Source of the DNA: Flavobacteriales bacterium
GTDB lineage: Bacteria > Bacteroidota > Bacteroidia > Flavobacteriales_F > PHOS-HE28
Assembly (NCBI GenBank): GCA_044507815.1
Contig: JBIQIX010000004.1
Coordinates: 195,288-259,287 of the forward strand
Reading direction: 5' to 3'
Length of the DNA: 64,000 bases
Positions 1 through 64,000 of this stretch are shown piece after piece (position 1 is the stretch's first letter; each line of letters starts with the position of its first letter). The notes under the pieces were generated by a model. The model ran no database searches. It was not told where the DNA came from and saw only the letters and a list, made by a program, of their open reading frames with translations. The translations under genes were made by a program, and so were the position numbers.

Positions 1-106
1 TGGAACCGGCCAGCAGCAACCGCGGCGGCTTCGAGTTCACCGCCATCCGCATATTCCGCAAGCGGCCGCCTGTGCCGGTACGCTACAAAGCCTGCCCCGA
101 CCAACT

Positions 107-2044
107 GTGATGCGGAACCGTAGTATCCATATCCGATTGCTCTTGGCCATGGTCACGGTGGCGGTATCCACGGTACAGGCCCAAAGCCCGGCGCAGTTCA
201 TCACTTGGGGAGACCGGGCAGCCGCACGGGGCGAATTCTACGGCGCTTCGCGGTACTACGGCGAAGCCCTGAAGGTGCAACCGGGCATTATGGCCACGCA
301 ATGGAAATATGCCGAGGCTTGCCGCCAAAGCAACCAATACGTGGAGGCTGCACTGTTTTATGATAAGGTGCAGCGCAAGGACCAAGGCCGCCAGCACCCC
401 GGAGCGTTGCGCTGGTTGGCGGAAATGCAAATGAGCTCCGGCAAGTATGATGAGGCCGCCCGCACCTGGGCCAAGGTGAAGCAAAAAGAGCGCGACAAAC
501 GATCCGTGGTGGCGCAACGTGCGGATAACGGGTTGGAAGGCTGCAACATGGCGGCCATGCCGGGATCGGACAGCTTGGTGCGCGTGGAGCACCTCCCCAT
601 GCCGGTGAACAGCTATGCCAGTGAATTTGCGGCCCGCATAGGACCCGACAGCGCTCTTTATTTCACCTCCTTGCGAGGGGAGGTGAACGATGATGGTGAG
701 GTGCAGGACACGTTGGGCTACCATGCGCGGATCTTCAAGGCCAATGAACACGATGGGAAGTGGTCCGCGCCCGTTGCACTACCCGGCAACGTGAACAACG
801 GCCGTGGCAACGCCAACGGCACGTGGTCCGCCGATCGCCGCTGGTTCTATTTCTCTCGGGAAGAGGCGCCGGGTGAATTCAGCATCCGTGCGCTCGACCT
901 GCACGGCGGCGATACGGCGCAAGTGGTGCTGCGCATACCGGGCCATACGGTCACGCAGCCCATGGCGGCCCTTTACAAGGGAAAGGAAATGCTGGTCTTC
1001 GCCAGCGACATGCCGGGCGGACAAGGCGGTATGGACATCTGGTGGGGCGTCCTGTCCGGTCCGCGGTTGATCGAACCGGAGCCATTGGGCCCCTTGGTGA
1101 ACACGCCCGGCAACGAGGTGACGCCCTACCTGGATGCTGCGCGCAGCGTGTTGTACTACAGCTCTGATTTTCTGCCCGGCCTGGGCGGGTACGACCTGTT
1201 CAGGAGCCAGCTGGGGGCGGAAGGTCCGGGACAACCCATCAACCTGGGGCGGCCTTTCAACAGCGGGGCCAATGATCTGTACCCCGCGGTGGACGAGGCT
1301 TCGGACAACGGCTGGTTCACCAGCAACCGCATGGGGTCGTTCGCCAGGAAAGGGGAGACCTGCTGCAACGACCTCTATCGCTTCAGCTACTCCAAAAGTG
1401 GGTCCACCGTGCCACCGCCCGCACCGGACACCGCCACCACAGCGACCGTGCAGGAGGTCCGCGAGAAGCGGATCACCTCGCTCCGCGAAAAACTCCCCAT
1501 CCGCCTATATTTCCACAACGACGAACCCGATCCGCGGAGTTGGGCCACCACCACCGGCCAGGATTATGCGGCCACCTTCCGCAGCTACGGCGCAAGAAGG
1601 GCCGAGTACGATTCAGCATGGCGGGCCGTGCCCGGTGGCGCGCGCGCCTTCGACGTTTTTTTCCGGGAACGGGTGGAACACGGTTTTGCCCAGCTCAACG
1701 ATTTCACCGCCCTGCTGAAACAGGCATTGGACGAGGGCCAGCAGATCACGCTGGTGATCCGTGGTTACGCCAGCCCCTTGGCAAAGAGCGATTACAACAA
1801 GAACCTCTCGTTGCGCCGGATCGCCTCGCTGGTGCACCACTTTGAGCGCACGCTTGATGGAGCGCTGCTTCCCTACCTGAACGGCACGGCGACGAATGGA
1901 GGACGACTGTCGATCGTGGAGAAGCCCTATGGAAAGAGCACCGCGGATGCCACGGTGAGTGACCGCTTGGATGACCTGCAGCACAGTGTGTACAGCGTGG
2001 CTGCGGCCCAGGAGCGGCGGATCGAGATCGAGCAGGTGGAGTGA
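107..2044 (+). CDS. OmpA-family outer-membrane-associated protein carrying TPR-like, PD40/TolB-like beta-propeller and C-terminal OmpA peptidoglycan-binding domains (PorE-like architecture)
   Basis: The N-terminus has a signal peptide (MMRNRSIHIRLLLAMVTVAVSTVQAQ). A TPR-like helical region is followed by repeated PD40-type motifs (ALYFTS, RRWFYFS, EMLVFASD, SVLYYSSD, NGWFTSNR). The C-terminus has an OmpA-like block (ITLVIRGYASPLAKSDYNKNLSLRRIASLV). The reading frame is also open upstream to the window edge, but the signal peptide supports the ATG at 107. Confidence 0.8.
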   Translation: MMRNRSIHIRLLLAMVTVAVSTVQAQSPAQFITWGDRAAARGEFYGASRYYGEALKVQPGIMATQWKYAEACRQSNQYVEAALFYDKVQRKDQGRQHPGALRWLAEMQMSSGKYDEAARTWAKVKQKERDKRSVVAQRADNGLEGCNMAAMPGSDSLVRVEHLPMPVNSYASEFAARIGPDSALYFTSLRGEVNDDGEVQDTLGYHARIFKANEHDGKWSAPVALPGNVNNGRGNANGTWSADRRWFYFSREEAPGEFSIRALDLHGGDTAQVVLRIPGHTVTQPMAALYKGKEMLVFASDMPGGQGGMDIWWGVLSGPRLIEPEPLGPLVNTPGNEVTPYLDAARSVLYYSSDFLPGLGGYDLFRSQLGAEGPGQPINLGRPFNSGANDLYPAVDEASDNGWFTSNRMGSFARKGETCCNDLYRFSYSKSGSTVPPPAPDTATTATVQEVREKRITSLREKLPIRLYFHNDEPDPRSWATTTGQDYAATFRSYGARRAEYDSAWRAVPGGARAFDVFFRERVEHGFAQLNDFTALLKQALDEGQQITLVIRGYASPLAKSDYNKNLSLRRIASLVHHFERTLDGALLPYLNGTATNGGRLSIVEKPYGKSTADATVSDRLDDLQHSVYSVAAAQERRIEIEQVE

Positions 2045-2083
2045 GTGTTCGCTTCTTCCGGAAGGATCACCATCAAGAAAAAA

Positions 2084-2111
2084 GCCCCTTGGCCAAGGCC
2101 AAAGGGCTTTT
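2084..2111. terminator. Putative bidirectional intrinsic terminator between convergent genes
   Basis: A GC-rich hairpin (gccccttggcc / ggccaaagggc) is flanked by an A6 run upstream and a T4 run downstream. It lies between the stop of the OmpA gene (2044) and the stop of the minus-strand DUF1573 gene (2130). Confidence 0.45.
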
Positions 2112-2129
2112 CGCGCGCGATGACAGGGA

Positions 2130-2717
2130 TCACATTCCTTTCTGCACGTCCGCAAGAATGTGGAGCACCGTTTGTGCCGGCTCGGTATTGGCGGTCACTG
2201 TTACGGTCTTGTTCTGTTGCCCTTCCTGCTTCCCGGGGCGGTATTCCACACGGATCTCGCCCTGTTCGCCCGGTTTCACCGGTTGCTTGGTATAGTCGGG
2301 CACGGTGCAACCGCAGGATGCTTGTGCGTTGGTGATCAGCAACGGCTCTTTGCCGGTGTTGGTGAATTTGAACACGTAATGGTTATCGCTGTCCTGCATG
2401 ATCTTCCCGAAGTTGTGGGAAGGCGAGTCGAACTTGACCGTGGTTGTGGGGCCTGTGGGTTGTGCGGGCGCGGCAGGCGGGGTCAACGGATCGAATGTGC
2501 TTTGCGGCGCGGGTGTTACCGGCGGTGTGGCAGTGGCCTTGCTGGTGGTGGGCAGCGGTGCGAATGTGGCCGGTGTGGACGCTTGGTCGCGGCCGCTGGC
2601 CGCAATGAAAATGACACCCACGGCGATCACCGCCAACAGTGCGATCTTAATGTTCTCCTTCATGGTGTGGAATGGTATGGAAGCCGCGAAAATAACGTGG
2701 TGGCAGGCCTCCGGCAA
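2130..2717 (-). CDS. DUF1573-domain protein (Bacteroidota-typical secreted or membrane-anchored protein)
   Basis: An N-terminal hydrophobic segment and a Pro/Thr-rich linker precede a conserved C-terminal block (FDSPSHNFGKI…YVFKFTNTGKEPLLI…CGCT) characteristic of DUF1573. Confidence 0.7.
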   Translation of the reverse strand: MPEACHHVIFAASIPFHTMKENIKIALLAVIAVGVIFIAASGRDQASTPATFAPLPTTSKATATPPVTPAPQSTFDPLTPPAAPAQPTGPTTTVKFDSPSHNFGKIMQDSDNHYVFKFTNTGKEPLLITNAQASCGCTVPDYTKQPVKPGEQGEIRVEYRPGKQEGQQNKTVTVTANTEPAQTVLHILADVQKGM

Positions 2718-2759
2718 GGCACTCGTGCCGCTTAACAGGTATTTAGATCAACCGTCGGT

Positions 2760-4346
2760 TCACCGCTCCGCCAATTTGTTGCGCTGCAACTCAGGGTCGG
2801 TAATGATGCGCAGCGCCTCGGCGAAGCTGCGGTCAACGGGGTTGTTGTCGTTCACCACCTGCCAGTAGGCCGTGGTATTCCAAAGGTCGCGCGCGATCAG
2901 CGCCTTCAGCCGAAGATCCACCAAGGGCCTGCTGCGTTCCATGCCCGTGCTGTCCAATTTGATCTTGGCCTCTTCGGCCAGCTTCAGCAGTTCGCCCTGC
3001 AGTTCGTCATCCACGGTGAATTCCTTGCGGTAGGTGTCCACATCCTTGTAGCGCTTGCGCAGTTCGGCACGGTGCCGGTCCACGTAGTTGATGGCCGCGG
3101 TGTTGGTGATGCCCTTGCGCACCAGTTGCCCGAACCATGCCGAGCTGAGCGAGGTATCGATGGGCACGAACACGTCGGGCATGATGCCGCCGCCGCCGTA
3201 CACCACGCGTTTGTTGTTGGTGAAGTACCGCACCGTGTCGGCGAAGTGGATGCTGTCCGCATTGGTCAATTCACCTTCCTTCAAGCGGTCGAGCCGTTCG
3301 TGCCGGTACGCTTCAACGCCGTTGGCGTAGGATTTTTGGATGCAGCGCCCGCTGGGGGTGTAGTAGCGCGAAACTGTGAGGCGCACAGCCGAACCGTCGG
3401 GCAGCATAACGGGGCGCTGCACCAGACCCTTGCCGAAGGAACGCCGGCCCACCACAACGCCACGGTCCCAGTCCTGCACGGCCCCGGTAACGATCTCGCT
3501 GGCGCTGGCGCTGCCCTCGTCGATCATCACCACCAACCGGCCCTTTTCGAATTTCCCACCTTTTGTGGCATAGGTGTTCTCACGGGGGGTGGTGCGGCCA
3601 TCGGTGTACACGATCATTTTGCGGTCGGCCAGGAATTCATCGGCCATTTCTATGGCCGATCGCAGGTAGCCACCACCATTGCCCTGCAGGTCCAGCATCA
3701 GGTCCTTCATGCCCTGCTTGCGCAGTTCCTCGATCTTTTCGGAGAATTCCTTTCCCGTGGTGGCCCCGAAACGGCTCACTTTGATGTAGCCCACGCCGGG
3801 AGCGGCCATGTATGCGGCCTCCACGCTATTGATGGGGATCTTGTCGCGGGTAATGGAGAAATCGAGCAGTGCCTTTTCGCCGTGGCGAAGAATGCCCACC
3901 GATACGTGCGTTCCTTTCGGGCCGCGCAGCAGCTTCATGACATCCGCGTTCTTGATCCCCGTGCCGGCCACGGTCTCCTTGCCCACCGTGATCACCCGGT
4001 CGCCGGCGCGGATACCCACGCGCTCACTCGGCCCGCCTGCAATGGCATCGACAACATAAATGGTATCGCGAACAATGTTGAACTGAATGCCCACGCCCTC
4101 GAAATTGCCCTTCAACGGCTCGTTCACTTCCTCCAGGTCTTCCTTGGGGATGTAAACACTGTGCGGGTCCAGCTCGGCCAGCATGCTCACGATGGCCTTC
4201 TCCACTAGTTTCTTGTCATCCACGCTGTCCACGTACATATTGTCGATCTGGTACAGCAGGGCCTGCAACTTGGTGGCGGCCGCGCTGGGCTGGGCGAAGG
4301 AAGGAGAGGCCGCGAGTACGGCCAGGGCAAGGAATAGCTTTTTCAT
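2760..4346 (-). CDS. C-terminal processing (tail-specific) peptidase, S41 family
   Basis: A signal peptide (MKKLFLALAVLAASPSFAQ) is followed by a PDZ-like region and an S41 catalytic core with LDLQGNGGGYL and a later conserved SASASEI segment. Confidence 0.85.
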   Translation of the reverse strand: MKKLFLALAVLAASPSFAQPSAAATKLQALLYQIDNMYVDSVDDKKLVEKAIVSMLAELDPHSVYIPKEDLEEVNEPLKGNFEGVGIQFNIVRDTIYVVDAIAGGPSERVGIRAGDRVITVGKETVAGTGIKNADVMKLLRGPKGTHVSVGILRHGEKALLDFSITRDKIPINSVEAAYMAAPGVGYIKVSRFGATTGKEFSEKIEELRKQGMKDLMLDLQGNGGGYLRSAIEMADEFLADRKMIVYTDGRTTPRENTYATKGGKFEKGRLVVMIDEGSASASEIVTGAVQDWDRGVVVGRRSFGKGLVQRPVMLPDGSAVRLTVSRYYTPSGRCIQKSYANGVEAYRHERLDRLKEGELTNADSIHFADTVRYFTNNKRVVYGGGGIMPDVFVPIDTSLSSAWFGQLVRKGITNTAAINYVDRHRAELRKRYKDVDTYRKEFTVDDELQGELLKLAEEAKIKLDSTGMERSRPLVDLRLKALIARDLWNTTAYWQVVNDNNPVDRSFAEALRIITDPELQRNKLAER

Positions 4347-4484
4347 GAAGTGGAGCCCAAGGCTGGTGCGATGAAGTGCCGTGGCACGGCCAAGGAAGCA
4401 CGAATTTAACGGATGCAGGCACCACCGGGTTGTGCGTGCGGTTAAGCGGTGTTAAACCACCAGGGCCGGTTATTCAGTGGTTCC

Positions 4485-4907
4485 TTAGCGTTCACGCTGT
4501 GCGATCTTGTCGGTGACGGTTTGAAGGATCTCGCGCAGATCGGCCAGCGACATGGGTTTGCATACGTGCCTATCGAACCCGGACAGGGCGGTCTGGACCA
4601 GGTCCGAAGGTTCATCGCGTCCGGTCACGGCCACCACGAAGCTATCGGCGCCCCAATCACTGGCGCGCATTTCCTTGCAAACATCGAATCCGGTGAGGTC
4701 GGGCAGGCCCAGGTCGAGCAACACCACTTGCGGCTTGAATACCGGCCCTTTCGCCAACGCTTCGCGCGCCAAGTGCGCCACCTGAACGGTATGGCCGAGG
4801 TGGCGCAGCAGCAATTCAAGGCCGAGTGCAACATCGGGGCGGTCCTCCACCACCATGGCACGCAGGGGCTGGGGGGTCGGATGGCTCAGGGAGGCGGGCT
4901 GGGTCAT
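4485..4907 (-). CDS. Single-domain response regulator (REC/CheY-like, no output domain)
   Basis: Receiver-domain motifs are present (VVLLDLGLPDLTGFDVCKEMR, then VVAVTGRDEP and a conserved K in the HVCKP segment). The start is ambiguous: ATG at 4907, or ATG at 4856 which would begin MVVEDRPD. Confidence 0.6.
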   Translation of the reverse strand: MTQPASLSHPTPQPLRAMVVEDRPDVALGLELLLRHLGHTVQVAHLAREALAKGPVFKPQVVLLDLGLPDLTGFDVCKEMRASDWGADSFVVAVTGRDEPSDLVQTALSGFDRHVCKPMSLADLREILQTVTDKIAQRER

Positions 4908-5207
4908 TCGCGCGGTATTGCAGTGCGAGTGATCAAGGGCCGTGCCAAGACGCATGCCCGTTCAAACTGCGCACCGCATGGGGCAATATCCCTCCACATG
5001 TGGACTTCCTCCACACTTTTTTGTTGCCCGTGCCACACTCAGCAATGCCCCAGCAGGGTGTACACGAGAATGAAGATCAATACAGTGCCCAAGCAACCAC
5101 CGCCCCATTTGTAAGCGGCGGCACCAGCCAAGATCCCACGGAATAATTTGTTCATGTGTGAACGGGTTGTTTCCATGGGGAACAGCCCATTCAGTTCCAT
5201 GGTTCGG

Positions 5208-5729
5208 TCACCTGCCGAAAAGGAATGTGCGACCCGGAAGCAGTTCTCCCTTGCGCCATTTTTCCTTGCGCACCACCCGGTCGTTTTCATAGAATTTCCA
5301 ACTGCCGTGCTTTTTGCCATCCTTGTAATGGCCCACGATCCCTTGATCGCGGAAGGCCCAGGTACCCTCGCGTTTGCCCATGCGGAATTGTCCTTTCACG
5401 GTGATCCGGCCTGTTGGGTCATACTCCACCCAGTCGCCGTGCAGGCTGCCCCAGCCGTAAACCGCGAAAATGAGCTGTTTGCCATCGGGGTAAAATGCGC
5501 GGTAGATGCCACTGGGCTTGCCACGCTTGAAATCGATCTGCACGGCGGTGCGCGTGGTATCGAAGGCGTATTTGCCGATCAGCCGGAAGCGCTCTTCACG
5601 CGGCATGGGCCCATATTCCACGGGGTAGGCCACGGAAACGCCATTCTCGGGCACATAAAGCGTGTCGGGTTGGGCGAGGACAAGGTGGGTGCCAAGGCAG
5701 CACAGGCAGAACAGCAAATTTCGCAACAT
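5208..5729 (-). CDS. MORN-repeat protein (YwqK-like repeat family)
   Basis: A signal-like N-terminus (MLRNLLFCLCCLGTHLVLAQ) is followed by repeated G-x-W-x-x-Y/F-x-x-G MORN-type motifs (GDWVEYDPTGRI, GTWAFRDQGIVGHYKDGKKHGSWKFYEND). The start ATG at 5727–5729 overlaps the pbpC stop as ATGA. Confidence 0.65.
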   Translation of the reverse strand: MLRNLLFCLCCLGTHLVLAQPDTLYVPENGVSVAYPVEYGPMPREERFRLIGKYAFDTTRTAVQIDFKRGKPSGIYRAFYPDGKQLIFAVYGWGSLHGDWVEYDPTGRITVKGQFRMGKREGTWAFRDQGIVGHYKDGKKHGSWKFYENDRVVRKEKWRKGELLPGRTFLFGR

Positions 5730-8134
5730 CACGGGTTGGATCTGCCCTGGCCACCAACCACCGTAAAGGTGCGGTGCAGCCTGTGGCCACGGGCATCGGT
5801 CAAAGTTATGCGGTGGGTTCCGTCGGCCGGTGAGAGCGCCATGCGGTGATCGCCCGTGGTGCTGCCGAAGTATTCCCCGTCGAGGTCCCAGAACAGCGTG
5901 GCCCCACCATCGCGGTGTGCCACTTCCACCACCATGTTCCCCCGGCTGCCATCCAGCTGCATGGGAATCAGGATCTTGGAACCCGCTTCGGGATAAAGGA
6001 TTTCCATGGGTGCGTCGTTGTCTTGCGTTCCCTCTTTCCACGGCGGAAGGGGTGCATAAGCTGGGTTCCGCTTGGCGTAATAATGTTCCATGGCGGGTGG
6101 CAATACGAACCACACGCTGGGGCGGCCGCTGCCATTGCCGGTGCGGTACATGCCGGACGGATCGAGCGTTATGCGCCGGTGGTAGGGGCAAACGGGGGAG
6201 CGCATGGCTTGTGGCGGCACCCAGAGCGTATCCGGCGCCGGGCAATCGGCACCTGCACGGTGGCCACTGGCGCGGCAGATCTGCGCGCGCACCATTTCGT
6301 CATAGGGCGGTTCCACCGGCGGGTCCTTGGGCAACAGGTTGAACAGGTCGAAAAGCAACGGTGCGGCAGCCAAGGTGCCGGTCAACCCCGGCCTTCCTTC
6401 GCCGGAGGCGTTGCCGGTCCACACGGCGACGCAATGGCGCGAGGTAAGGCCTATGGCCCAAGCATCGCGGTGCCCGTAGCTGGTGCCGGTCTTCCAGGCG
6501 ATCTGCCTGCCTCCGCTGAAGTGGTTCCAACCCTGTTCATCTGCGGGCCTGGCCACATTGCGCAGGGCTTTCAGGGTGAAGTAGATCGAACTTGCGCTCA
6601 ATGCGGGCGCAGTTTCCAAGGGCACCGCACCGGCATCGGAAGATCCCGGGGATGACAGCACGTGGGGCGGCCGGATGTCGCCTTGGCGGTATGCCATGCC
6701 CAAGCGGCCATAGTGGTTCAATACCCGCCCCATGCTGGCATAGGCGCCGGCCAATTCCCACAGGGTCGATTCCGCGCCGCCCACCACAAGTGACAGGCCG
6801 TAATCGTCGGCACCGCGATTTATGCTGGCCAGCCCGTACGCACGCAGCATCAGCAGGGTGCGCTCCAAGCCGTGGCTGCGCAAGGCGCGCACCATGGGCA
6901 CGTTCAACGAGCGCGACAGGGCCTCCGAGGCCGGTACGGCGCCGCTGTATTGTTCATCATAATTGCGCGGCGAAAATTCATTGTACCGTGTGGGCACATC
7001 GGCCAGCAGCATATCGGGTGCCAGCTCACCGCTCTGCAGCATGTCCGCGTACAAGAAAGGCTTCAATGTGCTGCCCGTGCTTCTTTTGGCCTGCACCAGG
7101 TCCACGCTTCCGGCATGGGTGCCGCCGGCCTGGCCAAGGTTGCCCACGTAGGCCAGCACCTGTCCGGAGTTGACATCCATGATCAGTGCGGCGGCATTGT
7201 GCACCTCATTGGCCGCCAGGCGTGCAGCATAGCGGTCGGCGGCGATGGTGGCGCGGCGCTGGAGGCCGCCGTGCAACGTGGTGCGCACGAGCTTGCCGCG
7301 GTGCCCGGTGGCAGCCAAGGTGGCCAACAGGTGCGGCGCATCGCGGGGGAGTTCCTGTGCCTTTCCCGGCAGCGGCTCCTCCTTGGCCAACGACCATTCC
7401 AGGGTGTCGATCGCATGCACGGCCAACAGGCGGTCCAACAGACGGTCGCGCTTGGTGCGCAGGGCCTCATGGCCTTTGCCGGGGTAGATGGCCGAAGGCG
7501 CGTTGGGCAGGACGGCCAAGGTGGCGCATTCGCTCCAGCCCAGGCTGCTGGCCGGGCGGTGGAAATAGCGCCATGCGGCGGCGTCAACGCCCACCACGTT
7601 GCCGCCGAAAGGGGCGTGCGCGGCAAAGAGCCGGAGAATTTCCTCTTTGTTGAACCGCAGTTCCAGCCGTAGCGCCAGCAGTGCCTCGCGGAGCTTTTCA
7701 CCATAGGTGCGGAGCCGGTTGCCCCGGGCCATGCGCGCCAATTGCATGGTGAGGGTGCTGCCGCCGCTTATTACCCGGCCGGCCTTCCGGTTCTGCAGCC
7801 ACGCCCGCACCAGCGCGCCGGGGCTGATGCCCCAATGCCGCCGAAAGCCGCGGTCCTCGAACTGCACCAGGCATACCGTGAAGCGGGCGGGTACTGCTTC
7901 CGGTGGCGGAAACCGCCATTGGCCATCGGTGGCCACGGTGGCCCCCAGCAACTGCCCGTCCCGGTCCATCAATACCGTGGATGTGGGCGCGGGGAAAAGC
8001 GGGGGCATGGGCCACCAACGCGCCCAGGCCAAAAGGGCCAGCAGTAAGGCGGCTGCCAGCCACCAGCGCCAACGGCGCCACCGGCGCCAATGAAACGCAG
8101 GCAAAAAGGGGGTGCTGCGCAACAGCGGGGCCAT
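5729..8134 (-). CDS. pbpC: Penicillin-binding protein 1C (bifunctional transglycosylase/transpeptidase)
   Basis: GT51 transglycosylase motifs EDRGFRRH and GGSTLTMQLAR are present. The transpeptidase domain has STLKP (SxxK) and KTGT. The C-terminus is PbpC-like. The start was chosen at MAPLLRS (8134) because of the following membrane anchor. Confidence 0.85.
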   Translation of the reverse strand: MAPLLRSTPFLPAFHWRRWRRWRWWLAAALLLALLAWARWWPMPPLFPAPTSTVLMDRDGQLLGATVATDGQWRFPPPEAVPARFTVCLVQFEDRGFRRHWGISPGALVRAWLQNRKAGRVISGGSTLTMQLARMARGNRLRTYGEKLREALLALRLELRFNKEEILRLFAAHAPFGGNVVGVDAAAWRYFHRPASSLGWSECATLAVLPNAPSAIYPGKGHEALRTKRDRLLDRLLAVHAIDTLEWSLAKEEPLPGKAQELPRDAPHLLATLAATGHRGKLVRTTLHGGLQRRATIAADRYAARLAANEVHNAAALIMDVNSGQVLAYVGNLGQAGGTHAGSVDLVQAKRSTGSTLKPFLYADMLQSGELAPDMLLADVPTRYNEFSPRNYDEQYSGAVPASEALSRSLNVPMVRALRSHGLERTLLMLRAYGLASINRGADDYGLSLVVGGAESTLWELAGAYASMGRVLNHYGRLGMAYRQGDIRPPHVLSSPGSSDAGAVPLETAPALSASSIYFTLKALRNVARPADEQGWNHFSGGRQIAWKTGTSYGHRDAWAIGLTSRHCVAVWTGNASGEGRPGLTGTLAAAPLLFDLFNLLPKDPPVEPPYDEMVRAQICRASGHRAGADCPAPDTLWVPPQAMRSPVCPYHRRITLDPSGMYRTGNGSGRPSVWFVLPPAMEHYYAKRNPAYAPLPPWKEGTQDNDAPMEILYPEAGSKILIPMQLDGSRGNMVVEVAHRDGGATLFWDLDGEYFGSTTGDHRMALSPADGTHRITLTDARGHRLHRTFTVVGGQGRSNP

Positions 8135-8229
8135 GGCACAAAGATGGAACGGTGGCCACAGCGCTGCGCGGTCCTTCCGGTGCACCCCAGGGCCTAATTT
8201 TGGCCGGATCTCCAACTCCCCGCTATACC

Positions 8230-9891
8230 ATGCTTCGTTTTCCATTGTTGGCCGCGGCCGTTTGCGCCGCATTCCTGCCGCTGCAGGCCCAAGTATCCGT
8301 CGGTGGCCTGCCGTATTCATTGCGCACCGGTGAAGGATCGAGGGAAGTCCCATTGGTATCGGCGCCTGCGTTCGATGCAGCGGAAGCGGCCCTGCGCGAT
8401 GCACAGCGCGACGCTGCGGGTCTCATGCCCGCGTATTCCCGGATCTTGCCCTTGGATGCCGGCCTGGCCACGGGCCAATGGCTCGGGCTGCCCGATGGCG
8501 GCCGCGTTTGGCGGCTGCGTGTGAAAAGCACGGGTGCCCTGGCCACCGAGCTGTATTTCAGCGATTTCAACCTGCCCGCCACCGCCACCATGCATGTGTA
8601 CACCGAGGACGGCCGGCATGTACTGGGCGGATTCACCGCGGCCAACAACATTCCCGATGGCGATTTTGCCACCAGCCTGTTGCCGGGCGACCGGTGCGTG
8701 ATCGAATACCACGAGCCGGCCCCTGTAATTGGCCAAGGCCGGTTCCGGCTCACCGGCATCGGGCATGCCTACCGCCATGTGGGGGAGGTGCTGGCATCAG
8801 GCGCTTGCCAAGTGGACGTTAATTGCAGCGAGGGCAGCGCATGGCAGGAGCAGCGCGATGCGGTAGTAAGGATCGGCGTGGTGATCGGTGGCTGGGGCTA
8901 CTGGTGCAGCGGCGCCCTGGTGAACAACTTGGCACAGGATTGCAAACCATATTTCCTCACCGCCATGCACTGTTCGGTGGATGAGGGCGTGCATTCCACC
9001 ACGGCCAACTTCAACCAATGGAAATTCTATTTCAACTATGAGCGCTCCGGATGCGGCACCGGTGCCACGCCCAGCAACCGTACCGTCACGGGCTGCGTCA
9101 AGCTCGGTTCCAGCAACGACAATGGCGGCGACAATGGTTCTGATTTCCTTTTGGTGGAAGGCAAGACCGCCATTCCCCACAGCTATTCCCCCTACTGGGC
9201 CGGATGGGATGCCAGCGGTGCGGGCAGCGCCAACGGCGTCGGCATTCATCACCCCGATGGCGACCGCAAAAAGATCAGCACGTACAACACCGCGCTCAGC
9301 TCCACCAATTGGAGCATGGTGCCGAACACGCATTGGAAGGTACGGTGGGCTGCCACCGCGAACGGGCACGGCGTGACCGAGGTCGGTTCATCGGGCTCGG
9401 CCCTGTTCAATTCGGCCAAGCGGGTGGTGGGCACGCTGACCGGGGGCAGCACGAGTTGCACCAACCTGAACGGGTTCGATTATTACGGCAAAATGAGCTA
9501 CCACTGGTCAAGCAACCCCGGTACCGCCACCATGTACCTCAAGAATTTCCTGGATCCGGCCAACACCGGTACCAAGGTCATGGACGGCAGCTATGACCCG
9601 TGTGGCCAGTATGCGGGCATTACCGGGCCGGATCGAACGCTGCCGCACCTGGGCGTGTACCCGAACCCGGCGATGGATATGGCCGTGGTGGAGTTGCCTG
9701 AGGGCGTACGCGGCAACGGGCGGGTGGAGTTGCGCGACATGGCCGGCAGGTTGGTGTTGCAGATGCCGCTGCGTGCGGAGGCTGAGGTCCGCTTGCCTGT
9801 AAGCGCCATGGAGAACGGTGCCTATGTGGTCCAAGTGCTGGTGCAGGAGCGGATCATGGCCACGGCCGCGCTCATTGTGGCGGGCCGGTGA
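8230..9891 (+). CDS. Secreted S1-family trypsin-like serine peptidase (lysyl-endopeptidase-like) with a type-A T9SS C-terminal sorting domain
   Basis: There is a signal peptide (MLRFPLLAAAVCAAFLPLQAQ). The catalytic residues sit in TAMHC (His), DFLLVEG (Asp) and GSSGSALF (Ser). The C-terminal ~80 aa has the beta-sandwich pattern of a T9SS C-terminal domain (YPNPA…ELRDMAGRLV…YVVQV). Confidence 0.75.
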   Translation: MLRFPLLAAAVCAAFLPLQAQVSVGGLPYSLRTGEGSREVPLVSAPAFDAAEAALRDAQRDAAGLMPAYSRILPLDAGLATGQWLGLPDGGRVWRLRVKSTGALATELYFSDFNLPATATMHVYTEDGRHVLGGFTAANNIPDGDFATSLLPGDRCVIEYHEPAPVIGQGRFRLTGIGHAYRHVGEVLASGACQVDVNCSEGSAWQEQRDAVVRIGVVIGGWGYWCSGALVNNLAQDCKPYFLTAMHCSVDEGVHSTTANFNQWKFYFNYERSGCGTGATPSNRTVTGCVKLGSSNDNGGDNGSDFLLVEGKTAIPHSYSPYWAGWDASGAGSANGVGIHHPDGDRKKISTYNTALSSTNWSMVPNTHWKVRWAATANGHGVTEVGSSGSALFNSAKRVVGTLTGGSTSCTNLNGFDYYGKMSYHWSSNPGTATMYLKNFLDPANTGTKVMDGSYDPCGQYAGITGPDRTLPHLGVYPNPAMDMAVVELPEGVRGNGRVELRDMAGRLVLQMPLRAEAEVRLPVSAMENGAYVVQVLVQERIMATAALIVAGR

Positions 9892-10306
9892 CCGGGGTGG
9901 GCCTAGGGGGAGTGAAGGGCATCATTTCCGCCCCGATCATGTGCACCTCCAGTTGCCGTTGGCCGTACTTGGCTCGCAGGGTGGCGCGGCTTTCGCGGCC
10001 TTCTTCCGGCGTGGCAAAACGAAGCACGTCCACATCGGCAACGCCCGCGAAGGGGCCGGGCCATTGCATGCCGGCCCATCGCACCAGGTCCACATCGCTG
10101 AACATGCCCGTGGTGCCGAAGAGCGGTGAGATCTGCACCACAGGGCCATTGCGCCAATTGCCCACCACATAGCTGTAGATGGTGTCCTGCGCCCGGGCCG
10201 GCAATGCGGTGAGGAACAGCAGGAGTACGATCGGGTGCAGCCTGTTCAAAAGAAAAGCCCTCCCGAATGCGGGAAGGCTTTTCAATAGGGTGTGCGGCCG
10301 GTTCAT
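9872..10306 (-). CDS. Hypothetical secreted protein
   Basis: Start is assigned to MNRPHTLLKSLPAFGRAFLL (ATG 10306) because that ATG overlaps the Dps stop codon as ATGA; the same frame is open to an earlier ATG at 10333 (MDAGLLQQR), so the N-terminus is uncertain. The signal-peptide-like stretch NRLHPIVLLLFLTALPARAQ does not begin at the chosen Met (22 residues precede it), so the signal-peptide call itself is tentative. No recognisable domain. The 3' end overlaps the convergent protease gene by 20 nt. Confidence 0.4.
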   Translation of the reverse strand: MNRPHTLLKSLPAFGRAFLLNRLHPIVLLLFLTALPARAQDTIYSYVVGNWRNGPVVQISPLFGTTGMFSDVDLVRWAGMQWPGPFAGVADVDVLRFATPEEGRESRATLRAKYGQRQLEVHMIGAEMMPFTPPRPTPVTGPPQ

Positions 10307-10827
10307 CCTTTGTTGAAGGAGCCCAGCATCCAATGGTGCTTTTCAAGTTGCTCAATGAAGCCCTTCACCATGCGTTCGGTACCTGCATCGGACAGCTCCA
10401 GGGCGAGGTCAACGGTCTCGTACATGTGATCAACCAGGGTCACGTAATCCGCCAGCAGGTTTTTCACCATTTGCGTTGAATCGGGCACGCTGGGATCCTC
10501 TTTCAGGCTGCTGTTCTCCAGGTATTCGGCGAAGGTGCTCAGTGGGCGCTCGTGGAATACACGCACCCGCTCGGCGATCAGGTCAATGTTTTCCTGGGCC
10601 TGGGTGTATTGCAGTTCCAATTGCTCGTGGATGTCGAAGAAGTCGCCACCGGTAACGTTCCAGTGGTAGTTGCGCAACTTTTGGTAGTGCACTTGGTAAT
10701 TGGCCAGCAGTTCGTTCAAGGAGTTTGAAAGTTGCTCGCGTTCCTCGGCATTCCACCGGAGCGAGTGCTTGCGGGTTACTTGGTTCTTCGTGTCCGTTTT
10801 CTTGGTTGCCGATTTCTTTGCTGCCAT
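10303..10827 (-). CDS. dps: Dps (DNA starvation/stationary-phase protection protein, ferritin-like)
   Basis: Dps/ferritin-like four-helix-bundle signature: YQVHYQKLRNYHWNVTGGDFFDIHEQLE…DLIAERV. Start at MAAKKSATKK. Confidence 0.8.
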   Translation of the reverse strand: MAAKKSATKKTDTKNQVTRKHSLRWNAEEREQLSNSLNELLANYQVHYQKLRNYHWNVTGGDFFDIHEQLELQYTQAQENIDLIAERVRVFHERPLSTFAEYLENSSLKEDPSVPDSTQMVKNLLADYVTLVDHMYETVDLALELSDAGTERMVKGFIEQLEKHHWMLGSFNKG

Positions 10828-10864
10828 GTTATAATGAAGGTTTGCGGGTAAACATACCGCAACG

Positions 10865-11242
10865 TCAATTGTTCGCGCGCAGGCGCTTGCGGCGGTGCGC
10901 GCCCACGGCCAGCGGCAACATGGCACCGAACGCGATGAGCAGGCCAAGGAATTCCCGGGATTCCTCGATCACCGGCGTGGTGGCCTTCATTTCCCCCGTG
11001 ATGTCGACAAAGCCACTGTTCGCCCATTGCAGCATGGCGGGCGAAGCGGCCAGCATCCACAGGCCGATGATGCCGGCAACGCCCCACATCCACCAGGCCG
11101 GGTAGCGCCCCAATGCGGCCAATGCACAGCTGACGGCCACCAATGAATACCCCGTGATCCAGATCATCGGGTCGGGATCGTTCCATTGTAACGCCGCGAA
11201 CAACAGGAAGACGAGGGTAAGTATGGCGTACAGGATCTTCAT
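10865..11242 (-). CDS. Small multi-pass membrane protein (TMEM220-like)
   Basis: Four predicted transmembrane segments, ending in a basic C-terminus. Confidence 0.5.
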   Translation of the reverse strand: MKILYAILTLVFLLFAALQWNDPDPMIWITGYSLVAVSCALAALGRYPAWWMWGVAGIIGLWMLAASPAMLQWANSGFVDITGEMKATTPVIEESREFLGLLIAFGAMLPLAVGAHRRKRLRANN

Positions 11243-11278
11243 GCAGCTAAGTTCATGTTTTCCGTGGACCGCAGTGCA

Positions 11279-13591
11279 TTAGAATTCAATGCGGTAGCTC
11301 AAATTGGGGATCAACCCCAGTTGGTTCTTCGCCACCACCTTTCCTTGGCGTGCATCCCAATAATGGAAGGCCACGTTCTGTTGGTTGGTAACATTCTGAA
11401 GGTCCAGCGCCCATAGGCCGGTATGCCCCTTACGGTCCTTTTTCAGGTACACCCGCAGGTCCAGGCGGAAATAGGCGGGCAGCTGCTCCCATTCGGACTG
11501 CCCCGCAAAAACCACCTCGCCATTGATGCCGGTGTATGCGGGCAGCGGTGGGTCCCAACCGCCGCCCATGGTGTTCACCCTTCCACTGATGCCCCAGGTG
11601 CGCACGCGGTCCTCCTTTTGCTTCCTGAACTCTTTTCCGCCCAAGAGGTTGCCGATGTAGTTGTTGTTCCAGCGGGTGCCTTCGGTATGGCCGTGCATGG
11701 AGTAAGCGCTGTTGAACAAAGAAAGGTTGGCGCAGTAGAAAAAGCCGGTCGCGAAGCGATGATCGATGCTGGCCTCCACACCCTGGTTCGTGGCGGTGCC
11801 GTTGGCTATGAGGGGAAACGCGAATTGCTCATTCCACAGGTTGACGATGGCCAGGTTGTTGACCGCGGCCCACCAGGCCGCAACGGGCAAAGCGGTGATG
11901 TGCTGATGGTACACTTCCGCATGCAGCACCAAGCGGTCGGCCACGGGGTGGTCATACCCGAGCACGACGTCCAACGAGCGGGACGGGCCGATGGCCTGCT
12001 GCGCGAAGCCATCGCCTCTTGTGGCGAAGGATTGCCATTGCGGCCATTGGGACCTGGTGCCGGCGGCCAATGCGAGCGCGCGTCCTTGGCGCATCCGCCA
12101 AGCAAGTTGCGCACGTGGCTCGGCCAACAATTCCCGCGTGCCGGTGAAATAGGGGAGGCCAAGGCCGGCCCCGATTTCGAGGTGTTCGGTCAGCGTCCAC
12201 CGGCCATGCGCCCACGGACGGAAGGTCCAGGCCGAGGTATCAGGGTCCAGCGGGGTGTAGAGCTGCCGTTCCAGTGCCGTTGCGCCAAGGGCATACCGGA
12301 AGCGTGCGCCCACGGCACCATCCCATTGCACCGCGCCGGAGAGCTTCCGTTCGTTGAGCGCCGCGCGCTCTTGGCCGATCGTCCGGTAATCATCGGCCAA
12401 TTGTTGCTCGTCCCGCACTTGGTCGATCGCTGATGCGCCCAACGCGGCGGAGAAGCTGCCGCGCCGGCCCACGGGCACGCGTATCCTGGCGCCCACCGCG
12501 CCCATACGCGAGCTGTAATCGATGTTCCGGCTGTCCTTGTCCACCTCCCACTGGCTGGTGTCATGCACCGCTTTGAACACGTTGCTGCTGTTGCCACCCA
12601 GGCCGAACAAATGCCATTCGCCGCGCTTGCCCGCCGGTAGCGCCACATGGAAGCTAAGATCTTGGTAGGTGATATGTTCATCGCCGAAATCCACTCCCAA
12701 GCTGCTGAGCAGGCCCACGGTGGAGTAGCGGTAATTGGCCAAGTATGAGGAGCGCCCGCCCTGGGCGATGGGCCCCTCGGTGGCCAGATCAAGGCCGAGC
12801 AGGCCGGCCTGCACAGTCCATTCCTGCTTTTCTTGGTTTCCTTTTCGTAGCCGCATATCCAAAATGCCGCCCAAGGCGTTGTCCCGCTCCATCGGCAGCA
12901 CGCCGGTCAACAGTTGCGAAGGCCCCAGCATTTGTGCGCTGAGCAGGGTCACCCCGCCGCCGCTTAACGTGGGCAGGTCGGTGGCTGTACCGGCGTTGCC
13001 CGTATGGTTCGGGTTCACGATCTCCACGCCTTCGAGCAGCCAAGTGTTCGCGTTGGGCGAATTGCCGCGGATGCTGAGGTGGTTGGCCTCATCGTTGGTG
13101 GTGGCCACCCCGGGGATTGCGCTTACCAACCGGGCCGGGTCGAAGAAGGTGGCGGCCCACCGCAGGCTTTGTTCCACGGTGAAGGGCTGTACCCCAAGGA
13201 GCGACGGTCTTTCGCGGGCCAGGGCACTTATCGTAACGCTGCCCAGGTGCCCCGAGGATAGGTCCAGCTCGATGCGCTGCACATGCTGCTTGCCCGCGCG
13301 CAGCCACAGTTCGGGCACTTCAAGCGTGTCGTGGCCCACGGCCGTGACACGCAGGGCGTAATGCCCCACGGGTATGGCACTAATGCGGAAATGGCCGCTG
13401 CTGTCCGTGGTGGCCGTCAGGTGCGGGTTGCCGGGCAACAAGGCCAGCGATGCGCCGGGCAAGGGCTCCAGCGTTTGGGCGGCAACCACCTGCCCGGTCA
13501 GGGTGGCCATGGGCGGTTGGGCCATGGCCAGTTGGGAGATGAGGCAACCGATGGCCATTGTTGCCGCCACCCTTGCCAAAGAGTTAACCAT
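11279..13591 (-). CDS. TonB-dependent receptor with an N-terminal carboxypeptidase-regulatory-like domain
   Basis: A signal peptide is followed by a CarbopepD_reg-like domain (TLTGQVV…PGASL…TDSSGHFRI), a plug region and a long beta-barrel ending in a terminal aromatic residue (…SYRIEF). Confidence 0.75.
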   Translation of the reverse strand: MVNSLARVAATMAIGCLISQLAMAQPPMATLTGQVVAAQTLEPLPGASLALLPGNPHLTATTDSSGHFRISAIPVGHYALRVTAVGHDTLEVPELWLRAGKQHVQRIELDLSSGHLGSVTISALARERPSLLGVQPFTVEQSLRWAATFFDPARLVSAIPGVATTNDEANHLSIRGNSPNANTWLLEGVEIVNPNHTGNAGTATDLPTLSGGGVTLLSAQMLGPSQLLTGVLPMERDNALGGILDMRLRKGNQEKQEWTVQAGLLGLDLATEGPIAQGGRSSYLANYRYSTVGLLSSLGVDFGDEHITYQDLSFHVALPAGKRGEWHLFGLGGNSSNVFKAVHDTSQWEVDKDSRNIDYSSRMGAVGARIRVPVGRRGSFSAALGASAIDQVRDEQQLADDYRTIGQERAALNERKLSGAVQWDGAVGARFRYALGATALERQLYTPLDPDTSAWTFRPWAHGRWTLTEHLEIGAGLGLPYFTGTRELLAEPRAQLAWRMRQGRALALAAGTRSQWPQWQSFATRGDGFAQQAIGPSRSLDVVLGYDHPVADRLVLHAEVYHQHITALPVAAWWAAVNNLAIVNLWNEQFAFPLIANGTATNQGVEASIDHRFATGFFYCANLSLFNSAYSMHGHTEGTRWNNNYIGNLLGGKEFRKQKEDRVRTWGISGRVNTMGGGWDPPLPAYTGINGEVVFAGQSEWEQLPAYFRLDLRVYLKKDRKGHTGLWALDLQNVTNQQNVAFHYWDARQGKVVAKNQLGLIPNLSYRIEF

Positions 13592-13652
13592 GCCACGATG
13601 TTAAGCATCGCCCGCGATCCATGGTTTCCGCCTGGACCGCAAGCGTTGCCGC

Positions 13653-16130
13653 TCAAGGTGATCCTTTCGCTTGGAACGGCACCTCCACGGTAATGCTGAT
13701 GTTGCGCCCCATGTTCTGGATGCCGCTCCGCCCCGTTGGATTGTCCGGGTAATTATCGAAATACTTCAAGCGGCTGAGGTTGTTTTGGTAAACCCGGTCG
13801 GCCAGGTTGGTGCCCAGCATGGTGAAGGTGAGCACAGTACGGCCCTTGCGGTCCACAATATCTCCGCCGATGCCCGCATCAAAAAGGTGATAGCCCGGCG
13901 TATATGTTTCCGTGCCGTAGGCCGCGAAGAATTTGCCTTGCGCCGCATGTACCTGCAGCCCGGCCTTGATGAAGAGATTGGCCACGGCACCGGCTTTTTT
14001 CTTCCACGTATAGCGCAATTCGCTGTACCCATGCAAGGGCGGGATCATGGGCAGGTACCGGACGCTGTCGGGCACGGTAGTGCCACCGGTACCGAGGTTG
14101 ACGGCCTGCACGTAGGAGATGGAATTGCCAAGATGCAGCCCTGGCAGCAGGTGCAGATCGATGTAGGCTTCGCCTCCGGCAAGCTGCGCCCTGGTCTGCC
14201 TGTACTGGAACACCGGTAGGGTCATGCCACCCGCGGAAAACAAGGAATCGCCGCCATGCATCGCGCCCAACTTTTCATTGTAGCTGTAGTTGTTGATCCG
14301 GTTGGTGAACAGTTCGATGCTGAAGGTGGCCTTGGTGCCGGTCATGTACGCGCCAACGTCGGCCTGGAGGTTCCTTTCCGGCTTCAGCGCGGCATTGCCC
14401 AACTGCATCAGTCCCTCGCCGGCATGCAGGCCGTTGGCGGTAAGCTCGGCCACGCCCGGGGCGCGGAAGCCATGGCCCAGATTGGCCTTCAGCGTAGTGG
14501 TGCTGCTCAGGTGCCAAGCTGCGCCCAAACTGGCCGCCGTGCCGGTGAAACGGGCGTCAAGCGCAGGAAAGACCTCATGTGCGTGGGCATGGCTTTGATC
14601 CACGGCCGCGGGAAATCCCTTGCCAGCATCTTCGACCTCAAACAGTTGCGCAGCGTGAAAATCCCGCGCATCCAACCGAAGGCCGCCCGATACATCCAGT
14701 GCGCCCCAGGTTTTCTTGGCGTGCAGGAACAGCCCGGCATCCAACAAATGATAACTGGGGATCAGGAATTCGGTGCCTTTCGTTGCCGTGTTGTTCTGGT
14801 ACATGCCGTTCAGCCCCCAGGTTGTTTCCCACCCCCCGCGATCGGGCAGGTTGTGCTTTATTCCATAGGTATAGGTATCGAGCACCAGGTACAACGCCGG
14901 GATGGAGCGGTGTTCCGGATAGTCGAATTCACGGCGCTCGCTTCTTTGGAGGCCGAGGTCCACGTTCAGCATTCCGTCGCCTGCCTTCACTCCGGCACTG
15001 GCCAAGGCATGGTAGCGTTGTATACGCTGGTGGGGTGTGCCGATGCGGTAGGAATTCAGGTCCGTGGCATCGGCTACCTCCCACTCCGCGCCTTCATCAT
15101 CCAATGGCTTCATGAATTTGCGCGAGGTGCTGTCGCGCATGCCGTCGGGCACTTCGAGCTGCTTATGGTGCGCGCCCATGCGCAACCTCGCGAAGCCCCA
15201 CGAGCCGTTCATGCCCAAGTAGGCGTTCATGTCCTGCTGCGCGTATTTGGTGCCAAGCACGCGTCCGTCCATGGCATTGCGGTAATTGGCGGCAACCTGG
15301 CCCGAAGCGCGCAGGCCGTACACCAGGTTATCCTTGTTGGCATCGAAGTGGGCCGATGAGGCCATTGCCTTGTTGTTGGTGTTGTAGGCAACCAGCGCAT
15401 GGCCGCGTTGCATGCCGGCTGGCACCGGGGGCGGTGGAAGCAGGTTCACCACACCGGCCAGGGCATCGGAACCATAGGAAAGACTGGCCGGGCCCTTGAT
15501 CACTTCCACGCGGTCGATCAGGAAGGGGTCGATCTCCACGCCATGCTCGGCTCCCCATTGCTGGTCCTCCAGCCGCACCCCGTCGAACAGGGTGAGCACA
15601 CGCGTTCCGCCAAGCCCCCTGATGTACGGCTTGGAGACACCGGGCCCTGAGCTGACCTCGCTTATCCCGGGCACTTTGGCCAAGGCCGAAACAATGTTCA
15701 GTGCAGCATTGGAGCGCAGAAAATCACGGTCCACAAGGGCCATTGGCACAGGCTGGCGGTGCTGCTCGGTTGCCCGTGCCGCTCCGGTCACCACAACTTC
15801 ATGCATTTCAAGCACCGTGGGTGTTAGCACGAAATCCCTGATCGGGGTGGAACCCAGGTCCACTGTTTCCACCAACGTCGTGTAACCTGTCATGCTTACG
15901 CGCACCAAGGCCTTGATGGTGGGCAGGTTGCCAAGGAGGAAGGTGCCGTCGTCCTTGGTTATCGTGCCGGTGTGCAATTCAGGGAAATACACGTGCGCTC
16001 CGGGAATGGGCAGCAGGGTGCCGTGCTCGCGCACGGTGCCCGAGAAAGTGGTGTGGGCGTTGGTATCCGCGGATATCGCCCATGTGGCCTGAAGGAATGT
16101 GAACAGTGTGATCAAACAGCGCTGTGGCAT
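13653..16130 (-). CDS. TonB-dependent receptor (plug plus beta-barrel) with an N-terminal carboxypeptidase-regulatory-like domain
   Basis: A CarbopepD_reg-like domain (FSGTVREHGTLLPIPGAHVYF) is followed by plug motifs (IRGLGGTRVLTLFDGVRLEDQQWGAEHG, DRVEVIKGPASLSYGSDALAGVVNL). Confidence 0.75.
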   Translation of the reverse strand: MPQRCLITLFTFLQATWAISADTNAHTTFSGTVREHGTLLPIPGAHVYFPELHTGTITKDDGTFLLGNLPTIKALVRVSMTGYTTLVETVDLGSTPIRDFVLTPTVLEMHEVVVTGAARATEQHRQPVPMALVDRDFLRSNAALNIVSALAKVPGISEVSSGPGVSKPYIRGLGGTRVLTLFDGVRLEDQQWGAEHGVEIDPFLIDRVEVIKGPASLSYGSDALAGVVNLLPPPPVPAGMQRGHALVAYNTNNKAMASSAHFDANKDNLVYGLRASGQVAANYRNAMDGRVLGTKYAQQDMNAYLGMNGSWGFARLRMGAHHKQLEVPDGMRDSTSRKFMKPLDDEGAEWEVADATDLNSYRIGTPHQRIQRYHALASAGVKAGDGMLNVDLGLQRSERREFDYPEHRSIPALYLVLDTYTYGIKHNLPDRGGWETTWGLNGMYQNNTATKGTEFLIPSYHLLDAGLFLHAKKTWGALDVSGGLRLDARDFHAAQLFEVEDAGKGFPAAVDQSHAHAHEVFPALDARFTGTAASLGAAWHLSSTTTLKANLGHGFRAPGVAELTANGLHAGEGLMQLGNAALKPERNLQADVGAYMTGTKATFSIELFTNRINNYSYNEKLGAMHGGDSLFSAGGMTLPVFQYRQTRAQLAGGEAYIDLHLLPGLHLGNSISYVQAVNLGTGGTTVPDSVRYLPMIPPLHGYSELRYTWKKKAGAVANLFIKAGLQVHAAQGKFFAAYGTETYTPGYHLFDAGIGGDIVDRKGRTVLTFTMLGTNLADRVYQNNLSRLKYFDNYPDNPTGRSGIQNMGRNISITVEVPFQAKGSP

Positions 16131-16226
16131 TGTACATGCTATGGCCGGCAGCGGGCGCATGCCCGTGCTGCACGGCGTGGTAAACCTTGGTTGACGAAGA
16201 ATGGCCAGCGATCGCGGCCGGGGAAT

Positions 16227-16532
16227 TCAAATCGTCGGAGGGCCGCGCAGCTTCGGGGCTTCCTGCTTCAAGACACGTACATGGGCCGTGGTGGGCACAG
16301 CTTGATCAACCCTGGCCAAGGTCTCCGGAAGCGGGGCCATGGCGAGTGGCAGATCAAGAGTGGGCACCGGCGCCTCACAGATCGGGCAGTGGAAATCCGA
16401 ATGCAGGGCCGGGGTGGCCACATGGCGGCCCAAATGCGACCGCCCCTCCATGCAATGGTGGAACAGCGTGCGCGGCAATGCCATGGAAAGCAGCACCGCG
16501 AGCATGAACCATGCAGAAAGGGAGCGTTTCAT
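16227..16532 (-). CDS. Small secreted Cys/His-motif protein (putative metal-binding), function unknown
   Basis: A signal peptide (MKRSLSAWFMLAVLLSMALP) is followed by HHCMEGRSHLGRH…HSDFHCPICE. It lies between the flippase gene and the first TonB-receptor gene on the same strand. No family assignment. Confidence 0.3.
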   Translation of the reverse strand: MKRSLSAWFMLAVLLSMALPRTLFHHCMEGRSHLGRHVATPALHSDFHCPICEAPVPTLDLPLAMAPLPETLARVDQAVPTTAHVRVLKQEAPKLRGPPTI

Positions 16533-16599
16533 CGGAAAGGGGAAGGCGATCCCCGCCTTGGGCAAAGATCGTTGTTTCCGGCCTGCTGTTGGTGCAGCA

Positions 16600-17853
16600 T
16601 CAGCGCGGGCGTGCCAGCAAGCGGCCCAAGCGCTGCACATCCGCGCTGCTCGGCCATAGCTCTGTGAAGCGGGTGCGTGTAATGCGCATGAACATCACGG
16701 TCTGGTACAAGGCGCTGGCCCCATAGGCCAGGCTGGCGCAAAGCGCTGCGCCCACCAGGCCGAACCGGGGCACCAGCAGCACGCCTGCGACGATGGTAAC
16801 GACCATGCCCAGGCCCGAACCGGCCACATTGTGCACATTACGCGCCGTGCCACTGAAAAAGTGGCTCCATGCCTGCGTGGCGGACATGCTGAGGATGCCG
16901 GGTGCCAACAGCGCGATCAACGGGGTGATGCCCACCACTTCGGGCCCGAACAACCATTGGAACAGGGTGGAGGGCAGCACCAGCAATGCCAGCACGATCG
17001 CGCTGGCGCTCGCCATGGATGTTTTCAGGAAGGTGAGGGTGAGCAGGCGTTGTTCCTCGGCCTGTGCCGTATTGCTGATCTTGCTGTAGAGTACCAGCGC
17101 CAGGCTTTTCGGCACCAGCCAGGCCCCCTCAGCCAGCTGGTTGGCCACGGTGTACACGCCCAACTGGGCCGTGCCCTTGAACTTTTCGATCAGCCAATAG
17201 GCAAGGCGGTAGTTGATCAATTGCATGCCGTTGGCCATTTGTATATAGCTGCCTTGGCGGAACAACAGCTTCAGCACATTCACGCCGGGGTCGTCCTGCA
17301 CGGCCACGCGCTTGCGTATGGAAAGCGCTCCCAGAAGCAGCGAGCTCAGGGCGGATGCATAGGCCCCGGCCACGTATGCCATGGCGCTCGCACCCGGTTG
17401 GAACGCCAGCCAAGTGAATACGCCCACGAGCATGACCGCCTGCACCACCGCGATCACGTTGTTCGTCCTGATCCGTTGCTGCCCTACGAGAATGTTGAGG
17501 TGCACGGCGTTAATGCCTTGCAAAAAGGCCAACACGGCAACGTGCAACGCATAGCCCTGGGGCACTAAGTTGAACAGGAATACCACCAGGTATCCGGCCA
17601 CCCCGGTGATCAAGGCCCATAGGTAACTGGGCCTGAGCAACCGGCCGAGCGCTACGCGCGGTGCGAGGTACACCAAGGCGCTACCGGCCACCAGGTCCAT
17701 GCCCAGGCGCACCAGACTGATGCCTAACACCACCAGGCCGATCACGCCCAGTCCCTCGGCCCCAAGGCGGTGCCCGCCCACCACGGCCACCAACAAGCCC
17801 ATCGCTGTTATGATGATGCGCGCCAGGATGGTGCCGGAGATCACTTTCAGCAT
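16600..17853 (-). CDS. Polysaccharide biosynthesis protein / Wzx-like oligosaccharide flippase (MOP superfamily)
   Basis: About 12 predicted transmembrane segments, the typical length (417 aa) and an N-terminal MLKVISGTILARIIITAMGLL motif region. Confidence 0.7.
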   Translation of the reverse strand: MLKVISGTILARIIITAMGLLVAVVGGHRLGAEGLGVIGLVVLGISLVRLGMDLVAGSALVYLAPRVALGRLLRPSYLWALITGVAGYLVVFLFNLVPQGYALHVAVLAFLQGINAVHLNILVGQQRIRTNNVIAVVQAVMLVGVFTWLAFQPGASAMAYVAGAYASALSSLLLGALSIRKRVAVQDDPGVNVLKLLFRQGSYIQMANGMQLINYRLAYWLIEKFKGTAQLGVYTVANQLAEGAWLVPKSLALVLYSKISNTAQAEEQRLLTLTFLKTSMASASAIVLALLVLPSTLFQWLFGPEVVGITPLIALLAPGILSMSATQAWSHFFSGTARNVHNVAGSGLGMVVTIVAGVLLVPRFGLVGAALCASLAYGASALYQTVMFMRITRTRFTELWPSSADVQRLGRLLARPR

Positions 17854-19005
17854 CTAGGCAGGCAGCACGCGTTGGTAAACCGCATCGAATTGCCGGGCCA
17901 CGGCAATGGCACTGAAGCGTTGCCCAATGCTGTTGCGTATGGCAGCTGGCCCGTACCGGTGATGTTCCGCTGCCATGCTGATCATGGCCTGCGCCAACGC
18001 GTTGTTGTTGCCCACCGGCACCAATATGCCATTTGCCGGGGTGATAAAAGCCTCTGGGCCGCCGCAACGCGTGGCGATCACGGGCTTGCCGCTGGCCAGT
18101 GCCTCGCCGGTGACCACGCTGAACGTTTCAACGTTGCTGTTGACGATCACCGAGCCGGCGCGCGCCATCATGGGCATTACCCCGGCCTGGGGCAGCCGAC
18201 CGTGCCAATGAACCACATCGCCCAGGTCCAACTCTTGGGCCAGGCGGTGCAGCATTTCACGGTCAGGTCCGCCACCGATCACCTCAAGTTTCAGGTCGTG
18301 CCCCTGCTTCCGCGCATTGGCCAGGGCGTGCAGCACACCGGAGATGTTCTTGATGCCGTCCACCAGGTCACCCACTACCAAGAATTGGTTGGAGGGGCCG
18401 GGGGCGGGCAGGGGCAGGTCCAAGCCGGGCACCACGTTGGGCACGATGCTCATTTCCTTGCCAAGCCCATGGCCTTCCATGGCCGCGGCCAGATGCTGGC
18501 TTACCGCCGTGGCAGCGGCGGCCTGCCGCAGCAGGAAACGGTCGAAATAACGCGCCGCACCGGATTTGGCCCGCCACCGGCCATTCAGGAAAACACTGCT
18601 TTGCTCACTGGCTATGAAGGGTACTCCCCATTTCCGGGCCAGCAGCCAGGCCATGTACACGCTTCGCGTAAGGATGTGGGCATGCACCAATTCCGGTTTG
18701 CCGCGCTCGCGCACCAAACGAGCGGTTCCCCTGGCCATGGCCTGTTGGTAACGCCGGTAGTTGATCGCTTTGCGCAAGGGCAGCACCGGACTTAGGCTTG
18801 GCCGGTAATAGCAGTGCAATTCCCATGCACCATCGGCAGTGTCCAGTTCCTCGCGGAACATGAGCGGCAATTCGGGCACAGGTGAGGCATGCACTACGCT
18901 CAACCGGTGCAACTGCGCCACGGCCAGCATTTGCTTGCGGATGAAATCGCCCAACTGCGGATCGGGCAGCCCCGGATACCATTTGGGCAAGGCAAGTACA
19001 TGCAT
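17854..19005 (-). CDS. Glycosyltransferase, GT4/GT1 family
   Basis: The C-terminal GT-B donor-binding region contains EALASGKPVIATRCGGPEAFI. The start was chosen at MHVLALPKWYP (19005) so that the gene does not overlap the tRNA-His. Confidence 0.75.
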   Translation of the reverse strand: MHVLALPKWYPGLPDPQLGDFIRKQMLAVAQLHRLSVVHASPVPELPLMFREELDTADGAWELHCYYRPSLSPVLPLRKAINYRRYQQAMARGTARLVRERGKPELVHAHILTRSVYMAWLLARKWGVPFIASEQSSVFLNGRWRAKSGAARYFDRFLLRQAAAATAVSQHLAAAMEGHGLGKEMSIVPNVVPGLDLPLPAPGPSNQFLVVGDLVDGIKNISGVLHALANARKQGHDLKLEVIGGGPDREMLHRLAQELDLGDVVHWHGRLPQAGVMPMMARAGSVIVNSNVETFSVVTGEALASGKPVIATRCGGPEAFITPANGILVPVGNNNALAQAMISMAAEHHRYGPAAIRNSIGQRFSAIAVARQFDAVYQRVLPA

Positions 19006-19079
19006 GCAGCCGCAAAGTAACGTGGTCTGCCCATGCCGATTATATTTGCGGCCCGTTTGGCGGCATGCCGACGGTCCAT

Positions 19080-19156
19080 GGTGGGTGTAGCTCAGCTGGT
19101 TAGAGCGTCGGATTGTGATTCCGAAGGTCGTCGGTTCGAGCCCGATCTCCCACCCC
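19080..19156 (+). tRNA. tRNA-His (anticodon GTG)
   Basis: Cloverleaf structure: acceptor GTGGGTG/CTCCCAC, D-arm AGCTCAGCTGGTTAGAGCG, anticodon stem TCGGA/TCCGA with loop TTGTGAT, T-arm GTCGG-TTCGAGC-CCGAT. The extra 5' G(-1) typical of tRNA-His is present. Confidence 0.85.
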
Positions 19157-19162
19157 CGGTAC

Positions 19163-19190
19163 AGCAGAAGGCCCTTTCGGGCCTTCTGCT
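19163..19190. terminator. Perfect 12-bp stem-loop between tRNA-His and the convergent CDF gene
   Basis: agcagaaggccc-tttc-gggccttctgct. There is no strong T-tract. Confidence 0.4.
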
Positions 19191-19199
19191 CGTTAGGGC

Positions 19200-20192
19200 C
19201 TAGCCCTCGGCCGTGTGCTTTTTGTCCTTCAGCACGCGGTCCAGCGTCCACGGGATCTTGCGCTTGAATGGCGCTTCGCGCACCGGGCAATCGAAGATCT
19301 GGCAAATGGTGCATGATGTGGGCGGGACACAGGGGTCCATGTGGATGAAGAACTCCACCTGCCGCCCCGAGGAGTCGCGGACCAGGTCGGCCAATTCAGA
19401 GATCTCGTGATGGCCGGCCTCCAGGGTGAAATACCAGGGAAGTGTTACATGTGCATCGATGTGGAGCGTGCTACCGTACTTGATCACCCTGAAGTTGTGC
19501 ATGTCTATCCATGCCGCCTTGCGATGCTCCTCGATGATCCGCACCAGGTCACCTGCCACGGCCATGTCCGTTTCATCCATGATCCCGCCCACGCTGCGGC
19601 GCACCATGTTGGCCCCTTGCCAAATGATGTAGGCGGCGAAGCCCACGGCGAACAGGCTATCGAGGCCGTGTATGCCGGTGAGCCAGATGGCGGCCAGCCC
19701 CAGCAGCAGGGCCGCCGTGGTCCAAGCATCGGAAAGCAGGTGCACGCCCCCCGCCTCCATGGTGAATGAGTGCGTGCGCCGGCCCCTTGAGCGCAACAGC
19801 ATGCCCATGCCGAGATTCACCAGGCCCGTGAGGCCGATGAGCAAAATGCCATCCGGGATATTGGAGACCACGTTCCCATGGATCCAGGCCATGACCGCGC
19901 GGTAAATGATCACCAGGCCCGCCAGCGCCACCATGGACCCTTCCAGCATGGCGCTGATGAACTCCACTTTTCCATGGCCATAAGGGTGCTCGCGGTCCTT
20001 TGGCTTGGCGGCCAGCACCAGGCTGTACAGCGCGAAACCACCTGCCACCACGTTCACGATGCTCTCCAGCGCGTCGCTCAGGATGGCGTTGCTGCCCGTT
20101 ACCCGCCAAGCGATGAATTTCACCGCCATCAATCCCACGCCCACTGCCAGGGCCACGGCTTGCAGGCGCACATGGGCACGGGCTTGGGCCAT
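19200..20192 (-). CDS. Cation diffusion facilitator family divalent-metal efflux transporter
   Basis: Six predicted transmembrane segments (signature SNAILSDALESIVNV) and a cytoplasmic C-terminal domain with a Cys-rich tail (CVPPTSCTICQIFDCP). Confidence 0.8.
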   Translation of the reverse strand: MAQARAHVRLQAVALAVGVGLMAVKFIAWRVTGSNAILSDALESIVNVVAGGFALYSLVLAAKPKDREHPYGHGKVEFISAMLEGSMVALAGLVIIYRAVMAWIHGNVVSNIPDGILLIGLTGLVNLGMGMLLRSRGRRTHSFTMEAGGVHLLSDAWTTAALLLGLAAIWLTGIHGLDSLFAVGFAAYIIWQGANMVRRSVGGIMDETDMAVAGDLVRIIEEHRKAAWIDMHNFRVIKYGSTLHIDAHVTLPWYFTLEAGHHEISELADLVRDSSGRQVEFFIHMDPCVPPTSCTICQIFDCPVREAPFKRKIPWTLDRVLKDKKHTAEG

Positions 20193-20256
20193 GCTGCGAA
20201 AATAGGCCGTGGTGGTTGTGCATTAATCTTGCAGCCGCAGAGAACCTGCAACCATC

Positions 20257-21426
20257 ATGAGAAAAACCCTGGACCTGTTGAACGACCTCCTGGAGAACGA
20301 GCGGACCGCCGGTCTGTTGCTGGTGCTTTGCACCGCAATATCACTGCTGTTGGCCAACTCCGCCTGGCACCATGGTTACGTGGGCATCTGGCATTACCCC
20401 ATGGCGGGCCAGAATGTGGAGTTTTGGATCAACGATGGCCTGATGGCCATTTTCTTCCTGATGGTGGGCCTCGAACTGAAACGCGAGATCAGCATCGGGG
20501 AACTGTCGCAACGCAAGCAGGCCATGTTGCCACTGTTCGCGGCGTTGGGCGGCATGTTTGTGCCGGCGGGCATTCACTTCGCCCTTAACCATGGCACGGA
20601 CATGCACGCGGGCGCCGGCATACCCATGGCCACCGACATTGCCTTTGCCATCGGCATCCTTTCCCTATTGGGAAGCCGGGTGCCCTTGCCATTGAAGGTG
20701 TTCCTTACAGCATTGGCGGTGATCGATGACCTGGGCGCGATCTTCACCATCGCCATTTTCTATTCCACCGATACCCACTGGGGCTTTCTGGGCGGGGCCG
20801 CCGGCCTATTTGCCCTTATGCTGGTGCTGAACAAGATGAAGGTGAACAAGCTGCTGCCCTACTTGGCATTGGGCACCGCCATGTGGTACTGCATGCTGCA
20901 CTCCGGGGTACATGCCACCGTGGCCGGGGTGCTCACGGCATTCGCCATACCATTCGGCGCGGGTGACGACCGTTCCATTTCCGCCAAGTTGCAGCATGCG
21001 CTGCACCGCCCCGTTTCTTTTCTTATCCTGCCCCTGTTCGCCTTGGCCAATACGGGGATCGAATTGGAGCACGACTGGTACACCCACCTGTTCACCAGCA
21101 ACGGCTGGGGCATTTTCATCGGATTGGTGTTGGGCAAGCCGGTGGGCATCAGTTTGTTCTGCGCCATTACCATCCTGCTGGGCGTGGGTACCATGCCCAA
21201 AGGCATAAAATGGAGCCAGCTGATCGGTGCGGGTTTGTTGGCGGGGATCGGCTTCACCATGTCCATTTTCATCACCTTGCTGGCCTTCGATGACCATGAG
21301 CTGATCGTTTCATCCAAGACCACCATCCTCATATCCTCCACCGTGGCGGGTATGCTGGGCTATCTTTGGTTGAATGCCGTACTGCCCAAAAAGCGGGTGG
21401 CCACGGGCCTTTCAGGCCATGTATAG
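20257..21426 (+). CDS. nhaA: Na+/H+ antiporter NhaA
   Basis: Full-length NhaA-type topology; the reading frame is consistent and of the expected length. Confidence 0.85.
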   Translation: MRKTLDLLNDLLENERTAGLLLVLCTAISLLLANSAWHHGYVGIWHYPMAGQNVEFWINDGLMAIFFLMVGLELKREISIGELSQRKQAMLPLFAALGGMFVPAGIHFALNHGTDMHAGAGIPMATDIAFAIGILSLLGSRVPLPLKVFLTALAVIDDLGAIFTIAIFYSTDTHWGFLGGAAGLFALMLVLNKMKVNKLLPYLALGTAMWYCMLHSGVHATVAGVLTAFAIPFGAGDDRSISAKLQHALHRPVSFLILPLFALANTGIELEHDWYTHLFTSNGWGIFIGLVLGKPVGISLFCAITILLGVGTMPKGIKWSQLIGAGLLAGIGFTMSIFITLLAFDDHELIVSSKTTILISSTVAGMLGYLWLNAVLPKKRVATGLSGHV

Positions 21427-21486
21427 GCAAAAGGCATCCCTTGCCGCGCACTTACCTTTGGCATCGCAACCGATAATGCGGTTACC

Positions 21487-22428
21487 ATGGAAGTAAGATT
21501 GATCGAAGCGGCCTCTGAGATCGGGGCTGGCACGCGGGGCACCAGCTTGGGCATGGGTGCACTGCGGGTGGCCGCATGGAAGAACGGCAGCGAATTGTTC
21601 GGCCATGCCGAGGAAAGCATCCTGCGGGACGAGAATGATGTGCTGTACGAGGATGACCCGCAATCGCCTAACGCCCACCACATCGATGGACTGATCCGGT
21701 TCGAGTCTGACCTGGCCTACGAGGTATACAGGTTCCTTCGCAATAACGTGTTCCCGATCGTGGTGGGTGGCGACCACAGCATCGCCATTGGCTCGGTATC
21801 CGGCACCAAAATGGCCTTCCCCACCGAGCGGCTCGGCGTGATCTGGATCGATGCGCATGCCGATATGCACAGCCCGTTCACCACGCCCAGCGGAAATGTG
21901 CACGGCATGCCGCTTTCACTGTTGATGGACATTGAGGTGAAGGGAAAGAACCGACCGCGCATGTTCACGCTGGATGTGTGGGACAGGCTGCGAAAGATCG
22001 GGACCAGCGGCCCCAAGGTGCTTCCGCGCGATGTGGTGATCATCGGCCTGCGTGATTATGAGGAGGAGGAAGCGGCCATCATCGAGGAGCACAACATCAA
22101 GGTGGTCACGGTGAAGGAGCTGCGCGGTAAGGGTGCAGAGGCCATTGTTGCCGAGGTGCTGGAATATTTGGCTGAATGTGGCCGCCTGCATGTGAGCTTC
22201 GATGTGGACAGCCTCGATCCGTCCATTTCCACGGGCACCGGCACCCCGGTGCCCGATGGCCTTTTCCTTGATGAGGCCAGGGCACTGCTCACCGGATTTT
22301 GTTCGCAACCGAAAACCGCCACGTTGGACGTGGTGGAGATCAATCCGGCCCTGGATACCAAGAATGCCATGGCGGAGAACGTGCTCACCGTCATGGAGCC
22401 GCTTTTCCACATCCTGCGTGCGCGCTGA
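21487..22428 (+). CDS. rocF: Arginase (ureohydrolase family)
   Basis: The manganese-binding motifs are closest to arginase: VVGGDHSIAIGSVSG, IWIDAHADMHSP, SFDVDSLDPSISTGTGTPVPDGL. Confidence 0.65.
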   Translation: MEVRLIEAASEIGAGTRGTSLGMGALRVAAWKNGSELFGHAEESILRDENDVLYEDDPQSPNAHHIDGLIRFESDLAYEVYRFLRNNVFPIVVGGDHSIAIGSVSGTKMAFPTERLGVIWIDAHADMHSPFTTPSGNVHGMPLSLLMDIEVKGKNRPRMFTLDVWDRLRKIGTSGPKVLPRDVVIIGLRDYEEEEAAIIEEHNIKVVTVKELRGKGAEAIVAEVLEYLAECGRLHVSFDVDSLDPSISTGTGTPVPDGLFLDEARALLTGFCSQPKTATLDVVEINPALDTKNAMAENVLTVMEPLFHILRAR

Positions 22429-22470
22429 ACCCTTGCACACCGTGCCGCATGGCATGTTGCAACCCATTGC

Positions 22471-24270
22471 ATGAAGAACAACTACCAAGATCCATTGCAC
22501 GCCCGTTTGCTCGATGGCCTGCAATCGGCCTTTCAAGCGCTTTACGGGCAGGCCCCTGCGCCGGCGGCCATCCTATTCCAGCCCACCCGCGCCGAATTCG
22601 AGGGCGATGTAACGATCAATGTGTTTCCCTTCCTGAAACTGAGCGGGCAAGGGCCTGAGCAAACGGCCACTGCCGTGGGCGCGCATCTGAAGGCGGCCTT
22701 GCCGTTCGTGGAGAAGTTCAATGTGGTCAAGGGATTTCTGAATGTAGTGGTGGCCGATGCCTACTGGACGGAATTCCTTGGCATGGCCGTGGAGCGCGAC
22801 CTGCTCCAATTCCCTTCCACGGGGGAGCTGGTGATGGTGGAATATTCCTCGCCCAATACAAACAAGCCTTTGCATTTGGGCCACTTGCGCAACAACTTCC
22901 TGGGCCACGCAGTAAGCAGGATCCTGTCGGCCACGGGCAACGATGTGGTGCGTGTGCAGATCATCAACGACCGCGGCATCCACATCTGCAAAAGCATGGT
23001 GGCCTGGCTCCGGTACGGCGAAGGTGAGACCCCTGATAGCAGCGGTTTGAAAGGGGACAAGCTGGTGGGCAACTACTACGTGGCCTTCGATCGTGCCTAC
23101 AAGGAGCAGGTTGCCGCGGGCATGGCCGCCGGGCTCACGGAGGAAGAAGCCGGCAAACAAGCCCCCATTATGTGTGAGGCACAGGAAATGCTGCGCAAAT
23201 GGGAGGATGGCGACCCGGAAGTGCGGGCCCTATGGGAGCGGATGAACGGTTGGGTATACGCTGGTTTTGATGAGACCTATGCCGCCATGGGCGTGGAGTT
23301 CGATAAGCTGTACCATGAAAGCGAGACCTACCTGCTGGGGAGAAAAGACGTGCTGGACGGGCTGGAGCGGGGGATCTTTTTCCGCAAGGCCGACGGCTCC
23401 GTGTGGGTGGACCTGACAGCGGAGGGGCTGGATGAGAAGCTGCTGTTGCGCGGCGACGGCACCAGCGTGTACATCACGCAGGACGTGGGCACCGCGATCC
23501 AGCGGTTCAAGGAATTCCCCGCGCTCCGCCGCATGATCTATACGGTGGGCAACGAACAGGACTATCATTTCAAGGTGCTTTTTCTTGTGCTGAAAAAGCT
23601 GGGCTATCCCTGGGCGGATGAGTTGTACCACCTAAGCTATGGCATGGTGGACCTTCCCACCGGCAGGATGAAAAGCCGGGAAGGCACCGTGGTGGACGCC
23701 GACGACTTGATCGCGGAGGTTGTTTCCGATGCGGCAAAGGCGACCACGGCATTGGGCAAGCTCGAGGACCTCGATGAGACTGCGCGCAAGGAACTCTTCC
23801 GGATGATCGGCCTTGCCGCCTTGAAGTACTACCTGTTGAAGGTGGACCCGCGCAAACGCATGCTTTTCGACCCCCAGGCCAGCATTGACCTGCAGGGGCA
23901 CACGGGACCGTTCATTCAGTACACCTATGCACGCATCCAAAGTTTGCTGTGCAAGGCGGATCCAGGTGATACGGCGGCGGACGCGGGCACCGCGGGTGCT
24001 TGGCTGCCCGAGGAGCGCACCGTGGTCAAGCTGCTCCACCAATTGCCCGCCGTTCTGGCCGATACGGCCCAGCGGCTGGAACCCTCTGCATTGGCCAACC
24101 ACACATACGAATTGGTGAAGGCCTACAATTCATTCTACCAATCGGTGCCGGTACTGCGCGAGGAGGATGCAGCTAAACGGGCGCGGCGGCTGAAACTGGG
24201 CCGGGCTGTGGGACAGGCGGTCAAAAAGTCCATGTGGTGTTTGGGCATCGAGGTGCCCGAGCGCATGTAG
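22471..24270 (+). CDS. argS: Arginine--tRNA ligase
   Basis: Class I HIGH region (SSPNTNKPLHLGHLRNN), a KMSK-like region and a C-terminal anticodon-binding domain. Length 599 aa. Confidence 0.9.
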   Translation: MKNNYQDPLHARLLDGLQSAFQALYGQAPAPAAILFQPTRAEFEGDVTINVFPFLKLSGQGPEQTATAVGAHLKAALPFVEKFNVVKGFLNVVVADAYWTEFLGMAVERDLLQFPSTGELVMVEYSSPNTNKPLHLGHLRNNFLGHAVSRILSATGNDVVRVQIINDRGIHICKSMVAWLRYGEGETPDSSGLKGDKLVGNYYVAFDRAYKEQVAAGMAAGLTEEEAGKQAPIMCEAQEMLRKWEDGDPEVRALWERMNGWVYAGFDETYAAMGVEFDKLYHESETYLLGRKDVLDGLERGIFFRKADGSVWVDLTAEGLDEKLLLRGDGTSVYITQDVGTAIQRFKEFPALRRMIYTVGNEQDYHFKVLFLVLKKLGYPWADELYHLSYGMVDLPTGRMKSREGTVVDADDLIAEVVSDAAKATTALGKLEDLDETARKELFRMIGLAALKYYLLKVDPRKRMLFDPQASIDLQGHTGPFIQYTYARIQSLLCKADPGDTAADAGTAGAWLPEERTVVKLLHQLPAVLADTAQRLEPSALANHTYELVKAYNSFYQSVPVLREEDAAKRARRLKLGRAVGQAVKKSMWCLGIEVPERM

Positions 24271-24312
24271 GGCGGTTCGCGATCGCACATAACGCGACAG
24301 GTCACGGCCAGG

Positions 24313-25323
24313 TCAGAACTTCGGGCAGGGCACGGCGCGGTACTTCCGGTTCTTTCCGGTGCGCGGCCATTCATAGATCACGGAGATCTCATGGGCACCG
24401 CCGCTTTTCATCGTCAGCTTGCTCACCGTAACGTCATAGCTGTACACCAGCCGCAATTGGTAGGGTGTTTCATAGCCCATCATCAAGATCACGGCATCGT
24501 CGTTCGGGTAGCCGGGCTGGTATGCTTTCAGGCCGGGCAGGCCGCGGTACCAAAGCCCGAAGCTCACTTCGCGGTGGTCCACATAGCCGCCCAGGTCCAG
24601 CTGGTCCCATTTCTGTTGTGCCTTGTAGTGCGCGGCCAGCGTCATTTTGGTCTCGCTGTAGCGGAATGACCTTCCATCGAGCGGAAAGCGGTAGCCAGCG
24701 TGCACGCTGCTGCGGATCGGCAGTTGGGCGTCGCCATCCAGATAGATGCTTTGCTGGGGGCGGTTGATGTGGTTGGTGGAAAAGCCCGCCCAAAATTGCT
24801 CCGAGTAATAAAGAAAGCCGGCGGAGAAATCGAGGTAGGACACGTTCTGCATGCTGGGTGCCTCAATGCTCCTGGGCGCATTGTCGCGGATCACCTGGTC
24901 GGCGAACAGCATGTTGCCCTGGTCGAAGGTGCGGGAGGTGTAGGCCGCACGGATGCCGCCCCTAACCGCACGGCGCCGGTTGATGCGCGCCTCGTAGGAG
25001 TAATTGAGGGCCATTTGGGTGAAGGCCAGGTTGAAGGTGCCTGCCCGGTCATGCATCACCATGCCGCCGATGCCGCTGTTGATGTCGGCCGCCCGGTGGT
25101 CGTATGCAACGGCGTAGGTTTTGTAACCAGGTCCGATGCCTGGCCACTGAAGCCTGTAATTTATGCCGATCCGGTCCTGGTGCGTGTTGCCGGTAAGGGC
25201 CGGATTGAGGTACATCGGCGCTGCATACCATTGCGACAGTTGCGGGTCCTGGGCGGAAAGCCGTGCGGTTGCGATGGCCACCACCGCAAGAAGCGGAAGG
25301 ATGCGTGTCATGTTTCGGCTCAT
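24313..25323 (-). CDS. Type IX secretion system membrane protein of the PorP/SprF family (cognate partner of the upstream type-B C-terminal-domain adhesin)
   Basis: Signal peptide plus the family N-terminal signature (QDPQLSQWYAAPMYLNPALTGN…RIGINYRLQW) and a beta-barrel-like remainder. The start ATG (25321–25323) overlaps the adhesin stop codon as ATGA. An alternative start is at 25311. Confidence 0.75.
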   Translation of the reverse strand: MSRNMTRILPLLAVVAIATARLSAQDPQLSQWYAAPMYLNPALTGNTHQDRIGINYRLQWPGIGPGYKTYAVAYDHRAADINSGIGGMVMHDRAGTFNLAFTQMALNYSYEARINRRRAVRGGIRAAYTSRTFDQGNMLFADQVIRDNAPRSIEAPSMQNVSYLDFSAGFLYYSEQFWAGFSTNHINRPQQSIYLDGDAQLPIRSSVHAGYRFPLDGRSFRYSETKMTLAAHYKAQQKWDQLDLGGYVDHREVSFGLWYRGLPGLKAYQPGYPNDDAVILMMGYETPYQLRLVYSYDVTVSKLTMKSGGAHEISVIYEWPRTGKNRKYRAVPCPKF

Positions 25324-28300
25324 CGGAACAGGGTGAGGTCGCCGGTGCGCTGCATTTCCTTGTTGTCCACAAAGCGCACCCACACTTGATAGACATAAAC
25401 ATCCTGTTGGCTCAACTGGCCCCGGTAGTAGCCATCCCAGCCACGCCGGATATCGTCGCTTTCAAATACCAGTTCACCCCAGCGGTTGAAGATCCGCATG
25501 CGGAAATTCTTAACGAAGCGGATGAATGGATAGAACACATCGTTGCTCAGGTCGGAAGGGTCGTAAAACCCATTGCCGCCGCCGTTGGGGTTGGGGGTGA
25601 ACACGTTTGGTATGGTGATATCGTAGATCGGGTTTACCTTTACCGTGTGCCCGACATTCGCGGTGCATCCATGGTCATCGGTCACCGTAAGCCCCACTGT
25701 CCATACCCCGGGTTCTTCGAAATGGTGGTACGGGCTCGGATCCAGGCTCATGGCACCATCGCCGAAGCTCCATTGCCAACTGTTCACCGTGCCGGTGGAT
25801 TGGTCGATGAACTGGATGTTGGCATGGTCTGCATCGGTTTCCCATGGGTTGGCGGTGAATGCGGCCACTGGCGGGGCGAACGCGTGTACGGCGCCTGTGT
25901 TGGCCGCATTTGCCGAGCAGCCCAGCGGGGTGGTGACCGTAAGCGAGACGTTGTAATTGCCCGCCGTATAGGTGTGCACCGGTGACATCGAGGTGCTGGT
26001 GGCGCCGTTGCCGAAATTCCAGAAATAGCTCACGGGCTGGTTGGTAAGCCCTGTGGGGAAGTGTACCGTAAGCGGGGCGCAGCCTTGTGCGATCACCGGC
26101 GGAAGGGTAATGGTGGGCGGTGTTTCCACGGCGATGTTCACCGAGCGTTGGATGGTATTGGCGCAGATGTCGGTGGCCGTTACGGTCAATGAGCGGCTGG
26201 CCTGGGCAGTGATGTGGAACGGTCCGCTGCCGGTGGCCGGTATTTGCGGCCAGGACAGGGAGGTTTGGCCCGGGTAACCCGTTACCCATGCACCCACCGT
26301 GGCCGTGCCGCCAGGGCAGAAGGCGGTGTCGCCATATGTGTTCAAGGTGGCCAGTGCGAGGTTGAGCACGGTTACCGGAAGTTCCACGATGGGGCCATTG
26401 CACCCGTTCTGGTCCGTAACGCTAACGGTCACCACCTGCGTGGCGGGGAAGGAATATTGCAGGCTATCGCCCGTGCCGATGCCTGCCCATGTGATCTGGT
26501 AGTTCCCAGCGCCGCCGGCCGCCTGCGCCGTAAGCGGCACCGGCACGTTCACGCATACGGTATCCTCCACCTGCGCGGTCAGCAGCACCGGCGTTGGGTC
26601 GGGCAGTGTTACGGCGCCCTGCACCTGGCAACCGTGGCTGTCGGTGACCACCACGGTGTAAGCGCCGGCGGTAAGGCTGTACGCGGACGAGCCCGTTTGC
26701 GAATTGGTGTTGGCGCTCCACTGGTAGCTGTAGCCGGGTGTGCCGCCTGCAGGTTGGCCCATGGCCGAGCCATTGGCGCCACCATGGCATGAGGGCGCGT
26801 TGGGTTGAATGTTCACCGTAAGTGGTGCGGGTTCGGTGATCGTGGCGGTTGCCGTGGTGTCGCAGCCATGTTCATCGGTAACCAGCACGCTATATGTTCC
26901 TGCCGAGAGGCCCGTGGCCGTGGCGCTTTGTTGCCCTGCCGCATCGTTCCAGCTATAGGAGAAGCTGTTGTTGGCGGGCAGGAATGCGATTGCGCCTGAA
27001 CCATCGCCGTGGCAGGACAAATGTGTTGGCGTGATGCTGCTTCCAAAGAAGCTTGTGGGCAGCGTGATGTGCACGGTATCGGTGGCCGGAGGGCAGGTGG
27101 GGTTGCCCGTGGTGGTGAGCACCAGGCTCACACCGTTGGCCATGATCTCGGCCACCGTGGGCATGTAGGTCACATTGAGGCCGGTACCGGAGAATTGGCC
27201 ATTGCCTCCGCCCCATTGGCCGCTGGTGGCGTTGGTCACGGTCCCGTTCAGCTGCACGGGCAGGCTGCTGAAGCATCCGATGAGGTCAGCGCCCGCGTTG
27301 GCCGCGTTGGGCTGGCCCAAGGCCGTGATGGTTGCGGTGCCTTGTGCGGCCGCACAGTTGTTGGCGTCGGTAACAGTTAGGGTGTAGGTGCCGGCCGGGC
27401 CGTTCAGCGTGCTTCCCGTTTGCCCGTTGCTCCAGGCATACTGATAGGGCTGTGTTCCACCTGTGACGGTTGCCACAATGCTGCCATCGGCGTTGCCTGC
27501 GCATTGTTCATGGGTCACTTGCAGGGAGGCCACCGCCAATGCAGCGGGTTCGCTGATGGTGACGCTGAAGGTGGTGTCACAGCCGTAGGCATCGGTAACC
27601 AGCAGGTTGTGGTCCCCTGCGGGAAGCCCCGTTGCATTGGCCGTGCCTTGGCCGCTGGGCGTCCATTGGAAGGTCAACCCCGGGGTTGCTGGCGTAAAGG
27701 TGGCCGAACCGGTGGCTGTGCCGTTACAGGTGGCGTTGGTGTGTGAGACACTGCTTCCGAAGAAACTGGTGGGCAGCGTGATATGCACGGTATCGGTGGC
27801 CGGTGGGCAGGTGGGGTTGCCCGTGGTGGTGAGCACCAGGCTCACACCGTTGGCCATGATCTCGGCCACCGTGGGCATGTAGGTCACATTGAGGCCGGTA
27901 CCGGAGAATTGGCCATTGCCTCCGCCCCATTGGCCGCTGGTGGCGTTGGTCACGGTCCCGTTCAGCTGCACGGGCAGGCTGCTGAAGCATCCGATGAGGT
28001 CAGCGCCCGCGTTGGCCGCGTTGGGCTGGCCCAAGGCCGTAATGGTCGCACTGGCCTGGGCCGTGGTACAGTTGTTCGCATCGGTAACCGTTAGCGTGTA
28101 CGTACCTGCAGGGCCATGCAGGGTGGCGGTGGTTTGCCCGTTGCTCCAGCTATATGCATACGGTGGCGTGCCGCCGGTAACAATGGCGGTAATGGTGCCA
28201 TCGGCGTTCCCGGCGCATTGTTCGTCGGTCACCTGCAGGTTTGCGATGGCCAATGCGGCGGGTTGCGCTATGGTGGCTGTAAGGGTGGTGTCGCAGCCGG

Positions 28301-30137
28301 AGTTGTCGGTGACCAGTACGCTGTATGTGCCCGCTGGCAAGTCGGTGGCCGTGGCCGTGGTTTGGGCCGAAGGATCGTTCCATAGGAAGCCCAGCCCTGC
28401 CATAGTGGTGGTTACAGTAGCACTTCCGGTGGCTGAACCATTGCAAAGAAGGTCCGTTGCGCTGATGCTGCTTCCGGCGAAGCTGTTCGGCAGCGCGATG
28501 AACACGGTATCGGTGGCCACTCCGCATGGCGATTCACCGGTGGTGCTCAGCACCAAATGCAAACCGCCCGCGGCCACTTCACTTGGCGTGGGCATATAGC
28601 TCACATTCAGGCCTGTGCCGGACAAGGTGCCATCGCCCCCGCTCCAAATGCCGCCCGGGGCATTGGTTACCGAGCCGCTCAGTGCCACGGGCAAGGCGCC
28701 CATGCATCCTACCAGGTCCGGACCTGCGTTGGCCGTGCTGGGCTGGTTGGCCTCACCGATGGTAACGGCCAACGGCCCGGCAATGCAGCCGTTGCCGTCA
28801 GTGATCACCAAGGTGTAATTGCCAGCTGGCGCCGTGATCGAAGGGGTGGTGGCACCGGTGCTCCATTCATACTGGAACGGGGGCGTGCCCACGGTGATGT
28901 CCACGGTCGCACTGCCGTCCTGGTTGCCCGTGCACGACTCATCCACCACCGTGGGCGCGGCCGTCAGCAGCCCGGGCAGCACTTGCACCGAATACACATA
29001 GGTCTGCAGCGCGGGAATGGGGCATGCTCCATCATTTGCGGTGATGATGAATGGGAAGAAACCCGAAGCGCCGGGCGTGCCGGTCCAACAGACCCGAACG
29101 GTGAGCGGATTGGTGCCAACGGTGGTCAACGTGGCACCTGGCAGATTTTGTGCGAGGTTGGAGGTTACAGTGAGCACATCACCGGAGTTCGGGTCGCCGA
29201 TCACGGCATCGAAACAAAAATTCCCCGATTCGCAAATGCGGATGGCTCGGGGCCCCGTTTGCCATGCTTGGCCACTGAGGTTGCTCACCAGTCCCGTGGT
29301 GGGGTCGGGCGGGATGTTGGTGCAGGGGTAGGCAATGAACTGCATATCGCGCATGATCGATCCGATCCATACGCCATTGTGATCATAACGGTCCACCCGT
29401 ACAACCACCACCCAGTTGCCCACTTGGTTGAGCGTGAAGTTCACTTGTCCTGTGTGCGGGTCGAGGGTGATCCCCGTAATGGGCTCGGTGCCGGAAAATG
29501 GTGGCACATAGGGCAGGTCAACTGCGCCAACGTTACGCGCGTTGATGAAAGTGTAGGTCAATGAATCACCGGCCGGGTCGTAGGCCCCGTAGCTGTATGA
29601 GATGGGGTAGCCGGCACATACGTACGGGATGGCGGCGTTGGTGAAGCGCGGCGACTCCTGGCAAGGCCCATCGACGTTGTTGATGCGCGCCTCGGTGTAG
29701 ATGTTCTTATTGCCGGGGGTCACCAAGTTGGCAATGGCACCGTTGCGGTAGGTGTCCGTCCAAGAGATCGTCCAGTAATCGCAGGGGGGAAGGGTGACCA
29801 CGCCGGTATACACATATTCCTGCATGCCCGGCAATGATCCGTTGCTGTGGCAGGTGCTTTGGGCCATTTGGGCCTGGCAGAGCTGGGAGATTTCGGTGCC
29901 ACCGTTGGTGCTCACCGTAACGGAACGGTTGCCGCAAGGGCTCTGTACGCTGAGCGAGTATGAGTTGGAGAGGTTCTGCCCGGCGCAATCGCGGTACACC
30001 ATCATGGTGATCCGGTATTGGTTTCCGCCCAGGCATTCGTAGTAGATCTCGCCCCCGGCGATGTGCGTGGCCTTGGTGGTGGCGGCGGACAGCAATAGGA
30101 GAATGAGAAGCAGAAAGGCTGGTGATCTGCGTGGCAT
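25320..30137 (-). CDS. SprB-like giant cell-surface adhesin with a type-B T9SS/gliding-motility C-terminal domain
   Basis: There is a signal peptide (MPRRSPAFLLLILLLLSAATTKA). The body is built from many SprB-type repeats (C-x-G-x-x-DG-[ST]…VTGGT-x-PY-x-Y-x-WSNG). A PKD domain follows (WQWSFGDGAMS…GVWTVGLTVTDDHGC). The C-terminal domain matches the gliding-motility-associated type-B class (NVFTPNPNGGGNGFYDP…WGELVFES…GWDGYYRGQ…). The gene is immediately followed by a PorP/SprF gene. Confidence 0.8.
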   Translation of the reverse strand: MPRRSPAFLLLILLLLSAATTKATHIAGGEIYYECLGGNQYRITMMVYRDCAGQNLSNSYSLSVQSPCGNRSVTVSTNGGTEISQLCQAQMAQSTCHSNGSLPGMQEYVYTGVVTLPPCDYWTISWTDTYRNGAIANLVTPGNKNIYTEARINNVDGPCQESPRFTNAAIPYVCAGYPISYSYGAYDPAGDSLTYTFINARNVGAVDLPYVPPFSGTEPITGITLDPHTGQVNFTLNQVGNWVVVVRVDRYDHNGVWIGSIMRDMQFIAYPCTNIPPDPTTGLVSNLSGQAWQTGPRAIRICESGNFCFDAVIGDPNSGDVLTVTSNLAQNLPGATLTTVGTNPLTVRVCWTGTPGASGFFPFIITANDGACPIPALQTYVYSVQVLPGLLTAAPTVVDESCTGNQDGSATVDITVGTPPFQYEWSTGATTPSITAPAGNYTLVITDGNGCIAGPLAVTIGEANQPSTANAGPDLVGCMGALPVALSGSVTNAPGGIWSGGDGTLSGTGLNVSYMPTPSEVAAGGLHLVLSTTGESPCGVATDTVFIALPNSFAGSSISATDLLCNGSATGSATVTTTMAGLGFLWNDPSAQTTATATDLPAGTYSVLVTDNSGCDTTLTATIAQPAALAIANLQVTDEQCAGNADGTITAIVTGGTPPYAYSWSNGQTTATLHGPAGTYTLTVTDANNCTTAQASATITALGQPNAANAGADLIGCFSSLPVQLNGTVTNATSGQWGGGNGQFSGTGLNVTYMPTVAEIMANGVSLVLTTTGNPTCPPATDTVHITLPTSFFGSSVSHTNATCNGTATGSATFTPATPGLTFQWTPSGQGTANATGLPAGDHNLLVTDAYGCDTTFSVTISEPAALAVASLQVTHEQCAGNADGSIVATVTGGTQPYQYAWSNGQTGSTLNGPAGTYTLTVTDANNCAAAQGTATITALGQPNAANAGADLIGCFSSLPVQLNGTVTNATSGQWGGGNGQFSGTGLNVTYMPTVAEIMANGVSLVLTTTGNPTCPPATDTVHITLPTSFFGSSITPTHLSCHGDGSGAIAFLPANNSFSYSWNDAAGQQSATATGLSAGTYSVLVTDEHGCDTTATATITEPAPLTVNIQPNAPSCHGGANGSAMGQPAGGTPGYSYQWSANTNSQTGSSAYSLTAGAYTVVVTDSHGCQVQGAVTLPDPTPVLLTAQVEDTVCVNVPVPLTAQAAGGAGNYQITWAGIGTGDSLQYSFPATQVVTVSVTDQNGCNGPIVELPVTVLNLALATLNTYGDTAFCPGGTATVGAWVTGYPGQTSLSWPQIPATGSGPFHITAQASRSLTVTATDICANTIQRSVNIAVETPPTITLPPVIAQGCAPLTVHFPTGLTNQPVSYFWNFGNGATSTSMSPVHTYTAGNYNVSLTVTTPLGCSANAANTGAVHAFAPPVAAFTANPWETDADHANIQFIDQSTGTVNSWQWSFGDGAMSLDPSPYHHFEEPGVWTVGLTVTDDHGCTANVGHTVKVNPIYDITIPNVFTPNPNGGGNGFYDPSDLSNDVFYPFIRFVKNFRMRIFNRWGELVFESDDIRRGWDGYYRGQLSQQDVYVYQVWVRFVDNKEMQRTGDLTLFR
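26612..28753 (-). repeat. Intragenic tandem repeat array: three copies of a 714-bp (238-aa) unit inside the adhesin gene, with two copies sharing a perfectly identical 234-bp core
   Basis: The sequence at 27036–27345 matches 27750–28059 almost exactly, at an offset of 714 bp, and 27092–27325 versus 27806–28039 is identical. A more diverged third copy is recognisable at the protein level (GEANQPSTANAGPDLVGC… versus GQPNAANAGADLIGC…). The ORF track independently shows duplicated antisense peptides at 26968–27168 and 27607–27882. Confidence 0.75.
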
Positions 30138-30266
30138 GCGAGAGGCTTGGGTGTGTATTCCTACGGGAAACAGCCGACGAGGTTTCAGGAAGCAGCATCC
30201 GCGCCACCGTACAGGTTCCAAGCGCCGGTTGCGGGAATTAACTTCGCGGCCCTGTATGCAAAGAGC

Positions 30267-31607
30267 ATGTTCGAGAACCTAAGCGACAAGTTGGAACGCG
30301 CCTTCAAGGTGCTGAAAGGCCAAGGCCAGATCACGGAGATCAACGTGGCCGAAACGATGAAGGAGGTGCGGCGCGCCCTGTTGGATGCCGACGTGAACTT
30401 CAAAACGGCCAAGGAGTTCACCGATCGGGTGAAGGCCAAGGCCCTGGGCCAGGATGTGCTTACCTCGGTAAGCCCGGGCCAATTGCTCATCAAGATCACC
30501 CACGACGAGCTGGCTGCCCTTATGGGTGGCACCAATGCGGGCATCAACCTTTCCGGCAACCCGACGGTGGTGCTCATGAGCGGCCTGCAGGGCTCGGGGA
30601 AAACCACGTTCAGCGGCAAGCTCGCCAACTTCCTGCGGAAAAAAGGGCGGCGCGTGCTGCTTACTGCGGCCGATGTGTACCGCCCCGCGGCCATCGACCA
30701 GTTGGAGACCTTGGGCAAACAGCTCGATATCAGCGTTTACAGCGAGCGGGACAACAAGGACCCCGTGGCCATTGCACGCAATGCCGTGGCCCATGCCAAG
30801 CAGCATGGCTTCACGGCCGTGATCATCGATACCGCCGGCCGTTTGGCGGTGGACGAGGCCATGATGCAGGAGATTACGGCCATTAAGAAGGCCATCAGCC
30901 CGCAGGAAACCCTGTTCGTGGTGGATGCCATGACCGGCCAGGACGCGGTGAACACCGCCAAGGCCTTCAATGACCGCCTGGATATCGATGGGGTGGTATT
31001 GACCAAGCTGGACGGCGATGCCCGCGGTGGTGCTGCCCTTACCATCCGCAGCGTGGTGGACAAGCCCATCAAGTTCATCGGCACCGGCGAAAAAATGGAG
31101 GCCCTCGACGAGTTCCATCCCGACCGGATGGCCGGGCGCATCCTGGGCATGGGCGACGTGGTCTCGCTGGTGGAGCGCGCGCAGGAACAATTCGACGAAA
31201 AGCAGGCCCGTGCCCTGCAGAAGAAGATCGCCAAAGATCAGTTCGGCTTCGACGACTTCCTGGAGCAGATCCAGCAGATCAAGAAAATGGGCAATATGAA
31301 GGACCTCATGGCCATGATCCCGGGTGTGGGAAAGGCCATGAAGAACCTCGACATTCCGGATGATGCCTTCAAGGGCATTGAGGCCATCATCAGCAGCATG
31401 ACCCCGCATGAGCGCCGTGAGCCCTCGGTGATCAACGGTAGCCGCCGCCAGCGCATCGCCTCTGGCAGCGGCACCAACGTGGCCGAGGTGAACAAACTGA
31501 TGAAGCAGTTCGAGGAAACCCGGAAGATGATGAAAATGATGGGCGACAAGAGCAAGATGAAGGCGATGATGCAGCGCATGCAGCAGATGCAGGGCATGAA
31601 CCGCTGA
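30267..31607 (+). CDS. ffh: Signal recognition particle protein Ffh
   Basis: N domain, then a G domain with the GTPase motifs (GLQGSGKTT, DTAGR, TKLDGDARGG), then a Met-rich M domain at the C-terminus. Confidence 0.9.
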   Translation: MFENLSDKLERAFKVLKGQGQITEINVAETMKEVRRALLDADVNFKTAKEFTDRVKAKALGQDVLTSVSPGQLLIKITHDELAALMGGTNAGINLSGNPTVVLMSGLQGSGKTTFSGKLANFLRKKGRRVLLTAADVYRPAAIDQLETLGKQLDISVYSERDNKDPVAIARNAVAHAKQHGFTAVIIDTAGRLAVDEAMMQEITAIKKAISPQETLFVVDAMTGQDAVNTAKAFNDRLDIDGVVLTKLDGDARGGAALTIRSVVDKPIKFIGTGEKMEALDEFHPDRMAGRILGMGDVVSLVERAQEQFDEKQARALQKKIAKDQFGFDDFLEQIQQIKKMGNMKDLMAMIPGVGKAMKNLDIPDDAFKGIEAIISSMTPHERREPSVINGSRRQRIASGSGTNVAEVNKLMKQFEETRKMMKMMGDKSKMKAMMQRMQQMQGMNR

Positions 31608-31656
31608 CCAGCGAACCTTCGTCATTGCGCTTCGTTCCAACGGCCAAATACGGCTG

Positions 31657-33516
31657 TTGATGCGCTTGGAATGCCTGTTCGGCGTCTTTCTTTCAATTGG
31701 TGCCATGGCCCAAACCGGGCCTGCCGGCATTGGCGGCCCGCCCAGTAATCCGCTGTGGCTGGATGCCGGCACCGGGGTATTCAAGGGTGCCGGAAGCAAC
31801 CCGGCCGGCAACGGCGATGCCGTGCAACAATGGAACAATGTTTCCGGCAATGCCAGGCATGCACAACAATCGACAGCGCCCAACAGGCCGCAATACAGGG
31901 CGAACGTGCTGAATGGCCGGCCCGCTGTGCGTTTCAATGCCTCAAGCGGCACGCGCATGGCCATCTCGGCGTTGAACAGCTCCACGGCCGGAAAGGCTTC
32001 CCTGTGGGCCGTGGTCAGCTATTCCAGCTTGCCCAGCCCCAACCCCGGCGTGTTGCAGGGCACCGCCCCGGGCAACGTGTATTCCAGCATTCCAGCCGAT
32101 AAGAACATCGGCCTGTGGGTGAGCAACGTGCACAAGGTGTGGGGCAGGGGAATCCAAACCGATGGCGCAAGCGTGAATGTGCCCGCGGTCACTTCACTCT
32201 CGGCCAATACGTTCTACATCCTCAGCACACAGTACGATGGTACGCGGATCAGCCAGTATGTGAACAACGCTTCGGCAGGTGTGGCCAGCTACAACGGAAC
32301 CCTGCGGCCATGGCCCGATATGTCGATCGGCACCCAGGCCGGTACGGAGGGTTGGAATGGCGACATCGCCGAGGTGGTGGCCTTCAACACGGTGCTGAAT
32401 GGCACGCAGCAATTGATCATGGCCAACTACCTGGCAGCCAAGTACGGCCTTTTGCTCGGTGCCGACGATATCTACACGCAGGATGATCTGGCCAACGGTA
32501 ACTACGACCACGAGGTGGCCGGGATCGGACGGATATCGGCAACCGATATGCATACCTCGGCCAAGGGAACCGGCATTGTGCAGATCGCCGGTGCCACGGC
32601 TTTGGATAACAACGAATTCTTGATCTGGGGCCACGATGGCGGCACATTGGGCTCTTGGGGAGCAGGAGAACGCCCTGCGGGGGTAATGGAACGGCTGGTG
32701 CGGACGTGGCGGGTGAACGAAGTGAACCGCTCCGGAAACCCGGTGGACGTGGGCGCCGTGGACATCACCTTCGACCTGTCCGGCCTGGGGCCGGTGGTGG
32801 CCGCCGATCTGCGCTTGCTTGTGGACAGCAACAACGACGGTGCCTTCGCCGATGAATCGCCACTGGCCGGTGCGGTGGCATTGGGCGGCGGGCAGTACCG
32901 TTTCAACGGCATCTCCGCCCTAAAGAACAACGTCCGGTTCACCCTGGGCTCGGCCAACCGGGTAACCACGCCACTGCCCGTGGAATTGCTCCATTTCGAG
33001 GCCATTCCGCAGGGCAGGGAGGTGAGGCTGGCCTGGGCCACCGCAAGCGAAAGCAACAATCGTTGGTTCACCGTGGAACGCTCAGGCGATGCACTTGACT
33101 GGGAAGCTGTGGCCACTTTGCAGGGAGCGGGCAACAGCACCCAACCCCTGGAATATTCAACGCGCGACCTTGCACCCTTGGCAGGCACCAGTTATTACCG
33201 CTTGCGCCAGACCGACCACGATGGAAGAACCACATTTTCCGAAGCGAGGCCCGTGGTGAGGGGCATGCCCGCTCCGGTCATCATTTACCCGAATCCCGCC
33301 CGCGGGCCTTTCTCGGTGATGCTTGATCCCATGGAAGAGGATGCCACGGTGGAGCTGGTCGATATGGATGGACGTGTGCTGTGGCAGCGTACCTCAGCAG
33401 GGGCGGGCACCCGTGTGCTTGTGGATATGGCGGAGCTGCCTGCCGCGATGTACATGGTCAGGATCGCATCAGGCCAACATTCCCGCGCAGGAAGGTTGGT
33501 TGTTCCGGCCCATTGA
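31657..33516 (+). CDS. Secreted protein with a LamG/concanavalin-like domain and a type-A T9SS C-terminal sorting domain
   Basis: Signal peptide (MMRLECLFGVFLSIGAMAQ); LamG-like motif (GWNGDIAEVVAFNTVLN); a C-terminal domain with IIYPNPARGPFSVML…VELVDMDGRVL…YMVRI. Confidence 0.6.
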   Translation: MMRLECLFGVFLSIGAMAQTGPAGIGGPPSNPLWLDAGTGVFKGAGSNPAGNGDAVQQWNNVSGNARHAQQSTAPNRPQYRANVLNGRPAVRFNASSGTRMAISALNSSTAGKASLWAVVSYSSLPSPNPGVLQGTAPGNVYSSIPADKNIGLWVSNVHKVWGRGIQTDGASVNVPAVTSLSANTFYILSTQYDGTRISQYVNNASAGVASYNGTLRPWPDMSIGTQAGTEGWNGDIAEVVAFNTVLNGTQQLIMANYLAAKYGLLLGADDIYTQDDLANGNYDHEVAGIGRISATDMHTSAKGTGIVQIAGATALDNNEFLIWGHDGGTLGSWGAGERPAGVMERLVRTWRVNEVNRSGNPVDVGAVDITFDLSGLGPVVAADLRLLVDSNNDGAFADESPLAGAVALGGGQYRFNGISALKNNVRFTLGSANRVTTPLPVELLHFEAIPQGREVRLAWATASESNNRWFTVERSGDALDWEAVATLQGAGNSTQPLEYSTRDLAPLAGTSYYRLRQTDHDGRTTFSEARPVVRGMPAPVIIYPNPARGPFSVMLDPMEEDATVELVDMDGRVLWQRTSAGAGTRVLVDMAELPAAMYMVRIASGQHSRAGRLVVPAH

Positions 33517-33597
33517 AGGCGAACTGGCCGGCGGGCCATGGGAGATGGATCCCGAAATGCTTTTACCGCTGGGGGATGGGCATTAGTTTCGGCCCCC

Positions 33598-34488
33598 ATG
33601 CAGGAACAAACAGCCACGTACCGCTTATTGGACGGCGTGGAATGCGGCAAGGCGCTACGCATTGGCATCGCCTCAGAAGCATCACAGGTGAAGAAGGATC
33701 GTGGACGGGCGCCGCACCTGGTGGCCGTGCTGGTCGGCGAGGACCCGGCCAGCCAAACCTATGTTGCCAGCAAGGTGAAGGCCTGCGAGGAAGTAGGCTT
33801 CAAAAGCACACTGCTGAAAAGGCCCGCCAACACCACCGAGGAAGAGTTGCTCACCCTGGTGCAGCAGCTCAATAATGACAGCGATGTTGATGGCTTCATC
33901 GTGCAATTGCCCCTGCCCGGGCACATCGATGAAGAGCGTGTGACCCTGGCCATCGATCCCGACAAGGATGTGGACGGTTTCCATCCCCAGAACCTGGGAC
34001 GCATGATCTTGGGACTGCCCGGCTACCTGCCGGCCACACCGAACGGTATCTTGGCCATGCTCGCGCATTACGAGGTGCCCACGGAAGGAAGGCATTGCGT
34101 GGTGGTGGGCCGCAGCCACATTGTGGGCACCCCCATGAGCATATTGATGGGGCGCAACAATTCGCCGGGCAACTGCACGGTTACCTTGGCACACAGCCGC
34201 ACACGCGATTTGCCTTCCATCACGCGCCAGGCCGATATACTCATTGTGGCCATCGGCAAGCCGAACTTCATCGGTGCCGAAATGGTGAAAGAAGGTGCCG
34301 TAGTGGTGGACGTGGGCATACACAGGTTGCCGGATCCATCCAGGAAAAGCGGCCATCGCCTGTGCGGCGATGTGGATTTCACGGCCGTGGCACCCAAGGC
34401 CTCGTGGATCACTCCGGTACCGGGCGGCGTAGGCCCCATGACCGTCACCAGCCTGTTGATCAATACGCTCAAGGCCGCGAAACGTTAG
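33598..34488 (+). CDS. folD: Bifunctional methylenetetrahydrofolate dehydrogenase/cyclohydrolase
   Basis: FolD signature regions LVGEDPASQTYVASKVKACEEVGF and VVGRSHIVGTPMSILM; C-terminal GGVGPMTV. Confidence 0.85.
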   Translation: MQEQTATYRLLDGVECGKALRIGIASEASQVKKDRGRAPHLVAVLVGEDPASQTYVASKVKACEEVGFKSTLLKRPANTTEEELLTLVQQLNNDSDVDGFIVQLPLPGHIDEERVTLAIDPDKDVDGFHPQNLGRMILGLPGYLPATPNGILAMLAHYEVPTEGRHCVVVGRSHIVGTPMSILMGRNNSPGNCTVTLAHSRTRDLPSITRQADILIVAIGKPNFIGAEMVKEGAVVVDVGIHRLPDPSRKSGHRLCGDVDFTAVAPKASWITPVPGGVGPMTVTSLLINTLKAAKR

Positions 34489-34556
34489 AATAATCCGTGC
34501 CCTCCTCCGCCAAACACTGGCCCAGGTCCGCACTTCAATCACGAATACACCGAACC

Positions 34557-35213
34557 ATGCCAGAGGAGAGAGCATCATTTTACAACCAGGTCTTCGGCAA
34601 CAACCGCAAATGGATCGAGCAGAAGAAGGCCGAGGACCCCGACTACTTCACGCACCTTGCCCAAGGGCAACAACCCGAAATCCTGTTCATCGGTTGCAGC
34701 GATAGCCGCGTTACCGCGGAGGAACTGATGGGTGCCTCGCCGGGGCAGGTGTTCGTGCACCGCAACATTTCCAACGTGGTGGGCAGCGCCGACCTCAACG
34801 CCCTTAGCGTGGTGGAATATGCCATTGGCGCACTGGAGGTGAAGCACGTGGTGGTATGCGGCCATTATGGCTGCGGAGGGGTGAAGGCAGCCATGCAACC
34901 GCAGGACCTTGGCCTGCTGAATCCCTGGTTACGCATGATCCGGGATGTTTACCGCCTGCACCGTGCCGAGCTGGATGCCATTGGCGATGAAAAGAAGCGC
35001 TACGACCGGCTGGTGGAACTGAACGTGGAGGAGCAGTGCATCAACGTGATCAAGACGGCTGTTTTCCAGAAAGCATTCCTGCGCACAAAGCACCCCCAGG
35101 TGCACGGCTGGGCCTTCAACATGGCCACGGGTGAACTGGTGGACCTGCACTTCGATTTTGAGCGCAAGCTCGATGAGATCAGGGCCATCTACGACCTGAA
35201 GCCTGTCAATTGA
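34557..35213 (+). CDS. Beta-class carbonic anhydrase
   Basis: The CSDSRV zinc-ligand motif is present (FIGCSDSRVTAEELM) and HYGCGGV supplies the second His/Cys ligands. Confidence 0.8.
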   Translation: MPEERASFYNQVFGNNRKWIEQKKAEDPDYFTHLAQGQQPEILFIGCSDSRVTAEELMGASPGQVFVHRNISNVVGSADLNALSVVEYAIGALEVKHVVVCGHYGCGGVKAAMQPQDLGLLNPWLRMIRDVYRLHRAELDAIGDEKKRYDRLVELNVEEQCINVIKTAVFQKAFLRTKHPQVHGWAFNMATGELVDLHFDFERKLDEIRAIYDLKPVN

Positions 35214-35265
35214 TTCACGATCCGGCGTTTGCCCGGGCCCTCAATAACCCAAAACCACCAAAACC

Positions 35266-36849
35266 ATGCGATTTCCAGTGATGCTGCTTGGGGCAGCACT
35301 AATGGCCACAACCTCTGTGGCCGCCCAAAAGAAAACAAACAAGGCCACCGTGAATTGGGGCCCCGACCTTACCGAAAAGGAGAACGGTTCATTCGATGAA
35401 GTGGTCGGCGATAACGGAACATCCACCTTCCTGCTCGTGGACCGCAAGAAGGGCAAGTTCATACAGCGGATGGACGGGCTGAAAATGGCGTGGGAAAAAC
35501 CGCTTGAGCTGAAGATGGACAAAAAGGACATGCGCCTTGAACGGATCATGCTCACGGATGCCGAGATCCATGTGTTCACCAGTTTGTACGACAAAAAGCA
35601 GAACGAAAACCGGCTGTACGTTTCAAGCTATGACCAACAAGGCTTTGCACCGGGTAGGCAATTCCAGTTGCTGGCAACCATGCACGCAGAGAAGCAGTCG
35701 AATGCGGGCACATTTTTCATGCAGCTTTCGCCCGGCAAGGGCAAGATCCTGGTGAATGCCACACCGCCGTATGATAAGAAGTCCACGGAGCGTACCACTA
35801 TGCATATGTTCAGTTCAGACCTGCAGCTGCTATGGTCCCAGGAATTCAAGCTGCCATACACCGATGAGGAATTCAAGATGGAGAGCTGGCGTGTGGATGA
35901 TGACGGCGCCGTGGTGCTCCTCGGCGTGAAGTATGCGTCGAAGCAGGAACGGAGGGAACTCAAGCGTGCCAACCAGGCCACTTACGAATATCATTTGCTG
36001 GTGTACGACGGTGCTTCCGCACAACCTTCGGACAACCTGATATCCGTACCGGATAAATTCCTGCAGGACATGACCATTTCCATGGGTGCCACAGGCGACA
36101 TTTTATGCGGAGGCCTTTACGGGAACAAAGGCAGCTTCAGCGTGCGCGGGGCCTACTATCTGCGGTTGGACCGCAACTCCAAGCAGGTCGTGCACGCGAG
36201 TTATAAGGAATTCTCGGATGACTTCATCACTTCCTACATGGAGGAAAAAGCCGCTGCCAAGGCGAAGAAAAAGGCCGATAAAAAGGGGGAGGAGCTTGAG
36301 CTTCCGGAATTCCAGCTGAACGATATCATCCTCCGCGACGATGGCGGGGCCGTGTTGCTGGCCGAGCAGTACATCGTGCGGGAGGTGACCACCACCTACA
36401 CCTCCAACGGCCAAACGTACACCACCACGAGCACGCACTACTATTACAACGACCTGTTGGTGATCAACATTGACCCAAGCGGCGACATACAGTGGGCGAT
36501 AAAGATCCCCAAGCGCCAACACAGCGTGAACGATCAAGGACGTTTCAGCGGGGTGGCGGTGAACGTGAAGCAAGACAAGATCTACTTCGTGTTCAACGAT
36601 ACCGGTGAAAACCTCTTCCTCAAGCCGGGCGACAAGGTGAAGCAATTCGCGCTCACCGGAAAAGATGCACTGGTGGTGCTGGCCACCGTGGATGCCAACG
36701 GGACGGTAAGCCGCGAGGCCCTGTTCTCACCCGATCGGCGTGACGTGATCCTTCGCCCCAAGGATTGTGTGGAGCTGGAGGACGAAAGCATGTTCATATA
36801 CGCCAACCGTAAAAAGGATTACCGGTACGGGCTGATCACCTTCAAGTGA
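35266..36849 (+). CDS. Hypothetical secreted protein (527 aa, Lys/Glu-rich), no recognisable domain
   Basis: Signal peptide (MRFPVMLLGAALMATTSVAAQ) and a clean long ORF. The local GC content (about 52–55%) is lower than the ~62% background. Confidence 0.5.
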   Translation: MRFPVMLLGAALMATTSVAAQKKTNKATVNWGPDLTEKENGSFDEVVGDNGTSTFLLVDRKKGKFIQRMDGLKMAWEKPLELKMDKKDMRLERIMLTDAEIHVFTSLYDKKQNENRLYVSSYDQQGFAPGRQFQLLATMHAEKQSNAGTFFMQLSPGKGKILVNATPPYDKKSTERTTMHMFSSDLQLLWSQEFKLPYTDEEFKMESWRVDDDGAVVLLGVKYASKQERRELKRANQATYEYHLLVYDGASAQPSDNLISVPDKFLQDMTISMGATGDILCGGLYGNKGSFSVRGAYYLRLDRNSKQVVHASYKEFSDDFITSYMEEKAAAKAKKKADKKGEELELPEFQLNDIILRDDGGAVLLAEQYIVREVTTTYTSNGQTYTTTSTHYYYNDLLVINIDPSGDIQWAIKIPKRQHSVNDQGRFSGVAVNVKQDKIYFVFNDTGENLFLKPGDKVKQFALTGKDALVVLATVDANGTVSREALFSPDRRDVILRPKDCVELEDESMFIYANRKKDYRYGLITFK

Positions 36850-36865
36850 CCCGGCACCGGGGAAA

Positions 36866-36906
36866 CGAACAAGGCCGGCGGAGCATCCACCGGCCTTGTT
36901 CGTTTG
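36866..36906. terminator. Bidirectional intrinsic terminator
   Basis: Perfect 13-bp stem: cgaacaaggccgg - 11-nt loop - ccggccttgttcg, followed by TTTGGG and preceded by GAAA. It lies between the convergent hypothetical gene (plus strand) and ribH (minus strand). Confidence 0.6.
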
Positions 36907-36922
36907 GGCCCGGAGAACCTGC

Positions 36923-37411
36923 TCAGTACGCCCCGCCTTTGCGCAGGGCCGCCATTTTCAGTACTGCCACCGCGGCCTCCACGCCCTTGTTGCCATGCTT
37001 GCCGCCGCTGCGGGCGCGTGCCTGTTCCATGTTGTCATCGGTAAGCACGCAAAAGATCACCGGCATGCTGGTCTTCAGGCCCACTTCCATGATGCCGTGC
37101 GCTGCCGCCTGGCAAACGAAGTCGAAGTGCGGGGTTTCGCCGCGCACCACGCTCCCGATGCAGATCACGCCATCAAGCGCATGTTGCTCCAGCAGCATTT
37201 GGGCGCCCAGGGCCAGCTCGTAGCTGCCCGGTACCTGCCATTCACGCAGATCCTTCAGGGCCACACCGTGCTTCAACAGGGTTTCCACGGCGCCATCGCG
37301 CAGCGCGCCAGTGATCTCGGCGTTCCATTCGCTCACAACCAGTCCCAAACGCAAACCGGTGCCCTTGGGGACACCGGCTGCATCGTATTTCGAAAGATCC
37401 GTGGTGGCCAT
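36923..37411 (-). CDS. ribH: 6,7-dimethyl-8-ribityllumazine synthase
   Basis: Lumazine synthase motifs (LRLGLVVSEWNAEIT, SYELA, HFDFVC). The start ATG overlaps the TAA of the upstream TPR gene by 1 nt. Confidence 0.85.
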   Translation of the reverse strand: MATTDLSKYDAAGVPKGTGLRLGLVVSEWNAEITGALRDGAVETLLKHGVALKDLREWQVPGSYELALGAQMLLEQHALDGVICIGSVVRGETPHFDFVCQAAAHGIMEVGLKTSMPVIFCVLTDDNMEQARARSGGKHGNKGVEAAVAVLKMAALRKGGAY

Positions 37412-38100
37412 TACGAAGGCTGGCCGGCCATGGCCTTGGCACGTGCGGCGTATTTCTTGGCCATGGCCGCATCGGGCGCATTGGGGTAGTCGTTGGTGAT
37501 GCGCCCGAAGCAGTTCGCCGCATTCTTCCAATCGCCCTGTTGCTGGTAAACGATGCCGGCCTTCATCAGGAACATCGGCGTGGTGTAGTCGCTGTTCACC
37601 AGGTTGGCCGCCTTCATGAACTGGGTGGCCGCATCGGCCGGCCGGCCGAGTTCCACCAGCACGTCGCCCTGGTTGCCCGTGGCCATCACGCGCAGCACGT
37701 CATCGCCAAGGTCCGCCTCCTTGTAATACTGCAACGCAGCCTCGTGGTCCCCTTGCTGGTGCTTGATCACCGCGATGTAGAACTTGGCCAGGTTGCCCGT
37801 GGTGGTGCTGCCGTACTGGTCGGCCACATCCAGGAAGCCCAAGTAGTTGCCGTCGCCATTGAGCGCCTTGTCCAATGAATCGATCTCGAAATAATACTGG
37901 GCCTTCCAGATCATCTCCTGCGCCTCCTTGGCGCGCGGCTCGGCAACGAACTTGCGGTAGCCCAGCAGGCCCCCAACGATCACCAGCACTGCCACCACGC
38001 CGATGGTGATCGCCTTCTTGTTCTTTTCCAGAAAGAGCTCGCTCTTGGTGTAGATCTCACCAATGTCCAGGTCTTTCTGCTCACTTGTTTTGGTCGACAT
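37411..38100 (-). CDS. Membrane-anchored tetratricopeptide-repeat protein (YfgM-like architecture)
   Basis: N-terminal transmembrane anchor (ITIGVVAVLVIVGGLLGY) followed by TPR-like helical repeats. Immediately upstream of ribH on the same strand. Confidence 0.65.
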   Translation of the reverse strand: MSTKTSEQKDLDIGEIYTKSELFLEKNKKAITIGVVAVLVIVGGLLGYRKFVAEPRAKEAQEMIWKAQYYFEIDSLDKALNGDGNYLGFLDVADQYGSTTTGNLAKFYIAVIKHQQGDHEAALQYYKEADLGDDVLRVMATGNQGDVLVELGRPADAATQFMKAANLVNSDYTTPMFLMKAGIVYQQQGDWKNAANCFGRITNDYPNAPDAAMAKKYAARAKAMAGQPS

Positions 38101-38248
38101 GGTAGTGGCCGCCTATTTTTTATGGTGCGCAAAAGTATGCGTTGCGGCCAAACTCGGTATCGTATGGACGCGAGGCCGCGAAATACGCACAAATGGCAGT
38201 GCCGTGCAAGCACGCCCAAAGCGGGTGGGTTACCTTTGGGGCACCGCC

Positions 38249-39376
38249 ATGAACGTAGTGCTGGAACGGTTGTCCGTCCTTCAATTCCGCAACCACCGCC
38301 AAGCCACCCTGGAGCTGGGGCCGCAGGTGAATTGCATCACCGGGCCCAACGGCACGGGCAAGACCAACCTGCTCGATGCCATCCACTACCTGTGCATGTG
38401 CAAAAGCTATTTCGAGGCCCAGGACATGCACAACGTGCTGCACGGCGCGGACTGGTTCGTGGTGAAGGGCACCATGCGCACCACCGATGGCCCTGACGAA
38501 CTTTCGTGTGCAGTGCGGAAGGGGCAGCGCAAAGTATTCAAGCGCAACCACAAGGAATATGACCGCCTGGCCGATCATGTGGGCCGTTTTCCGGCCGTAA
38601 TGATCACCCCGTACGATAGCCAGCTGGTGCTGGACGGGAGCGAGGTGCGCCGCAGGTTCCTCGATGGGCTGATCGCACAGTTCGATCGCGTATACCTGGA
38701 CCACCTGATGCGCTACAACAGGGCCCTGGCCCAGCGCAACCTGCTGCTGAAGCAGGACCGGGCACCCGCGCAGCGCATGATGGTGGAGCCGTGGGACGAG
38801 CAGTTGGTGCTGCATGGGGAAGCGGTACACGAGGTGCGCACCCGGTTCATGGCCGAGGTGGCCCCATTGCTGGAGCAGCATTACCAAGGCATTTCGAGCG
38901 GTCCTGAACAAGTGGCCGTAGCGTACCATACCGGCGTGGCATCGGGCATGCGTGCCGTGCTCAATGCGCAATGGGAGCGCGACCTGGCCGCCCAACACAC
39001 CACGGGCGGCGTTCACAAGGACGACCTGCTGTTCACCATCAATGGCAGGGCCTTGAAAAAGTTCGGGAGCCAGGGGCAGCAGAAAACATTCCTGATCGCC
39101 TTGAAGCTGGCACAATTCGACCTGACCGCCCAGCGCAGCGGCATCAAGCCCATGCTCCTGCTCGACGACATCTTCGACAAGATCGACCCTCAGCGCATGC
39201 GGCATTTATTGCGCCTGCTGGGCGATGGCCGCTTCGGCCAGGTGATCATTACCGACACCGATGCCCAGCGTTTGCGGCACGCCTTGGAAGGCACCGGGCC
39301 GGACACGCGCTTTTTTGCGCTGCAACACCAGGCCGGGCAGGAACAAGCGGAATACCTTGCACCCCAGAACGCATGA
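38249..39376 (+). CDS. recF: DNA replication and repair protein RecF
   Basis: Walker A (GPNGTGKTNLLDAI), an SMC-type signature and a Walker B motif (LLLDDIFDKID). Confidence 0.85.
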   Translation: MNVVLERLSVLQFRNHRQATLELGPQVNCITGPNGTGKTNLLDAIHYLCMCKSYFEAQDMHNVLHGADWFVVKGTMRTTDGPDELSCAVRKGQRKVFKRNHKEYDRLADHVGRFPAVMITPYDSQLVLDGSEVRRRFLDGLIAQFDRVYLDHLMRYNRALAQRNLLLKQDRAPAQRMMVEPWDEQLVLHGEAVHEVRTRFMAEVAPLLEQHYQGISSGPEQVAVAYHTGVASGMRAVLNAQWERDLAAQHTTGGVHKDDLLFTINGRALKKFGSQGQQKTFLIALKLAQFDLTAQRSGIKPMLLLDDIFDKIDPQRMRHLLRLLGDGRFGQVIITDTDAQRLRHALEGTGPDTRFFALQHQAGQEQAEYLAPQNA

Positions 39377-39663
39377 AACGGAGCAACGAACTCACCCTAG
39401 GGCAGGCCATGGAGCAACTGGTAGAGGCCTATGGCCTGCGGGAGCGGTTGGATGAGCAGGCCGTGGCCAGCCTATGGGATGAACTGGCCGGTGGCATGAT
39501 CGCGCGCCGCACGGTGGCCGTTAAGCTGCGCAAGGGAAAGCTTTACATCAAGGTGGACAGTGCGCCCTTGCGCCATGAACTCGGTTTCATGCGCGATGGG
39601 CTGAAGAACACCATCAACCAGCGCATGGGCCGGGAGGTGGTGAAGGAGATCCATTTGGATTGA
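39373..39663 (+). CDS. DUF721-domain protein (recF-associated small protein)
   Basis: A 96-aa ORF whose ATG overlaps the recF stop as ATGA, in the conserved position after recF. Confidence 0.65.
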   Translation: MKRSNELTLGQAMEQLVEAYGLRERLDEQAVASLWDELAGGMIARRTVAVKLRKGKLYIKVDSAPLRHELGFMRDGLKNTINQRMGREVVKEIHLD

Positions 39664-39781
39664 GCAGGTGCGCCACGGGACCGGCCAAGAGGGCACCCCT
39701 TCAAAGGCGCCGCCATAATGCAATACAGGGGCGGCAACCCGGTGCCCGTGCGCCGTTGGGGGGCACACGGGCACCAGGCCA

Positions 39782-40201
39782 TCAATACTGCTCGCGCCCG
39801 CTGAAGAAGAACGAACCCTCGATGGCCGCGTTCTCGTCGCTATCGCTGCCATGCACGGCATTCTTCGCCTTGCTCTCAGCGAACTGCTTGCGAATGGTGC
39901 CCTCGGCCGCCTCGGCCGGGTCGGTGGCCCCGATCAAGGTGCGGAAATCGGTCACGGCATTCGCCTTTTCCAAGATCGCCGCCAATACGGGACCATTGGC
40001 CATGTAATCCACCAGTTCGCCGTAGAAGGGGCGTTCCTTGTGCACTTCGTAGAACTTACCGGCCTCTTCCTTGGAAAGACGGGTATATTTCAGGGCCACC
40101 AAACGGAAGCCTTTGGAAAGGATAAGGTCCAGGATCTTGCCCGCATGACCTGCGGCCATGGCCTCAGGCTTGATCATGGTGAACGTTCTGTTGCTTGCCA
40201 T
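39782..40201 (-). CDS. ndk: Nucleoside-diphosphate kinase
   Basis: FTMIKPEA…, the active-site NAVHGSDS motif, and a length of 139 aa. Confidence 0.85.
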
Positions 40202-40320
40202 CGTAGAAATGTTGAAAACGGCGGCAAAAGTAGTCCGAACGCCCGGTCCAGGACCACCACGGATGATGTTTTCTTCGTGCCACAAAGAACCCCTACCCCC
40301 GTCTTCCATCTACCCCGAAA

Positions 40321-41226
40321 ATGCACTCGAAGATCATACTGATAGGCGCGCTTGCGCTGCTGGTGGCCTGTGGCGGCGCGGACGCGCCTGAGGCCGCCAC
40401 CAAGGAACACCTGGTGATCGGTGGCGACGATGCCTCCGACCATGCGGGCAACTACTATCAAATGCCCACACCCAACGAGCTGTTCCAATTGGTGCGCACC
40501 ATGAGCAGCGACGGGCAAAAGCAGATGATGAGCCCTGCGCGCAACGTGGACCGCTATGCCACCACGGCGAAAAAGGCCTTGAACTTCGGTGTGTACGCCA
40601 CCGACCTGGTATACGCCAGCAATTATAAGATCACCAGCGAGGTGGTGCGCTACTACCTCACCTGCAAAAAGCTCGGGGAGCAACTGGGCCTGGCGGGTTC
40701 CTTCACCGATAAGGACTTCAGCCGCTTGGAGCGGAACCTTACCCGGGGGGATTCCCTTGATGTGATCAGCAACGACGCGTACGAGCGGGCCTACCGCCGC
40801 ATGCAGGATGATGACATGGGCCCTACGCTCGCGCTCGTATTGGCCGGTGGCTGGGTGGAAAGCATGCACCTGGTCACCCGGCAAGTGCTGCATGTGGATC
40901 CGCAGGATCCCTTGGTGCAGCGGGTGGCCGAGCAGAAAGTGAGCTTGGACCATCTGATGGAACTGATGGCCCAGTATTCCGGTTCGCCCCAGGTGGACAG
41001 TGTGCGCAACGAGCTGTCGAAGCTTCGCGACATCTATGACACCTTCCCTGTGGTACGCGGCGAACACCCCCAAAAATCCCCCAGCGGAAGGCAAATCCTC
41101 GGCGACGACATCACCATTGTGATCACCACGGACGGGTTCAACCAACTCACCAAACGGGTTGAGGCGTTGCGGGAAAGCATCATCCTTCCGGAAGACATCA
41201 TTTCATCTGCCCCAAACCTGAATTAG
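40321..41226 (+). CDS. Hypothetical lipoprotein
   Basis: Lipobox (ALLVACGG); no recognisable domain. First gene of a plus-strand run of five tightly spaced genes. Confidence 0.5.
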   Translation: MHSKIILIGALALLVACGGADAPEAATKEHLVIGGDDASDHAGNYYQMPTPNELFQLVRTMSSDGQKQMMSPARNVDRYATTAKKALNFGVYATDLVYASNYKITSEVVRYYLTCKKLGEQLGLAGSFTDKDFSRLERNLTRGDSLDVISNDAYERAYRRMQDDDMGPTLALVLAGGWVESMHLVTRQVLHVDPQDPLVQRVAEQKVSLDHLMELMAQYSGSPQVDSVRNELSKLRDIYDTFPVVRGEHPQKSPSGRQILGDDITIVITTDGFNQLTKRVEALRESIILPEDIISSAPNLN

Positions 41227-41229
41227 ACC

Positions 41230-41793
41230 ATGCCCCTGCGATCGATCTTGACCACCACCGTGGCGGCCCTCGCTCTTGGAGTGATGGCGCAAAGCGAGTG
41301 TTCTGAATTCTGGAAATCCGCACCACGTGCCACCGATGCCCGGTTCACCGTGAACGGGCAAAGCCGGGCCGCCAGTGTACAAGTGGGCGCACCGACCGAA
41401 CTGAACATCATCATCTACAAAGGCCAGGATTACCGCATCTCATTCGTGTGGGATGAAAAGATCCTTGGCGATGAGGTGGTGGCCCGCATCATTGAAAAAG
41501 TGCGGGGACCCAAAAAGAAAAGCAGTGCCCAGGGCATGGCCATGAAAGGCACGCAAGGCCAGGAAAAAGCCGAATACGAGGATGTGCGGAAAGTGATCTG
41601 GGACAACCAGGACCATGAAATGGCAAACTCGGTTGAATTCTCGGCCACCTCCACCAAGCGGATCGCCATTGAGGTGATCGCCCCGGGTGCACTGGAGAAC
41701 CCGAAGGACGTGAAAAAGGGCCGTGTGGCGCCGGACATTGGCTGCTTGGGTATTTTGATCGAGCACATGCCCACACCCACGATCGGTTTCTGA
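41230..41793 (+). CDS. Hypothetical secreted protein
   Basis: Signal peptide (MPLRSILTTTVAALALGVMAQ); starts 3 nt after the previous gene. No recognisable domain. Confidence 0.45.
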   Translation: MPLRSILTTTVAALALGVMAQSECSEFWKSAPRATDARFTVNGQSRAASVQVGAPTELNIIIYKGQDYRISFVWDEKILGDEVVARIIEKVRGPKKKSSAQGMAMKGTQGQEKAEYEDVRKVIWDNQDHEMANSVEFSATSTKRIAIEVIAPGALENPKDVKKGRVAPDIGCLGILIEHMPTPTIGF

Positions 41794-41818
41794 GCAGCGC
41801 CGATGCTGGGCGGTACTT

Positions 41819-42853
41819 TTGCCGCCCATGTCATTCTCTTCGCTACCTGAGCAGTCCGTGAAAGCCTTGGCCGCGTTGTTGCAAACGCCCAAGCGCATCG
41901 CCATCACCACACACTACAACCCTGACGGCGATGCCCTCGGCAGCTGCCTGGGACTGGCCCCTGTACTGGCGAAAATGGGCCATGCGGTAGAGGTGGTGCT
42001 GCCGAATCCCGCCCCCAACAACCTGCGTTGGATGCCGGGGCATGACGGAGTGGTGGACCACACGGTGCACAAGGAACAAAGCCTGGCCGCCATCGGCGAA
42101 GCGGAGGTGCTGTTCTGCCTGGATTTCAACAGGGCTGAACGGGTGAATGAGCTGGAACCGGTGCTGCGCTGGGCGCCACTGAAGGTAATGATCGACCACC
42201 ACCGCGGGCCCGATACCATCTTCAACATCATCTTCAGCGATGTGTCGGCCTCATCTACCTGCCAGCTCGTGTATGATGTGATCTGTGCGATCGGGCAGGA
42301 GCACCATATCGACGCGGCTGCGGCCACCTGCCTGTATGCCGGTATCATGACCGATTCCGGCTCGTTCCGCTTCCCCAGCACCAGCGCACATACGCATCGC
42401 GTAACAGCGGACCTTATCGACCGGGGTGCCAGGCCGGACCAGGTGTACCAGGCGATCATGGAGGACAACACCGTGGAAAGGCTGAAGCTGACAGGCTATG
42501 CACTTGGCCAAAAGCTCGAAGTGCTGGAGCAGGGCCAAGCAACGCTGATCGCTCTTTCGAAACGCGAATTGGAGCGCTTTCATTTTGTGCCCGGCGATAC
42601 CGAGGGCCTTGTGAACTTCGGCCTTACCGTACGGGGCGTGCGGCTGGCCGCCTTCCTGGTTGAGCGAGCCGATGGCATCAAGCTCAGCCTGCGCTCCAAG
42701 GGTACATTGCCGGTGAATGAGCTGTTGGCCCAGCATTTTGAGGGCGGTGGGCACGCCAACGCGGCCGGGGGACGCTGGGCCGGCAGCCTCGACGAAGCTG
42801 TGGCCATGCTCAAAAAGGTACTCCCCGGGTTCTTGGCCGCACACTCCGCATGA
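41819..42853 (+). CDS. nrnA: DHH-family phosphoesterase (NrnA-like oligoribonuclease / pAp phosphatase)
   Basis: DHH motifs (ITTHYNPDGDALGS, DHH in MIDHHRG) and the DHHA1 motif GGGHANAAGG. Confidence 0.75.
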   Translation: MPPMSFSSLPEQSVKALAALLQTPKRIAITTHYNPDGDALGSCLGLAPVLAKMGHAVEVVLPNPAPNNLRWMPGHDGVVDHTVHKEQSLAAIGEAEVLFCLDFNRAERVNELEPVLRWAPLKVMIDHHRGPDTIFNIIFSDVSASSTCQLVYDVICAIGQEHHIDAAAATCLYAGIMTDSGSFRFPSTSAHTHRVTADLIDRGARPDQVYQAIMEDNTVERLKLTGYALGQKLEVLEQGQATLIALSKRELERFHFVPGDTEGLVNFGLTVRGVRLAAFLVERADGIKLSLRSKGTLPVNELLAQHFEGGGHANAAGGRWAGSLDEAVAMLKKVLPGFLAAHSA

Positions 42854-43377
42854 ATCGCATCTTGGCATTGGTAATTCCTGTGGCTGTGGTGGCCTGCGGC
42901 GGAAATAACCCCGCACCGCCGGCCGTGGTGGGGCATCGTTCGGATGCACCCGACCAAACGCTGATCGAGCAAAACAAGCGGATGGCCCAGCGCGAAGAGG
43001 CGGACATACAAGACTGGCTCAAGCGGCAGGGTGGGGCCATGATCGCCACGGGCACCGGCCTGCGTTACAAGCTGCTGCGCGACGTGCCCGGCGACACGGC
43101 AAGGCCAGGCCAGGTGGCCGTGCTCACCTATACGGCACTGTTGCTTAACGGCGATACGGCGTATGCATCCGCCCCAGGGGAAACGGCCTCTTTCCGTATA
43201 GCGCACAGCGCGGTGGAAAGCGGCCTGCAGGAAGGCGTACAGCATTTGAGCGTGGGCGACAGCGCGGTGCTGGTGATACCCAGTGCCTTGGCATTCGGCC
43301 TGATCGGTGACCTGGACAAGATACCCATGCGCAGTACCGTGGTGTACCACATTGGCCTGGTGGGCCTGGAGGATTGA
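42850..43377 (+). CDS. FKBP-type peptidyl-prolyl cis-trans isomerase lipoprotein (GldI-like size and architecture)
   Basis: Lipobox (AVVACGG) plus an FKBP domain (VAVLTYTALLLNGDTAYAS…FRI…GLQEGVQHLSVGDSAVLVIPSALAFG). The ATG overlaps the nrnA stop as ATGA. Confidence 0.7.
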   Translation: MNRILALVIPVAVVACGGNNPAPPAVVGHRSDAPDQTLIEQNKRMAQREEADIQDWLKRQGGAMIATGTGLRYKLLRDVPGDTARPGQVAVLTYTALLLNGDTAYASAPGETASFRIAHSAVESGLQEGVQHLSVGDSAVLVIPSALAFGLIGDLDKIPMRSTVVYHIGLVGLED

Positions 43378-43401
43378 AGGGCAACGCATGGACAGGCTGC
43401 A

Positions 43402-44292
43402 TTGTGGAAAATGAAATACCGGACAGGTAACGGCACCGCTCCCTGGATTTCATGCCTGCTGTTCGCGGTATTGTTACTGGCCTGTGATCGGCCGCCCATG
43501 CCGGGGGCCAGCCGCATTGCGAAGGATACCTACTGGCGGCTGCACACCCTGGGCGAGGAGGAGTTGAAGCCAGCGCCGGAGGACAGTGTGCTGGTACGGG
43601 TCCGTATCGCAAGGCCGGGTGAAATGCCCGGTTCACTCTTCAGCACGGAACGCTGGTACGCGATGAAAGCCGCGGGCACGTCATTTTTTTTCGGAAGGCT
43701 GTGCCCCGGCGATAGCGCGTCGGTTTGGCTGCCGGCAACCGGGGTTCCTTGGCAGGCGCTTGGCGTTCCGCCGGAAATGGACACGGTGAATGCCGGTCCG
43801 GTACAGATGGAATTAGCGTTGCTGCAGGTCCGTACCCCTGCTGGATCGGCGCAGCTGATGCAGCAGGCCCTGATGGCCCGGAATGAAAGCGATGAGCAAC
43901 GCATCCTTTCATCCTTTTTCGGAAAGGATGAATGGCCATGGAAACAAGCCATGGGCATTTGGTACCGTTTGGAAGCGGATCCGGGCGGGCCGAAGGTGCA
44001 GAGCGGCGAAACCGTGACACTCATCTGGACGGCGCGGTTCCTGGATTCGGGCGTGATATTCGATGAGCAAACCGAAAAGGAGGGAGGCTTGACCTTCAGG
44101 CTGGGTGATCCCGGCCAGGTGATAATGGGCCTGGAGGCCGCGTGCCACTTGCTGCCCGCAAGGGGCGGGACGGGGGAATTCATCATTCCCAGTTCGCTGG
44201 CCTTTGGCCCCCGGGGTTCATCCTCGGGCATCGTTCCACCGTGGACGCCGGTCCTGTACCGGGTGCAGGTGCTGCCCCAGCGTGGGGCTTAG
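43402..44292 (+). CDS. Secreted protein with FKBP-type PPIase domains (tandem)
   Basis: N-terminal hydrophobic segment. The clearest FKBP-like block is at the C-terminus (VTLIWTARFLDSGVIFDEQ…FRLGDPGQVIMGLEAA…FIIPSSLAFGPRG); a second, N-terminal FKBP-like domain is weaker. Confidence 0.6.
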   Translation: MWKMKYRTGNGTAPWISCLLFAVLLLACDRPPMPGASRIAKDTYWRLHTLGEEELKPAPEDSVLVRVRIARPGEMPGSLFSTERWYAMKAAGTSFFFGRLCPGDSASVWLPATGVPWQALGVPPEMDTVNAGPVQMELALLQVRTPAGSAQLMQQALMARNESDEQRILSSFFGKDEWPWKQAMGIWYRLEADPGGPKVQSGETVTLIWTARFLDSGVIFDEQTEKEGGLTFRLGDPGQVIMGLEAACHLLPARGGTGEFIIPSSLAFGPRGSSSGIVPPWTPVLYRVQVLPQRGA

Positions 44293-44338
44293 CCTTGGCG
44301 CGGGGCCTGGCCGGCAAGCATCCGGCGCATCGGCGTGC

Positions 44339-45532
44339 TCAGTGCGTGTGCTCCCCGGTTCCCTTGGTCAACTCGCTTAGCAGGTAGTATGCGCCCTTGA
44401 TCACAATGCGTTCTTCCGGGCGAACGGGCGATAACGGCATGATCTCGGTATAGCCCAACGCGGTGGTGCCCACCCGCACGGGTGTCATCGCAAAGGTGAG
44501 CGGCTCCTTTTCCACGAAGATGTAATGCTCATCACCGTTGTTCACCACGGCATTTTCGGGTAGGCTCCAAGCGAAGGTGCTGTCGGTGGTGATCAACGCC
44601 TCGATGTACATGCCGGCCAGCAGGTCCTCGCTATGCCCGTCGATCTTGGCATGTGCCAGCACGGCCTGCTGGTCGCTTTGGAACGCCTTGTTCATGGCGT
44701 ATATGGTGGCGGAATGATGGCCGATCGATTCGCCGGCATGGCCGAAGACCACCTTTTGCCCCACCTTCACCTTGGCCACGTCCTGTTCGAAGATGTTGAG
44801 GTCGATGTGCAGGCCGCTGTTGTCCACGAGGGTGAACAGGGGCTTGTTGGGCTCTGCGTTCTGGCCCGTGTTCACGTTGATGGCCTGCACATTGCCCTCT
44901 ATCGGGGCCAGTACGCTGAAGGTGGGGCTGATCCGTTGCGGTGTTATGGTGGCCGGGTCAACCCCGAACAGGCGCAGTTTGGCGGCCATTGCCGATTGGC
45001 GCGCCTGCGCCATGGAAAGGTCGGCCTGTGCCCGTTCGAGCGTGCGCGTTGGGCTTATCCGTTCCTCGTGCAGGCCCTGCTGGCGCTTGAGGTCGGCATC
45101 CAGTGCCTGCAGGTTGGCACCGTTCTCGAGATAATCCTGTTGCAATTGCAGCAACTCCAGGCTTTCCAGCGAGGCCAATGCCTGCCCTTTCTGCACATGC
45201 TGGCCGTCGCGCACCTGTACCTGGCGCACGAGGCCGCCGAAGAGCACGCTCACCTCGGCGCTTTTGTCCGGTGGCAGTACCAAGCGTCCGTTCACGCGCA
45301 ACGATGAATTGAGGCCACGCTTTTCCATGGTGCCCGTGGTCAGCCCGATGGCGGCCACCTGGTCCGTGGTGAGCTTTACCTCGTCGGCATGCGCACCCTC
45401 GCTTTCCTGCCCGGCGTGGTCACCCGGGGCGGCCGGGGTGCTGCACGCGACAACGGCCAGGGCGAGCAAAAAAGGAAGCGTAGATCGCATGGGGTAGTAG
45501 GCTGAACGTGTTTTCATGAAAGGCTTGTTCAT
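44339..45532 (-). CDS. Efflux RND transporter periplasmic adaptor subunit (CzcB/CusB-like)
   Basis: Lipoprotein-type signal peptide, coiled-coil hairpin, and biotinyl/lipoyl-like plus beta-barrel domains typical of HlyD-family adaptors. Immediately downstream of the RND pump gene. Confidence 0.8.
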   Translation of the reverse strand: MNKPFMKTRSAYYPMRSTLPFLLALAVVACSTPAAPGDHAGQESEGAHADEVKLTTDQVAAIGLTTGTMEKRGLNSSLRVNGRLVLPPDKSAEVSVLFGGLVRQVQVRDGQHVQKGQALASLESLELLQLQQDYLENGANLQALDADLKRQQGLHEERISPTRTLERAQADLSMAQARQSAMAAKLRLFGVDPATITPQRISPTFSVLAPIEGNVQAINVNTGQNAEPNKPLFTLVDNSGLHIDLNIFEQDVAKVKVGQKVVFGHAGESIGHHSATIYAMNKAFQSDQQAVLAHAKIDGHSEDLLAGMYIEALITTDSTFAWSLPENAVVNNGDEHYIFVEKEPLTFAMTPVRVGTTALGYTEIMPLSPVRPEERIVIKGAYYLLSELTKGTGEHTH

Positions 45533-45544
45533 CGGTTGCGCGTT

Positions 45545-48500
45545 TTAGCGACCCAGCAGGGCATTGAGGTGAAGTGTGGTCAGGCCCAATTGGAGCAGCA
45601 CATCGAGGTGGGCCTCCTCGATCGCCCTGGCTTGTTCCATGCCTTGCAGGAATTCCATGTAGCTGGCCTCGCCGCTTTGGTAGGCCCGGGTGGCATCATG
45701 GCGCAGGGCCGTGGCCAACGCCGTGCCTGTGCCCTGGTAGTATTCGAGGCTTTGTTGCAATTGGGTCCATTGGGCGCGTGTAGCGGTCAGTTCGGCCACA
45801 CGCCCGCGGCGCAGTTCCTCGTATTGTTGTTCGGCGATCTCGCTGCGCAGGCGGGCCGCACGGGTCTGCGCTCCCTGTCCCGAACCGGGCAGGGGGATGG
45901 AAGTGCCGAGCACGTAACCTTTGTATGGGAATACGCCATCGATGGATTGGAGGATCGCACCGGCTTGCAATGATGGCGCCCATTGGGCGCGCTGCATGCG
46001 CCATTCGGCCCCGGCCACTTGGGCCCGTTGCCGTGCCGATGCCAGCACGGGGTCGTGCCCAGCGTCTGCCGGCGGGTCGGTTAGCTGTGTTGCCATGCGG
46101 GCCAAGGCGGCGGTATCGGCGACGGCCCCGGCCAGTGGGCCGGTCCATTGTTCAAGTTCAACCGCAAAAACAGCCACGTCCGAGCTTGCCTTTTGCCATT
46201 GCAGCCTGGCCTGGTCGGCAGCGCTTTTCGCGCTCATGGCCTCCAAGCGTCCGCTTTGGCCCAGCTGGAATTTGCGGTCGGCCATGCTGGCCAGCAGTTG
46301 CATTGCGCTGTCGTTGCGCTGCAGTAGCCGTGCGCGCCAGGTGGCGGCCGACCACTGCAGGTAGGCCCCGGCCACGTTTTCGCGCACGGCCGCACCGATG
46401 CGCTGCCGGTCGGCCTCGGCTAAGCGCAGGCTTTCCTGCAAGTAGCGGCTGCGTTGGGCAATGGCCGTGGGGAACGGGATACCGGTAACGGCTTGCAGGT
46501 TGAAATCGTGGGCGGCACTGTTGATCTGCCCGCCCTGCAGCTGGGCGCTGACCGGTTGGAGCTGTAATGCGGTTTTCTTCAGGGCCTGCTGCTGCCGCAC
46601 GTCCAGTTCGGCGGCCGTAATGGCAGGGTGGCCCCGCATGGCGCGGGCGATGGCCGTATCAAGGGGCAGCACGGGCGCCTGCGCGCTTGCCGGCACGGCC
46701 GCCGTAATGGCCAAGGCGAGCACCATGATGGGCGCGCCGCCTGGGGAATCGCGCTTCTGCTTCCGTTTCCTGCGCATGAACACCCAGTGGTAGAGCACGG
46801 GAACCACGGCCAGGGTGAGCAGGGTGGAGGTTATGAGACCCCCGATAACCACCGTGGCCAAGGGACGTTGCACTTCTGCGCCGGGGCTGGTGCTGATGGC
46901 CATGGGCAGGAAGCCGAGCGAGGCCACGGCAGCGGTGGCCAGCACGGGCCGCAAGCGGGCCATGGTGCCGCGCACCACGCGCTCGGTCACGTCCTCCACG
47001 CCGTCCGCCTTCAAGCGGTTGAAATAGCTCATGAGCACGATGCCGTTGAGCACCGCCACGCCGAAGAGCGCGATGAAGCCGATGCCCGCGCTGATGCTGA
47101 AGTCCAGCCCGCGCACCCACAGGGCGAGCACGCCGCCCACCGCGGCCATGGGCACAGCGCTGAAGATGATCAGCGCTTCGCTGAGCGAGCGGAAGGCGAA
47201 GTAAAGCAGCACGAAGATGAGGGCCATGGCCAGCGGCACGGTGAGCAGCAGCCGCGCGCTGGCTTCCTGCAAATTCTTGAACGTGCCGCCGTAGCTGACG
47301 AACCAGCCGGTGGGCAGCTTCAGGTCGCGGCCGATCACGGCTTGGATATCTTCCGCCGTGCTTTGGATGTCGCGGCCCCGCACGTTGGCTTCCACCACGA
47401 TGCGCCGCGCGCCGTTCTCGCGGCTCACCTGTGCGGCCGCGCTTTGGAAGCTCACTTCGGCCAGTTGCCCCAGTGGGATCTGCTTGCCCGTGCCGGGCAG
47501 CGGCACCAGAATGCTCTTCACTTTATCGGCGTCCGCATCGCGCATGTCGGCCAGGCGCACCACCAGGTCGAAGCGGCGTTCACCTTCATACACCACGCCG
47601 GCGTGGCCGCCCGCCAAGGCGGTGTTCAGTACGCGGTTCAGCTCGGCGATGTTCAGCCCGTACTGCGCCACGCGGGCACGGTCGTATTTCACCACGAGTT
47701 GCGGCATGCCGGTCACCTGCTCCACCTTGATGTCCGTGGCCCCGGGCACCGTGGCGATCAGCGCGGCGGCTTCATTGGCCTTCTTGAACATGTGGTCGAG
47801 GTCGTCGCCGTAGATCTTCACCGCGATGTCGCTCTTCACCCCGGCGATCAGTTCGTTGAAGCGCATCTGGATGGGCTGCTCGAAGCTGAGGTTGATGCCG
47901 GGGATCACGCCGAGCTTTTCGGCCATCAGCTCCGCCATCTTCTCGCGGTCCTTCGTGGTGGTCCAGTCCTTGCGTTCCTTCATCACGATGATCAGGTCCT
48001 GGCTTTCCATGGGCATGGGGTCGGTGGGGATCTCGCTGCTGCCGATCTTGCCCACCACCTCCTTCACTTCCGGGAATTCCTTCATCAGGATGCGCGCGGC
48101 CTGATCGCTCACGGCGATGCTCTGGCTGAGGTTGCTTCCTTGGCGGATGGTGAGGTTGGTGGCGAAGTCGCCTTCATCCAGTTCGGGGATGAACTCGCCG
48201 CCCAAGCGGTTGAACACGAACAGCGAGATCACCACCAAGCCCAAGGCACCCGCCAAGGTGGACTTGCGGTGGCGCAGCAATCCCTTCAACTTGGGCGCAT
48301 ACCATTGCTGCAGGCGGTGTACCATGCGCTCGCTCCAGCTTTCACCTTTCGGGATCTGACGGTCCATGAAGAGTGAGACCACCCACGGCACATAGGTGAC
48401 GCTGAGCAGCAGTGCGCCGATGATGGCGAAGCTGACGGTGAATGCCATGGGGCGGAACATCTTGCCTTCGATGCCCACCAGGGCGAAGATGGGCACGTAC

Positions 48501-49873
48501 ACGATGAGGATGATCACCTGGCCGAAGACGGCGCTTTTCATGATGCCTCCGGCCGAGCGGATCGTCTCGTCGCTCATTTCCTTCTTGGTGAGAAGGGCTC
48601 CTGCGTGGCGCTTGTGCAGGGCGAAGAGCATGCCTTCCACCACGATCACCGCGCCGTCCACGATGAGGCCGAAATCCAGCGCGCCCATGCTCATCAGGTT
48701 GGCGCTCTGGCCGGCCACCACCATGCAGCCGATGGCGAACAGCAGCGCGAGCGGGATCACGCTGGCCACGATGAGGCCCGCGCGCCAGTTGCCCAGCAGC
48801 AGCAGCAGCACGGCGATCACGATCAACGCGCCCATCAGCAGGTTGTGCTCCACCGTGCCGATGGTCTGCGCCACCAGCTTGGAGCGGTCCACGAAAACAT
48901 CCACGTATACGCCTTCGGGCAGGCTGTGCCGCACCTCTTCCATGCGCTCCTTCACGGCGGTGACGGTGGCCATGGCGTTGGCGCCCTTCATCATCAGCAC
49001 CACGCCGCCCACGGCTTCGCCTTGGCCGTTGCGCGTCATGGCACCGTAGCGCGTGGCATGGCCGAACTGCACTTCGGCCACATCGCGCACGCGCACCGGA
49101 CTGCCGCCGCGCGCCTCGATCACCGTGTTCTCCAGGTCCTTTAGGGAACTCACTAAGCCTTCGCCGCGGATGAAGTAGATGTTCGGCCCTTTCTCGATGT
49201 AGCTGCCACCGGTGTTGGCGTTGTTGCTCTCCAGCGCGTTGAACACGTCCAGCAGGGAAAGCCCGGCACCGGCCAGCTTGCGCGCGTCCACGCGGACTTC
49301 ATACTGTTTCAGCAGGCCGCCGAAGCTGCTTACGTCGATCACGCCCGGCACGCCCAGCAGGTGTTGGCGCACCACCCAGTCCTGCAGCGTGCGCAGTTCC
49401 ATCAGGTCGAATTGGCCTTGGTGGGCGCTGTCCACGGCGAGGGTGTACTGGTAGATCTCGCCGATGCCCGTGGTGGGCGGCGCCATTTCCGGGGTGCCGT
49501 ATCCGGCGGGGATCTGGCTTTGGGCCTGTGCAATGCGCTCCTGCACCAATTGGCGGCTGAGGTAGAGCGGCACGTTGTCCTTGAAGACCACCGTGACCAC
49601 CGAGAGGCCGCTGCGCGAAACGCTGCGCAACTCCACCAGGTCGGGCAGGTTCTTGAAGGCCTGTTCCAGCGGGAAGGTGATGAACTGTTCCACCTCCTGC
49701 GTGGCGAGGTTGGGCGCAATGGTGTTCACCAGCACCTGGTTGTTGGTGACGTCGGGCAGCGCGTCGAGGGGCAGCTGGGTGACGGACCATGCGCCCCAGC
49801 CGATGAAGGCCAGGAGCAGCAGGCCTGTGATGAGCTTGTTGCGTACGGAGAACGAGATGATACGTTCGATCAT
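45545..49873 (-). CDS. CzcA/CusA-type heavy-metal efflux RND permease fused in frame to a TolC-like outer-membrane efflux protein module
   Basis: Residues 1–1032 form a 12-transmembrane RND permease (MIERIISFSVRNKLITGLLLLAF…). With no intervening stop codon this continues into MRRKRKQKRDSPGGAPIMVLALAITAAVPASAQA (a signal-peptide-like segment; ATG at 46777) and about 410 aa with outer-membrane-efflux-protein family helical-repeat character. Confidence 0.7.
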   Translation of the reverse strand: MIERIISFSVRNKLITGLLLLAFIGWGAWSVTQLPLDALPDVTNNQVLVNTIAPNLATQEVEQFITFPLEQAFKNLPDLVELRSVSRSGLSVVTVVFKDNVPLYLSRQLVQERIAQAQSQIPAGYGTPEMAPPTTGIGEIYQYTLAVDSAHQGQFDLMELRTLQDWVVRQHLLGVPGVIDVSSFGGLLKQYEVRVDARKLAGAGLSLLDVFNALESNNANTGGSYIEKGPNIYFIRGEGLVSSLKDLENTVIEARGGSPVRVRDVAEVQFGHATRYGAMTRNGQGEAVGGVVLMMKGANAMATVTAVKERMEEVRHSLPEGVYVDVFVDRSKLVAQTIGTVEHNLLMGALIVIAVLLLLLGNWRAGLIVASVIPLALLFAIGCMVVAGQSANLMSMGALDFGLIVDGAVIVVEGMLFALHKRHAGALLTKKEMSDETIRSAGGIMKSAVFGQVIILIVYVPIFALVGIEGKMFRPMAFTVSFAIIGALLLSVTYVPWVVSLFMDRQIPKGESWSERMVHRLQQWYAPKLKGLLRHRKSTLAGALGLVVISLFVFNRLGGEFIPELDEGDFATNLTIRQGSNLSQSIAVSDQAARILMKEFPEVKEVVGKIGSSEIPTDPMPMESQDLIIVMKERKDWTTTKDREKMAELMAEKLGVIPGINLSFEQPIQMRFNELIAGVKSDIAVKIYGDDLDHMFKKANEAAALIATVPGATDIKVEQVTGMPQLVVKYDRARVAQYGLNIAELNRVLNTALAGGHAGVVYEGERRFDLVVRLADMRDADADKVKSILVPLPGTGKQIPLGQLAEVSFQSAAAQVSRENGARRIVVEANVRGRDIQSTAEDIQAVIGRDLKLPTGWFVSYGGTFKNLQEASARLLLTVPLAMALIFVLLYFAFRSLSEALIIFSAVPMAAVGGVLALWVRGLDFSISAGIGFIALFGVAVLNGIVLMSYFNRLKADGVEDVTERVVRGTMARLRPVLATAAVASLGFLPMAISTSPGAEVQRPLATVVIGGLITSTLLTLAVVPVLYHWVFMRRKRKQKRDSPGGAPIMVLALAITAAVPASAQAPVLPLDTAIARAMRGHPAITAAELDVRQQQALKKTALQLQPVSAQLQGGQINSAAHDFNLQAVTGIPFPTAIAQRSRYLQESLRLAEADRQRIGAAVRENVAGAYLQWSAATWRARLLQRNDSAMQLLASMADRKFQLGQSGRLEAMSAKSAADQARLQWQKASSDVAVFAVELEQWTGPLAGAVADTAALARMATQLTDPPADAGHDPVLASARQRAQVAGAEWRMQRAQWAPSLQAGAILQSIDGVFPYKGYVLGTSIPLPGSGQGAQTRAARLRSEIAEQQYEELRRGRVAELTATRAQWTQLQQSLEYYQGTGTALATALRHDATRAYQSGEASYMEFLQGMEQARAIEEAHLDVLLQLGLTTLHLNALLGR

Positions 49874-49969
49874 GCACGGGTGGGCGCAAGGGCAGCCCGG
49901 GATTAAGAAGGAAGGACTTGGGAAAAGGGGACGCCAACAGGCATTGCCGGGCGCGCGGGCGCTATGCAC

Positions 49970-50347
49970 TCAGGCGCGTGGAGGCTGCCAAATGTCGGCC
50001 GGGCCGGATTGCAGGGCCACGCGGTCCTCCCAGGGCTTCAATACCAGTTCCAAGCCGTCCGATGGTACCAGCGACGGGCCGCATTGAGCAGGCACCTTGG
50101 CCTGCAGGGTTTGTGCGCCGCAATGGTGATCGCCATGAAAAGGCAGGTTGTGGTGGTCGTGATGTTCACCGGCATGGTGTTGGCCGTGCAGGTAATGTTC
50201 GCTGATGAATGCCCACCACCCGGTGTCCTCGGCAGATTGGTGCTCCCAATAATGTTTGAGCAGGCCGGGCACCTTCAGCACTTCGTGCACCTCGGTATGG
50301 GTGGCAACGAAAAGGCTGAGCAGGGAGATGGCGATCCAATGCCGCAT
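49970..50347 (-). CDS. Histidine-rich small protein (putative metal-binding), upstream of the czc-like operon
   Basis: Hydrophobic N-terminus (MRHWIAISLLSLFVATHT) and a His cluster (HYLHGQHHAGEHHDHHNLPFHGDHHC). It ends about 100 nt upstream of the RND gene start. Confidence 0.45.
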   Translation of the reverse strand: MRHWIAISLLSLFVATHTEVHEVLKVPGLLKHYWEHQSAEDTGWWAFISEHYLHGQHHAGEHHDHHNLPFHGDHHCGAQTLQAKVPAQCGPSLVPSDGLELVLKPWEDRVALQSGPADIWQPPRA

Positions 50348-50477
50348 GCGCGGCAAAGATAGTTGGGCCTTCGGCCCATATGGGGGCAATCAGGTGGGGG
50401 TCCTTGCGCCAAATAATGTCAACGGCCGCCTGGCTGATCTGAACGAAAAAGGCCCCAACTTTCGCTGGAGCCTTCCG

Positions 50478-50550
50478 TGATTCCGCTGGGACTCGAACCC
50501 AGGGCCCATACATTAAAAGTGTATTGCTCTACCAACTGAGCTACGGAATC
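50478..50550 (-). tRNA. tRNA-Lys (anticodon TTT)
   Basis: The reverse complement folds as GATTCCG-TA-GCTC-AGTTGGTA-GAGC-A-ATACA-CTTTTAA-TGTAT-GGGCC-CTGGG-TTCGAGT-CCCAG-CGGAATC-A. Confidence 0.8.
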
Positions 50551-50610
50551 AATCCCTCACACCAAGGGGGCCGAAGCCGTTTCCCTGATTTGAGGCCGCG
50601 AAGGTAATCT

Positions 50611-51837
50611 TCATTGCTTCATGTCCAAACGCTCTTCCTTTTTTTCTGCTACCCCACCGATGATCGGCAGTCGCTCGAAGGGCTTGTTGCGGTCGAACAG
50701 GTAGCGGTAGGTGGCCAAGGTGCGGTAATTGGCGGCACCGAGGTTCTCGCAAACGCGGAGCATCTTGGGGTTGAAATCGCCGACCCAGGTGAGCACCGTT
50801 TCCTTGTACCGCCGTGTTTTTTGCAGCCATTCGCTCATGAATGCGATCATGGCGCCTTCCACGCCCTTGCCCTGCCATTCCTTCACCACACCGAACACGA
50901 TCCCGGTCATGGTGGTGGCAGTGCCCCACCATTTGTGCCAAAGGAATTTCAATTTGCCCCACCAGCCCAGGCTGCCGTTCAGGTGCCGGAAGATCTCGTT
51001 CAATTCGGGCAGGTTGATGTAGAACGCGATCGGCTTGCCCCGGTGGTAAACGAAAACAACGATGCGCGGGTCCATCACCGGCTTCATCTGTTTTATGGTC
51101 TTCAGGGCCACTTCCTTGGGCATGGGCCTGAAGCCTTCGTGATCCACCCACGCCTCATTCAATACGGTGCGGAAATCCTCGGCAAGCTGTTCTGTGGACA
51201 TGCCCCGCACATTGCGGACCACGAAATCGGGATCATTTTGGAATTGGCGGTATTTGCGCACGAAAATGGGCTGTGATGGCTCCAGTGCGTCGCGCTTGAA
51301 AAAGAGCTGCCGGAAGTAGAGCTTGAAGCCGTAGCGCTCGAAAAGTTGAACGTAGTAGGAGGGGTTGTAATTGGTACCGTAGATCGGCGGGTCGGTGAAG
51401 TTCTCGATCAGCAATCCCCAGAACATGTTTCGTTCGCCCAGGTTCACCGGGCCGTCCATGGCCTCCATGCCTTGTGCCTTCAACCATGCCTTGGCGGTGT
51501 CGAAAAGCAGGTCTGCGGCGCGCTGGTCGTTGGTGCATTCAAAAAAGCCGCAGCCGCCAGTGGGTTGCTGCTTGTCGGTCCAGGCCGTCTTGGGATCCAC
51601 CCAGGCGGCGATGCGGCCGATGGCCTGCCCGCCATCATCATATAGCACCCACCGTTTGATGCTGCCCGGCTTGCGGTCGGGGCGGGGTTGCAGCAGCTTG
51701 TTCTTGGCCGGGTCGAAAACGCGCTCCACATCCTGTTCCAGGTGTGGGACCCAGTTGCTGTCGCCTGCATAGATCTTCCAAGGCAGCCGTTTCCAATCGC
51801 GCAGGGCCCGGCCGCTGGCCGCTTCCATGATCTTCAT
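50611..51837 (-). CDS. Hypothetical protein with an acyl-CoA N-acyltransferase (GNAT/FemAB-like) fold
   Basis: A 408-aa ORF. The family assignment is tentative and based on overall similarity of its sequence blocks to Bacteroidota proteins annotated as GNAT-family. Confidence 0.4.
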   Translation of the reverse strand: MKIMEAASGRALRDWKRLPWKIYAGDSNWVPHLEQDVERVFDPAKNKLLQPRPDRKPGSIKRWVLYDDGGQAIGRIAAWVDPKTAWTDKQQPTGGCGFFECTNDQRAADLLFDTAKAWLKAQGMEAMDGPVNLGERNMFWGLLIENFTDPPIYGTNYNPSYYVQLFERYGFKLYFRQLFFKRDALEPSQPIFVRKYRQFQNDPDFVVRNVRGMSTEQLAEDFRTVLNEAWVDHEGFRPMPKEVALKTIKQMKPVMDPRIVVFVYHRGKPIAFYINLPELNEIFRHLNGSLGWWGKLKFLWHKWWGTATTMTGIVFGVVKEWQGKGVEGAMIAFMSEWLQKTRRYKETVLTWVGDFNPKMLRVCENLGAANYRTLATYRYLFDRNKPFERLPIIGGVAEKKEERLDMKQ

Positions 51838-51914
51838 TGGGCGAAGATCGGTACGGGCGGGAAAAAGGTCCGGTACGTGGCCAGGGGGTTGAGTACGCTG
51901 CTTACCTTGGCCAC

Positions 51915-52430
51915 ATGCGGGTGTTCCTCATCGGTTTCATGTGCAGCGGCAAAAGCGTGGTGGGCAGGGAGCTGGCCAAGCTCACGGGCATCCGCTTCAT
52001 GGACATCGACCGCGTGATCGAGCAGCAGATCGGTCCCATACTTCCATGGATGCAGGCCCATGGCGAGGCCAAGTTCCGGGAGGTGGAAAACCGGGTATTG
52101 GAGGAGATCCTGAAGGAGCGGGAGGTGCTGGTGGCCTGTGGCGGGGGCACGCCCATGAGCGCTGATAACATGGACCGCATGTTGGCGGCCGGGCAGGTTG
52201 TTTACTTGGATGTGCCGCATGCCACCTTGTTGGCGCGCGCCAAACGCTCGGGCGGTGACCGGCCCCTGTTGTTCGGGCTGAAAGGAGAGGCCCTGGGCCA
52301 CCGCATTGCGGAATTGATGCAGGTGCGCGAGCCCGTATACCGCAGGGCACCGTGGCATGTGCCCGCCACGGGCACCCCCTACGAGATCGCCCAAATGACC
52401 GCCGCCGTGCTGGGCCTTCAGGAAAGATAG
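51915..52430 (+). CDS. aroK: Shikimate kinase
   Basis: P-loop (LIGFMCSGKSVVGRELA) and a length of about 171 aa. Confidence 0.8.
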   Translation: MRVFLIGFMCSGKSVVGRELAKLTGIRFMDIDRVIEQQIGPILPWMQAHGEAKFREVENRVLEEILKEREVLVACGGGTPMSADNMDRMLAAGQVVYLDVPHATLLARAKRSGGDRPLLFGLKGEALGHRIAELMQVREPVYRRAPWHVPATGTPYEIAQMTAAVLGLQER

Positions 52431-52921
52431 ACCGTGTCCTTGCGGCCCAGCTCCACACTGATGTGCTCCTGCAGCGTGGTGCTGAGGGTAAGGCCCACGA
52501 TATCGGCGCGCACCGGAAAGCTGCGGTGCCGCCGATCCACAAGGACCACCGTGGTCAGGCGTTTCACCGGGGAGCCGATCAGGTGCGCCGCCGCATACAT
52601 CAGGGTGCGGCCGCTCATCAGCACATCATCCACCAATACCACGGTGCGGCCGGCCAGGTCCACCGTGCCGTTGCCCAATTTGGCAGGCCCGGCCATGGGG
52701 GCGTCCTTGTCCAGTTCCAACTGGTGCAGCTCGATCCGCAGGGGCGAGATCTGTTCCAATTCGCGGCGCAACCGTTCGGCCACCTTTATGCCGCGCGGGG
52801 CAACCCCCACCAGCACCAGCCCCGGCTCGCCCACATTCTGTTCATACAGTTCAATGGCCATGCGGCGCAGCTTGCGCTGGATCCGCTCATGTTCCAATAC
52901 CACGGTACGTTCGGCCGCCAT
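52418..52921 (-). CDS. pyrR: Phosphoribosyltransferase-family protein (PyrR-like regulator / uracil phosphoribosyltransferase)
   Basis: PRPP-binding motif (VVLVDDVLMSGRTLMYAAAHL) and a PyrR-like C-terminal region (VVLVDRRHRSFPVRADIVG). Confidence 0.6.
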   Translation of the reverse strand: MAAERTVVLEHERIQRKLRRMAIELYEQNVGEPGLVLVGVAPRGIKVAERLRRELEQISPLRIELHQLELDKDAPMAGPAKLGNGTVDLAGRTVVLVDDVLMSGRTLMYAAAHLIGSPVKRLTTVVLVDRRHRSFPVRADIVGLTLSTTLQEHISVELGRKDTVYLS

Positions 52922-52975
52922 GGGCCGAAAATACGTGCCGCGAACAGATCCGTGATCACCTTTGCGGCCCCGACC

Positions 52976-53731
52976 ATGCTGGTACTTCTTTCCCCCGCCA
53001 AAAGCTTGGATGAAACGCCGCAACCGTGCCCACCTGGCGCCAGCGTGCCGGTGTTCGCCGAGGAAAGCAAGGAGGTGATGGCGCGCCTGGCCCGCCTTAC
53101 CGTGCCGGCGCTGCAGCAGTTGATGGGCATAAGCGACAGCCTGGCCGGGCTGAACCACCACCGGCACCGGCGCTGGGCGGAGGCCGAAAGAAAGGCCGCC
53201 CTTTTCCTGTTCGATGGCGAAGCGTACCGCGGCCTCGAGGCCCATCGCTTCACCCCGCACGACCTGGCGGCCGCGCAGCGCCAGCTCCGCATCCTAAGCG
53301 GCCTGTACGGCGTGCTGCGGCCGCTTGACATGATCGCGCCGCACCGCTTGGAAATGGGCACCAAGCTGGCCATGGGGCGCGGCAGGCGGGACCTGTACGC
53401 CTTTTGGGGCGAACGGATAACACGTGAACTGGCACGTACCGTTGCCGCCGAACAGCACCGCGCCGTGGTGAACCTGGCATCGGTGGAATATATGCGCAGC
53501 GTGCAACCGGCAGCGCTGCCCGTGCCCGTGATAACGCCGGTGTTCATGGAACAGACCGCACGCGGCCCGCGCGTGGTAACCGTGTACGCCAAACACCAAC
53601 GCGGGGCCATGGCCCATTGGATCATCCGCCATCGCATGGCCGACCCGTCGGAGTTGCGGCATTATGACCTGGATGGATACCGATTCGTGGAAGAAGAAGG
53701 CCGACCGGGCGAAATGGTTTTTCTGCGTTGA
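52976..53731 (+). CDS. yaaA: Peroxide-stress protein YaaA (UPF0246/DUF328)
   Basis: N-terminal MLVLLSPAKSLD signature. Confidence 0.75.
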   Translation: MLVLLSPAKSLDETPQPCPPGASVPVFAEESKEVMARLARLTVPALQQLMGISDSLAGLNHHRHRRWAEAERKAALFLFDGEAYRGLEAHRFTPHDLAAAQRQLRILSGLYGVLRPLDMIAPHRLEMGTKLAMGRGRRDLYAFWGERITRELARTVAAEQHRAVVNLASVEYMRSVQPAALPVPVITPVFMEQTARGPRVVTVYAKHQRGAMAHWIIRHRMADPSELRHYDLDGYRFVEEEGRPGEMVFLR

Positions 53732-54605
53732 ACCCCCGAACACCCCTTGCGCCGGTAATTTTGCAGCCGTGACCATTTTCCTGCTCTCCGCATTGTTGCT
53801 GCTGCTGTTGGCCTACTTGGCGGTGTGCGCCTTCTATTGGCTCTTCCAAGAGAAGTTCATCTTCGTGCGTTTCCCCTTGCCGGAGCGGTACCGCTTCAGT
53901 TTCACCTTGCCCTACACCGAGTTGTGGCTTGAGCGGCCGGACGGGGCGAAGCTGCACGCCCTGCATTTCACCATGGAAAAGCCGGCCGGCGCGGTGCTTT
54001 ACCTGCATGGCAATACGGGAAGCCTCCGGCGCTGGGGCAAGCGTGCACCGCGGTTCACCACCTTGCGCCATGCAGTGCTGATGCCGGATTACCGGGGCTA
54101 TGGAAAAAGCTCGGGCAAGCTTTCGGAAGAAGCCCTGCATGCCGATGCGCTGGCCTGGTACGATCACTTGGCGGGGATCTATGGCGAGGACCGGATCGTG
54201 GTGTACGGGCGATCGCTTGGCACCGGCATGGCCGTGCCCATAGCGGCCAAGCGCAACCCGCACGCCCTGGTGCTCGAGTCGCCCTTCGCCAACTTTGTCG
54301 ACGTGGCCCGCCATTACCTTTCCATACTCCCATACCGCTGGCTGCTGCGCTATTTCTTCCGGAACGACCAGGCCATACAGCAGGTGAAATGCCCCGTGTA
54401 CATTTTCCACGGCAAGCGCGATCCCCTGGTGCCGTACAGCAGCGCGCTCAGGCTGTACGCGGCCATACCGGTGCAACTTCACCGCGAACTGATCACCTTT
54501 CCCAAGGGCTACCACAGCGACCTGGCGGGCTATCCGCGGTTCCGCAGGAAACTGCGGGCCATTTTGGGGTCTCAGTCGCCGACCGTCAGGACCATCACGC
54601 AGTAA
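53664..54605 (+). CDS. Alpha/beta-fold hydrolase (membrane-anchored)
   Basis: Transmembrane anchor, the nucleophile elbow GRSLGTG and the C-terminal HGKRDPLVP…H catalytic region. The start is uncertain because the ORF overlaps the end of yaaA. Confidence 0.6.
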   Translation: MTWMDTDSWKKKADRAKWFFCVEPPNTPCAGNFAAVTIFLLSALLLLLLAYLAVCAFYWLFQEKFIFVRFPLPERYRFSFTLPYTELWLERPDGAKLHALHFTMEKPAGAVLYLHGNTGSLRRWGKRAPRFTTLRHAVLMPDYRGYGKSSGKLSEEALHADALAWYDHLAGIYGEDRIVVYGRSLGTGMAVPIAAKRNPHALVLESPFANFVDVARHYLSILPYRWLLRYFFRNDQAIQQVKCPVYIFHGKRDPLVPYSSALRLYAAIPVQLHRELITFPKGYHSDLAGYPRFRRKLRAILGSQSPTVRTITQ

Positions 54606-54759
54606 AGATCCTCCAATCCACTTGCCCATCCCGTTTGTTGGAAGCTGCGCATTTCGTCTACCTTTTAACGCGAAATGGTAACATGCCTGCCCATGGGCGG
54701 AACAACAGGTTGGGCATGAACGCCATACACCGCTACATTTGCCGCCCCATTGATCGAAC

Positions 54760-55485
54760 ATGAACATCAAACTCCTGTTTTTCGCGACTTCGGCCTTGCT
54801 GCTGAGCGCATGCACCAACCAGGCCACCGGCCAACTGGGCCGCAACCTCGAACTGAAGACCACCCTTGATTCGGTGAGCTATGGCATCGGTTCCGATGTG
54901 GGCCATAACCTGCAGATGAACCTGCAGCAGGCCGGGCTCGACAGCATGAACCTCGACGCCATGTTCGCAGGCATGCGCGATGCCATGGACAGCAACGAGC
55001 GCATCAGCTCCGAGAAGGTAAAGGCCGTGGTGCAGGCCTACATGATGGATGCCCAGCGCAAAATGATGGTGCAACAAGCCGCCAAGGATTCGGCGCTGCT
55101 GCGCGAAGGCCAGGCCTTCCTGGCGGAGAATGGCAAGAAGCAGGGCGTGGTGACCACCGCGAGCGGGTTGCAGTACGAAGTACTCCAGATGGGAAAAGGG
55201 CCCAAGCCCACCGCCGAGCAAACGGTGAAGGTGAATTATAAGGGCACCCTGATCAACGGCAAGCAATTCGACAGCTCGTATGACCGTGGCGAGCCCGCTG
55301 AGTTCCCGGTGAACGCTGTGATCCCGGGTTGGACCGAGGCGCTGCAACTGATGCCGGTGGGTTCGCGCTGGAAACTTTACATACCCAGCGAACTTGCTTA
55401 TGGGCAGCACGGTGCGGGGCAGGACATCCCCGGCAACAGCGCCCTGATCTTTGAAGTGGAACTGCTGGACATCGTGAAGAAATAG
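54760..55485 (+). CDS. fkpA: FKBP-type peptidyl-prolyl cis-trans isomerase (FkpA-like, with an N-terminal dimerisation domain)
   Basis: Lipobox (LLSACTN), a helical N-terminal domain and an FKBP domain (GLQYEVLQMGKGPKP…VKVNYKGTLINGKQFDSSYDRGEPAEFPVN…IPGW…YGQHGAG…LIFEVELLDI). Confidence 0.75.
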   Translation: MNIKLLFFATSALLLSACTNQATGQLGRNLELKTTLDSVSYGIGSDVGHNLQMNLQQAGLDSMNLDAMFAGMRDAMDSNERISSEKVKAVVQAYMMDAQRKMMVQQAAKDSALLREGQAFLAENGKKQGVVTTASGLQYEVLQMGKGPKPTAEQTVKVNYKGTLINGKQFDSSYDRGEPAEFPVNAVIPGWTEALQLMPVGSRWKLYIPSELAYGQHGAGQDIPGNSALIFEVELLDIVKK

Positions 55486-55510
55486 CCATCGGCACCATGC
55501 CGACCAAAAA

Positions 55511-55538
55511 GGGGGCCGTGCACCGGCCCCCTTTTTTT
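55511..55538. terminator. Bidirectional rho-independent terminator
   Basis: aaaaa-GGGGGCCG-tgcac-CGGCCCCC-TTTTTTT, lying between convergent fkpA (plus strand) and the DUF551 gene (minus strand). Confidence 0.7.
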
Positions 55539-55577
55539 GTTGCACCCGGCCCAGCATGGCCTGTGCGGCAGGTACGG

Positions 55578-55859
55578 TCAATCTATTTCCGGTCCTCCGG
55601 GCAGCGGCCTCCAATGGGTCACCCGCTCGAAGAAAAAGTTGCTGCATCCTTCACCAAGCCAGAAATGGCGGTGCGTGGCGCGGCCGGTCTTGCTGGGGTT
55701 CTTGATGAACCAATCCTCCGCGAAGCGCAATAACACCACCTCCCTCAGCTCGGTCTGCTGCAAACCCGCTAGGTGAGCGGTGTTGCCCGGCACCCAGCAA
55801 AGCACGCGCTGGCCATCCGTGGGCAGGCGCTCCTTACAACTGATCCATCCCTTATCCAT
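55578..55859 (-). CDS. DUF551-domain small protein
   Basis: MDKGWISCKERLPTDGQRVLCWVPG… matches the DUF551 N-terminal consensus (W-I-S-x-x-[DE]-R-L-P). Its ATG overlaps the malate synthase stop codon as ATGA. Confidence 0.5.
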   Translation of the reverse strand: MDKGWISCKERLPTDGQRVLCWVPGNTAHLAGLQQTELREVVLLRFAEDWFIKNPSKTGRATHRHFWLGEGCSNFFFERVTHWRPLPGGPEID

Positions 55860-57418
55860 CAGCGGTCTGTGCAGGCCAGTTCGGTCTCCAGCAACAACAG
55901 CTCCGGGGGTGGCTTTTCGCCAAGCACCACCCGGGTAAGGAATTGAGCGGCCAGCTGCGCGCGCTCATGCAGTGCACCGCCCTCCATGCGGAACATCTTC
56001 TCGCCTTCCTTGCGGATCAGGAATTTCATGACATCGGAATGCACTTCAAGGCCGGTGGCGGTGATGTAGCAATGCTCACTTTGGGTCCAATGCCAAAGGA
56101 GAAGCATGGAAAGCCGCACCGACGATCGGTCGTGCAATCTTCCGCCCTGCACCACCAGCCCGCGTTCGCGGAAATGCACCAGGCCCTTGATCACCGTCCG
56201 TATGCAGCGTTGCATGCCCTCCGTGGTCAGTTCGCCCTGCGGATGCTGCACCAGCTCGGACATGCCGATGCGGTCAGGCCGCTGGTAGTACATCTGATGT
56301 GCGCGCGGCATGCTTTTGTTGAACTCGGTCATGGCCGGGTTCACCAGCCCGGGGTGTGCCACCAGGGTGCCGTCGTGCCCGTCCACGGCCTCACGCTCCT
56401 TGTCGGCGATCATTTCCAGGTAACGCGGTTGCAGGGTGCCTTGATCCTCCGGCGGCAGCACGAAGGCCGGCGCGCCCATGGCGTGCGCCTGCCTACGGTG
56501 GCATATGCTGATCAGCTTCAGGCTAACGCTGCGCAGAAAGACGGCATCGAGCCCGATGTGCTCGCGGTCGGGCAGCACCGGGGATGCAGGGGTGCTGAAC
56601 AACGTGATGTGGTCCGCGGCGTAGCCCTGCGGGTCGAATGCCAGCCCTGCACTGTGGTGGCGCAGGGCGTACAATATCTCATCGGCTTCCAGCACCGCCT
56701 GCAGGCTGTCCACCATCACCGTGGCCCGTATGCTCCCCTTGGGCAGCCCAATGTGCCTTTCGAGGAAGTCGAACTGATGGGCCCACAGTTGCGCCTCTTC
56801 ATGGCCGGCCACCCCACGGAGGTAGAAATAGATGCCCTTTTGGCGGCTGTACAATTGCGTGCCGCTGCTGGCCACATGCACGGCCAGGTCCAGGAAACTG
56901 GCGGGGGAAGGCCCATGGCCCGCGAACCCGGGGTCTTCGATATGCAGCGGCCGGGGTGCCACCATTAACCGCGTATTGGTGCCGGGGTTGATCCGGACCC
57001 GCTCGCCCAGGTCGGAGATGTAGGAGAGGCGCAGGTTGGCGGCACGCGCAATGTTCCGGTGGGCCTTGTGCACGGCCTCGGCCTCGTTGCAGGTCATGTT
57101 CCACAGATCGGCCACGTAGCTCTTGGCACCTGCGTTCAGCCCCTCGATCAACTCCTTCCGGCTGCACCCGCCGATCAGTTCTACCCGGCGTTCCAGCAGC
57201 TCGGGAGGGGCGGGTTCCACCGTCCAATCGCCATCGCGCAATGCGCCGGTATCCGGCGGTGGGGCCAAGGCGCCCGCGCGCAATTCCTGCCGCCGTGTCT
57301 CTCGTTTTTCCAATAACTCCTTGCGCATCGCGCCGGATCGGTCCTGCATTTCCTGCGCCCATGCAAGGGCCTTGCCGCCAAGCCAGCGGTCGAGGGATGC
57401 AACAGAAGGGGGTGCCAT
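55859..57418 (-). CDS. aceB: Malate synthase A
   Basis: Colinear with AceB: VEPAPPELLERRVELIG…, a conserved core, and the catalytic-region motif GHDGTLVAHPGL. Confidence 0.75.
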   Translation of the reverse strand: MAPPSVASLDRWLGGKALAWAQEMQDRSGAMRKELLEKRETRRQELRAGALAPPPDTGALRDGDWTVEPAPPELLERRVELIGGCSRKELIEGLNAGAKSYVADLWNMTCNEAEAVHKAHRNIARAANLRLSYISDLGERVRINPGTNTRLMVAPRPLHIEDPGFAGHGPSPASFLDLAVHVASSGTQLYSRQKGIYFYLRGVAGHEEAQLWAHQFDFLERHIGLPKGSIRATVMVDSLQAVLEADEILYALRHHSAGLAFDPQGYAADHITLFSTPASPVLPDREHIGLDAVFLRSVSLKLISICHRRQAHAMGAPAFVLPPEDQGTLQPRYLEMIADKEREAVDGHDGTLVAHPGLVNPAMTEFNKSMPRAHQMYYQRPDRIGMSELVQHPQGELTTEGMQRCIRTVIKGLVHFRERGLVVQGGRLHDRSSVRLSMLLLWHWTQSEHCYITATGLEVHSDVMKFLIRKEGEKMFRMEGGALHERAQLAAQFLTRVVLGEKPPPELLLLETELACTDR

Positions 57419-57631
57419 GGGTGAAGGCCCTTTCAACGCGATGGAACGTTCCGGGGTTCTTGAATGGTGCGAAGTTCGCGAACATTGGCCGGTTTGCCGT
57501 GCCCGGGACGGGTTGATATGCTGCACTCCCGGCCGCCCGGCCCGGGATGGCACCGCTCGTGTACCGGCCAGGCAAGCGCTGGAACACAATTCCTACATTC
57601 GGCCTCCCTTATCGCCATAAGGCCGCGAAGC

Positions 57632-58951
57632 ATGAGAACGACCACCACAATAACAGCTTGCACAATGGCTATGATCACGGCTGTGGCCCAGCCCCGTGAG
57701 ATCCAATTCACCGAATTCGACCTCCCCAATGGCTTGCACGTCGTGTTGCACCAGGACCGCACCACGCCCATTGTGGCCGTGGGGGTCATGTACCATGTGG
57801 GCAGCAAGGACGAGGCGCGCGACCGGCGTGGGTTTGCACACTTCTTCGAGCACCTGCTCTTCGAGGGAAGCAAGAACATCGGGCGCGGCGAATTCTCGAA
57901 GTACGTGGAGAAGGCGGGCGGCGTGTTGAATGCCAACACCACCGGTGACCGCACCTACTATTACGAGGTGCTCCCCAGCAACCAGCTCAACCTGGGCCTG
58001 TGGCTGGAGAGCGAACGCATGTTGCACGCCAAGGTGGACACCAAGGGCATTGAAACCCAGCGCGAGGTGGTGAAGGAGGAAAGAAGGCAGCGTTACGAGA
58101 ACCAGCCCTACGGCAGCATACTGCCCGAAGTGTTGGCCCGGGCCTACACCAAGCACCCGTACCAATGGCCCACCATCGGTTACATGGAGGACCTGAATGC
58201 CGCTACCGAGAAGGACTACAAGGAATTCTACAAAACCTTCTACGTGCCCAACAATGCCGTGCTCGTATTGAGCGGTGATTTTGACGTAAAGGAAGCCACC
58301 GACGCCATCACGCGCTACTTCGGCCCGGTGCCCAAGGGCAAGGCGGTACCGCGCAACAAGGTGGTGGAACCCCCTTTGACCGCCGAAGTGCGCGATGTGG
58401 TGTACGACAAGATCCAGTTGCCCGCCGTGGTACAGGCCTACCGCACACCGGCGCTGGGCACCCCCGATTTCTATGCCGTGGGCATGCTGAACAGGCTGAT
58501 GAGCACCGGCAACAGCAGCCGGTTGATGAAGGCCGTGAAGGATGAGGAGCAAAAAGCGCTTTTCGTGGGCTCCTTCCAGCTTCCTTTTGAGGACCCCGGC
58601 CTTTCGATCGCCTTTGCCATTGCCAACATGGGCGTGGCCGCCGATAGCTTGGAGGCCAGCATGGACCACCAGTTCGAGCGGGTGCGCAACGAATTGATCA
58701 GCGACGCGGAACTTGCCAAACTGAAGGTGCAGGTGGAGACCGAGGAAGCGATGGAGAACAACCGCATGGCCGGCATCGCGCACAACCTGGCCAATGCCTA
58801 CACCTTTTTGGGCGGCACGGCCAAGGTGAATACCGAGGTGGAACAATACCTGGCCGTTACCGCGGAGGACCTTCAACGCGTGGCCCGTAAATACTTCGTG
58901 CCCGCCAACCGCGTGGTGCTCCATTACCTGCCCCAATCACAGAAACAATGA
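57632..58951 (+). CDS. M16-family zinc peptidase (active subunit of a pitrilysin/PqqL-like pair)
   Basis: Inverted zinc-binding motif HFFEH…E (HFFEHLLFEGSKNIGRGEFSKYVE) and an N-terminal hydrophobic, signal-peptide-like segment. Confidence 0.8.
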   Translation: MRTTTTITACTMAMITAVAQPREIQFTEFDLPNGLHVVLHQDRTTPIVAVGVMYHVGSKDEARDRRGFAHFFEHLLFEGSKNIGRGEFSKYVEKAGGVLNANTTGDRTYYYEVLPSNQLNLGLWLESERMLHAKVDTKGIETQREVVKEERRQRYENQPYGSILPEVLARAYTKHPYQWPTIGYMEDLNAATEKDYKEFYKTFYVPNNAVLVLSGDFDVKEATDAITRYFGPVPKGKAVPRNKVVEPPLTAEVRDVVYDKIQLPAVVQAYRTPALGTPDFYAVGMLNRLMSTGNSSRLMKAVKDEEQKALFVGSFQLPFEDPGLSIAFAIANMGVAADSLEASMDHQFERVRNELISDAELAKLKVQVETEEAMENNRMAGIAHNLANAYTFLGGTAKVNTEVEQYLAVTAEDLQRVARKYFVPANRVVLHYLPQSQKQ

Positions 58952-61125
58952 ACCGCCAACGGAAGATGAGGAACCGGATCCCGTTTCATAGCCTTGCGCT
59001 GGCCGCAACAATTCTTACACCGGCCCTGATGACCGCACAAGTGGACCGTAGCAAAGCACCCCGGCCCGGACCGGCCCCCGAGGTTCGCATCGGCGAACAC
59101 CAGACCTTCCTGCTGCCCAATGGCATGCGTGTGATCGTGGTGGAGAATCATGCCACACCGATCGTTAGCGCGCAGTTGCGGTTCGATATACCGCCGATCA
59201 TGCAAGGGGAAGTGGCCGGTTACAAGGACCTGGTGGGCGAAATGCTCACCAGTGGCACCGCCCGGCGCACCAAGCAGGAATTCGATGAGCGTGTGGACGG
59301 CCTGGGCGCCCAGTTCTCCGGCAGCAGCAATGGCCTTTTTGCCACCAGCCTGAAAAAGAACTTCCCCGCGGTGATGGAGCTGATGTACGAAGTGGCATCC
59401 AGCGCCACCTTCCCCCCGGAGGAATTCGAAAAGGCCAAGACCAGGCTGGCATCGCAGGTACAGGCACGTGCCGACGATCCGGACCAGATCGGGGAAGTGG
59501 TGGGGGAGGCCCTCACCTACGGGAAAAACCACCCCTATGGCGAGGTGACCACCAAGGCCAGCTTGGAAAAAGTGGCCCGTAAACAGGCCTACCAATACTA
59601 CCGCTATTTCTTCCAACCCAAGCAAGGCTACTTGGTGCTGGTGGGCGACATCAGCCTGAAGGAGGCGCAGGACATGGCCGAGCACTACTTCGGGAAATGG
59701 GCGGGCGCTGAAGTGGCCGTGACCAAGGATGCCGAGGGCCGTGACGTGGTGAAGGACCTGGGCCCGATCATTCCTGCAGGAAGCCCACCCCGGGCACCAC
59801 AAGGCGTACGCGTGGCCTTCGTGGACCGGCCCGGCAGTGCGCAAAGCGTGGTGAAAGTGCTCTTTCCTGTGGACCTGAAGCCCAACGATCCCATGGCCAT
59901 GCAGGCCCAAGTGCTCAACTCCATCCTGGGTGGTGGCGTGTTCAACGCCCGCCTGATGCAGAACCTGCGCGAGGACAAGGCATACACCTATGGCTCCTAT
60001 TCCAGCCTGGATGCCGACCGCTGGTGCGGCAGCTTCGCCGCTTGGGCCAACGTGCGCAACGCCGTGACCGACAGTGCCGCCACACAGATCCTGCACGAGA
60101 TCGCGCGCATGCGCACCGCACCCGTGAGCGCGGAAGAACTGGCGCTGACCAAGAGCTTCATGGCCGGCAGCTTTGCACGCAGCCTGGAGGATCCCCGCAC
60201 TGTGGCCCGGTTCGCCCTGAGCACCTACCTCAACGACCTGCCGGCCGATTACTACGCCACCTACCTCAAGCGCCTGGATGCGGTGACCGCGGCCGATGTG
60301 CAGCAGGCCGCTGAGCGACTGCTCAGTCCTGATCATTGCACCCTGCTTGTGGTGGGCGATAAAAAGGAAGTGGCCGGTACGCTCGCCCCGTTGAGCACCT
60401 CCGGCAAAGTGGTGGATTTTGATGTGAACGGGGATGTGGTGCGCATTGACCATACCGAGGGAGCAACCCCGGCCCCGCAGGGCATGACGGCACGGGACGT
60501 GCTGGACAACTACGTGAAGGCCATCGGCGGCAGGCAGGCACTGGAACAGGTGAAGGACGTGCGCCGGGCGTACACCACCAAGGTGCAGGGCATGCCCGCA
60601 ACACTGGTGGAATCGAATGCGGTGCCCAATAAGTACGCCATGGAAATGAAAATGGGCGACATGTTGCTGCAGCGCATCAAGTATGACGGTGGCGAAAAAG
60701 CCAAGCTCGAGAGCTTCATGGGCGAAAAGGAATTGGTGGACACCGACCTCGACGAGGTACTGGCCAATGCCTACGCATTCCCGGAGCTGCACTATGATGA
60801 GCTGCAGTACAGCGCAAAGCTCATGGGCATTGTGGAAGTGGAAGGGGCGAAGGCCTACCGCCTGAACGTGAAGACGCTTTCAGGCGGCGGGTTTGATGAG
60901 TACTACGACACCACCACCGGACTGAAACTGCGGCGCAAGGATTTCCAATCGCAGGAGGGCGGCGGTTATGTGCAGGTGATCACCGACTACAGCGATTACA
61001 AGCCGGTTGAGAACGTGCTGTTCCCCCATGTGCTGCATCAGGGCGGTGCCATGGAAATGACGCTCAACGCCACCTCCATCGAAGTGAACAAGGGCATCGA
61101 CGCTTCCGTGTTCTCGGTGGAATAG
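58948..61125 (+). CDS. M16-family peptidase-like protein (probable non-catalytic partner) with a ~250-aa C-terminal extension
   Basis: Signal peptide and M16 N-terminal and C-terminal domains lacking a clear HxxEH motif, then an additional C-terminal domain (…GDVVRIDHTEG…KYDGGEKAKLESFMGEKE…) of unknown type. The ATG overlaps the upstream stop codon as ATGA. Confidence 0.65.
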   Translation: MNRQRKMRNRIPFHSLALAATILTPALMTAQVDRSKAPRPGPAPEVRIGEHQTFLLPNGMRVIVVENHATPIVSAQLRFDIPPIMQGEVAGYKDLVGEMLTSGTARRTKQEFDERVDGLGAQFSGSSNGLFATSLKKNFPAVMELMYEVASSATFPPEEFEKAKTRLASQVQARADDPDQIGEVVGEALTYGKNHPYGEVTTKASLEKVARKQAYQYYRYFFQPKQGYLVLVGDISLKEAQDMAEHYFGKWAGAEVAVTKDAEGRDVVKDLGPIIPAGSPPRAPQGVRVAFVDRPGSAQSVVKVLFPVDLKPNDPMAMQAQVLNSILGGGVFNARLMQNLREDKAYTYGSYSSLDADRWCGSFAAWANVRNAVTDSAATQILHEIARMRTAPVSAEELALTKSFMAGSFARSLEDPRTVARFALSTYLNDLPADYYATYLKRLDAVTAADVQQAAERLLSPDHCTLLVVGDKKEVAGTLAPLSTSGKVVDFDVNGDVVRIDHTEGATPAPQGMTARDVLDNYVKAIGGRQALEQVKDVRRAYTTKVQGMPATLVESNAVPNKYAMEMKMGDMLLQRIKYDGGEKAKLESFMGEKELVDTDLDEVLANAYAFPELHYDELQYSAKLMGIVEVEGAKAYRLNVKTLSGGGFDEYYDTTTGLKLRRKDFQSQEGGGYVQVITDYSDYKPVENVLFPHVLHQGGAMEMTLNATSIEVNKGIDASVFSVE

Positions 61126-61155
61126 TGCGCGGGGCCGCATAGGCTGGCAAAAGGC

Positions 61156-63045
61156 ATGTTGGGCACGCTGCGCACTTGGCGGTTGATGGCCGCCCGCTAC
61201 GGGCTGGTGCTGGGCCTGCTGATGATCCTGCGGCTGCTGTTCTACCTGGTTTACCGGGCGCAATTCCTGCACATGCCGCCGGGGCAGTGGCCCCAAGTGC
61301 TGCTGCAGGGCCTGCGCTTTGATGCGGCCGCGGTGGTTTTGTGGAACGCGCCGTTGATCGCCGTGCAATTGCTGGGCTGGCCTTGGCTGGGCGGCCGCAG
61401 GGCGCAACGGGTCCTTCGCCTGGTTTTCATGGCCATCAACGGCCTCCTGCTCCTGGTGTGTTCGATCGATCTCGCCTTTTTCGGGTTCAACAACAAACGC
61501 GTGGGCCGCGACCTACTGGCGCAACTCGGCCCGGGCACGCGGAACCTGCACGCCCTGCTGGCCGGGCACGGCTGGGTGGCCGCCGTATTCGCCGGGTTGT
61601 TGCTGGTACTTTGGTGGGGTTATGCCCGCAGGGGTGATCGGCCTGCGCAAGGCGGCCATTGGCGGCACCTGCTCCTGGCGGTGCCGGCCTTGGGGCTATG
61701 CGTGCTGGTGGCCCGGGGCGGTTGGCAATACCAGGGCCTTGCACCGGCCCACGCCGCGGACCATGTGGAAGCGCCTTTTGCGCCGTTGGTCACCAACTCG
61801 GCCTTCACCTTCGCACATTCGCTTGCACGGCCCGCCTTGGCGCCGCACGTCTATTTCACCCCGCAGGAACTCGATCGCCGTTTCACGCTGCCCCTGGCCT
61901 TGCCGCAGCGCCAGGCAGGCCGCCCCAATGTGGTGCTGATCATTGTGGAAAGCCTGGGCAAGGAATACCTGTCCGCCATCAGTGGCGAGGCCGCCTACAT
62001 GCCCTTCCTCGATTCGCTCGCCGCGCATTCGTTGGTCTTCACCAATGCCTACGCGAACGCCGAGCGCAGCAACAAGGCCATTTGCTCCATCCTGGCCGGC
62101 ATCCCCTCCTTCACCGAGGATGCCTTCATGAACACGCCCTATGCCGATAACCGCGTGGAGGGCCTCGGCGCCAGGCTGAAAGAGCTCGGTTACAGCACGT
62201 CGTTCTTCCACGGTGGGATCAACGGCGAATACAAATTCGATTCGTTTGCACGCGGCGCCGGCTTCGACCGGTACTACGGCCGTGACCAATACCCCGGCAA
62301 GGGCGCGTACGACGGGCATTGGGGCATTTATGATGAGGAGTTCCTGCAATTCTTCGCATCCCGGCTGGATGCCACACCTGAGCCGTTCTGCGCCGCGGTG
62401 TTCACTCTTTCCTCGCACGATCCATTCCCCATTCCGGCACGCTGGAAGAACACCTTCCCGAAGGGTGACCAGGAGATACATGAATCATTAGGGTATACGG
62501 ATATGGCGCTGCAGCGCTTCTTCAGCAAAGCGAGGCGTGCGCCCTGGTACAGCAACACCTTGTTCGTGATCACCGGCGACCACACGTTCCAGTACAATGT
62601 GCATCCGCCGTGGTACATGAATCCGGCGGGACGCTTTGCCGTGCCCATCATTTTCCATCGTCCTGGCGGCCACATGGCCGGCACCGATACCACCTTGGCC
62701 CAGCAGCTGGACATTATGCCCAGCATACTCGACCTGGCCGGGCACGGGGGCACGGTAAACAGCTTCGGCCGCAGCCTGTTCAGCCCGGGCCGGGTGCCCT
62801 ACGCCGTGCAATACCTCAACGGGCAGTACCAGCTCATGCAAGGCGACCGGATGCTGTTCTTCAACGGGGAGAAGGCCACCGGGCTGTACGCCTTCCGCAG
62901 CGACACGCTTTTCGCCCACGACCTGCTGCAGGCCGAACCGGCACAAGCCGAACGCATGCGCCTATTCCTGCAGGCCATGGTGCAGCGCTACGGCCAGGCC
63001 ATGGTGAACAATGAATTGGCGGCCCCTGGGGGCTTAGGCCAATAG
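61156..63045 (+). CDS. LTA-synthase/sulfatase-family membrane protein (phosphoglycerol- or phosphoethanolamine-transferase-like, alkaline-phosphatase superfamily)
   Basis: Five N-terminal transmembrane segments followed by a periplasmic sulfatase-like domain (RPNVVLIIVESLGKEYLS…TGDH). Confidence 0.7.
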   Translation: MLGTLRTWRLMAARYGLVLGLLMILRLLFYLVYRAQFLHMPPGQWPQVLLQGLRFDAAAVVLWNAPLIAVQLLGWPWLGGRRAQRVLRLVFMAINGLLLLVCSIDLAFFGFNNKRVGRDLLAQLGPGTRNLHALLAGHGWVAAVFAGLLLVLWWGYARRGDRPAQGGHWRHLLLAVPALGLCVLVARGGWQYQGLAPAHAADHVEAPFAPLVTNSAFTFAHSLARPALAPHVYFTPQELDRRFTLPLALPQRQAGRPNVVLIIVESLGKEYLSAISGEAAYMPFLDSLAAHSLVFTNAYANAERSNKAICSILAGIPSFTEDAFMNTPYADNRVEGLGARLKELGYSTSFFHGGINGEYKFDSFARGAGFDRYYGRDQYPGKGAYDGHWGIYDEEFLQFFASRLDATPEPFCAAVFTLSSHDPFPIPARWKNTFPKGDQEIHESLGYTDMALQRFFSKARRAPWYSNTLFVITGDHTFQYNVHPPWYMNPAGRFAVPIIFHRPGGHMAGTDTTLAQQLDIMPSILDLAGHGGTVNSFGRSLFSPGRVPYAVQYLNGQYQLMQGDRMLFFNGEKATGLYAFRSDTLFAHDLLQAEPAQAERMRLFLQAMVQRYGQAMVNNELAAPGGLGQ

Positions 63046-63654
63046 TGCCTGCCGGGCCCCGGGCCCAAGGTTCATCACCAGGTCGATCACGCATAGGCGG
63101 CCCTGCGGGCCGAGCCGATCAGCGAACACCTGCGGATAGGTCCGGACGGGCTTCAAATCAGAAGGCAGGGGTTTCTTGGGGTGCAGGGCCGTGCGCAGGT
63201 CCCAAACGCCCGGCGGAATGCGTTCCACGAAATGTTGCTGCATTTCAGGCACCGGCAGCCCCAGCCAGGCGCAGGCCAGCCGCATGGTGGCCAGGGTGAG
63301 GCCGGTGAGCAGGGCATGCCTGGCACCCAGCACTTCCTCGATCCCCGGCATGTAATGGATGAACCAGGGCGATTGCCCGTAGGCGCTGCGGATGGCCTGC
63401 AAATGTTGTAGGTGCCATGGCTCCGCATAGGACAACCCCACGGTGCGCATGGGCATTTTTTCGCCGCTGCGGCGTGCGATGTGCACCTGTAGCGCCTGCA
63501 CGCCGTTGGCGCCGGCAATGGTGGTGCGGGTACGGTAGCTCTGCCTCTCGTAATGCTCGCCGACATCCACCAGGCAACGCCCCGCGCGCACCATCAATGC
63601 ATAGTGCTCAACACTGCCGAAATACAGCGCGGGAAAAAGCGGAATGCCGGGCAT
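63034..63654 (-). CDS. WbqC-family protein
   Basis: MPGIPLFPALYFGSVEHYALM… matches the WbqC-like N-terminus. About 206 aa. Confidence 0.5.
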   Translation of the reverse strand: MPGIPLFPALYFGSVEHYALMVRAGRCLVDVGEHYERQSYRTRTTIAGANGVQALQVHIARRSGEKMPMRTVGLSYAEPWHLQHLQAIRSAYGQSPWFIHYMPGIEEVLGARHALLTGLTLATMRLACAWLGLPVPEMQQHFVERIPPGVWDLRTALHPKKPLPSDLKPVRTYPQVFADRLGPQGRLCVIDLVMNLGPGARQALLA

Positions 63655-63697
63655 GGCGCACAAATATGCGGGCACTGGCGTTATTTGGCCAACGCAA

Positions 63698-64000
63698 ACC
63701 GTACACATGAAAAACATCCACCAGATCCTTGTGGCCGCCGTGTTGCTGGCTGCCTGCCAAGGCGCTGAAAAACCAGCCGCCACGCCGGTTGCTGATGAAA
63801 ACGCCCCAACCCCACCCGCATGGAGCGGCTCCTTCACGGATACGCTGCCCTGCGCCGATTGCCCCGGCATACTGACGCGACTGCAATTGCGGCCGGACAG
63901 CATTTATGTGTTCACGCAGGAATACCTGGAGCGGGACAGCATTCCGTACGGCACCATCGGGCGCTGGACAGCCAATGGCGATCGGTTGACGTTGCGCACC
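63698..64000 (+). CDS. Lipoprotein with an NlpE-N-terminal-like domain (copper-resistance NlpE family), 3'-truncated by the window edge
   Basis: Lipobox (LLAACQG) and the C-x-D-C-x-G-I motif (LPCADCPGILTRLQLRPD) typical of the NlpE N-terminal domain. The ORF runs off the window. Confidence 0.5.

Follow-up and report, generated by a model that had tools for sequence, protein, structure and literature searches.

Gene content of the locus

The window (the whole stretch of 64,000 nucleotides that was analysed) comes from a high-GC, Cryomorphaceae-like member of the Flavobacteriales and carries, between positions 9872 and 19005, a row of genes encoding a GT4 glycosyltransferase, a flippase, a small Cys/His protein, two outer-membrane proteins of TonB-transporter type (TBDR1 and TBDR2), a TMEM220-family protein, Dps and a small secreted protein (Table 1). 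The flippase ATG abuts the GT4 stop codon, and the gaps between successive genes from GT4 to dps are 0, 67, 66, 61, 36 and 37 nt. The same-strand row is therefore real, and a preliminary description of it made from the sequence is partly confirmed: all the ORFs it gave lie on the minus strand, with the coordinates and families it assigned. It counted nine genes in the interval, but there are eight, the ninth being a CDF transporter beyond tRNA-His; the tRNA does bound the row, but on the plus strand, opposite to the genes. Nor is the block unusual, as was claimed, since eight same-strand genes with short gaps are ordinary for bacteria. The interpretation attached to the row is partly supported, as discussed below.

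Table 1. Coordinates and supporting evidence for the genes and nucleic acid features of the row
Feature	Positions	Strand	Evidence or context
Small secreted protein, 144 aa from overlapping ATG	9872..10306	-	Five database homologues
Intrinsic-terminator-like 14-bp hairpin, upstream A-tract, downstream UUUUCUUUU	10249..10283	-	19 nt after dps stop
dps, 174 aa	10303..10827	-	PF00210, E 8.9e-25
Promoter-like box TATGTTTA	10849..10856	-	21 nt upstream of dps ATG
TMEM220-family four-helix membrane protein, 125 aa	10865..11242	-	PF15071, 73 bits (cut-off 27)
TBDR2, divergent TonB-transporter-like outer-membrane protein, 770 aa	11279..13591	-	Pfam: only CarboxypepD_reg
Promoter-like -7 box TAACATCG, leaderless type	13596..13603	-	4 nt upstream of TBDR2 ATG
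TBDR1, TonB-dependent transporter, 835 aa	13653..16160	-	CarbopepD_reg, Plug and barrel domains
GC-rich hairpin GGCCGCGATCGCTGGCC then ATTCTTCGTC, candidate attenuator	16203..16219	-	8 nt after small-ORF stop
Putative CruR/CutF-like leader ORF (small Cys/His protein), 101 aa	16227..16532	-	Export signal, HHC, CPIC, 43-residue spacer, RGPP
Promoter-like -7 box GATCTTTG	16563..16570	-	30 nt upstream of small-ORF ATG
MOP/Wzx-like flippase, 417 aa	16600..17853	-	PF13440, 28.5 bits (cut-off 23)
GT4 glycosyltransferase, 383 aa	17854..19005	-	PF00534, E 3.7e-27; PF13439
tRNA-His(GTG)	19080..19157	+	ARAGORN; Rfam RF00005, 64.7 bits
CDF transporter	19200-20192	-	Past tRNA-His

The GT4 start at 19005 agrees with the 383-aa gene call of a relative (L001). 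Alternative starts exist for TBDR1 (ATG at 16130) and for the secreted ORF (in-frame TTG at 10249-10247, giving 125 aa), whose 3' end overlaps by 20 nt a convergent T9SS-tail gene ending at 9891. NCBIfam Dps models match the window Dps below their cut-offs. TBDR2 belongs to a family with 1858 relatives, and its AlphaFold2 model combines a beta-sandwich and a barrel (pLDDT 70-85) with a plug below 45; TonB-dependent transporters made up all 50 among the Foldseek matches listed (best E 2e-13), and the model thus indicates that TBDR2 has the TonB-transporter fold.

Modules with separate histories

A synteny survey, in which about 90 related loci were compared with the window, argues that five transcription units, evolving independently, sit side by side in the interval as a mosaic, a reading that, taken jointly with that of the small protein as a CruR/CutF-type leader (see below), we consider probable. 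The units would be GT4-flippase; a self-contained cassette of two genes, in which TBDR1 is under the control of an exported leader peptide of 101 aa; TBDR2-TMEM220, a pair of ancient linkage; dps, provided with a promoter and a terminator of its own; and the small secreted protein. Only TBDR2-TMEM220 is deeply conserved among the five. In 56 of 77 loci TMEM220 is the gene immediately after TBDR2 (median gap about 8 nt), and a TAnn(A/T)TCG box is found at most 16 nt from the TBDR2 ATG in 49 of 75 loci, down to 47% protein identity; gene order across the survey points to an old conserved pair. GT4 and the flippase are about 1.6 kb apart in many relatives.

The preliminary description had proposed a single iron acquisition and sequestration operon. 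That the eight genes form one co-transcribed iron or metal operon of this kind, with translational coupling between Dps and the secreted protein, now appears very improbable. All of them do share a strand with gaps of 0-67 nt, and the order GT4, flippase, TBDR2-TMEM220, secreted ORF is kept across a family-level clade. However, small ORF plus TBDR1, on the one hand, and dps, on the other, come and go independently among relatives: the former occurs at this site only in the window's closest relatives and is also found in unrelated contexts (divergent from pfkA in L090, L093, L094 and L002), and the latter is present at this site in some relatives and missing in six. In other relatives the cassette slot is occupied by a gene for the copper-binding protein MbnP, and in L021 by a divergent small-ORF copy with the same 43-residue spacing. 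As far as the comparative evidence reaches, the block splits into unrelated units, an outcome that the preliminary description had named as speaking against its proposal.

Shared transcription is likewise not supported, given the separate promoter-like -7 boxes, assigned by motif throughout, which precede the small ORF, TBDR2 and dps and, in most relatives, also the secreted ORF. The box GATCTTTG is conserved in the window, L001 and L010, with the sequence directly after the flippase stop diverged, and distant small-ORF orthologues have a perfect TAnnTTTG 5-6 nt upstream of the ATG; the dps box or a similar one (TACCTTTA) lies 24-33 nt upstream of dps in L007, L010, L008 and L052. A strong terminator-like hairpin 3' of dps also argues against a single operon. 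Some read-through transcription across modules may nevertheless occur: no promoter-like box was found to separate the secreted ORF from dps in this lineage, so that read-through from dps would be required there for the secreted ORF, which favours the operon in part. The link to iron is not supported: a search with an E. coli-type pattern found no Fur box, nothing else pointing to iron was found, and it is copper to which the small protein's known relatives respond. GT4 and the flippase show no connection to metals, and what remains of the proposed metal unit is the small metal-motif protein and TBDR1, not the rest of the row.

dps and the secreted ORF

The dps TGA (10305-10303) overlaps the first ATG of the secreted ORF (10306-10304) in the sequence ggATGAacc, as first described. 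The secreted ORF itself is conserved, with further homologues in related loci found by tblastn, so that its absence from relatives, named beforehand as an outcome that would count against the reading, is not observed; its predicted structure, proposed as a check, has a pLDDT of 62 in AlphaFold2 and gave no fold match. The overlap, in contrast, is something that the window shares with a single near-identical sister lineage (L007/L010). At least eight other relatives have 80-500 nt and a promoter-like box between dps and the secreted ORF, and in distant relatives the neighbours of the secreted ORF are rpsP and peptidase M1, dps being absent from the vicinity. The comparison therefore points to recent compaction in one lineage and not to a conserved functional coupling of Dps and the secreted protein; of the coupling originally suggested, the overlap is what stands.

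The hairpin after dps folds with a dG of -30.3 kcal/mol (z -3.8), and none of 200 shuffled sequences folds as well. L007 has the same hairpin apart from one change in the loop, while the 18-nt spacer ahead of it has diverged by about 50%. The hairpin, absent from the preliminary description, lies inside codons 8-20 of the secreted ORF when this is started at the ATG.

It is possible, though we rather doubt it, that the secreted ORF really begins at the ATG that overlaps the dps stop, in which case re-initiating ribosomes would cross the hairpin and suppress termination, and expression would depend on dps. The ATGA is in frame with no stop codon in the window, L007 and L010, the length of the spacer is unchanged despite its divergence, and the TTG sits in a poor initiation context, within the 3' arm of the hairpin and the U-tract; the missing promoter box would fit as well. 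Every other homologue, however, starts at the signal peptide, as the distant ones do directly, and the dps codons GGA-TGA create the ATG automatically, which only two independent lineages have in common. The extra 19 codons encode the hairpin, so that their apparent conservation is explained by RNA structure, and the sole between-lineage change in the hairpin falls in the loop.

A family of small Cys/His proteins

Of particular interest is the small Cys/His protein, in which HHC occupies residues 25-27, CPIC 49-52 and RGPP 96-99, with two more residues before the stop. A profile search gave no family match above threshold for the window protein (11.5 bits on PF11162, cut-off 23.7). Its family has 38 representatives among 1.84 billion proteins, and those members that carry a name are without exception annotated as "hypothetical protein" and come from metagenome-assembled genomes of Flavobacteriales or Bacteroidota. 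P20, H25, C52 and R96-G97-P98-P99 are invariant, 36 of 37 members have a spacing of exactly 43 between CxxC and RGPP, and 33 of 37 end 2-3 residues after RGPP; the 43 residues vary in sequence and not in length. Pfam DUF2946 (PF11162) is matched by 10 of 30 members (best E 3.2e-6), in alignments that extend to the C-terminal end of the profile. Since the window protein falls below the PF11162 cut-off, DUF2946 membership rests on motif architecture and sub-threshold family matches. On this basis the protein looks like an unannotated Flavobacteriales version of the CruR/CutF (DUF2946) metal-sensing ribosome-arrest leader peptides.

A TBDR1 homologue follows the small ORF on the same strand in 11 of 12 loci, with identities of 50-85% (32% in L097 and 26% in L021), and TBDR1 is the presumed target of regulation. 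Its nearest NCBIfam match is TonB-hemin (TIGR01785, 149 bits, below cut-off) and its best sequence match of solved structure is ZnuD (4rdr, E 1.6e-23), whereas TIGR01778 (OprC-type copper receptor) gives only 49.5 bits; TBDR1 is thus closer to ZnuD and heme receptors than to the OprC-type copper receptor. With ZnuD, the Neisseria meningitidis zinc/heme transporter (PDB 4rdr), it shares the plug and 22-strand barrel, but it is far under the NCBIfam ZnuD threshold (83 versus 950 bits), bears an N-terminal CarboxypepD_reg domain typical of Bacteroidota, and has a His-rich loop (HAHAH) not conserved outside the window clade. No conserved Cys or Met cluster was found in TBDR1, so that copper is only a candidate for the metal.

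A hairpin begins 1-8 nt 3' of the small-ORF stop in all ten independent loci, with a perfect 7-bp stem in L001 and L010; individual z scores are weak or modest (-0.2 to -3.4).

A putative metal-sensing arrest leader

CruR (Bp2923) of Bordetella pertussis is a DUF2946/PF11162 copper-responsive upstream ORF heading cruR-bfrG-bp2921, defined by an export signal, CXXC, RAPP three residues from the end, a 45-residue spacing held within 1-2 residues, a first position in the operon and a downstream TonB-dependent transporter (Roy et al. 2022, PMC9426467). The small protein resembles CruR in being exported, in its CxxC and C-terminal Arg-(Ala/Gly)-Pro-Pro 2-3 residues from the stop, in the fixed spacer of about 43-45 residues between them, in being the first gene of a unit with the transporter gene directly next, and in the structured intergenic region. 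It differs in having RGPP instead of RAPP, a spacing of exactly 43 instead of 45 +/- 2, an additional invariant HHC motif, 101 instead of 145 aa, an intergenic region of 66-96 nt (100-200 nt in other family members) instead of 162 nt, no PepSY_TM third gene, and a Bacteroidota host with -7 box-type, often leaderless promoters; the window sequence is below the Pfam threshold, and by analogy the metal and direction of regulation are predicted. CutF (Rhodobacter capsulatus, DUF2946, cutFOG) is likewise an exported Cys/His-rich sensor peptide with a C-terminal proline stalling motif and a stem-loop before the regulated gene, but it has CxxxC and PPP, and it controls a multicopper oxidase (detoxification) rather than an uptake receptor; copper induces its stall (bioRxiv 10.1101/2025.02.05.636593). 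According to the accessible part of Fujiwara et al. (2025, EMBO J, PMC12992588), RAPP and RGPP are robust arrest cores, and signal-peptide upstream ORFs of this type precede TonB receptor genes across Gram-negative bacteria, a class that the small protein fits exactly; the survey is generic, and that part of it does not contain the HHC/CxxC ligands and the exact 43-residue ruler.

By this analogy, the leader would combine an export signal, His/Cys ligands (HHC, H-CxxC-E), the 43-residue ruler and RGPP two codons before the stop. Its N-terminus would be exported co-translationally and the ribosome would stall at RGPP, its P and A sites occupied by the two Pro codons, at the point where the CxxC, 43 residues back, would just have emerged from the exit tunnel and translocon. 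Copper or another thiophilic metal, once bound, may then alter stall duration, and the post-stop hairpin or terminator-like element, or Rho, would set TBDR1 output; uptake receptor logic would have TBDR1 off when metal is present. With its start about 22 nt from the predicted P-site, the hairpin of the window may be out of reach for a stalled ribosome.

The conserved HHC and H-CxxC-E ligand sets, the export signal and the strict adjacency to the receptor gene would equally suit a periplasmic or membrane-anchored metallochaperone or TBDR1 accessory subunit in which RGPP is incidental, and DUF2946 proteins have long been annotated as periplasmic. We consider this unlikely, since a CxxC-RGPP stretch fixed in length and not in sequence is the trait of a ruler and not of a folded domain, and since RGPP, a motif that proteomes strongly avoid unless it serves arrest (Fujiwara et al. 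2025), is kept without change at a distance of 2-3 residues from the stop. One protein could play both roles. As a putative arrest leader, the small protein would place a family annotated so far only as "hypothetical protein" in a class that is itself already known.

A candidate metal-sensing leader ORF upstream of a TonB-type receptor gene

The DUF2946 family includes two characterised proteins, CruR of Bordetella pertussis and CutF of Rhodobacter capsulatus (PMC9426467; bioRxiv 10.1101/2025.02.05.636593). CruR is an exported upstream ORF with a CXXC motif and, three residues from its end, a RAPP motif; the two motifs lie 45 residues apart, more than 2000 homologues keep this distance to within 1-2 residues, and the ORF is the first gene of an operon that also contains the TonB-dependent transporter gene bfrG (Roy et al. 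2022, PMC9426467). When the nascent chain senses copper, the arrest is relieved and Rho-dependent termination follows; CruR homologues are listed from Proteobacteria and a few other phyla, with Bacteroidetes not among them (Roy et al. 2022, PMC9426467). In CutF, copper induces the stall, and a stem-loop ahead of cutO melts as a result (bioRxiv 10.1101/2025.02.05.636593). A more recent study describes RAPP and RGPP as the most robust arrest cores, places the CruR stall at two proline codons in the P and A sites, and reports that, across the Gram-negative bacteria, TonB receptor genes are preceded by upstream ORFs that encode a signal peptide and have RAPP or RGPP at their end (Fujiwara et al. 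2025, PMC12992588).

The 101-residue Cys/His protein encoded upstream of TBDR1, one of two TonB-type receptor genes in the window, is probably a new, so far unannotated Bacteroidota member of this known kind of arrest-peptide system. A word-indexed search retrieved three relatives of the small protein, and a profile search of 1.84 billion representatives retrieved 38; the metagenome scan used an alignment of a 9-sequence subset. The named relatives all carry the label 'hypothetical protein' and come from metagenome-assembled genomes of Flavobacteriales or Bacteroidota. The family alignment reads, in order, as a hydrophobic export signal, LPRTLFHHC, H-CxxC-E, a non-conserved stretch and an invariant C-terminal RGPP. 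By inspection the window protein has a basic amino terminus followed by a 13-residue hydrophobic core (MKRS-LSAWFMLAVLLSMAL-PRT), as expected of an export signal, and this hydrophobic stretch is conserved across the family alignment (A4). The putative metal-binding motif is C49-P-I-C52 in the window, and CxxC is present in 36 of the 37 short family members, usually as H-C-x-x-C-E. The window protein ends R96-G97-P98-P99, T-I, stop; RGPP is found in every one of the 37 members and lies 2-3 residues from the stop codon in 33. The spacing between CxxC and RGPP is exactly 43 residues in 36 of the 37, across a spacer of non-conserved sequence, the single exception being a mis-picked second CxxC; the distance is likewise 43 residues in a divergent copy in the related locus L021. 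A fixed distance between the two motifs is also a feature of DUF2946, where it is 45 residues plus or minus 1-2.

With 11.5 bits (E 0.51), the window protein stays below the cut-off of 23.7 bits set for the Pfam model of DUF2946 (PF11162). The model matches 10 of 30 family members, at best with E 3.2e-6; in a re-scan, six of ten members matched with scores of 12-19 bits, and in five of the six the alignment extended to the C-terminal end of the model. The NCBIfam family 'HYC_CC_PP' was considered as a home for the protein and dropped, as no NCBIfam match appeared even at E up to 10. No other credible ORF with a C-terminal RGPP or RAPP was found in the window. The small protein has every testable feature of the CruR/CutF class except a Pfam score above threshold and, because of these features, its most likely role is that of a leader for TBDR1 that senses metal and stalls the ribosome.

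The candidate leader ORF and TBDR1 form a cassette

Among the related genome loci compared with the window (L001 to L097), the small ORF is followed by a same-strand TBDR1 homologue in 11 of the 12 that have enough downstream sequence. The receptors in these cassettes are mostly 50-85% identical to TBDR1, falling to 32% in L097 and 26% in L021. The exception, L096, holds a decayed cassette with RGPG in place of RGPP and the greater part of the receptor missing; at 2318-3037 of that locus the leader ORF runs into a fragment matching only TBDR1 residues 739-833. In four loci (L090, L093, L094 and L002) the cassette is divergent from pfkA, and it is therefore a self-contained unit. Its downstream partners in other loci are YkuD or nothing, with no PepSY_TM or chaperone gene among them.

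The -7 promoter box of Bacteroidota is TAnnTTTG, and a perfect or near-perfect copy lies 5-6 nt before the small-ORF ATG in the distant loci L002, L093, L094 and L097. Boxes placed 4-6 nt upstream suggest leaderless or near-leaderless mRNAs, both for the leader ORF in these distant loci and for TBDR2, the second, putative receptor gene. At the other end of the ORF, a GC-rich hairpin starts 1-8 nt past the stop codon in all ten independent loci, with T-rich runs after it in several of the ten. The window hairpin is GGCCGCGATCGCTGGCC, followed by ATTCTTCGTC, and its counterparts in L001 and L010 have a 7-bp stem without mismatch; the z scores of the hairpins are individually modest (-0.2 to -3.4).

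The receptor and the candidate metal

TBDR1 matches the Plug (PF07715, 86 bits) and 22-strand barrel (PF00593, 95 bits) models above threshold, as a TonB-dependent transporter should, and reaches none of the NCBIfam subfamily cut-offs (TonB-hemin, 149 versus 317). It is nearest to ZnuD (PDB 4rdr, E 1.6e-23) and to heme receptors rather than to OprC; an OprC-type copper receptor was set aside, the match to TIGR01778 being weak. No conserved Cys or Cys cluster was found in mature TBDR1, and its HAHAH loop is confined to the window clade. Since the receptor is ZnuD/heme-like and has no conserved Cys cluster, the candidate metal is not assigned to copper, for which an MbnP-family gene in the same chromosomal slot of relatives gives circumstantial support.

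TBDR1 has two in-frame ATGs 30 nt apart (16130-16160). In L001 the gene callers chose the second, which yields a protein of 825 aa. The stretch from one ATG to the other contains three nucleotide differences, two of them synonymous, so the first is weakly favored.

Gene content of the row

The minus-strand row at 9872-19005 was checked by ORF listing and family scans, and the gene identities in the preliminary description proved correct. The row holds eight genes rather than the nine counted there; the next minus-strand gene, a CDF transporter, sits past tRNA-His.

Features of the row in window coordinates
Feature	Position	Strand	Basis or remark
GT4 glycosyltransferase	17854-19005	-	ORF listing and family scan
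MOP/Wzx-like flippase	16600-17853	-	ATG abuts GT4 stop
Small Cys/His protein, 101 aa	16227-16532	-	ORF listing
TBDR1	13653-16160	-	CarbopepD_reg, Plug and barrel domains
TBDR2	11279-13591	-	CarboxypepD_reg the sole Pfam domain
TMEM220-family four-helix protein	10865-11242	-	Family scan
Dps	10303-10827	-	PF00210
Secreted ORF, 144 codons	9872-10306	-	ORF listing
tRNA-His	19080-19157	+	Bounds the row on the opposite strand

The host genome is that of a high-GC member of the Flavobacteriales. The closest public contig comes from a Cryomorphaceae metagenome-assembled genome, with a TBDR2 that is 88% identical, and an identical TBDR2 is recorded on an NCBI contig. GT4, the flippase and Dps are an ordinary part of the row. 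Dps, a DNA-binding ferritin-like protein, matches the four-helix domain model PF00210 at 87.7 bits (cut-off 24.5), has by inspection the Dps-type ferroxidase ligands (...YHWNV...DIHEQLE...IDLIAER...), and matches the NCBIfam Dps equivalogs below their cut-off (89 versus 170). Between the CDF transporter stop and tRNA-His, at 19158-19200, lies a GC-rich inverted repeat (gcagaaggccc...gggccttctgc) that looks like a bidirectional terminator.

One operon or several units

The row had been proposed to be a single unit for the acquisition and sequestration of iron or another metal. Synteny was assessed by tblastn with every protein of the window as query; the targets were 80 genome loci retrieved by a TBDR2 profile and further contigs reached through other homologues. 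Gene content and order are not conserved together, as a single co-regulated metal operon would imply; the TBDR2-TMEM220 pair alone is deeply conserved. The cassette is present in two of the 15 loci that have both flippase and TBDR2, namely L010 and, in a very divergent version, L021, and in the remaining relatives the site is empty or occupied by other genes. Similarly, dps is absent between TMEM220 and the secreted ORF in six loci (L012, L013, L017, L018, L020 and L022), and GT4 and the flippase are about 1.6 kb apart in many relatives. Promoter-like TATGTTTA or TACCTTTA elements occur 24-33 nt upstream of dps, and a conserved promoter-like GATCTTTG lies within the spacer between flippase and small ORF; as motifs, these elements and the TBDR2 box described below support independent transcription of the units. 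With respect to iron, the whole window has no match to the E. coli-type 19-mer Fur box at up to three mismatches. When the intergenic regions were scanned for inverted repeats, nothing but short GC palindromes emerged, which lacked support, and a comparison of 9000-20500 with Rfam (E up to 0.1) gave tRNA-His alone, with no riboswitch or known leader. Taken together, synteny, the promoter-like boxes and the Fur-box search do not support one iron acquisition and sequestration operon.

The TBDR2-TMEM220 pair (10865-13603) is, by its conservation, an old two-gene module. Of 77 loci, 56 have TMEM220 directly downstream of TBDR2, as do 34 of the 37 in which TBDR2 is at least 45% identical, with a median gap of about 8 nt; these loci (L010-L089) span Flavobacteriales and some Saprospiraceae. 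A TAnn(A/T)TCG box is found no more than 16 nt from the TBDR2 ATG in 49 of 75 loci, and in the window it reads TAACATCG, at 13603-13596 and 4 nt upstream. TBDR2, a divergent TonB-transporter-like protein, has no Pfam Plug or barrel match and a weak match to the plug region of TIGR01782 (E 1e-4). Its AlphaFold2 model is confident for a beta-sandwich and a barrel, with a plug of pLDDT below 45, and the 50 Foldseek matches listed are all TonB-dependent transporters (TM-scores 0.45-0.55).

The site between flippase and TBDR2 is a variable slot among relatives. An MbnP-family copper-binding protein gene occupies it in L011 (7571-8323, minus strand) and L016 (7250-8071, minus strand), accompanied by a conserved ORF of about 316 aa for which no family match was found. 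In L021 (3382-9829) the slot contains a very divergent CruR-like ORF with the 43-residue spacing, its receptor and a second, convergent receptor.

The junction of dps and the secreted ORF

The dps TGA does overlap an ATG, in the sequence ggATGAacc, as the preliminary description had stated; the arrangement that it read as coupling of Dps to a secreted protein is a compaction restricted to one lineage. A 14-bp hairpin, flanked by an A-tract and UUUUCUUUU, lies 19 nt past the dps stop, with a predicted energy of -30.3 kcal/mol and a z score of -3.8 (0 of 200 shuffles fold as well). It falls within codons 8-20 of the ATG-started secreted ORF, so that a terminator-like element intervenes. The overlap is real but lineage-specific, because the compact junction is seen only in the window and one near-identical sister lineage (L007/L010), between which the 18-nt spacer before the hairpin is about 50% diverged and the hairpin differs in its loop alone, and because GGATGA arises automatically from the dps codons GGA-TGA.

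To judge from its homologues, the secreted ORF is a real gene: there are five in the databases, down to 48% identity, and further ones were found by tblastn in related genomes. Its start in the window may be the ATG or an in-frame TTG (10249-10247) at the end of the U-tract, and the sequence is compatible with both. The TTG would yield a canonical signal peptide, MNRLHPIVLLLFLTALPARA/QD, and distant homologues begin straight at the signal peptide. In L003-L006 the neighbors of the ORF are rpsP on one side and a peptidase M1 gene on the other, and dps is not in the vicinity. Within the window's clade, most relatives have 80-500 nt between the ORF and the preceding gene, and most have a conserved cccATCTTTGCa element, which resembles the Bacteroidota -7 box, 20-30 nt before the ATG. 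No separate promoter-like box for the ORF was seen in the window's lineage, so its expression there probably needs some read-through from dps. At 9872-9891 the last 20 nt of the ORF overlap the 3' end of a convergent plus-strand gene (7903-9891) whose product has a T9SS C-terminal sorting domain (PF18962), and this convergent arrangement is conserved in relatives.

Implications

A wider reading, which as a whole we consider unlikely, joins these observations into a distinct arrest-peptide branch. In it, the HHC/CxxC-43-RGPP family may be a mechanistically distinct metal-sensing branch that uses leaderless or near-leaderless translation, in a phylum where initiation does not depend on Shine-Dalgarno sequences, and it may act through the terminator-like hairpin, placed at the leading edge of the stalled ribosome. 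The metal sensed may be other than copper, zinc being an example in view of the additional His ligands and of a receptor that resembles ZnuD. The slot between flippase and TBDR2 may swap alternative metal-uptake modules, a CruR-like ORF with its receptor here and MbnP in relatives.

The case shows that, in high-GC Bacteroidota, several promoters of the leaderless type can be concealed within a same-strand row whose gaps are short, so operon calls based only on gaps are unreliable in these genomes. In place of a speculative iron operon, our analysis offers a regulatory model that can be tested, for a gene whose only annotation in Flavobacteriales is 'hypothetical protein'. The exact 43-residue spacing is a very clean natural ruler, with which one could examine how metal binding in the periplasm is relayed to the peptidyl-transferase center. 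If the leader stalls as predicted, nascent-chain metal sensing of the CruR/CutF type would be extended to the Bacteroidota.

Follow-up and report, generated by a model that had tools for sequence, protein, structure and literature searches.

A conserved gene pair of uncultured Flavobacteriales probably encodes a T9SS type-B adhesin and its dedicated PorP/SprF-family carrier

Results

We find that positions 24313–30137 of the window (i.e. the whole 64-kb stretch of DNA analysed here) very probably hold a two-gene operon whose products are a type-B substrate of the T9SS and its cognate carrier from the PorP/SprF family. The T9SS cargo and carrier module proposed in the sequence-only reading is supported by HMM matches, a 14-strand barrel model, co-conservation of the two genes, duplication of the pair, and published experiments on the family. 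A cargo gene with its carrier gene downstream is the rule described for type-B substrates (Gorasia 2022; Paillat 2025), so the pair belongs to a known kind.

Gene layout and junction

Both open reading frames lie on the minus strand where the sequence-only reading had placed them, as the sequence and its translation confirm. The genes and their neighbors are:

30267..31607, plus strand: ffh (SRP54), divergent, the upstream bound of the pair (Pfam SRP54; start read from the sequence)
25320..30137, minus strand: adhesin gene, 1605 aa, coordinates including the TGA stop (open reading frame, translation, Pfam, TIGR04131)
25320..25323, minus strand: ATGA overlap of the adhesin TGA and the carrier ATG (read directly in the sequence)
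24313..25323, minus strand: PorP/SprF-family carrier gene, 336 aa (PF11751, TIGR03519, AF2 model)
22471..24270, plus strand: argS, convergent, the downstream bound of the pair (Pfam tRNA-synt_1d and DALR; synteny in relatives)

The adhesin gene runs from an ATG at 30137–30135 to a TGA at 25322–25320, and the carrier gene from an ATG at 25323–25321 to a stop codon at 24315–24313. The junction letters (...TTCCGATGAGCC...) contain the ATGA, and the overlap of the adhesin stop with the PorP/SprF-family start claimed from the sequence is real. In bacteria, the 4-nt ATGA is the commonest gene overlap, so its presence alone is unremarkable. A tight junction (−4 to +8 nt) kept in about 27 species is beyond chance, and from gene spacing only we infer that adhesin and carrier are translationally coupled. 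A further in-frame ATG lies 12 nt past the overlapping one. In a relative that is 94% identical (L004) the overlapping ATG is the sole start option, and in public annotations of three contigs the gene starts where it yields the 336-aa version. An exact-sequence look-up of the carrier matches solely contigs of 1.3–2.6 kb.

Flanked by ffh and argS, the adhesin and carrier genes stand alone as a unit of two. The intergenic region between ffh and the adhesin gene measures 129 bp and the gap between carrier and argS 42 bp, with no PorE-like gene in that gap in the window or in the related genomes. Neither sprC nor sprD stands beside the adhesin gene, whose upstream neighbor is the divergent ffh. 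A scan for sigma-70 promoters and terminators gave a signal no higher than in shuffled controls, and such a scan is uninformative for Bacteroidota promoters. Horizontal acquisition of the locus was considered and is unlikely, because GC is even (∼0.61) and synteny is kept.

Architecture of the adhesin

The protein divides into the following parts:

30069..30137, minus strand: Sec signal peptide, aa 1–23, MPRRSPAFLLLILLLLSAATTKA / THIAGGE (judged from the translation by eye)
28953..30068, minus strand: conserved N-terminal region, aa 24 to ∼395, without a Pfam family
26583..28934, minus strand: stalk, aa 402 to ∼1185 (DNA direct repeats, motif map, Pfam SprB)
25638..26072, minus strand: two PKD domains, aa 1356–1412 and aa 1421–1500 (PF00801, PF18911)
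25323..25619, minus strand: type-B C-terminal sorting domain, aa 1507–1605, ending ...DLTLFR (PF13585, TIGR04131)

By inspection, the signal peptide pattern recurs in orthologues. The N-terminal region is all-beta in structure prediction, with about three Ig/cadherin-like beta-sandwich domains and no enzyme fold; on this model it is likely the distal binding end. The stalk carries seven SprB-type repeats (136.7 bits for the Pfam SprB repeat) that alternate with three Ig-like modules of ∼95 aa (AxAGxD...C...G.W.GG.G), and together these make up three super-repeats of ∼238 aa. At the DNA level, direct-repeat families give a period of 714–717 nt, and the most recent two copies share 93% identity across 300 nt. 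Tandem Repeats Finder reports no repeats in the adhesin gene, because the ∼715-nt period exceeds its 500-nt limit. The PKD matches score 87.3 bits with the PKD_4 model and 40.4 bits with the PKD model.

The C-terminal domain matches CHU_C (PF13585, the type-B CTD) over aa 1507–1597 with 40.1 bits against a cut-off of 27. With TIGR04131, by contrast, the match is borderline, i.e. 33.4 bits for the full protein and 35.0 bits for the last 145 aa against a cut-off of 35, and 9 orthologues fall below that cut-off at 29.7–34.5 bits (E ∼1e-7 to 1e-8). Nearly all orthologues end in DLTLFR, with few single substitutions. For type-B CTDs, five conserved motifs, A–E, are described within the last 100 aa (Paillat 2025).

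A type-B substrate is recognized by a CTD above cut-off, a Sec signal peptide, and a porP/sprF-like gene directly downstream, and further by secretion that requires both the T9SS and the cognate carrier but not PorV. The protein has the CTD (PF13585), the signal peptide (by inspection), and a PF11751 gene downstream. An adjoining carrier gene is the common arrangement, and "orphan" type-B substrates with no porP/sprF-like gene downstream also exist. Of what had been read from the sequence, the SprB repeats and the type-B CTD stand in Pfam searches, but the single PKD domain gives way to two. The adhesin is indeed a large repeat protein, but "giant" is generous for 1605 aa when SprB has 669 kDa (PMC9143113).

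The carrier barrel and its tail

The proposed family of the downstream gene is upheld by both models, far above their cut-offs: PF11751 matches with 216.5 bits (cut-off 22.3) and TIGR03519 with 238.7 bits (cut-off 90.55) over model positions 4–291 of 292. The protein has a signal peptide at aa 1–24 (...ARLSA / QDPQLSQWY). Searching the PDB by sequence for the carrier gave no match, so its fold was predicted. The AF2 model has 14 strands at moderate confidence (pLDDT 73.7, pTM 0.72), and Foldseek with this model retrieves OmpG, FadL, and chain F of 6h3i, a Type 9 translocon entry (TMq 0.48–0.57). As such, the carrier is predicted to be a 14-stranded outer-membrane beta-barrel resembling FadL, OmpG, and PorV. 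Its last residues form one more feature:

24316..24366, minus strand: periplasmic C-tail of the carrier, aa 320–336, basic, ending VPCPKF (translation)

Cys333 (codon 24325–24327) is the sole cysteine of the carrier. All complete orthologues among 28 related genome loci end in (V/I)PCPKF, the one exception being L024, whose reading frame is disrupted. The same end is shared by 120 of 120 close homologues, from a search that covered orthologues at ≥61% identity only and contained no SprF or other F. johnsoniae paralogues. Among 149 distant representatives of the PorP/SprF family, 132 have the tail cysteine, mostly as xPC[PA]KF-COOH. A C-x-C tail motif is found in none of these complete orthologues, close homologues, or distant representatives.

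Conservation among relatives

The pair sits at the same place, between ffh and argS, in about 27 uncultured Flavobacteriales genomes; the lineage is known from metagenome assemblies only. The ATGA overlap recurs in about 16 of the 27 and the remainder have a spacer of 2–8 nt, while argS comes directly after the carrier in the window, as in nearly every relative. Across the clade the pair is mostly single-copy. In one relative (L014) the whole pair is duplicated in tandem, i.e. it duplicates as a unit, which is the behavior of a cognate pair. Co-conservation and this duplication also speak, indirectly, for a putative binding of the carrier to the type-B CTD.

The N-terminal region of the adhesin is well conserved among relatives (49–81% identity), which argues for a function of its own. 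The length of the stalk is quantized across orthologues, at ∼1365, 1604, or 1841 aa, and the steps match gain or loss of one ∼238-aa super-repeat.

T9SS context in the window

The window also encodes two type-A CTD proteins, found by profile searches as the sequence-only reading had said, and these support the view that the organism uses a T9SS. The wider T9SS-related context is real but weaker than claimed, as both the PorE-like and the GldI-like gene fall well short of the cut-offs of their families. For example, the gene at 107–2044, described as a PorE-like OmpA protein, reaches 160.3 bits with NF052230 against a cut-off of 600, over model positions 6–407 of 648. Pfam finds only TPR and PD40 in its product, even at E up to 0.1, with no significant match to an OmpA domain, and the PDB holds no sequence match to PorE or OmpA; its C-terminal half carries a degenerate ...NKNLSLRRIASLV... 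motif. A PorE protein would combine TPR, beta-propeller, CRD, and OmpA_C-like domains with an NF052230 score above cut-off, and the product of 107–2044 falls short of this, matching only the TPR and beta-propeller half of PorE. The gene lies 22 kb from the pair and could act in trans.

The GldI-like FKBP gene at 42850–43377 scores 70.6 bits with TIGR03516 (cut-off 157.6), aligned end to end (2–174 of 177), and its product has an FKBP_C domain and a lipobox-like ...VVAC. The possibility that the single RND-OEP open reading frame is an assembly artefact was rejected, since many database proteins span the same junction.

Discussion

Proposed mechanism and comparison with known systems

Type-B substrates require a PorP/SprF-like protein encoded directly downstream, and the two are thought to be made stoichiometrically and to stay bound (PMC12618676; PMC9143113). 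By homology, the 1605-aa adhesin would cross the inner membrane through Sec and be targeted to the T9SS translocon by its type-B CTD. The PorP-like barrel, whose gene abuts downstream and would yield it in matching amounts, would then take the adhesin from the translocon, and the adhesin would remain on the barrel and so be anchored at the outer membrane. The stalk of SprB, Ig-like, and PKD modules would extend the N-terminal block of three beta-sandwiches, the probable binding end, away from the cell.

The locus resembles SprB–SprF of F. johnsoniae in that a type-B protein with SprB repeats is followed by a PorP/SprF-family gene, in that neither has a porE-like neighbor, and in that a cysteine stands beside a proline in the carrier's periplasmic C-tail. 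In F. johnsoniae, sprC and sprD are reportedly in one operon with sprB and sprF (sprCDBF), while here the divergent ffh takes the upstream place. The adhesin, at 1605 aa against the 669 kDa of SprB (PMC9143113), is not an orthologue of it. The tails also differ, i.e. ...VPCPKF with one cysteine here and ...N-C324-P-C326-T... in SprF (taken from mutagenic primers; PMC12635249 supplement), and the alignment register between V-P-C-P-K-F and N-C-P-C-T is ambiguous. Held to a strict SprB/SprF definition, the locus lacks Cys-x-Cys and sprC/sprD and shares the absence of an adjacent porE-like gene, and, on sequence features, the carrier without Cys-x-Cys and the operon without sprC/sprD speak against SprF identity.

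Other systems share parts of the pattern. Fjoh_4750 of F. johnsoniae and its shuttle, a smaller type-B substrate with no operonic PorE-like gene, show the same genomic pattern as the pair described here, and Fjoh_4750 moves helically (PMC12618676). Fjoh_3952-Fjoh_3951-Fjoh_3950 likewise has a type-B substrate with its cognate PorP-like gene directly after it; secretion needs the shuttle, and the substrate is seen in static foci (PMC12618676). That operon differs by a third, PorE-like gene, the locus here having two genes only. In PG1035-PorP-PorE of P. gingivalis, the PorP barrel keeps a type-B CTD protein on the surface (PMC9143113). However, P. gingivalis is non-gliding, its single PorP also associates with PorK/N and PorE, and PG1035 is dispensable and lacks an adhesin-like architecture.

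Mobile or static adhesin, and other readings

Between a mobile and a static adhesin, i.e. a role in motility or in adhesion, we lean tentatively toward one that would be mobile and coupled to a GldK-containing track, not fixed to the wall, because no PorE-like anchor to peptidoglycan is linked to the pair and because the single tail cysteine is invariant. Mobile type-B substrates are those without a linked porE-like gene (PMC12618676; PMC9143113), the SprF tail cysteine forms a disulfide with GldK, and in P. gingivalis PorG one tail cysteine suffices (PMC12635249), so by analogy the carrier's single cysteine might still work. A more specific proposal is that the cysteine of PCPKF-COOH bonds the conserved cysteine of GldK/PorK as Cys326 of SprF does, which would make this protein the principal gliding adhesin of the clade; we regard this as rather doubtful. 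The clade concerned comprises uncultured, high-GC Flavobacteriales with no sprCDBF operon. The tail cysteine may also fail to tell mobile from static adhesins, because it is common in distant PorP members of uncharacterized behavior. The competing possibility, with somewhat less than an even chance, is that the same pair is fixed, either through an unlinked PorE-like bridge to peptidoglycan or as an immobile protein in the outer membrane. Some type-B substrates are not bound for the gliding machinery (Paillat 2025), Cys-x-Cys and sprC/sprD are missing, and the gene at 107–2044 of the window encodes a protein one half of which, with TPR and beta-propeller, is PorE-like. However, the published static case has its porE-like gene in the same operon (PMC12618676; PMC9143113), where here argS adjoins the carrier; no OmpA peptidoglycan-binding domain could be detected in the PorE-like protein encoded further off; and an invariant periplasmic tail cysteine would have no role.

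Two further readings question the partners themselves. The product could be a surface substrate-capture or coat protein, e.g. for binding polysaccharides or particles in feeding, with the modules as generic spacers; the sequence reveals no ligand, and some of the fold matches are glycoside hydrolases that likewise contain PKD and Ig-like modules. This is unlikely, given that Pfam finds no catalytic or carbohydrate-binding family in the protein and that the type-B substrates characterized to date are known or predicted adhesins, and in practice it differs from an adhesin in its ligand only. It is very unlikely that the carrier is instead the lineage's core PorP for the T9SS at large, with the adhesin serving as an accessory or cap in the manner of PG1035. 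A locus that is conserved, syntenic, and mostly single-copy amid housekeeping genes would fit, and in P. gingivalis PorP has the type-B protein PG1035 as a binding partner and is associated with PorK/N (PMC9143113). Yet no coupled gene pair is described for PorP and PG1035 in P. gingivalis, while in the present locus the carrier gene is always immediately preceded by its cargo gene. The two genes also duplicate together, and the conserved N-terminal region suggests that the adhesin has its own function.

Significance of the locus

A conserved locus of a widespread uncultured Flavobacteriales lineage gains its correct label, i.e. a T9SS type-B adhesin with a dedicated carrier. The unit is ordinary in Bacteroidota and the locus adds no new biology; its value is modest. 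The pair is a core syntenic locus of the lineage and not a variable accessory gene, and the stalk shifts in length by whole ∼238-aa cassettes. Given the 2025 discovery of SprF–GldK disulfide coupling, the invariant single tail cysteine is a cheap and testable predictor of track-hooked PorP-like carriers. Because 132 of the 149 distant representatives have this cysteine, covalent tethering to a track or hub could be common to PorP/SprF proteins in general; if true, the tail-cysteine disulfide would not be a speciality of the SprF Cys-x-Cys.

An Adhesin and Its Carrier Form an Isolated Gene Pair

The type-B T9SS adhesin and its PorP/SprF-family carrier are encoded as follows (window coordinates; ORFs from translation):

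22471–24270, + strand: argS, converging on the carrier gene with a gap of 42 bp
25323–24313, − strand: carrier ORF, start ATG 25323–25321, stop 24315–24313, 336 aa
30137–25320, − strand: adhesin ORF, start ATG 30137–30135, stop TGA 25322–25320, 1605 aa
30267–31607, + strand: ffh, divergent from the adhesin gene with a gap of 129 bp

With a convergent argS and a divergent ffh as flanks, the pair is an isolated two-gene unit. The GC level is even, at about 0.61. The overlap between the adhesin stop and the carrier start, claimed in the sequence-only reading, can be read directly in the sequence, where the two ORFs abut and have four bases (ATGA) in common. The carrier gene has another in-frame ATG 12 nt past the first; at L004, the locus of a 94% identical relative, only the overlapping ATG is present, and the 336-aa form is the one called on three public contigs. 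Among bacterial gene overlaps, one of 4 nt is the most frequent. From the gene spacing, we infer that adhesin and carrier are translationally coupled.

A scan of relatives with the carrier as query, taking one genome per species, returned 28 loci with carrier identities of 63–94%; their sources are without exception uncultured Flavobacteriales, Cryomorphaceae-labelled or Bacteroidota MAGs. Every locus with a sufficiently long contig shows ffh / adhesin → carrier ← argS in this order, with an extra stretch of about 1 kb ahead of argS in a few cases. About 16 of 27 related loci have the ATGA overlap at the junction, and the remainder have a 2–8 nt spacer; such a tight junction, kept in relatives, fits stoichiometric production of substrate and shuttle (i.e. 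the PorP/SprF-like carrier). At one related locus (L014, 2916–10996) the entire module is tandem-duplicated, giving a C-terminal sorting domain (CTD), PorP, a second adhesin, and a second PorP, while another (L022, 14431–14745) has an additional CTD-bearing gene about 3.4 kb downstream of the carrier. Synteny, the tight junction, and the tandem duplication in L014 show the two genes evolving as one unit.

Domain Architecture of the Adhesin

On inspection of the translation, the adhesin N-terminus resembles a Sec signal peptide (MPRRSPAFLLLILLLLSAATTKA, then THIAGGE). The region that follows (aa 24 to about 395) has no Pfam family, and its AlphaFold2 model is all-beta (pLDDT 92, pTM 0.88); from this confident model, it is predicted to be about three beta-sandwich domains, without an enzyme fold. 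Its homologues are found only among Flavobacteriales and Bacteroidota metagenome proteins, joined to SprB repeats or straight to type-B or type-A sorting domains. For example, the database homologues of aa 24–401 P0020, P0023, P0026, P0030, and P0037 (about 480–630 aa) have no SprB stalk, and their three-domain block is fused directly to PF13585 (type-B) or PF18962 (type-A). As such, this head is a portable module that is combined with either T9SS signal.

A motif map of the stalk reveals seven SprB-type repeats alternating with three Ig-like modules of ~95 aa, and three super-repeats of ~238 aa each (period 714–717 nt), the youngest two copies of which have 93% DNA identity over 300 nt. Two more Ig-like segments, two PKD domains, and the CTD make up the rest. 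The complete adhesin orthologues come in three lengths (about 1365, 1604, and 1841 aa), and these ~239-aa steps match what one super-repeat gained or lost would produce. Among orthologues, identity is 49–81% in the N-terminal region compared with 41–68% in the stalk.

Pfam searches match SprB repeats (136.7 bits), both PKD domains (PKD_4, 87.3 bits; PKD, 40.4 bits), and, at aa 1507–1597, the type-B domain CHU_C (PF13585; 40.1 bits, cut-off 27), in line with the earlier description of the protein as SprB-type repeats with a type-B CTD. All the profiles named in that description (TIGR04131, PorP/SprF, and SprB repeat) find their match, TIGR04131, the NCBIfam type-B sorting domain, being borderline with 33.4 bits for the whole protein and 35.0 for the last 145 aa (cut-off 35 bits). 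Nine orthologous C-termini score 29.7–34.5 bits (E about 1e-7 to 1e-8), so that the clade as a whole carries a type-B CTD that is slightly divergent yet clearly homologous.

Carrier Fold and Proposed Function of the Pair

The assignment of the downstream gene to the PorP/SprF family is borne out by PF11751 (216.5 bits) and TIGR03519 (238.7 bits), profile matches that make membership unambiguous. The AlphaFold2 model of the carrier (input of 35 homologues; pLDDT 73.7) has 14 beta-strands, then an unstructured tail of aa 320–336, encoded at 24316–24366. Foldseek matches it to OmpG and FadL, both 14-stranded barrels, and to chain F of 6h3i, a Type 9 translocon entry (TMq 0.57). PorV and PorP-like proteins have been described as FadL-family 14-stranded barrels (Gorasia 2022, PMC9143113), and the predicted fold agrees with this description.

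[quoted passage not shown] The adhesin would thus be exported via its cognate carrier and then kept bound at the surface. Given this published rule and the conserved tight junction, the cargo/carrier reading is well supported and, in our view, very probable; family matches and co-conservation also favor the T9SS cargo and outer-membrane adaptor module proposed from sequence. The arrangement is already covered in the literature, and the locus is a further example rather than a SprB/SprF orthologue, because it has no sprC or sprD, its carrier lacks the Cys-x-Cys found in SprF (Cys324-x-Cys326; PMC12635249), and its adhesin has 1605 aa compared with 669 kDa for SprB (PMC9143113).

Other Genes of the Window

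107–2044, + strand: PorE-like protein, 645 aa
7903–9891: type-A CTD protein (PF18962 27.9 bits, TIGR04183 26.5 bits)
31657–33516: type-A CTD protein (PF18962 36.8 bits, TIGR04183 36.3 bits)
42850–43377, + strand: GldI-like FKBP
44339–45532, − strand: HlyD-family gene, downstream of the RND-OEP ORF

Both type-A cargo proteins that had been proposed are real by these matches. In the proposed PorE-like OmpA protein, the first ~410 residues match PorE and the CHU_0125-type OmpA-like protein (TPR plus PD40 propeller); the PorE model covers this half alone (160 bits, cut-off 600), and OmpA has no significant match to the protein in Pfam or PDB, including its C-terminal ~230 residues, where a degenerate OmpA-like NKNLSLRRIASLV motif is present. 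The GldI-like FKBP carries a lipobox-like VVAC and can be aligned with TIGR03516 from end to end, but its 70.6 bits are well under the cut-off of 157.6. A second FKBP-type peptidyl-prolyl isomerase gene follows in tandem (43402–44292, +), with a ~180-aa N-terminal extension matching no family.

A single 1474-aa ORF (45545–49969, −) encodes a full CzcA/AcrB-type RND pump (ACR_tran, aa 37–1062, 922 bits) and a TolC-like outer-membrane factor (OEP). An assembly artefact is rejected, since many Bacteroidota proteins with PF00873 and PF02321 span the identical junction. The last RND transmembrane helix leads into a basic stretch and a segment resembling a signal peptide (...VFMRRKRKQKRDSPGGAPIMVLALAITAAVPASAQA / PVLPLD), which suggests that the OEP part is threaded out, and it may be cleaved off. 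Long ORFs of 187–527 aa without a Pfam match lie at 35266–36849 (+), 50611–51837 (−), 53622–54863 (−), 40321–41226 (+), and 41230–41793 (+), and NCBIfam has no match for 35266–36849, 40321–41226, 50611–51837, or 41230–41793; some may be spurious at 61% GC, and others lineage-specific proteins.

A Mobile or a Static Adhesin

The mobile substrates SprB as well as Fjoh_4750 and Fjoh_1123 have no linked porE-like gene (Gorasia 2022, PMC9143113; Paillat 2025, PMC12618676), and in the static pair Fjoh_3952-3951 a porE-like gene comes next (PMC12618676, PMC9143113). Of the ten PorP-like proteins of F. johnsoniae, mobile behavior is known for SprF, the Fjoh_4750 shuttle, and Fjoh_1677, and static behavior for Fjoh_3951. 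We find no PorE-like gene linked to the pair, either at the window locus or in related genomes. In SprF, the periplasmic tail carries Cys324-x-Cys326, and a disulfide joins Cys326 to GldK Cys343, a bond required for sustained track movement and dispensable for carrier function (Liu 2025, PMC12635249). The SprF tail, deduced from the mutagenic primers of that study, reads ...QSISN-C-P-C-TQSPV..., whereas the carrier ends in ...KYRAVP-C-PKF with Cys333 as its sole cysteine, i.e. a strongly conserved single periplasmic cysteine instead of the Cys-x-Cys motif. At the 28 loci, all complete orthologues have the (V/I)PCPKF ending (only L024, with its disrupted frame, departs from this), and so do 120 of 120 close homologues. 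Among 149 distant PorP/SprF representatives (P0161–P0309; 33–46% identity to the carrier, apart from two fragments at 68%), 132 carry a cysteine within their final 20 residues, mostly as xPC[PA]KF-COOH after a lysine/arginine-rich stretch, and Cys-x-Cys is absent in all 149.

Gene content and tail sequence make us lean toward a mobile adhesin, coupled to the GldK-containing track; one tail cysteine suffices in P. gingivalis PorG (Liu 2025, PMC12635249). An adhesin fixed on the cell is quite possible too, if not the outcome we would favor: the double cysteine of SprF is missing, and the alignment register of P-C-P in the carrier against C-P-C in SprF is ambiguous. Against a fixed adhesin, the porE-like neighbor of the static pair is missing. 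PorP-family tails beyond SprF go undiscussed in the paper that reported the SprF-GldK disulfide (PMC12635249). Given the disulfide-track model of 2025, the conserved PCPKF tail cysteine is the only thread from this locus with some reach.

Follow-up and report, generated by a model that had tools for sequence, protein, structure and literature searches.

Homogenised domains and a probably inflated exact repeat in the stalk of a putative T9SS adhesin of a Flavobacteriales bacterium

A long exact repeat within the gene of a surface protein may be the trace of recombination, a substrate for further change in protein length, or a product of the assembly in which it is found. The question is raised by an adhesin gene in a window of 64 kb (the whole stretch of DNA analysed here, 64,000 nucleotides from a Flavobacteriales bacterium), in which two of three tandem units share a segment without a single mismatch. 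A first-pass annotation had taken this segment for a probable gene conversion within an array whose length may vary between cells. The locus thus asks how the two units came to resemble one another, whether their identity belongs to the genome or to its assembly, and over what timescale the number of units changes.

Architecture and setting of the adhesin

The gene lies on the minus strand at 25320..30137 (ORF list and translation) and encodes a protein of 1605 aa which is identical to P0001 of GCA_044508845.1. Its N-terminus, MPRRSPAFLLLILLLLSAATTKA, is hydrophobic and, judged by eye, resembles a signal peptide. There follow a beta-sandwich head of ~370 aa, three units of the domain order Sb-X-Sa, an extra Sb, Ig/PKD domains, and a T9SS type B C-terminal sorting domain (CTD). 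Pfam matches to SprB (136.7 bits; PF13573 repeats in four stretches), PKD_4 (87.3 bits), PKD (40.4 bits) and CHU_C (40.1 bits, cut-off 27) confirm the earlier placement of the repeat inside a SprB-like adhesin gene and add that its product ends in a type B CTD. The latter (25323..25616, minus strand, aa 1508-1605) is matched by CHU_C at aa 1508-1598, above its cut-off, and by NCBIfam TIGR04131 at aa 1509-1604, slightly below its own (33.4 bits, cut-off 35).

Self-blastp of the protein gave the self-match alone, and the units were delimited via motif anchors. Their alignment places unit 1 (Sb1-X1-Sa1) at 28239..28955 (aa 395-633), unit 2 (Sb2-X2-Sa2) at 27525..28238 (aa 634-871) and unit 3 (Sb3-X3-Sa3) at 26811..27524 (aa 872-1109), all on the minus strand, with lengths of 239, 238 and 238 aa. 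Three tandem units of about 238 aa had been described from the outset; to these is added a fourth SprB-type domain, Sb4, at the end of the array (26598..26810, minus strand). An AlphaFold model of unit 2 (pLDDT 94.3) consists of three tandem Ig-like beta-sandwiches, and each unit is predicted to form three Ig-like globular domains, together making an elongated stalk. The best PDB matches of this model are fragments of GhpA of Aureispira (Foldseek E=3e-7, TM ~0.52), likewise a T9SS-secreted filament of Ig domains. However, sequence identity to GhpA is ~20%, cadherins and NCAM score almost equally, as expected of a generic tandem-Ig resemblance, and the adhesin bears no sign of the hook or heptamer architecture. 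For the N-terminal head, the model (pLDDT 81) returned generic cadherin/Ig matches alone, at TM ~0.2, and so offers no functional clue.

The locus recalls that of SprB and SprF in Flavobacterium johnsoniae in its SprB repeats, its type B CTD and the PorP/SprF-family outer-membrane protein gene directly downstream (24313..25311, minus strand; Pfam PorP_SprF, 216.5 bits), a gene which is also kept in orthologous loci. It differs from that system in size, SprB being ~6500 aa long, and in possessing its own conserved Cys-rich beta-sandwich head. It differs also in gene order: a sprC/sprD-like gene is absent upstream, where ffh (SRP54) stands instead on the opposite strand, and of the sprC-sprD-sprB-sprF context only the sprF-like gene is found at the locus. 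"SprB-like" is therefore a fair label for the architecture of the adhesin, as known from sequence, and not for motility. SprF binds and anchors SprB, while PorP binds PG1035 (PMC9143113), and the PorP/SprF-family protein is presumed to be the adhesin's anchor or shuttle. A type A CTD protein at 31657-33516 (Pfam Por_Secre_tail) suggests that the genome encodes a T9SS. The adhesin is best explained as a putative T9SS-secreted, PorP/SprF-anchored surface protein with a stalk of old, positionally conserved 238-aa units.

Homogenisation of the X domains of units 2 and 3

The first-pass annotation reported a 234-nt match between 27092-27325 and 27806-28039. This is exact in the deposited sequence and extends to a maximal run of 236 nt, at an offset of 714 nt, between the X2 core (27805..28040, minus strand, codons 700-777) and the X3 core (27091..27326, minus strand). 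The claimed 714-nt periodicity was likewise recovered by a repeat search, which found a 300-nt segment three times, spaced by 714 and 717 nt, with identities of 100, 93 and 67%. TRF reported no repeat in the window, since its period limit of 500 falls short of the 714-nt period. The X2/X3 repeat is the sole long direct repeat in the 64-kb window, where no further copy of the 236-nt segment was found.

Outside this segment the units are old and diverged (~50-70% amino-acid identity). Nucleotide identity between units 1 and 2 is 40-67%, and between units 2 and 3 it is 72% in Sb and 34% (ungapped) in Sa. X1 shares 60% protein identity with X2 and X3, and the latter pair forms the only near-identical segment (91-97% nucleotide identity). 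When the observed differences between units 2 and 3 were permuted 20,000 times, the longest identical run did not exceed 69 nt, or 109 nt when confined to Sb and X. Third-codon-position divergence between the two units is 0.52 in Sb, 0.00 over the 78 codons of the X core, 0.32 in the X tail and 0.70 in Sa, and the cores show zero differences at all three codon positions. Meanwhile, Sa2 and Sa3 are each nearest to the same-position domains of three-unit orthologues (P0002-P0004; 0.61-0.64 versus 0.39-0.45), and the within-protein identity of X2 and X3, 1.0 as assembled, stands against 0.71 to the nearest orthologue. The third-position pattern and the positional orthology of Sa2 and Sa3 together indicate that a sub-segment was homogenised and that no whole unit was duplicated, as the first-pass annotation had proposed.

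Could units 2 and 3 instead descend from a recent whole-unit tandem duplication, the flanking domains having then diverged rapidly under diversifying selection? The closest relatives by flanking sequence are indeed two-unit proteins (P0008, P0011 and P0021; 77-79%), but these lack the Sa2 type, which is consistent with loss rather than recent gain. Third-position divergence of 0.52 and 0.70 directly beside a value of 0.00, together with the nearest neighbours of Sa2 and Sa3, contradicts such a history, which we regard as most improbable. Less credible still is that purifying selection on the X domain maintained the identity without recombination. X is the most conserved of the three domains across the adhesin family, yet selection at the protein level cannot fix 78 successive codons at synonymous sites while adjoining codons differ at 32-70% of third positions, and X2 and X3 of orthologues share only 56-87% protein identity; the synonymous-site pattern contradicts this explanation.

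We infer that recombination lies behind the similarity of X2 and X3: their X domains would have been homogenised over ~300 nt by intragenic, non-reciprocal homologous recombination (gene conversion), which would have left a sharp 5' boundary against Sb, itself near saturation at synonymous sites. The similarity itself is real, but of a kind ordinary among repeats.

Independent assemblies and the identity of the two copies

Whether the copies are truly identical was approached by comparing the window with two other contigs, L082 and L083, all three being independent metaSPAdes assemblies of the same clone and L083 coming from a different microcosm. The L082 contig measures 273,416 nt, as does that of the window, in opposite orientation. 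Over the 24.8 kb compared, the three are identical save for 36 patch sites (18 per copy, the same in both) and one SNP, at window position 20392 in L083; outside the patch, L082 and L083 thus show 0 and 1 differences from the window. The patch spans 90 nt at 27868..27957 in X2 and at 27154..27243 in X3 (both minus strand), with the same 18 substitutions in each, and is flanked by 83 and 63 identical nt. The window carries one version, allele A, and L002, L082 and L083 carry another, allele B, the two differing by seven amino-acid changes. L082 and L083 also hold two mutually identical 236-nt copies, but with allele B in both. Each of the five contigs on record has either A/A or B/B, and A/B occurs in none. 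The perfect identity claimed earlier therefore holds for the deposited sequence but is not confirmed as a property of the genome, since the content of the core varies with the assembly.

Alleles A and B appear, from their substitutions, to differ in the manner of old paralogues. The changes fall at third positions in 11 of 18 cases, include all mutation types and involve all four bases, and omega is ~0.2 (a rough estimate from codon positions). X1 agrees with A at 7 and with B at 8 of the 18 sites. This near-equidistance rules out X1 as donor of either allele and, should A and B be the two copies, makes a novel mutational process or an external donor unnecessary. A DGR-type mechanism is ruled out as well, the substitutions being not adenine-specific and resembling old, synonymous-rich divergence. 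When A and B were set beside the X2 and X3 domains of orthologues, no convincing assignment of alleles to positions emerged: the motifs NATSG and WGGG occur only in X2 among relatives, and B is closer to X3 of L005 (9 versus 5 sites) and L024 (8 versus 5), both of which are weak hints.

Most likely, A and B reside in different copies. One X domain would then carry A and the other B, the true identity of X2 and X3 would be ~91% at the DNA level, and the exact tracts would measure 83 and 63 nt. Such an alternation of identical, 20% diverged and again identical sequence needs patchy or repeated conversion. In meta mode, SPAdes runs by default at k of 21, 33 and 55 and applies limits on bulge length. 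Assuming one A and one B copy, the copies share 29 and 9 55-mers flanking the patch, which amounts to one simple bulge, whereas at k of 64 or more no A/B bulge would form; as both identical flanks exceed the assumed k of 55, the geometry is that of a collapsible bulge. The contigs were built by metaSPAdes 3.15.3 from 150-nt paired reads (PMC12159941). This program projects bulges aggressively, so that variants are masked, and works out repeats on the consensus graph (PMC5411777). Alleles A and B would look to it like the two sides of a bulge flanked by shared 55-mers and would be merged onto one path; the repeat, threaded twice through this consensus, would emerge as A/A or as B/B depending on the assembly.

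The observations resemble consensus collapse in the use of short reads, in a substitution-only block bounded by shared 55-mers (assuming a largest k of 55), and in the assignment of one allele to both copies, with a choice that differs among assemblies. The published case concerns strain variants, and we infer its extension to paralogous copies within one gene. Among relatives assembled from long reads, exact intragenic runs reach 74 nt at most, and homogenised Sb-X segments are 92-94% identical, not 100%. The uninterrupted 236-nt identity is thus probably in part a consensus artefact. The first-pass annotation had itself raised assembly collapse as the explanation contrary to its own, and our result comes close to that, the identity having probably been inflated by bulge collapse in metaSPAdes.

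The same contigs may be read differently. If the assemblies are correct, X2 equals X3 over 236 nt in each population, and A/A and B/B are true variants of an otherwise clonal organism, which arose either when an A/B ancestor underwent gene conversion in opposite directions or when a patch was imported and conversion followed. The two copies do match each other in every assembly, as truly homogenised alleles would; gene conversion demonstrably acts on this segment; and a relative from lake metagenomes has an exact intragenic repeat of 631 nt. Against this, at least one fixed conversion per lineage would be needed despite 0-1 other differences in 24.8 kb, and the A/B intermediate appears in none of the contigs on record. 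The clone occurs in microcosms begun with landfill soil as well as with cow dung, and a Flavobacteriales MAG whose statistics match is recorded from seawater; such a distribution speaks for a single shared source rather than for lineages evolving apart. Moreover, each end of the tract is separated from the patch by 55 nt or more, a spacing that is needed for the artefact but not for a real variant. We consider correct assembly unlikely on these grounds. Somewhat less probable is a mixture of subpopulations that are distinct at the patch, in one copy or in both, from which metaSPAdes would report the majority allele, so that A/A and B/B reflect strain proportions. The assembler is designed to reduce a mixture of strains to a consensus backbone (PMC5411777), and one additional SNP does exist among the assemblies, but the 24.8 kb are otherwise practically free of polymorphism, and co-existing strains would have to differ at the 36 linked sites and almost nowhere else. 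The account we favour, with moderate confidence, would combine conversion between X2 and X3, the collapse of A and B copies to one allele, and recombination that changes the number of units.

Unit number across the family and its significance

The adhesin belongs to a family with 967 matches at E <=1e-20 in uncultured Flavobacteriales. X-domain counts of 2, 3, 4 and 5 track protein lengths of ~1365, 1600, 1837 and 2076 aa, and syntenic orthologues, with ffh upstream and PorP/SprF and argS downstream, carry 2-5 units. A flank tree of 120 tips requires at least 26 changes in unit number, which upholds the suggestion of a labile array as far as evolution is concerned. The two-unit relatives miss exactly the Sa2-type segment, with the junction in Sb2/3-X2/3. 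Sb-X homology may thus have served over evolution as a junction for unequal recombination, each event adding or removing three Ig domains of the stalk, and the length of the stalk would presumably affect its function.

Ongoing change in the source organism, as proposed from the sequence, left no sign: the three assemblies compared at the DNA level all encode 1605 aa and three units, as do the only two recorded protein variants, which are found on five contigs. In each of the 14 multi-member 90% protein clusters read, the full-length members likewise share a single length class. Where a protein is shorter, it is a fragment or comes from a split gene; a few proteins deviate by <=~40 aa, and in no case does the deviation amount to a whole unit. 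One possible exception to this constancy within species-level clusters is P0010 (five units) versus P0049 (four), which have identical flanks and differ by exactly one unit; both are short-read assemblies from lake metagenomes. In P0046, X2 equals X3 at the protein level.

These features invite comparison with Periscope proteins (SasG, Rib, Sgo_0707 and others), which similarly present a surface stalk of tandem Ig-like domains whose repeat number differs among homologues, and in which the identity of the repeats at the DNA level is the presumed substrate of intragenic recombination (PMC8201768). Periscope repeats, however, are highly identical across the array and vary in number between strains, whereas the adhesin units mostly share 50-70% identity and keep their positional orthology across species, protein length is, with one possible exception, constant within species-level clusters, and near-identity is confined to one sub-segment of two units. 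The array as a whole does not have the highly identical DNA repeats that characterise Periscope proteins.

For metagenomic practice, a long "perfect" intragenic repeat in a short-read MAG may be created or lengthened by bulge collapse, and the comparison of independent assemblies of one clone reveals such collapse without recourse to reads. A real two-copy switch, by which otherwise clonal populations would differ in whether the 90-nt patch of the surface Ig domain reads A/A or B/B, has in our estimation a slim chance. If true, an environmental Flavobacteriales bacterium would vary a T9SS adhesin by a fast, concerted, conversion-based mechanism, in analogy to cassette-based antigenic variation yet inside one gene. 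More broadly, the locus represents a widespread family of T9SS type B adhesins in uncultured Flavobacteriales, with predicted stalks of three-domain, 238-aa modules that number 2-5 in synteny. On a timescale between species, and so far not within populations, the concept of the variable-length adhesin stalk may thereby be extended to T9SS cargo.

The repeat and the adhesin that carries it

The repeat is held by a 1605-aa adhesin ORF on the minus strand (ATG at 30137, stop at 25320-25322). The 234-bp perfect match claimed by the first-pass annotation is exact (27092-27325 against 27806-28039), and off-diagonal identity at the 714-bp offset is present as a longest exact run of 236 nt (27091-27326 against 27805-28040). 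A repeat search recovered a 300-nt segment three times, at spacings of 714 and 717 nt and identities of 100, 93 and 67%; this is the only long direct repeat within the 64-kb window. TRF reported no tandem repeat, missing this one because its period limit is 500. Across 20,000 permutations of the unit 2/unit 3 differences, identical runs reached at most 69 nt by chance, or at most 109 nt inside Sb and X, versus the 236 nt observed.

In Pfam the protein matches SprB repeats at 136.7 bits, PKD twice, and CHU_C, the type B sorting domain of T9SS cargo, at 40.1 bits (cut-off 27); NCBIfam TIGR04131 scores 33.4, slightly below its cut-off of 35. Directly downstream, a minus-strand gene (24313-25311) encodes a PorP/SprF protein (216.5 bits); type B CTD cargo is bound and anchored by PorP-like proteins, as SprB is by SprF (PMC9143113). 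The three tandem units of about 238 aa described in the annotation were recovered at aa 395-633, 634-871 and 872-1109, each arranged Sb-X-Sa, with a fourth Sb after unit 3. Sb and Sa are SprB-type domains, and X (about 97 aa) has no Pfam match. For unit 2, AlphaFold run on a 21-sequence alignment predicts three tandem Ig-like beta-sandwiches (pLDDT 94.3). In the PDB this model is matched best by pieces of GhpA, the grappling-hook protein of Aureispira (E=3e-7, TM about 0.5), and next by Ig and cadherin arrays of a generic kind. Beta-sandwiches are likewise predicted for the N-terminal 370 aa, whose structural matches are uninformative.

Two further genes in the window were noted. A second T9SS cargo gene (31657-33516, plus strand), two genes upstream of the adhesin, encodes 619 aa that include a Laminin_G_3-like region and Por_Secre_tail, a sorting domain of type A. 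At 45545-49969 (minus strand), a single 1474-aa ORF joins an AcrB-type RND pump to a TolC-like outer-membrane factor (OMF), with full-length ACR_tran at aa 37-1062, two OEP stretches reaching aa 1473 and no stop codon between. The junction sequence (...RKRKQKRDSPGGAPI-MVLALAITAAVPASAQ...) places the OMF's own signal peptide in frame; the ORF may be a genuine fusion or read-through, or a stop codon may have been lost.

Divergence between units 2 and 3

Read in the coding direction, the divergence of unit 2 from unit 3 varies sharply by segment. Some 27% of bases differ in Sb (codons 634-699; third-position divergence 0.52), whereas the X core (codons 700-777) has no difference in 78 codons (0.00); the next 19 codons, the X tail, hold six differences, all synonymous (0.32), and the Sa DNA beyond is nearly unalignable (0.70). 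Selection on the protein cannot wipe synonymous differences from one block beside near-saturated neighbours, and the X core block was therefore copied.

Duplication of the whole unit was ruled out by the positional affinities of Sa. The adhesin's Sa2 lies nearest the Sa2 of three-unit orthologues (0.61-0.64, versus 0.39-0.45 to their Sa3), and its Sa3 is weakly nearest their Sa3. Among 52 three-unit homologues, identity within the protein exceeds that to the nearest orthologue in seven cases for X2-X3 and seven for Sb2-Sb3, the adhesin among them, and in only one for Sa2-Sa3. By these comparisons the units are old, with one sub-segment homogenised. The annotation was thus right, on both the synonymous-site pattern and the positional orthology of Sa2 and Sa3, to prefer gene conversion of a sub-segment over whole-unit duplication.

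Two versions of a patch within the identical tract

The protein cluster has a second member, P0121, from another assembly; seven changes set it apart, each present in both X2 and X3, for 14 altered residues in all. We compared the DNA across three assemblies: the window (GCA_044508845.1) and loci L082 (GCA_044463085.1) and L083 (GCA_044508195.1). The L082 contig has the same length as the window's (273,416 nt) in opposite orientation and was therefore assembled independently; L083 is a 26.8-kb contig. Over 24.8 kb the three are identical save 18 substitutions in each of two 90-nt patches (27154-27243 and 27868-27957) and one SNP in L083 (window 20392, locus position 19746). Both patches carry version A in the window (A/A) and version B in L082 and L083 (B/B); of five contigs on record, two are A/A, three B/B and none A/B.

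Eleven of the 18 A-B differences fall at third codon positions, all mutation types are present, and omega is about 0.2 (a rough estimate from codon positions); X1 matches A at 7 and B at 8 of the 18 sites. A and B are on these grounds old diverged homologues, neither fresh mutations nor products of a DGR.

The source MAGs were built by metaSPAdes 3.15.3 from paired DNBSEQ reads of 150 nt, and the data paper lists a Flavobacteriales MAG of near-identical statistics for landfill, cow-dung and seawater microcosms (PMC12159941), hence one clone assembled several times. In essence the landfill-soil (window) and cow-dung (L083) assemblies represent a single clone, 0-1 SNP separating them over 24.8 kb once the patch is set aside; for the seawater microcosm, the paper lists a MAG of the same N50 (253,259) and GC content (PMC12159941). 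This suggests a shared origin in the laboratory or medium, or else cross-contamination, rather than three environmental origins.

Consensus collapse by metagenome assemblers is well known, and the meta-mode default is k=55. At that k, the copies of an A/B genome would share 29 and 9 55-mers on either side of the patch and form one bulge with arms of equal length; from k=64 upwards they would form none. By design, metaSPAdes hides variants by projecting bulges aggressively, and it resolves repeats afterwards, on the consensus graph (PMC5411777). If one copy in the genome were A and the other B, projection at k=55 would put both on one path, and the repeat, passed twice through the consensus, would emerge with copies alike and an allele set by chance in each assembly. 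This reproduces exactly the A/A and B/B pattern seen and needs no evolutionary event. A genuine concerted switch from A/A to B/B would require fixed conversion events in populations otherwise differing at 0-1 sites per 25 kb, and we consider it very unlikely. The perfect identity of the core over 234-236 nt, exact as it is in the window sequence, is therefore probably a product of assembly, since the patch differs between assemblies of one clone.

An A/B genome would put the identity of X2 to X3 at about 91% and leave perfect matches of 83 and 63 nt, which still exceed the permutation expectation; gene conversion therefore stands, while the perfect core does not. Long-read assemblies of relatives, a small sample, are consistent with the A/B arrangement, their homogenised Sb-X segments being 92-94% identical with a longest exact run of 74 nt.

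Unit number among orthologues and known systems

Among the best 120 homologues, X-domain numbers of 2, 3, 4 and 5 map exactly to length classes of about 1365, 1600, 1837 and 2076 aa, and a tree of the non-repeat flanks requires at least 26 changes in unit number, versus about 57 with shuffled tip labels. In species-representative genomes, among the matches listed, the gene lies between ffh and PorP/SprF-argS with two to five units, a shared position that makes these homologues orthologues. Two-unit relatives carry Sb1-X1-Sa1, then Sb and X of the 2/3 type and an Sa3-type Sa; they lack one period, with the junction in the same Sb-X segment as is homogenised here.

Repeat number thus varies among orthologues, but the ongoing expansion and contraction proposed by the annotation is unsupported: the clone's five contigs all encode the 1605-aa, three-unit protein, and in 14 multi-member 90%-identity clusters full-length members share one length class, none off by a whole unit, shorter members being fragments or split genes. 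The exception is a pair of homologues, P0010 (five units) and P0049 (four), which differ by exactly 239 aa and one other mismatch; the P0010 DNA has a 631-nt exact intragenic repeat (L084 4428-5058 against 5145-5775, offset 717). Each of the two is seen in several assemblies. Their sources are short-read lake metagenomes with numerous contigs broken inside the array, so that collapse of the tandem repeat and a true polymorphism are equally likely. The isolate genome of Cryomorpha ignava QSSC 1-22, a distant relative (29% identity), has an exact intragenic repeat of 149 nt at offset 705 (L041, about 3895); repeats may have been homogenised independently in this cultured organism.

In architecture the adhesin resembles SprB, with SprB repeats, a type B CTD and its own PorP/SprF partner; its far smaller size, lack of sprCD context and different head indicate that it is not SprB itself. 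Like Periscope proteins (PMC8201768), it has a predicted Ig-domain stalk of variable module number; unlike them, it lacks high identity along the array, their defining feature. The clone's contigs and the 14 clusters show no strain-level variation, the P0010/P0049 pair being a possible exception. Intragenic gene conversion and unequal crossover are well known in repeat adhesins. The repeat in this adhesin is real, and conversion of a sub-segment is the correct core interpretation.
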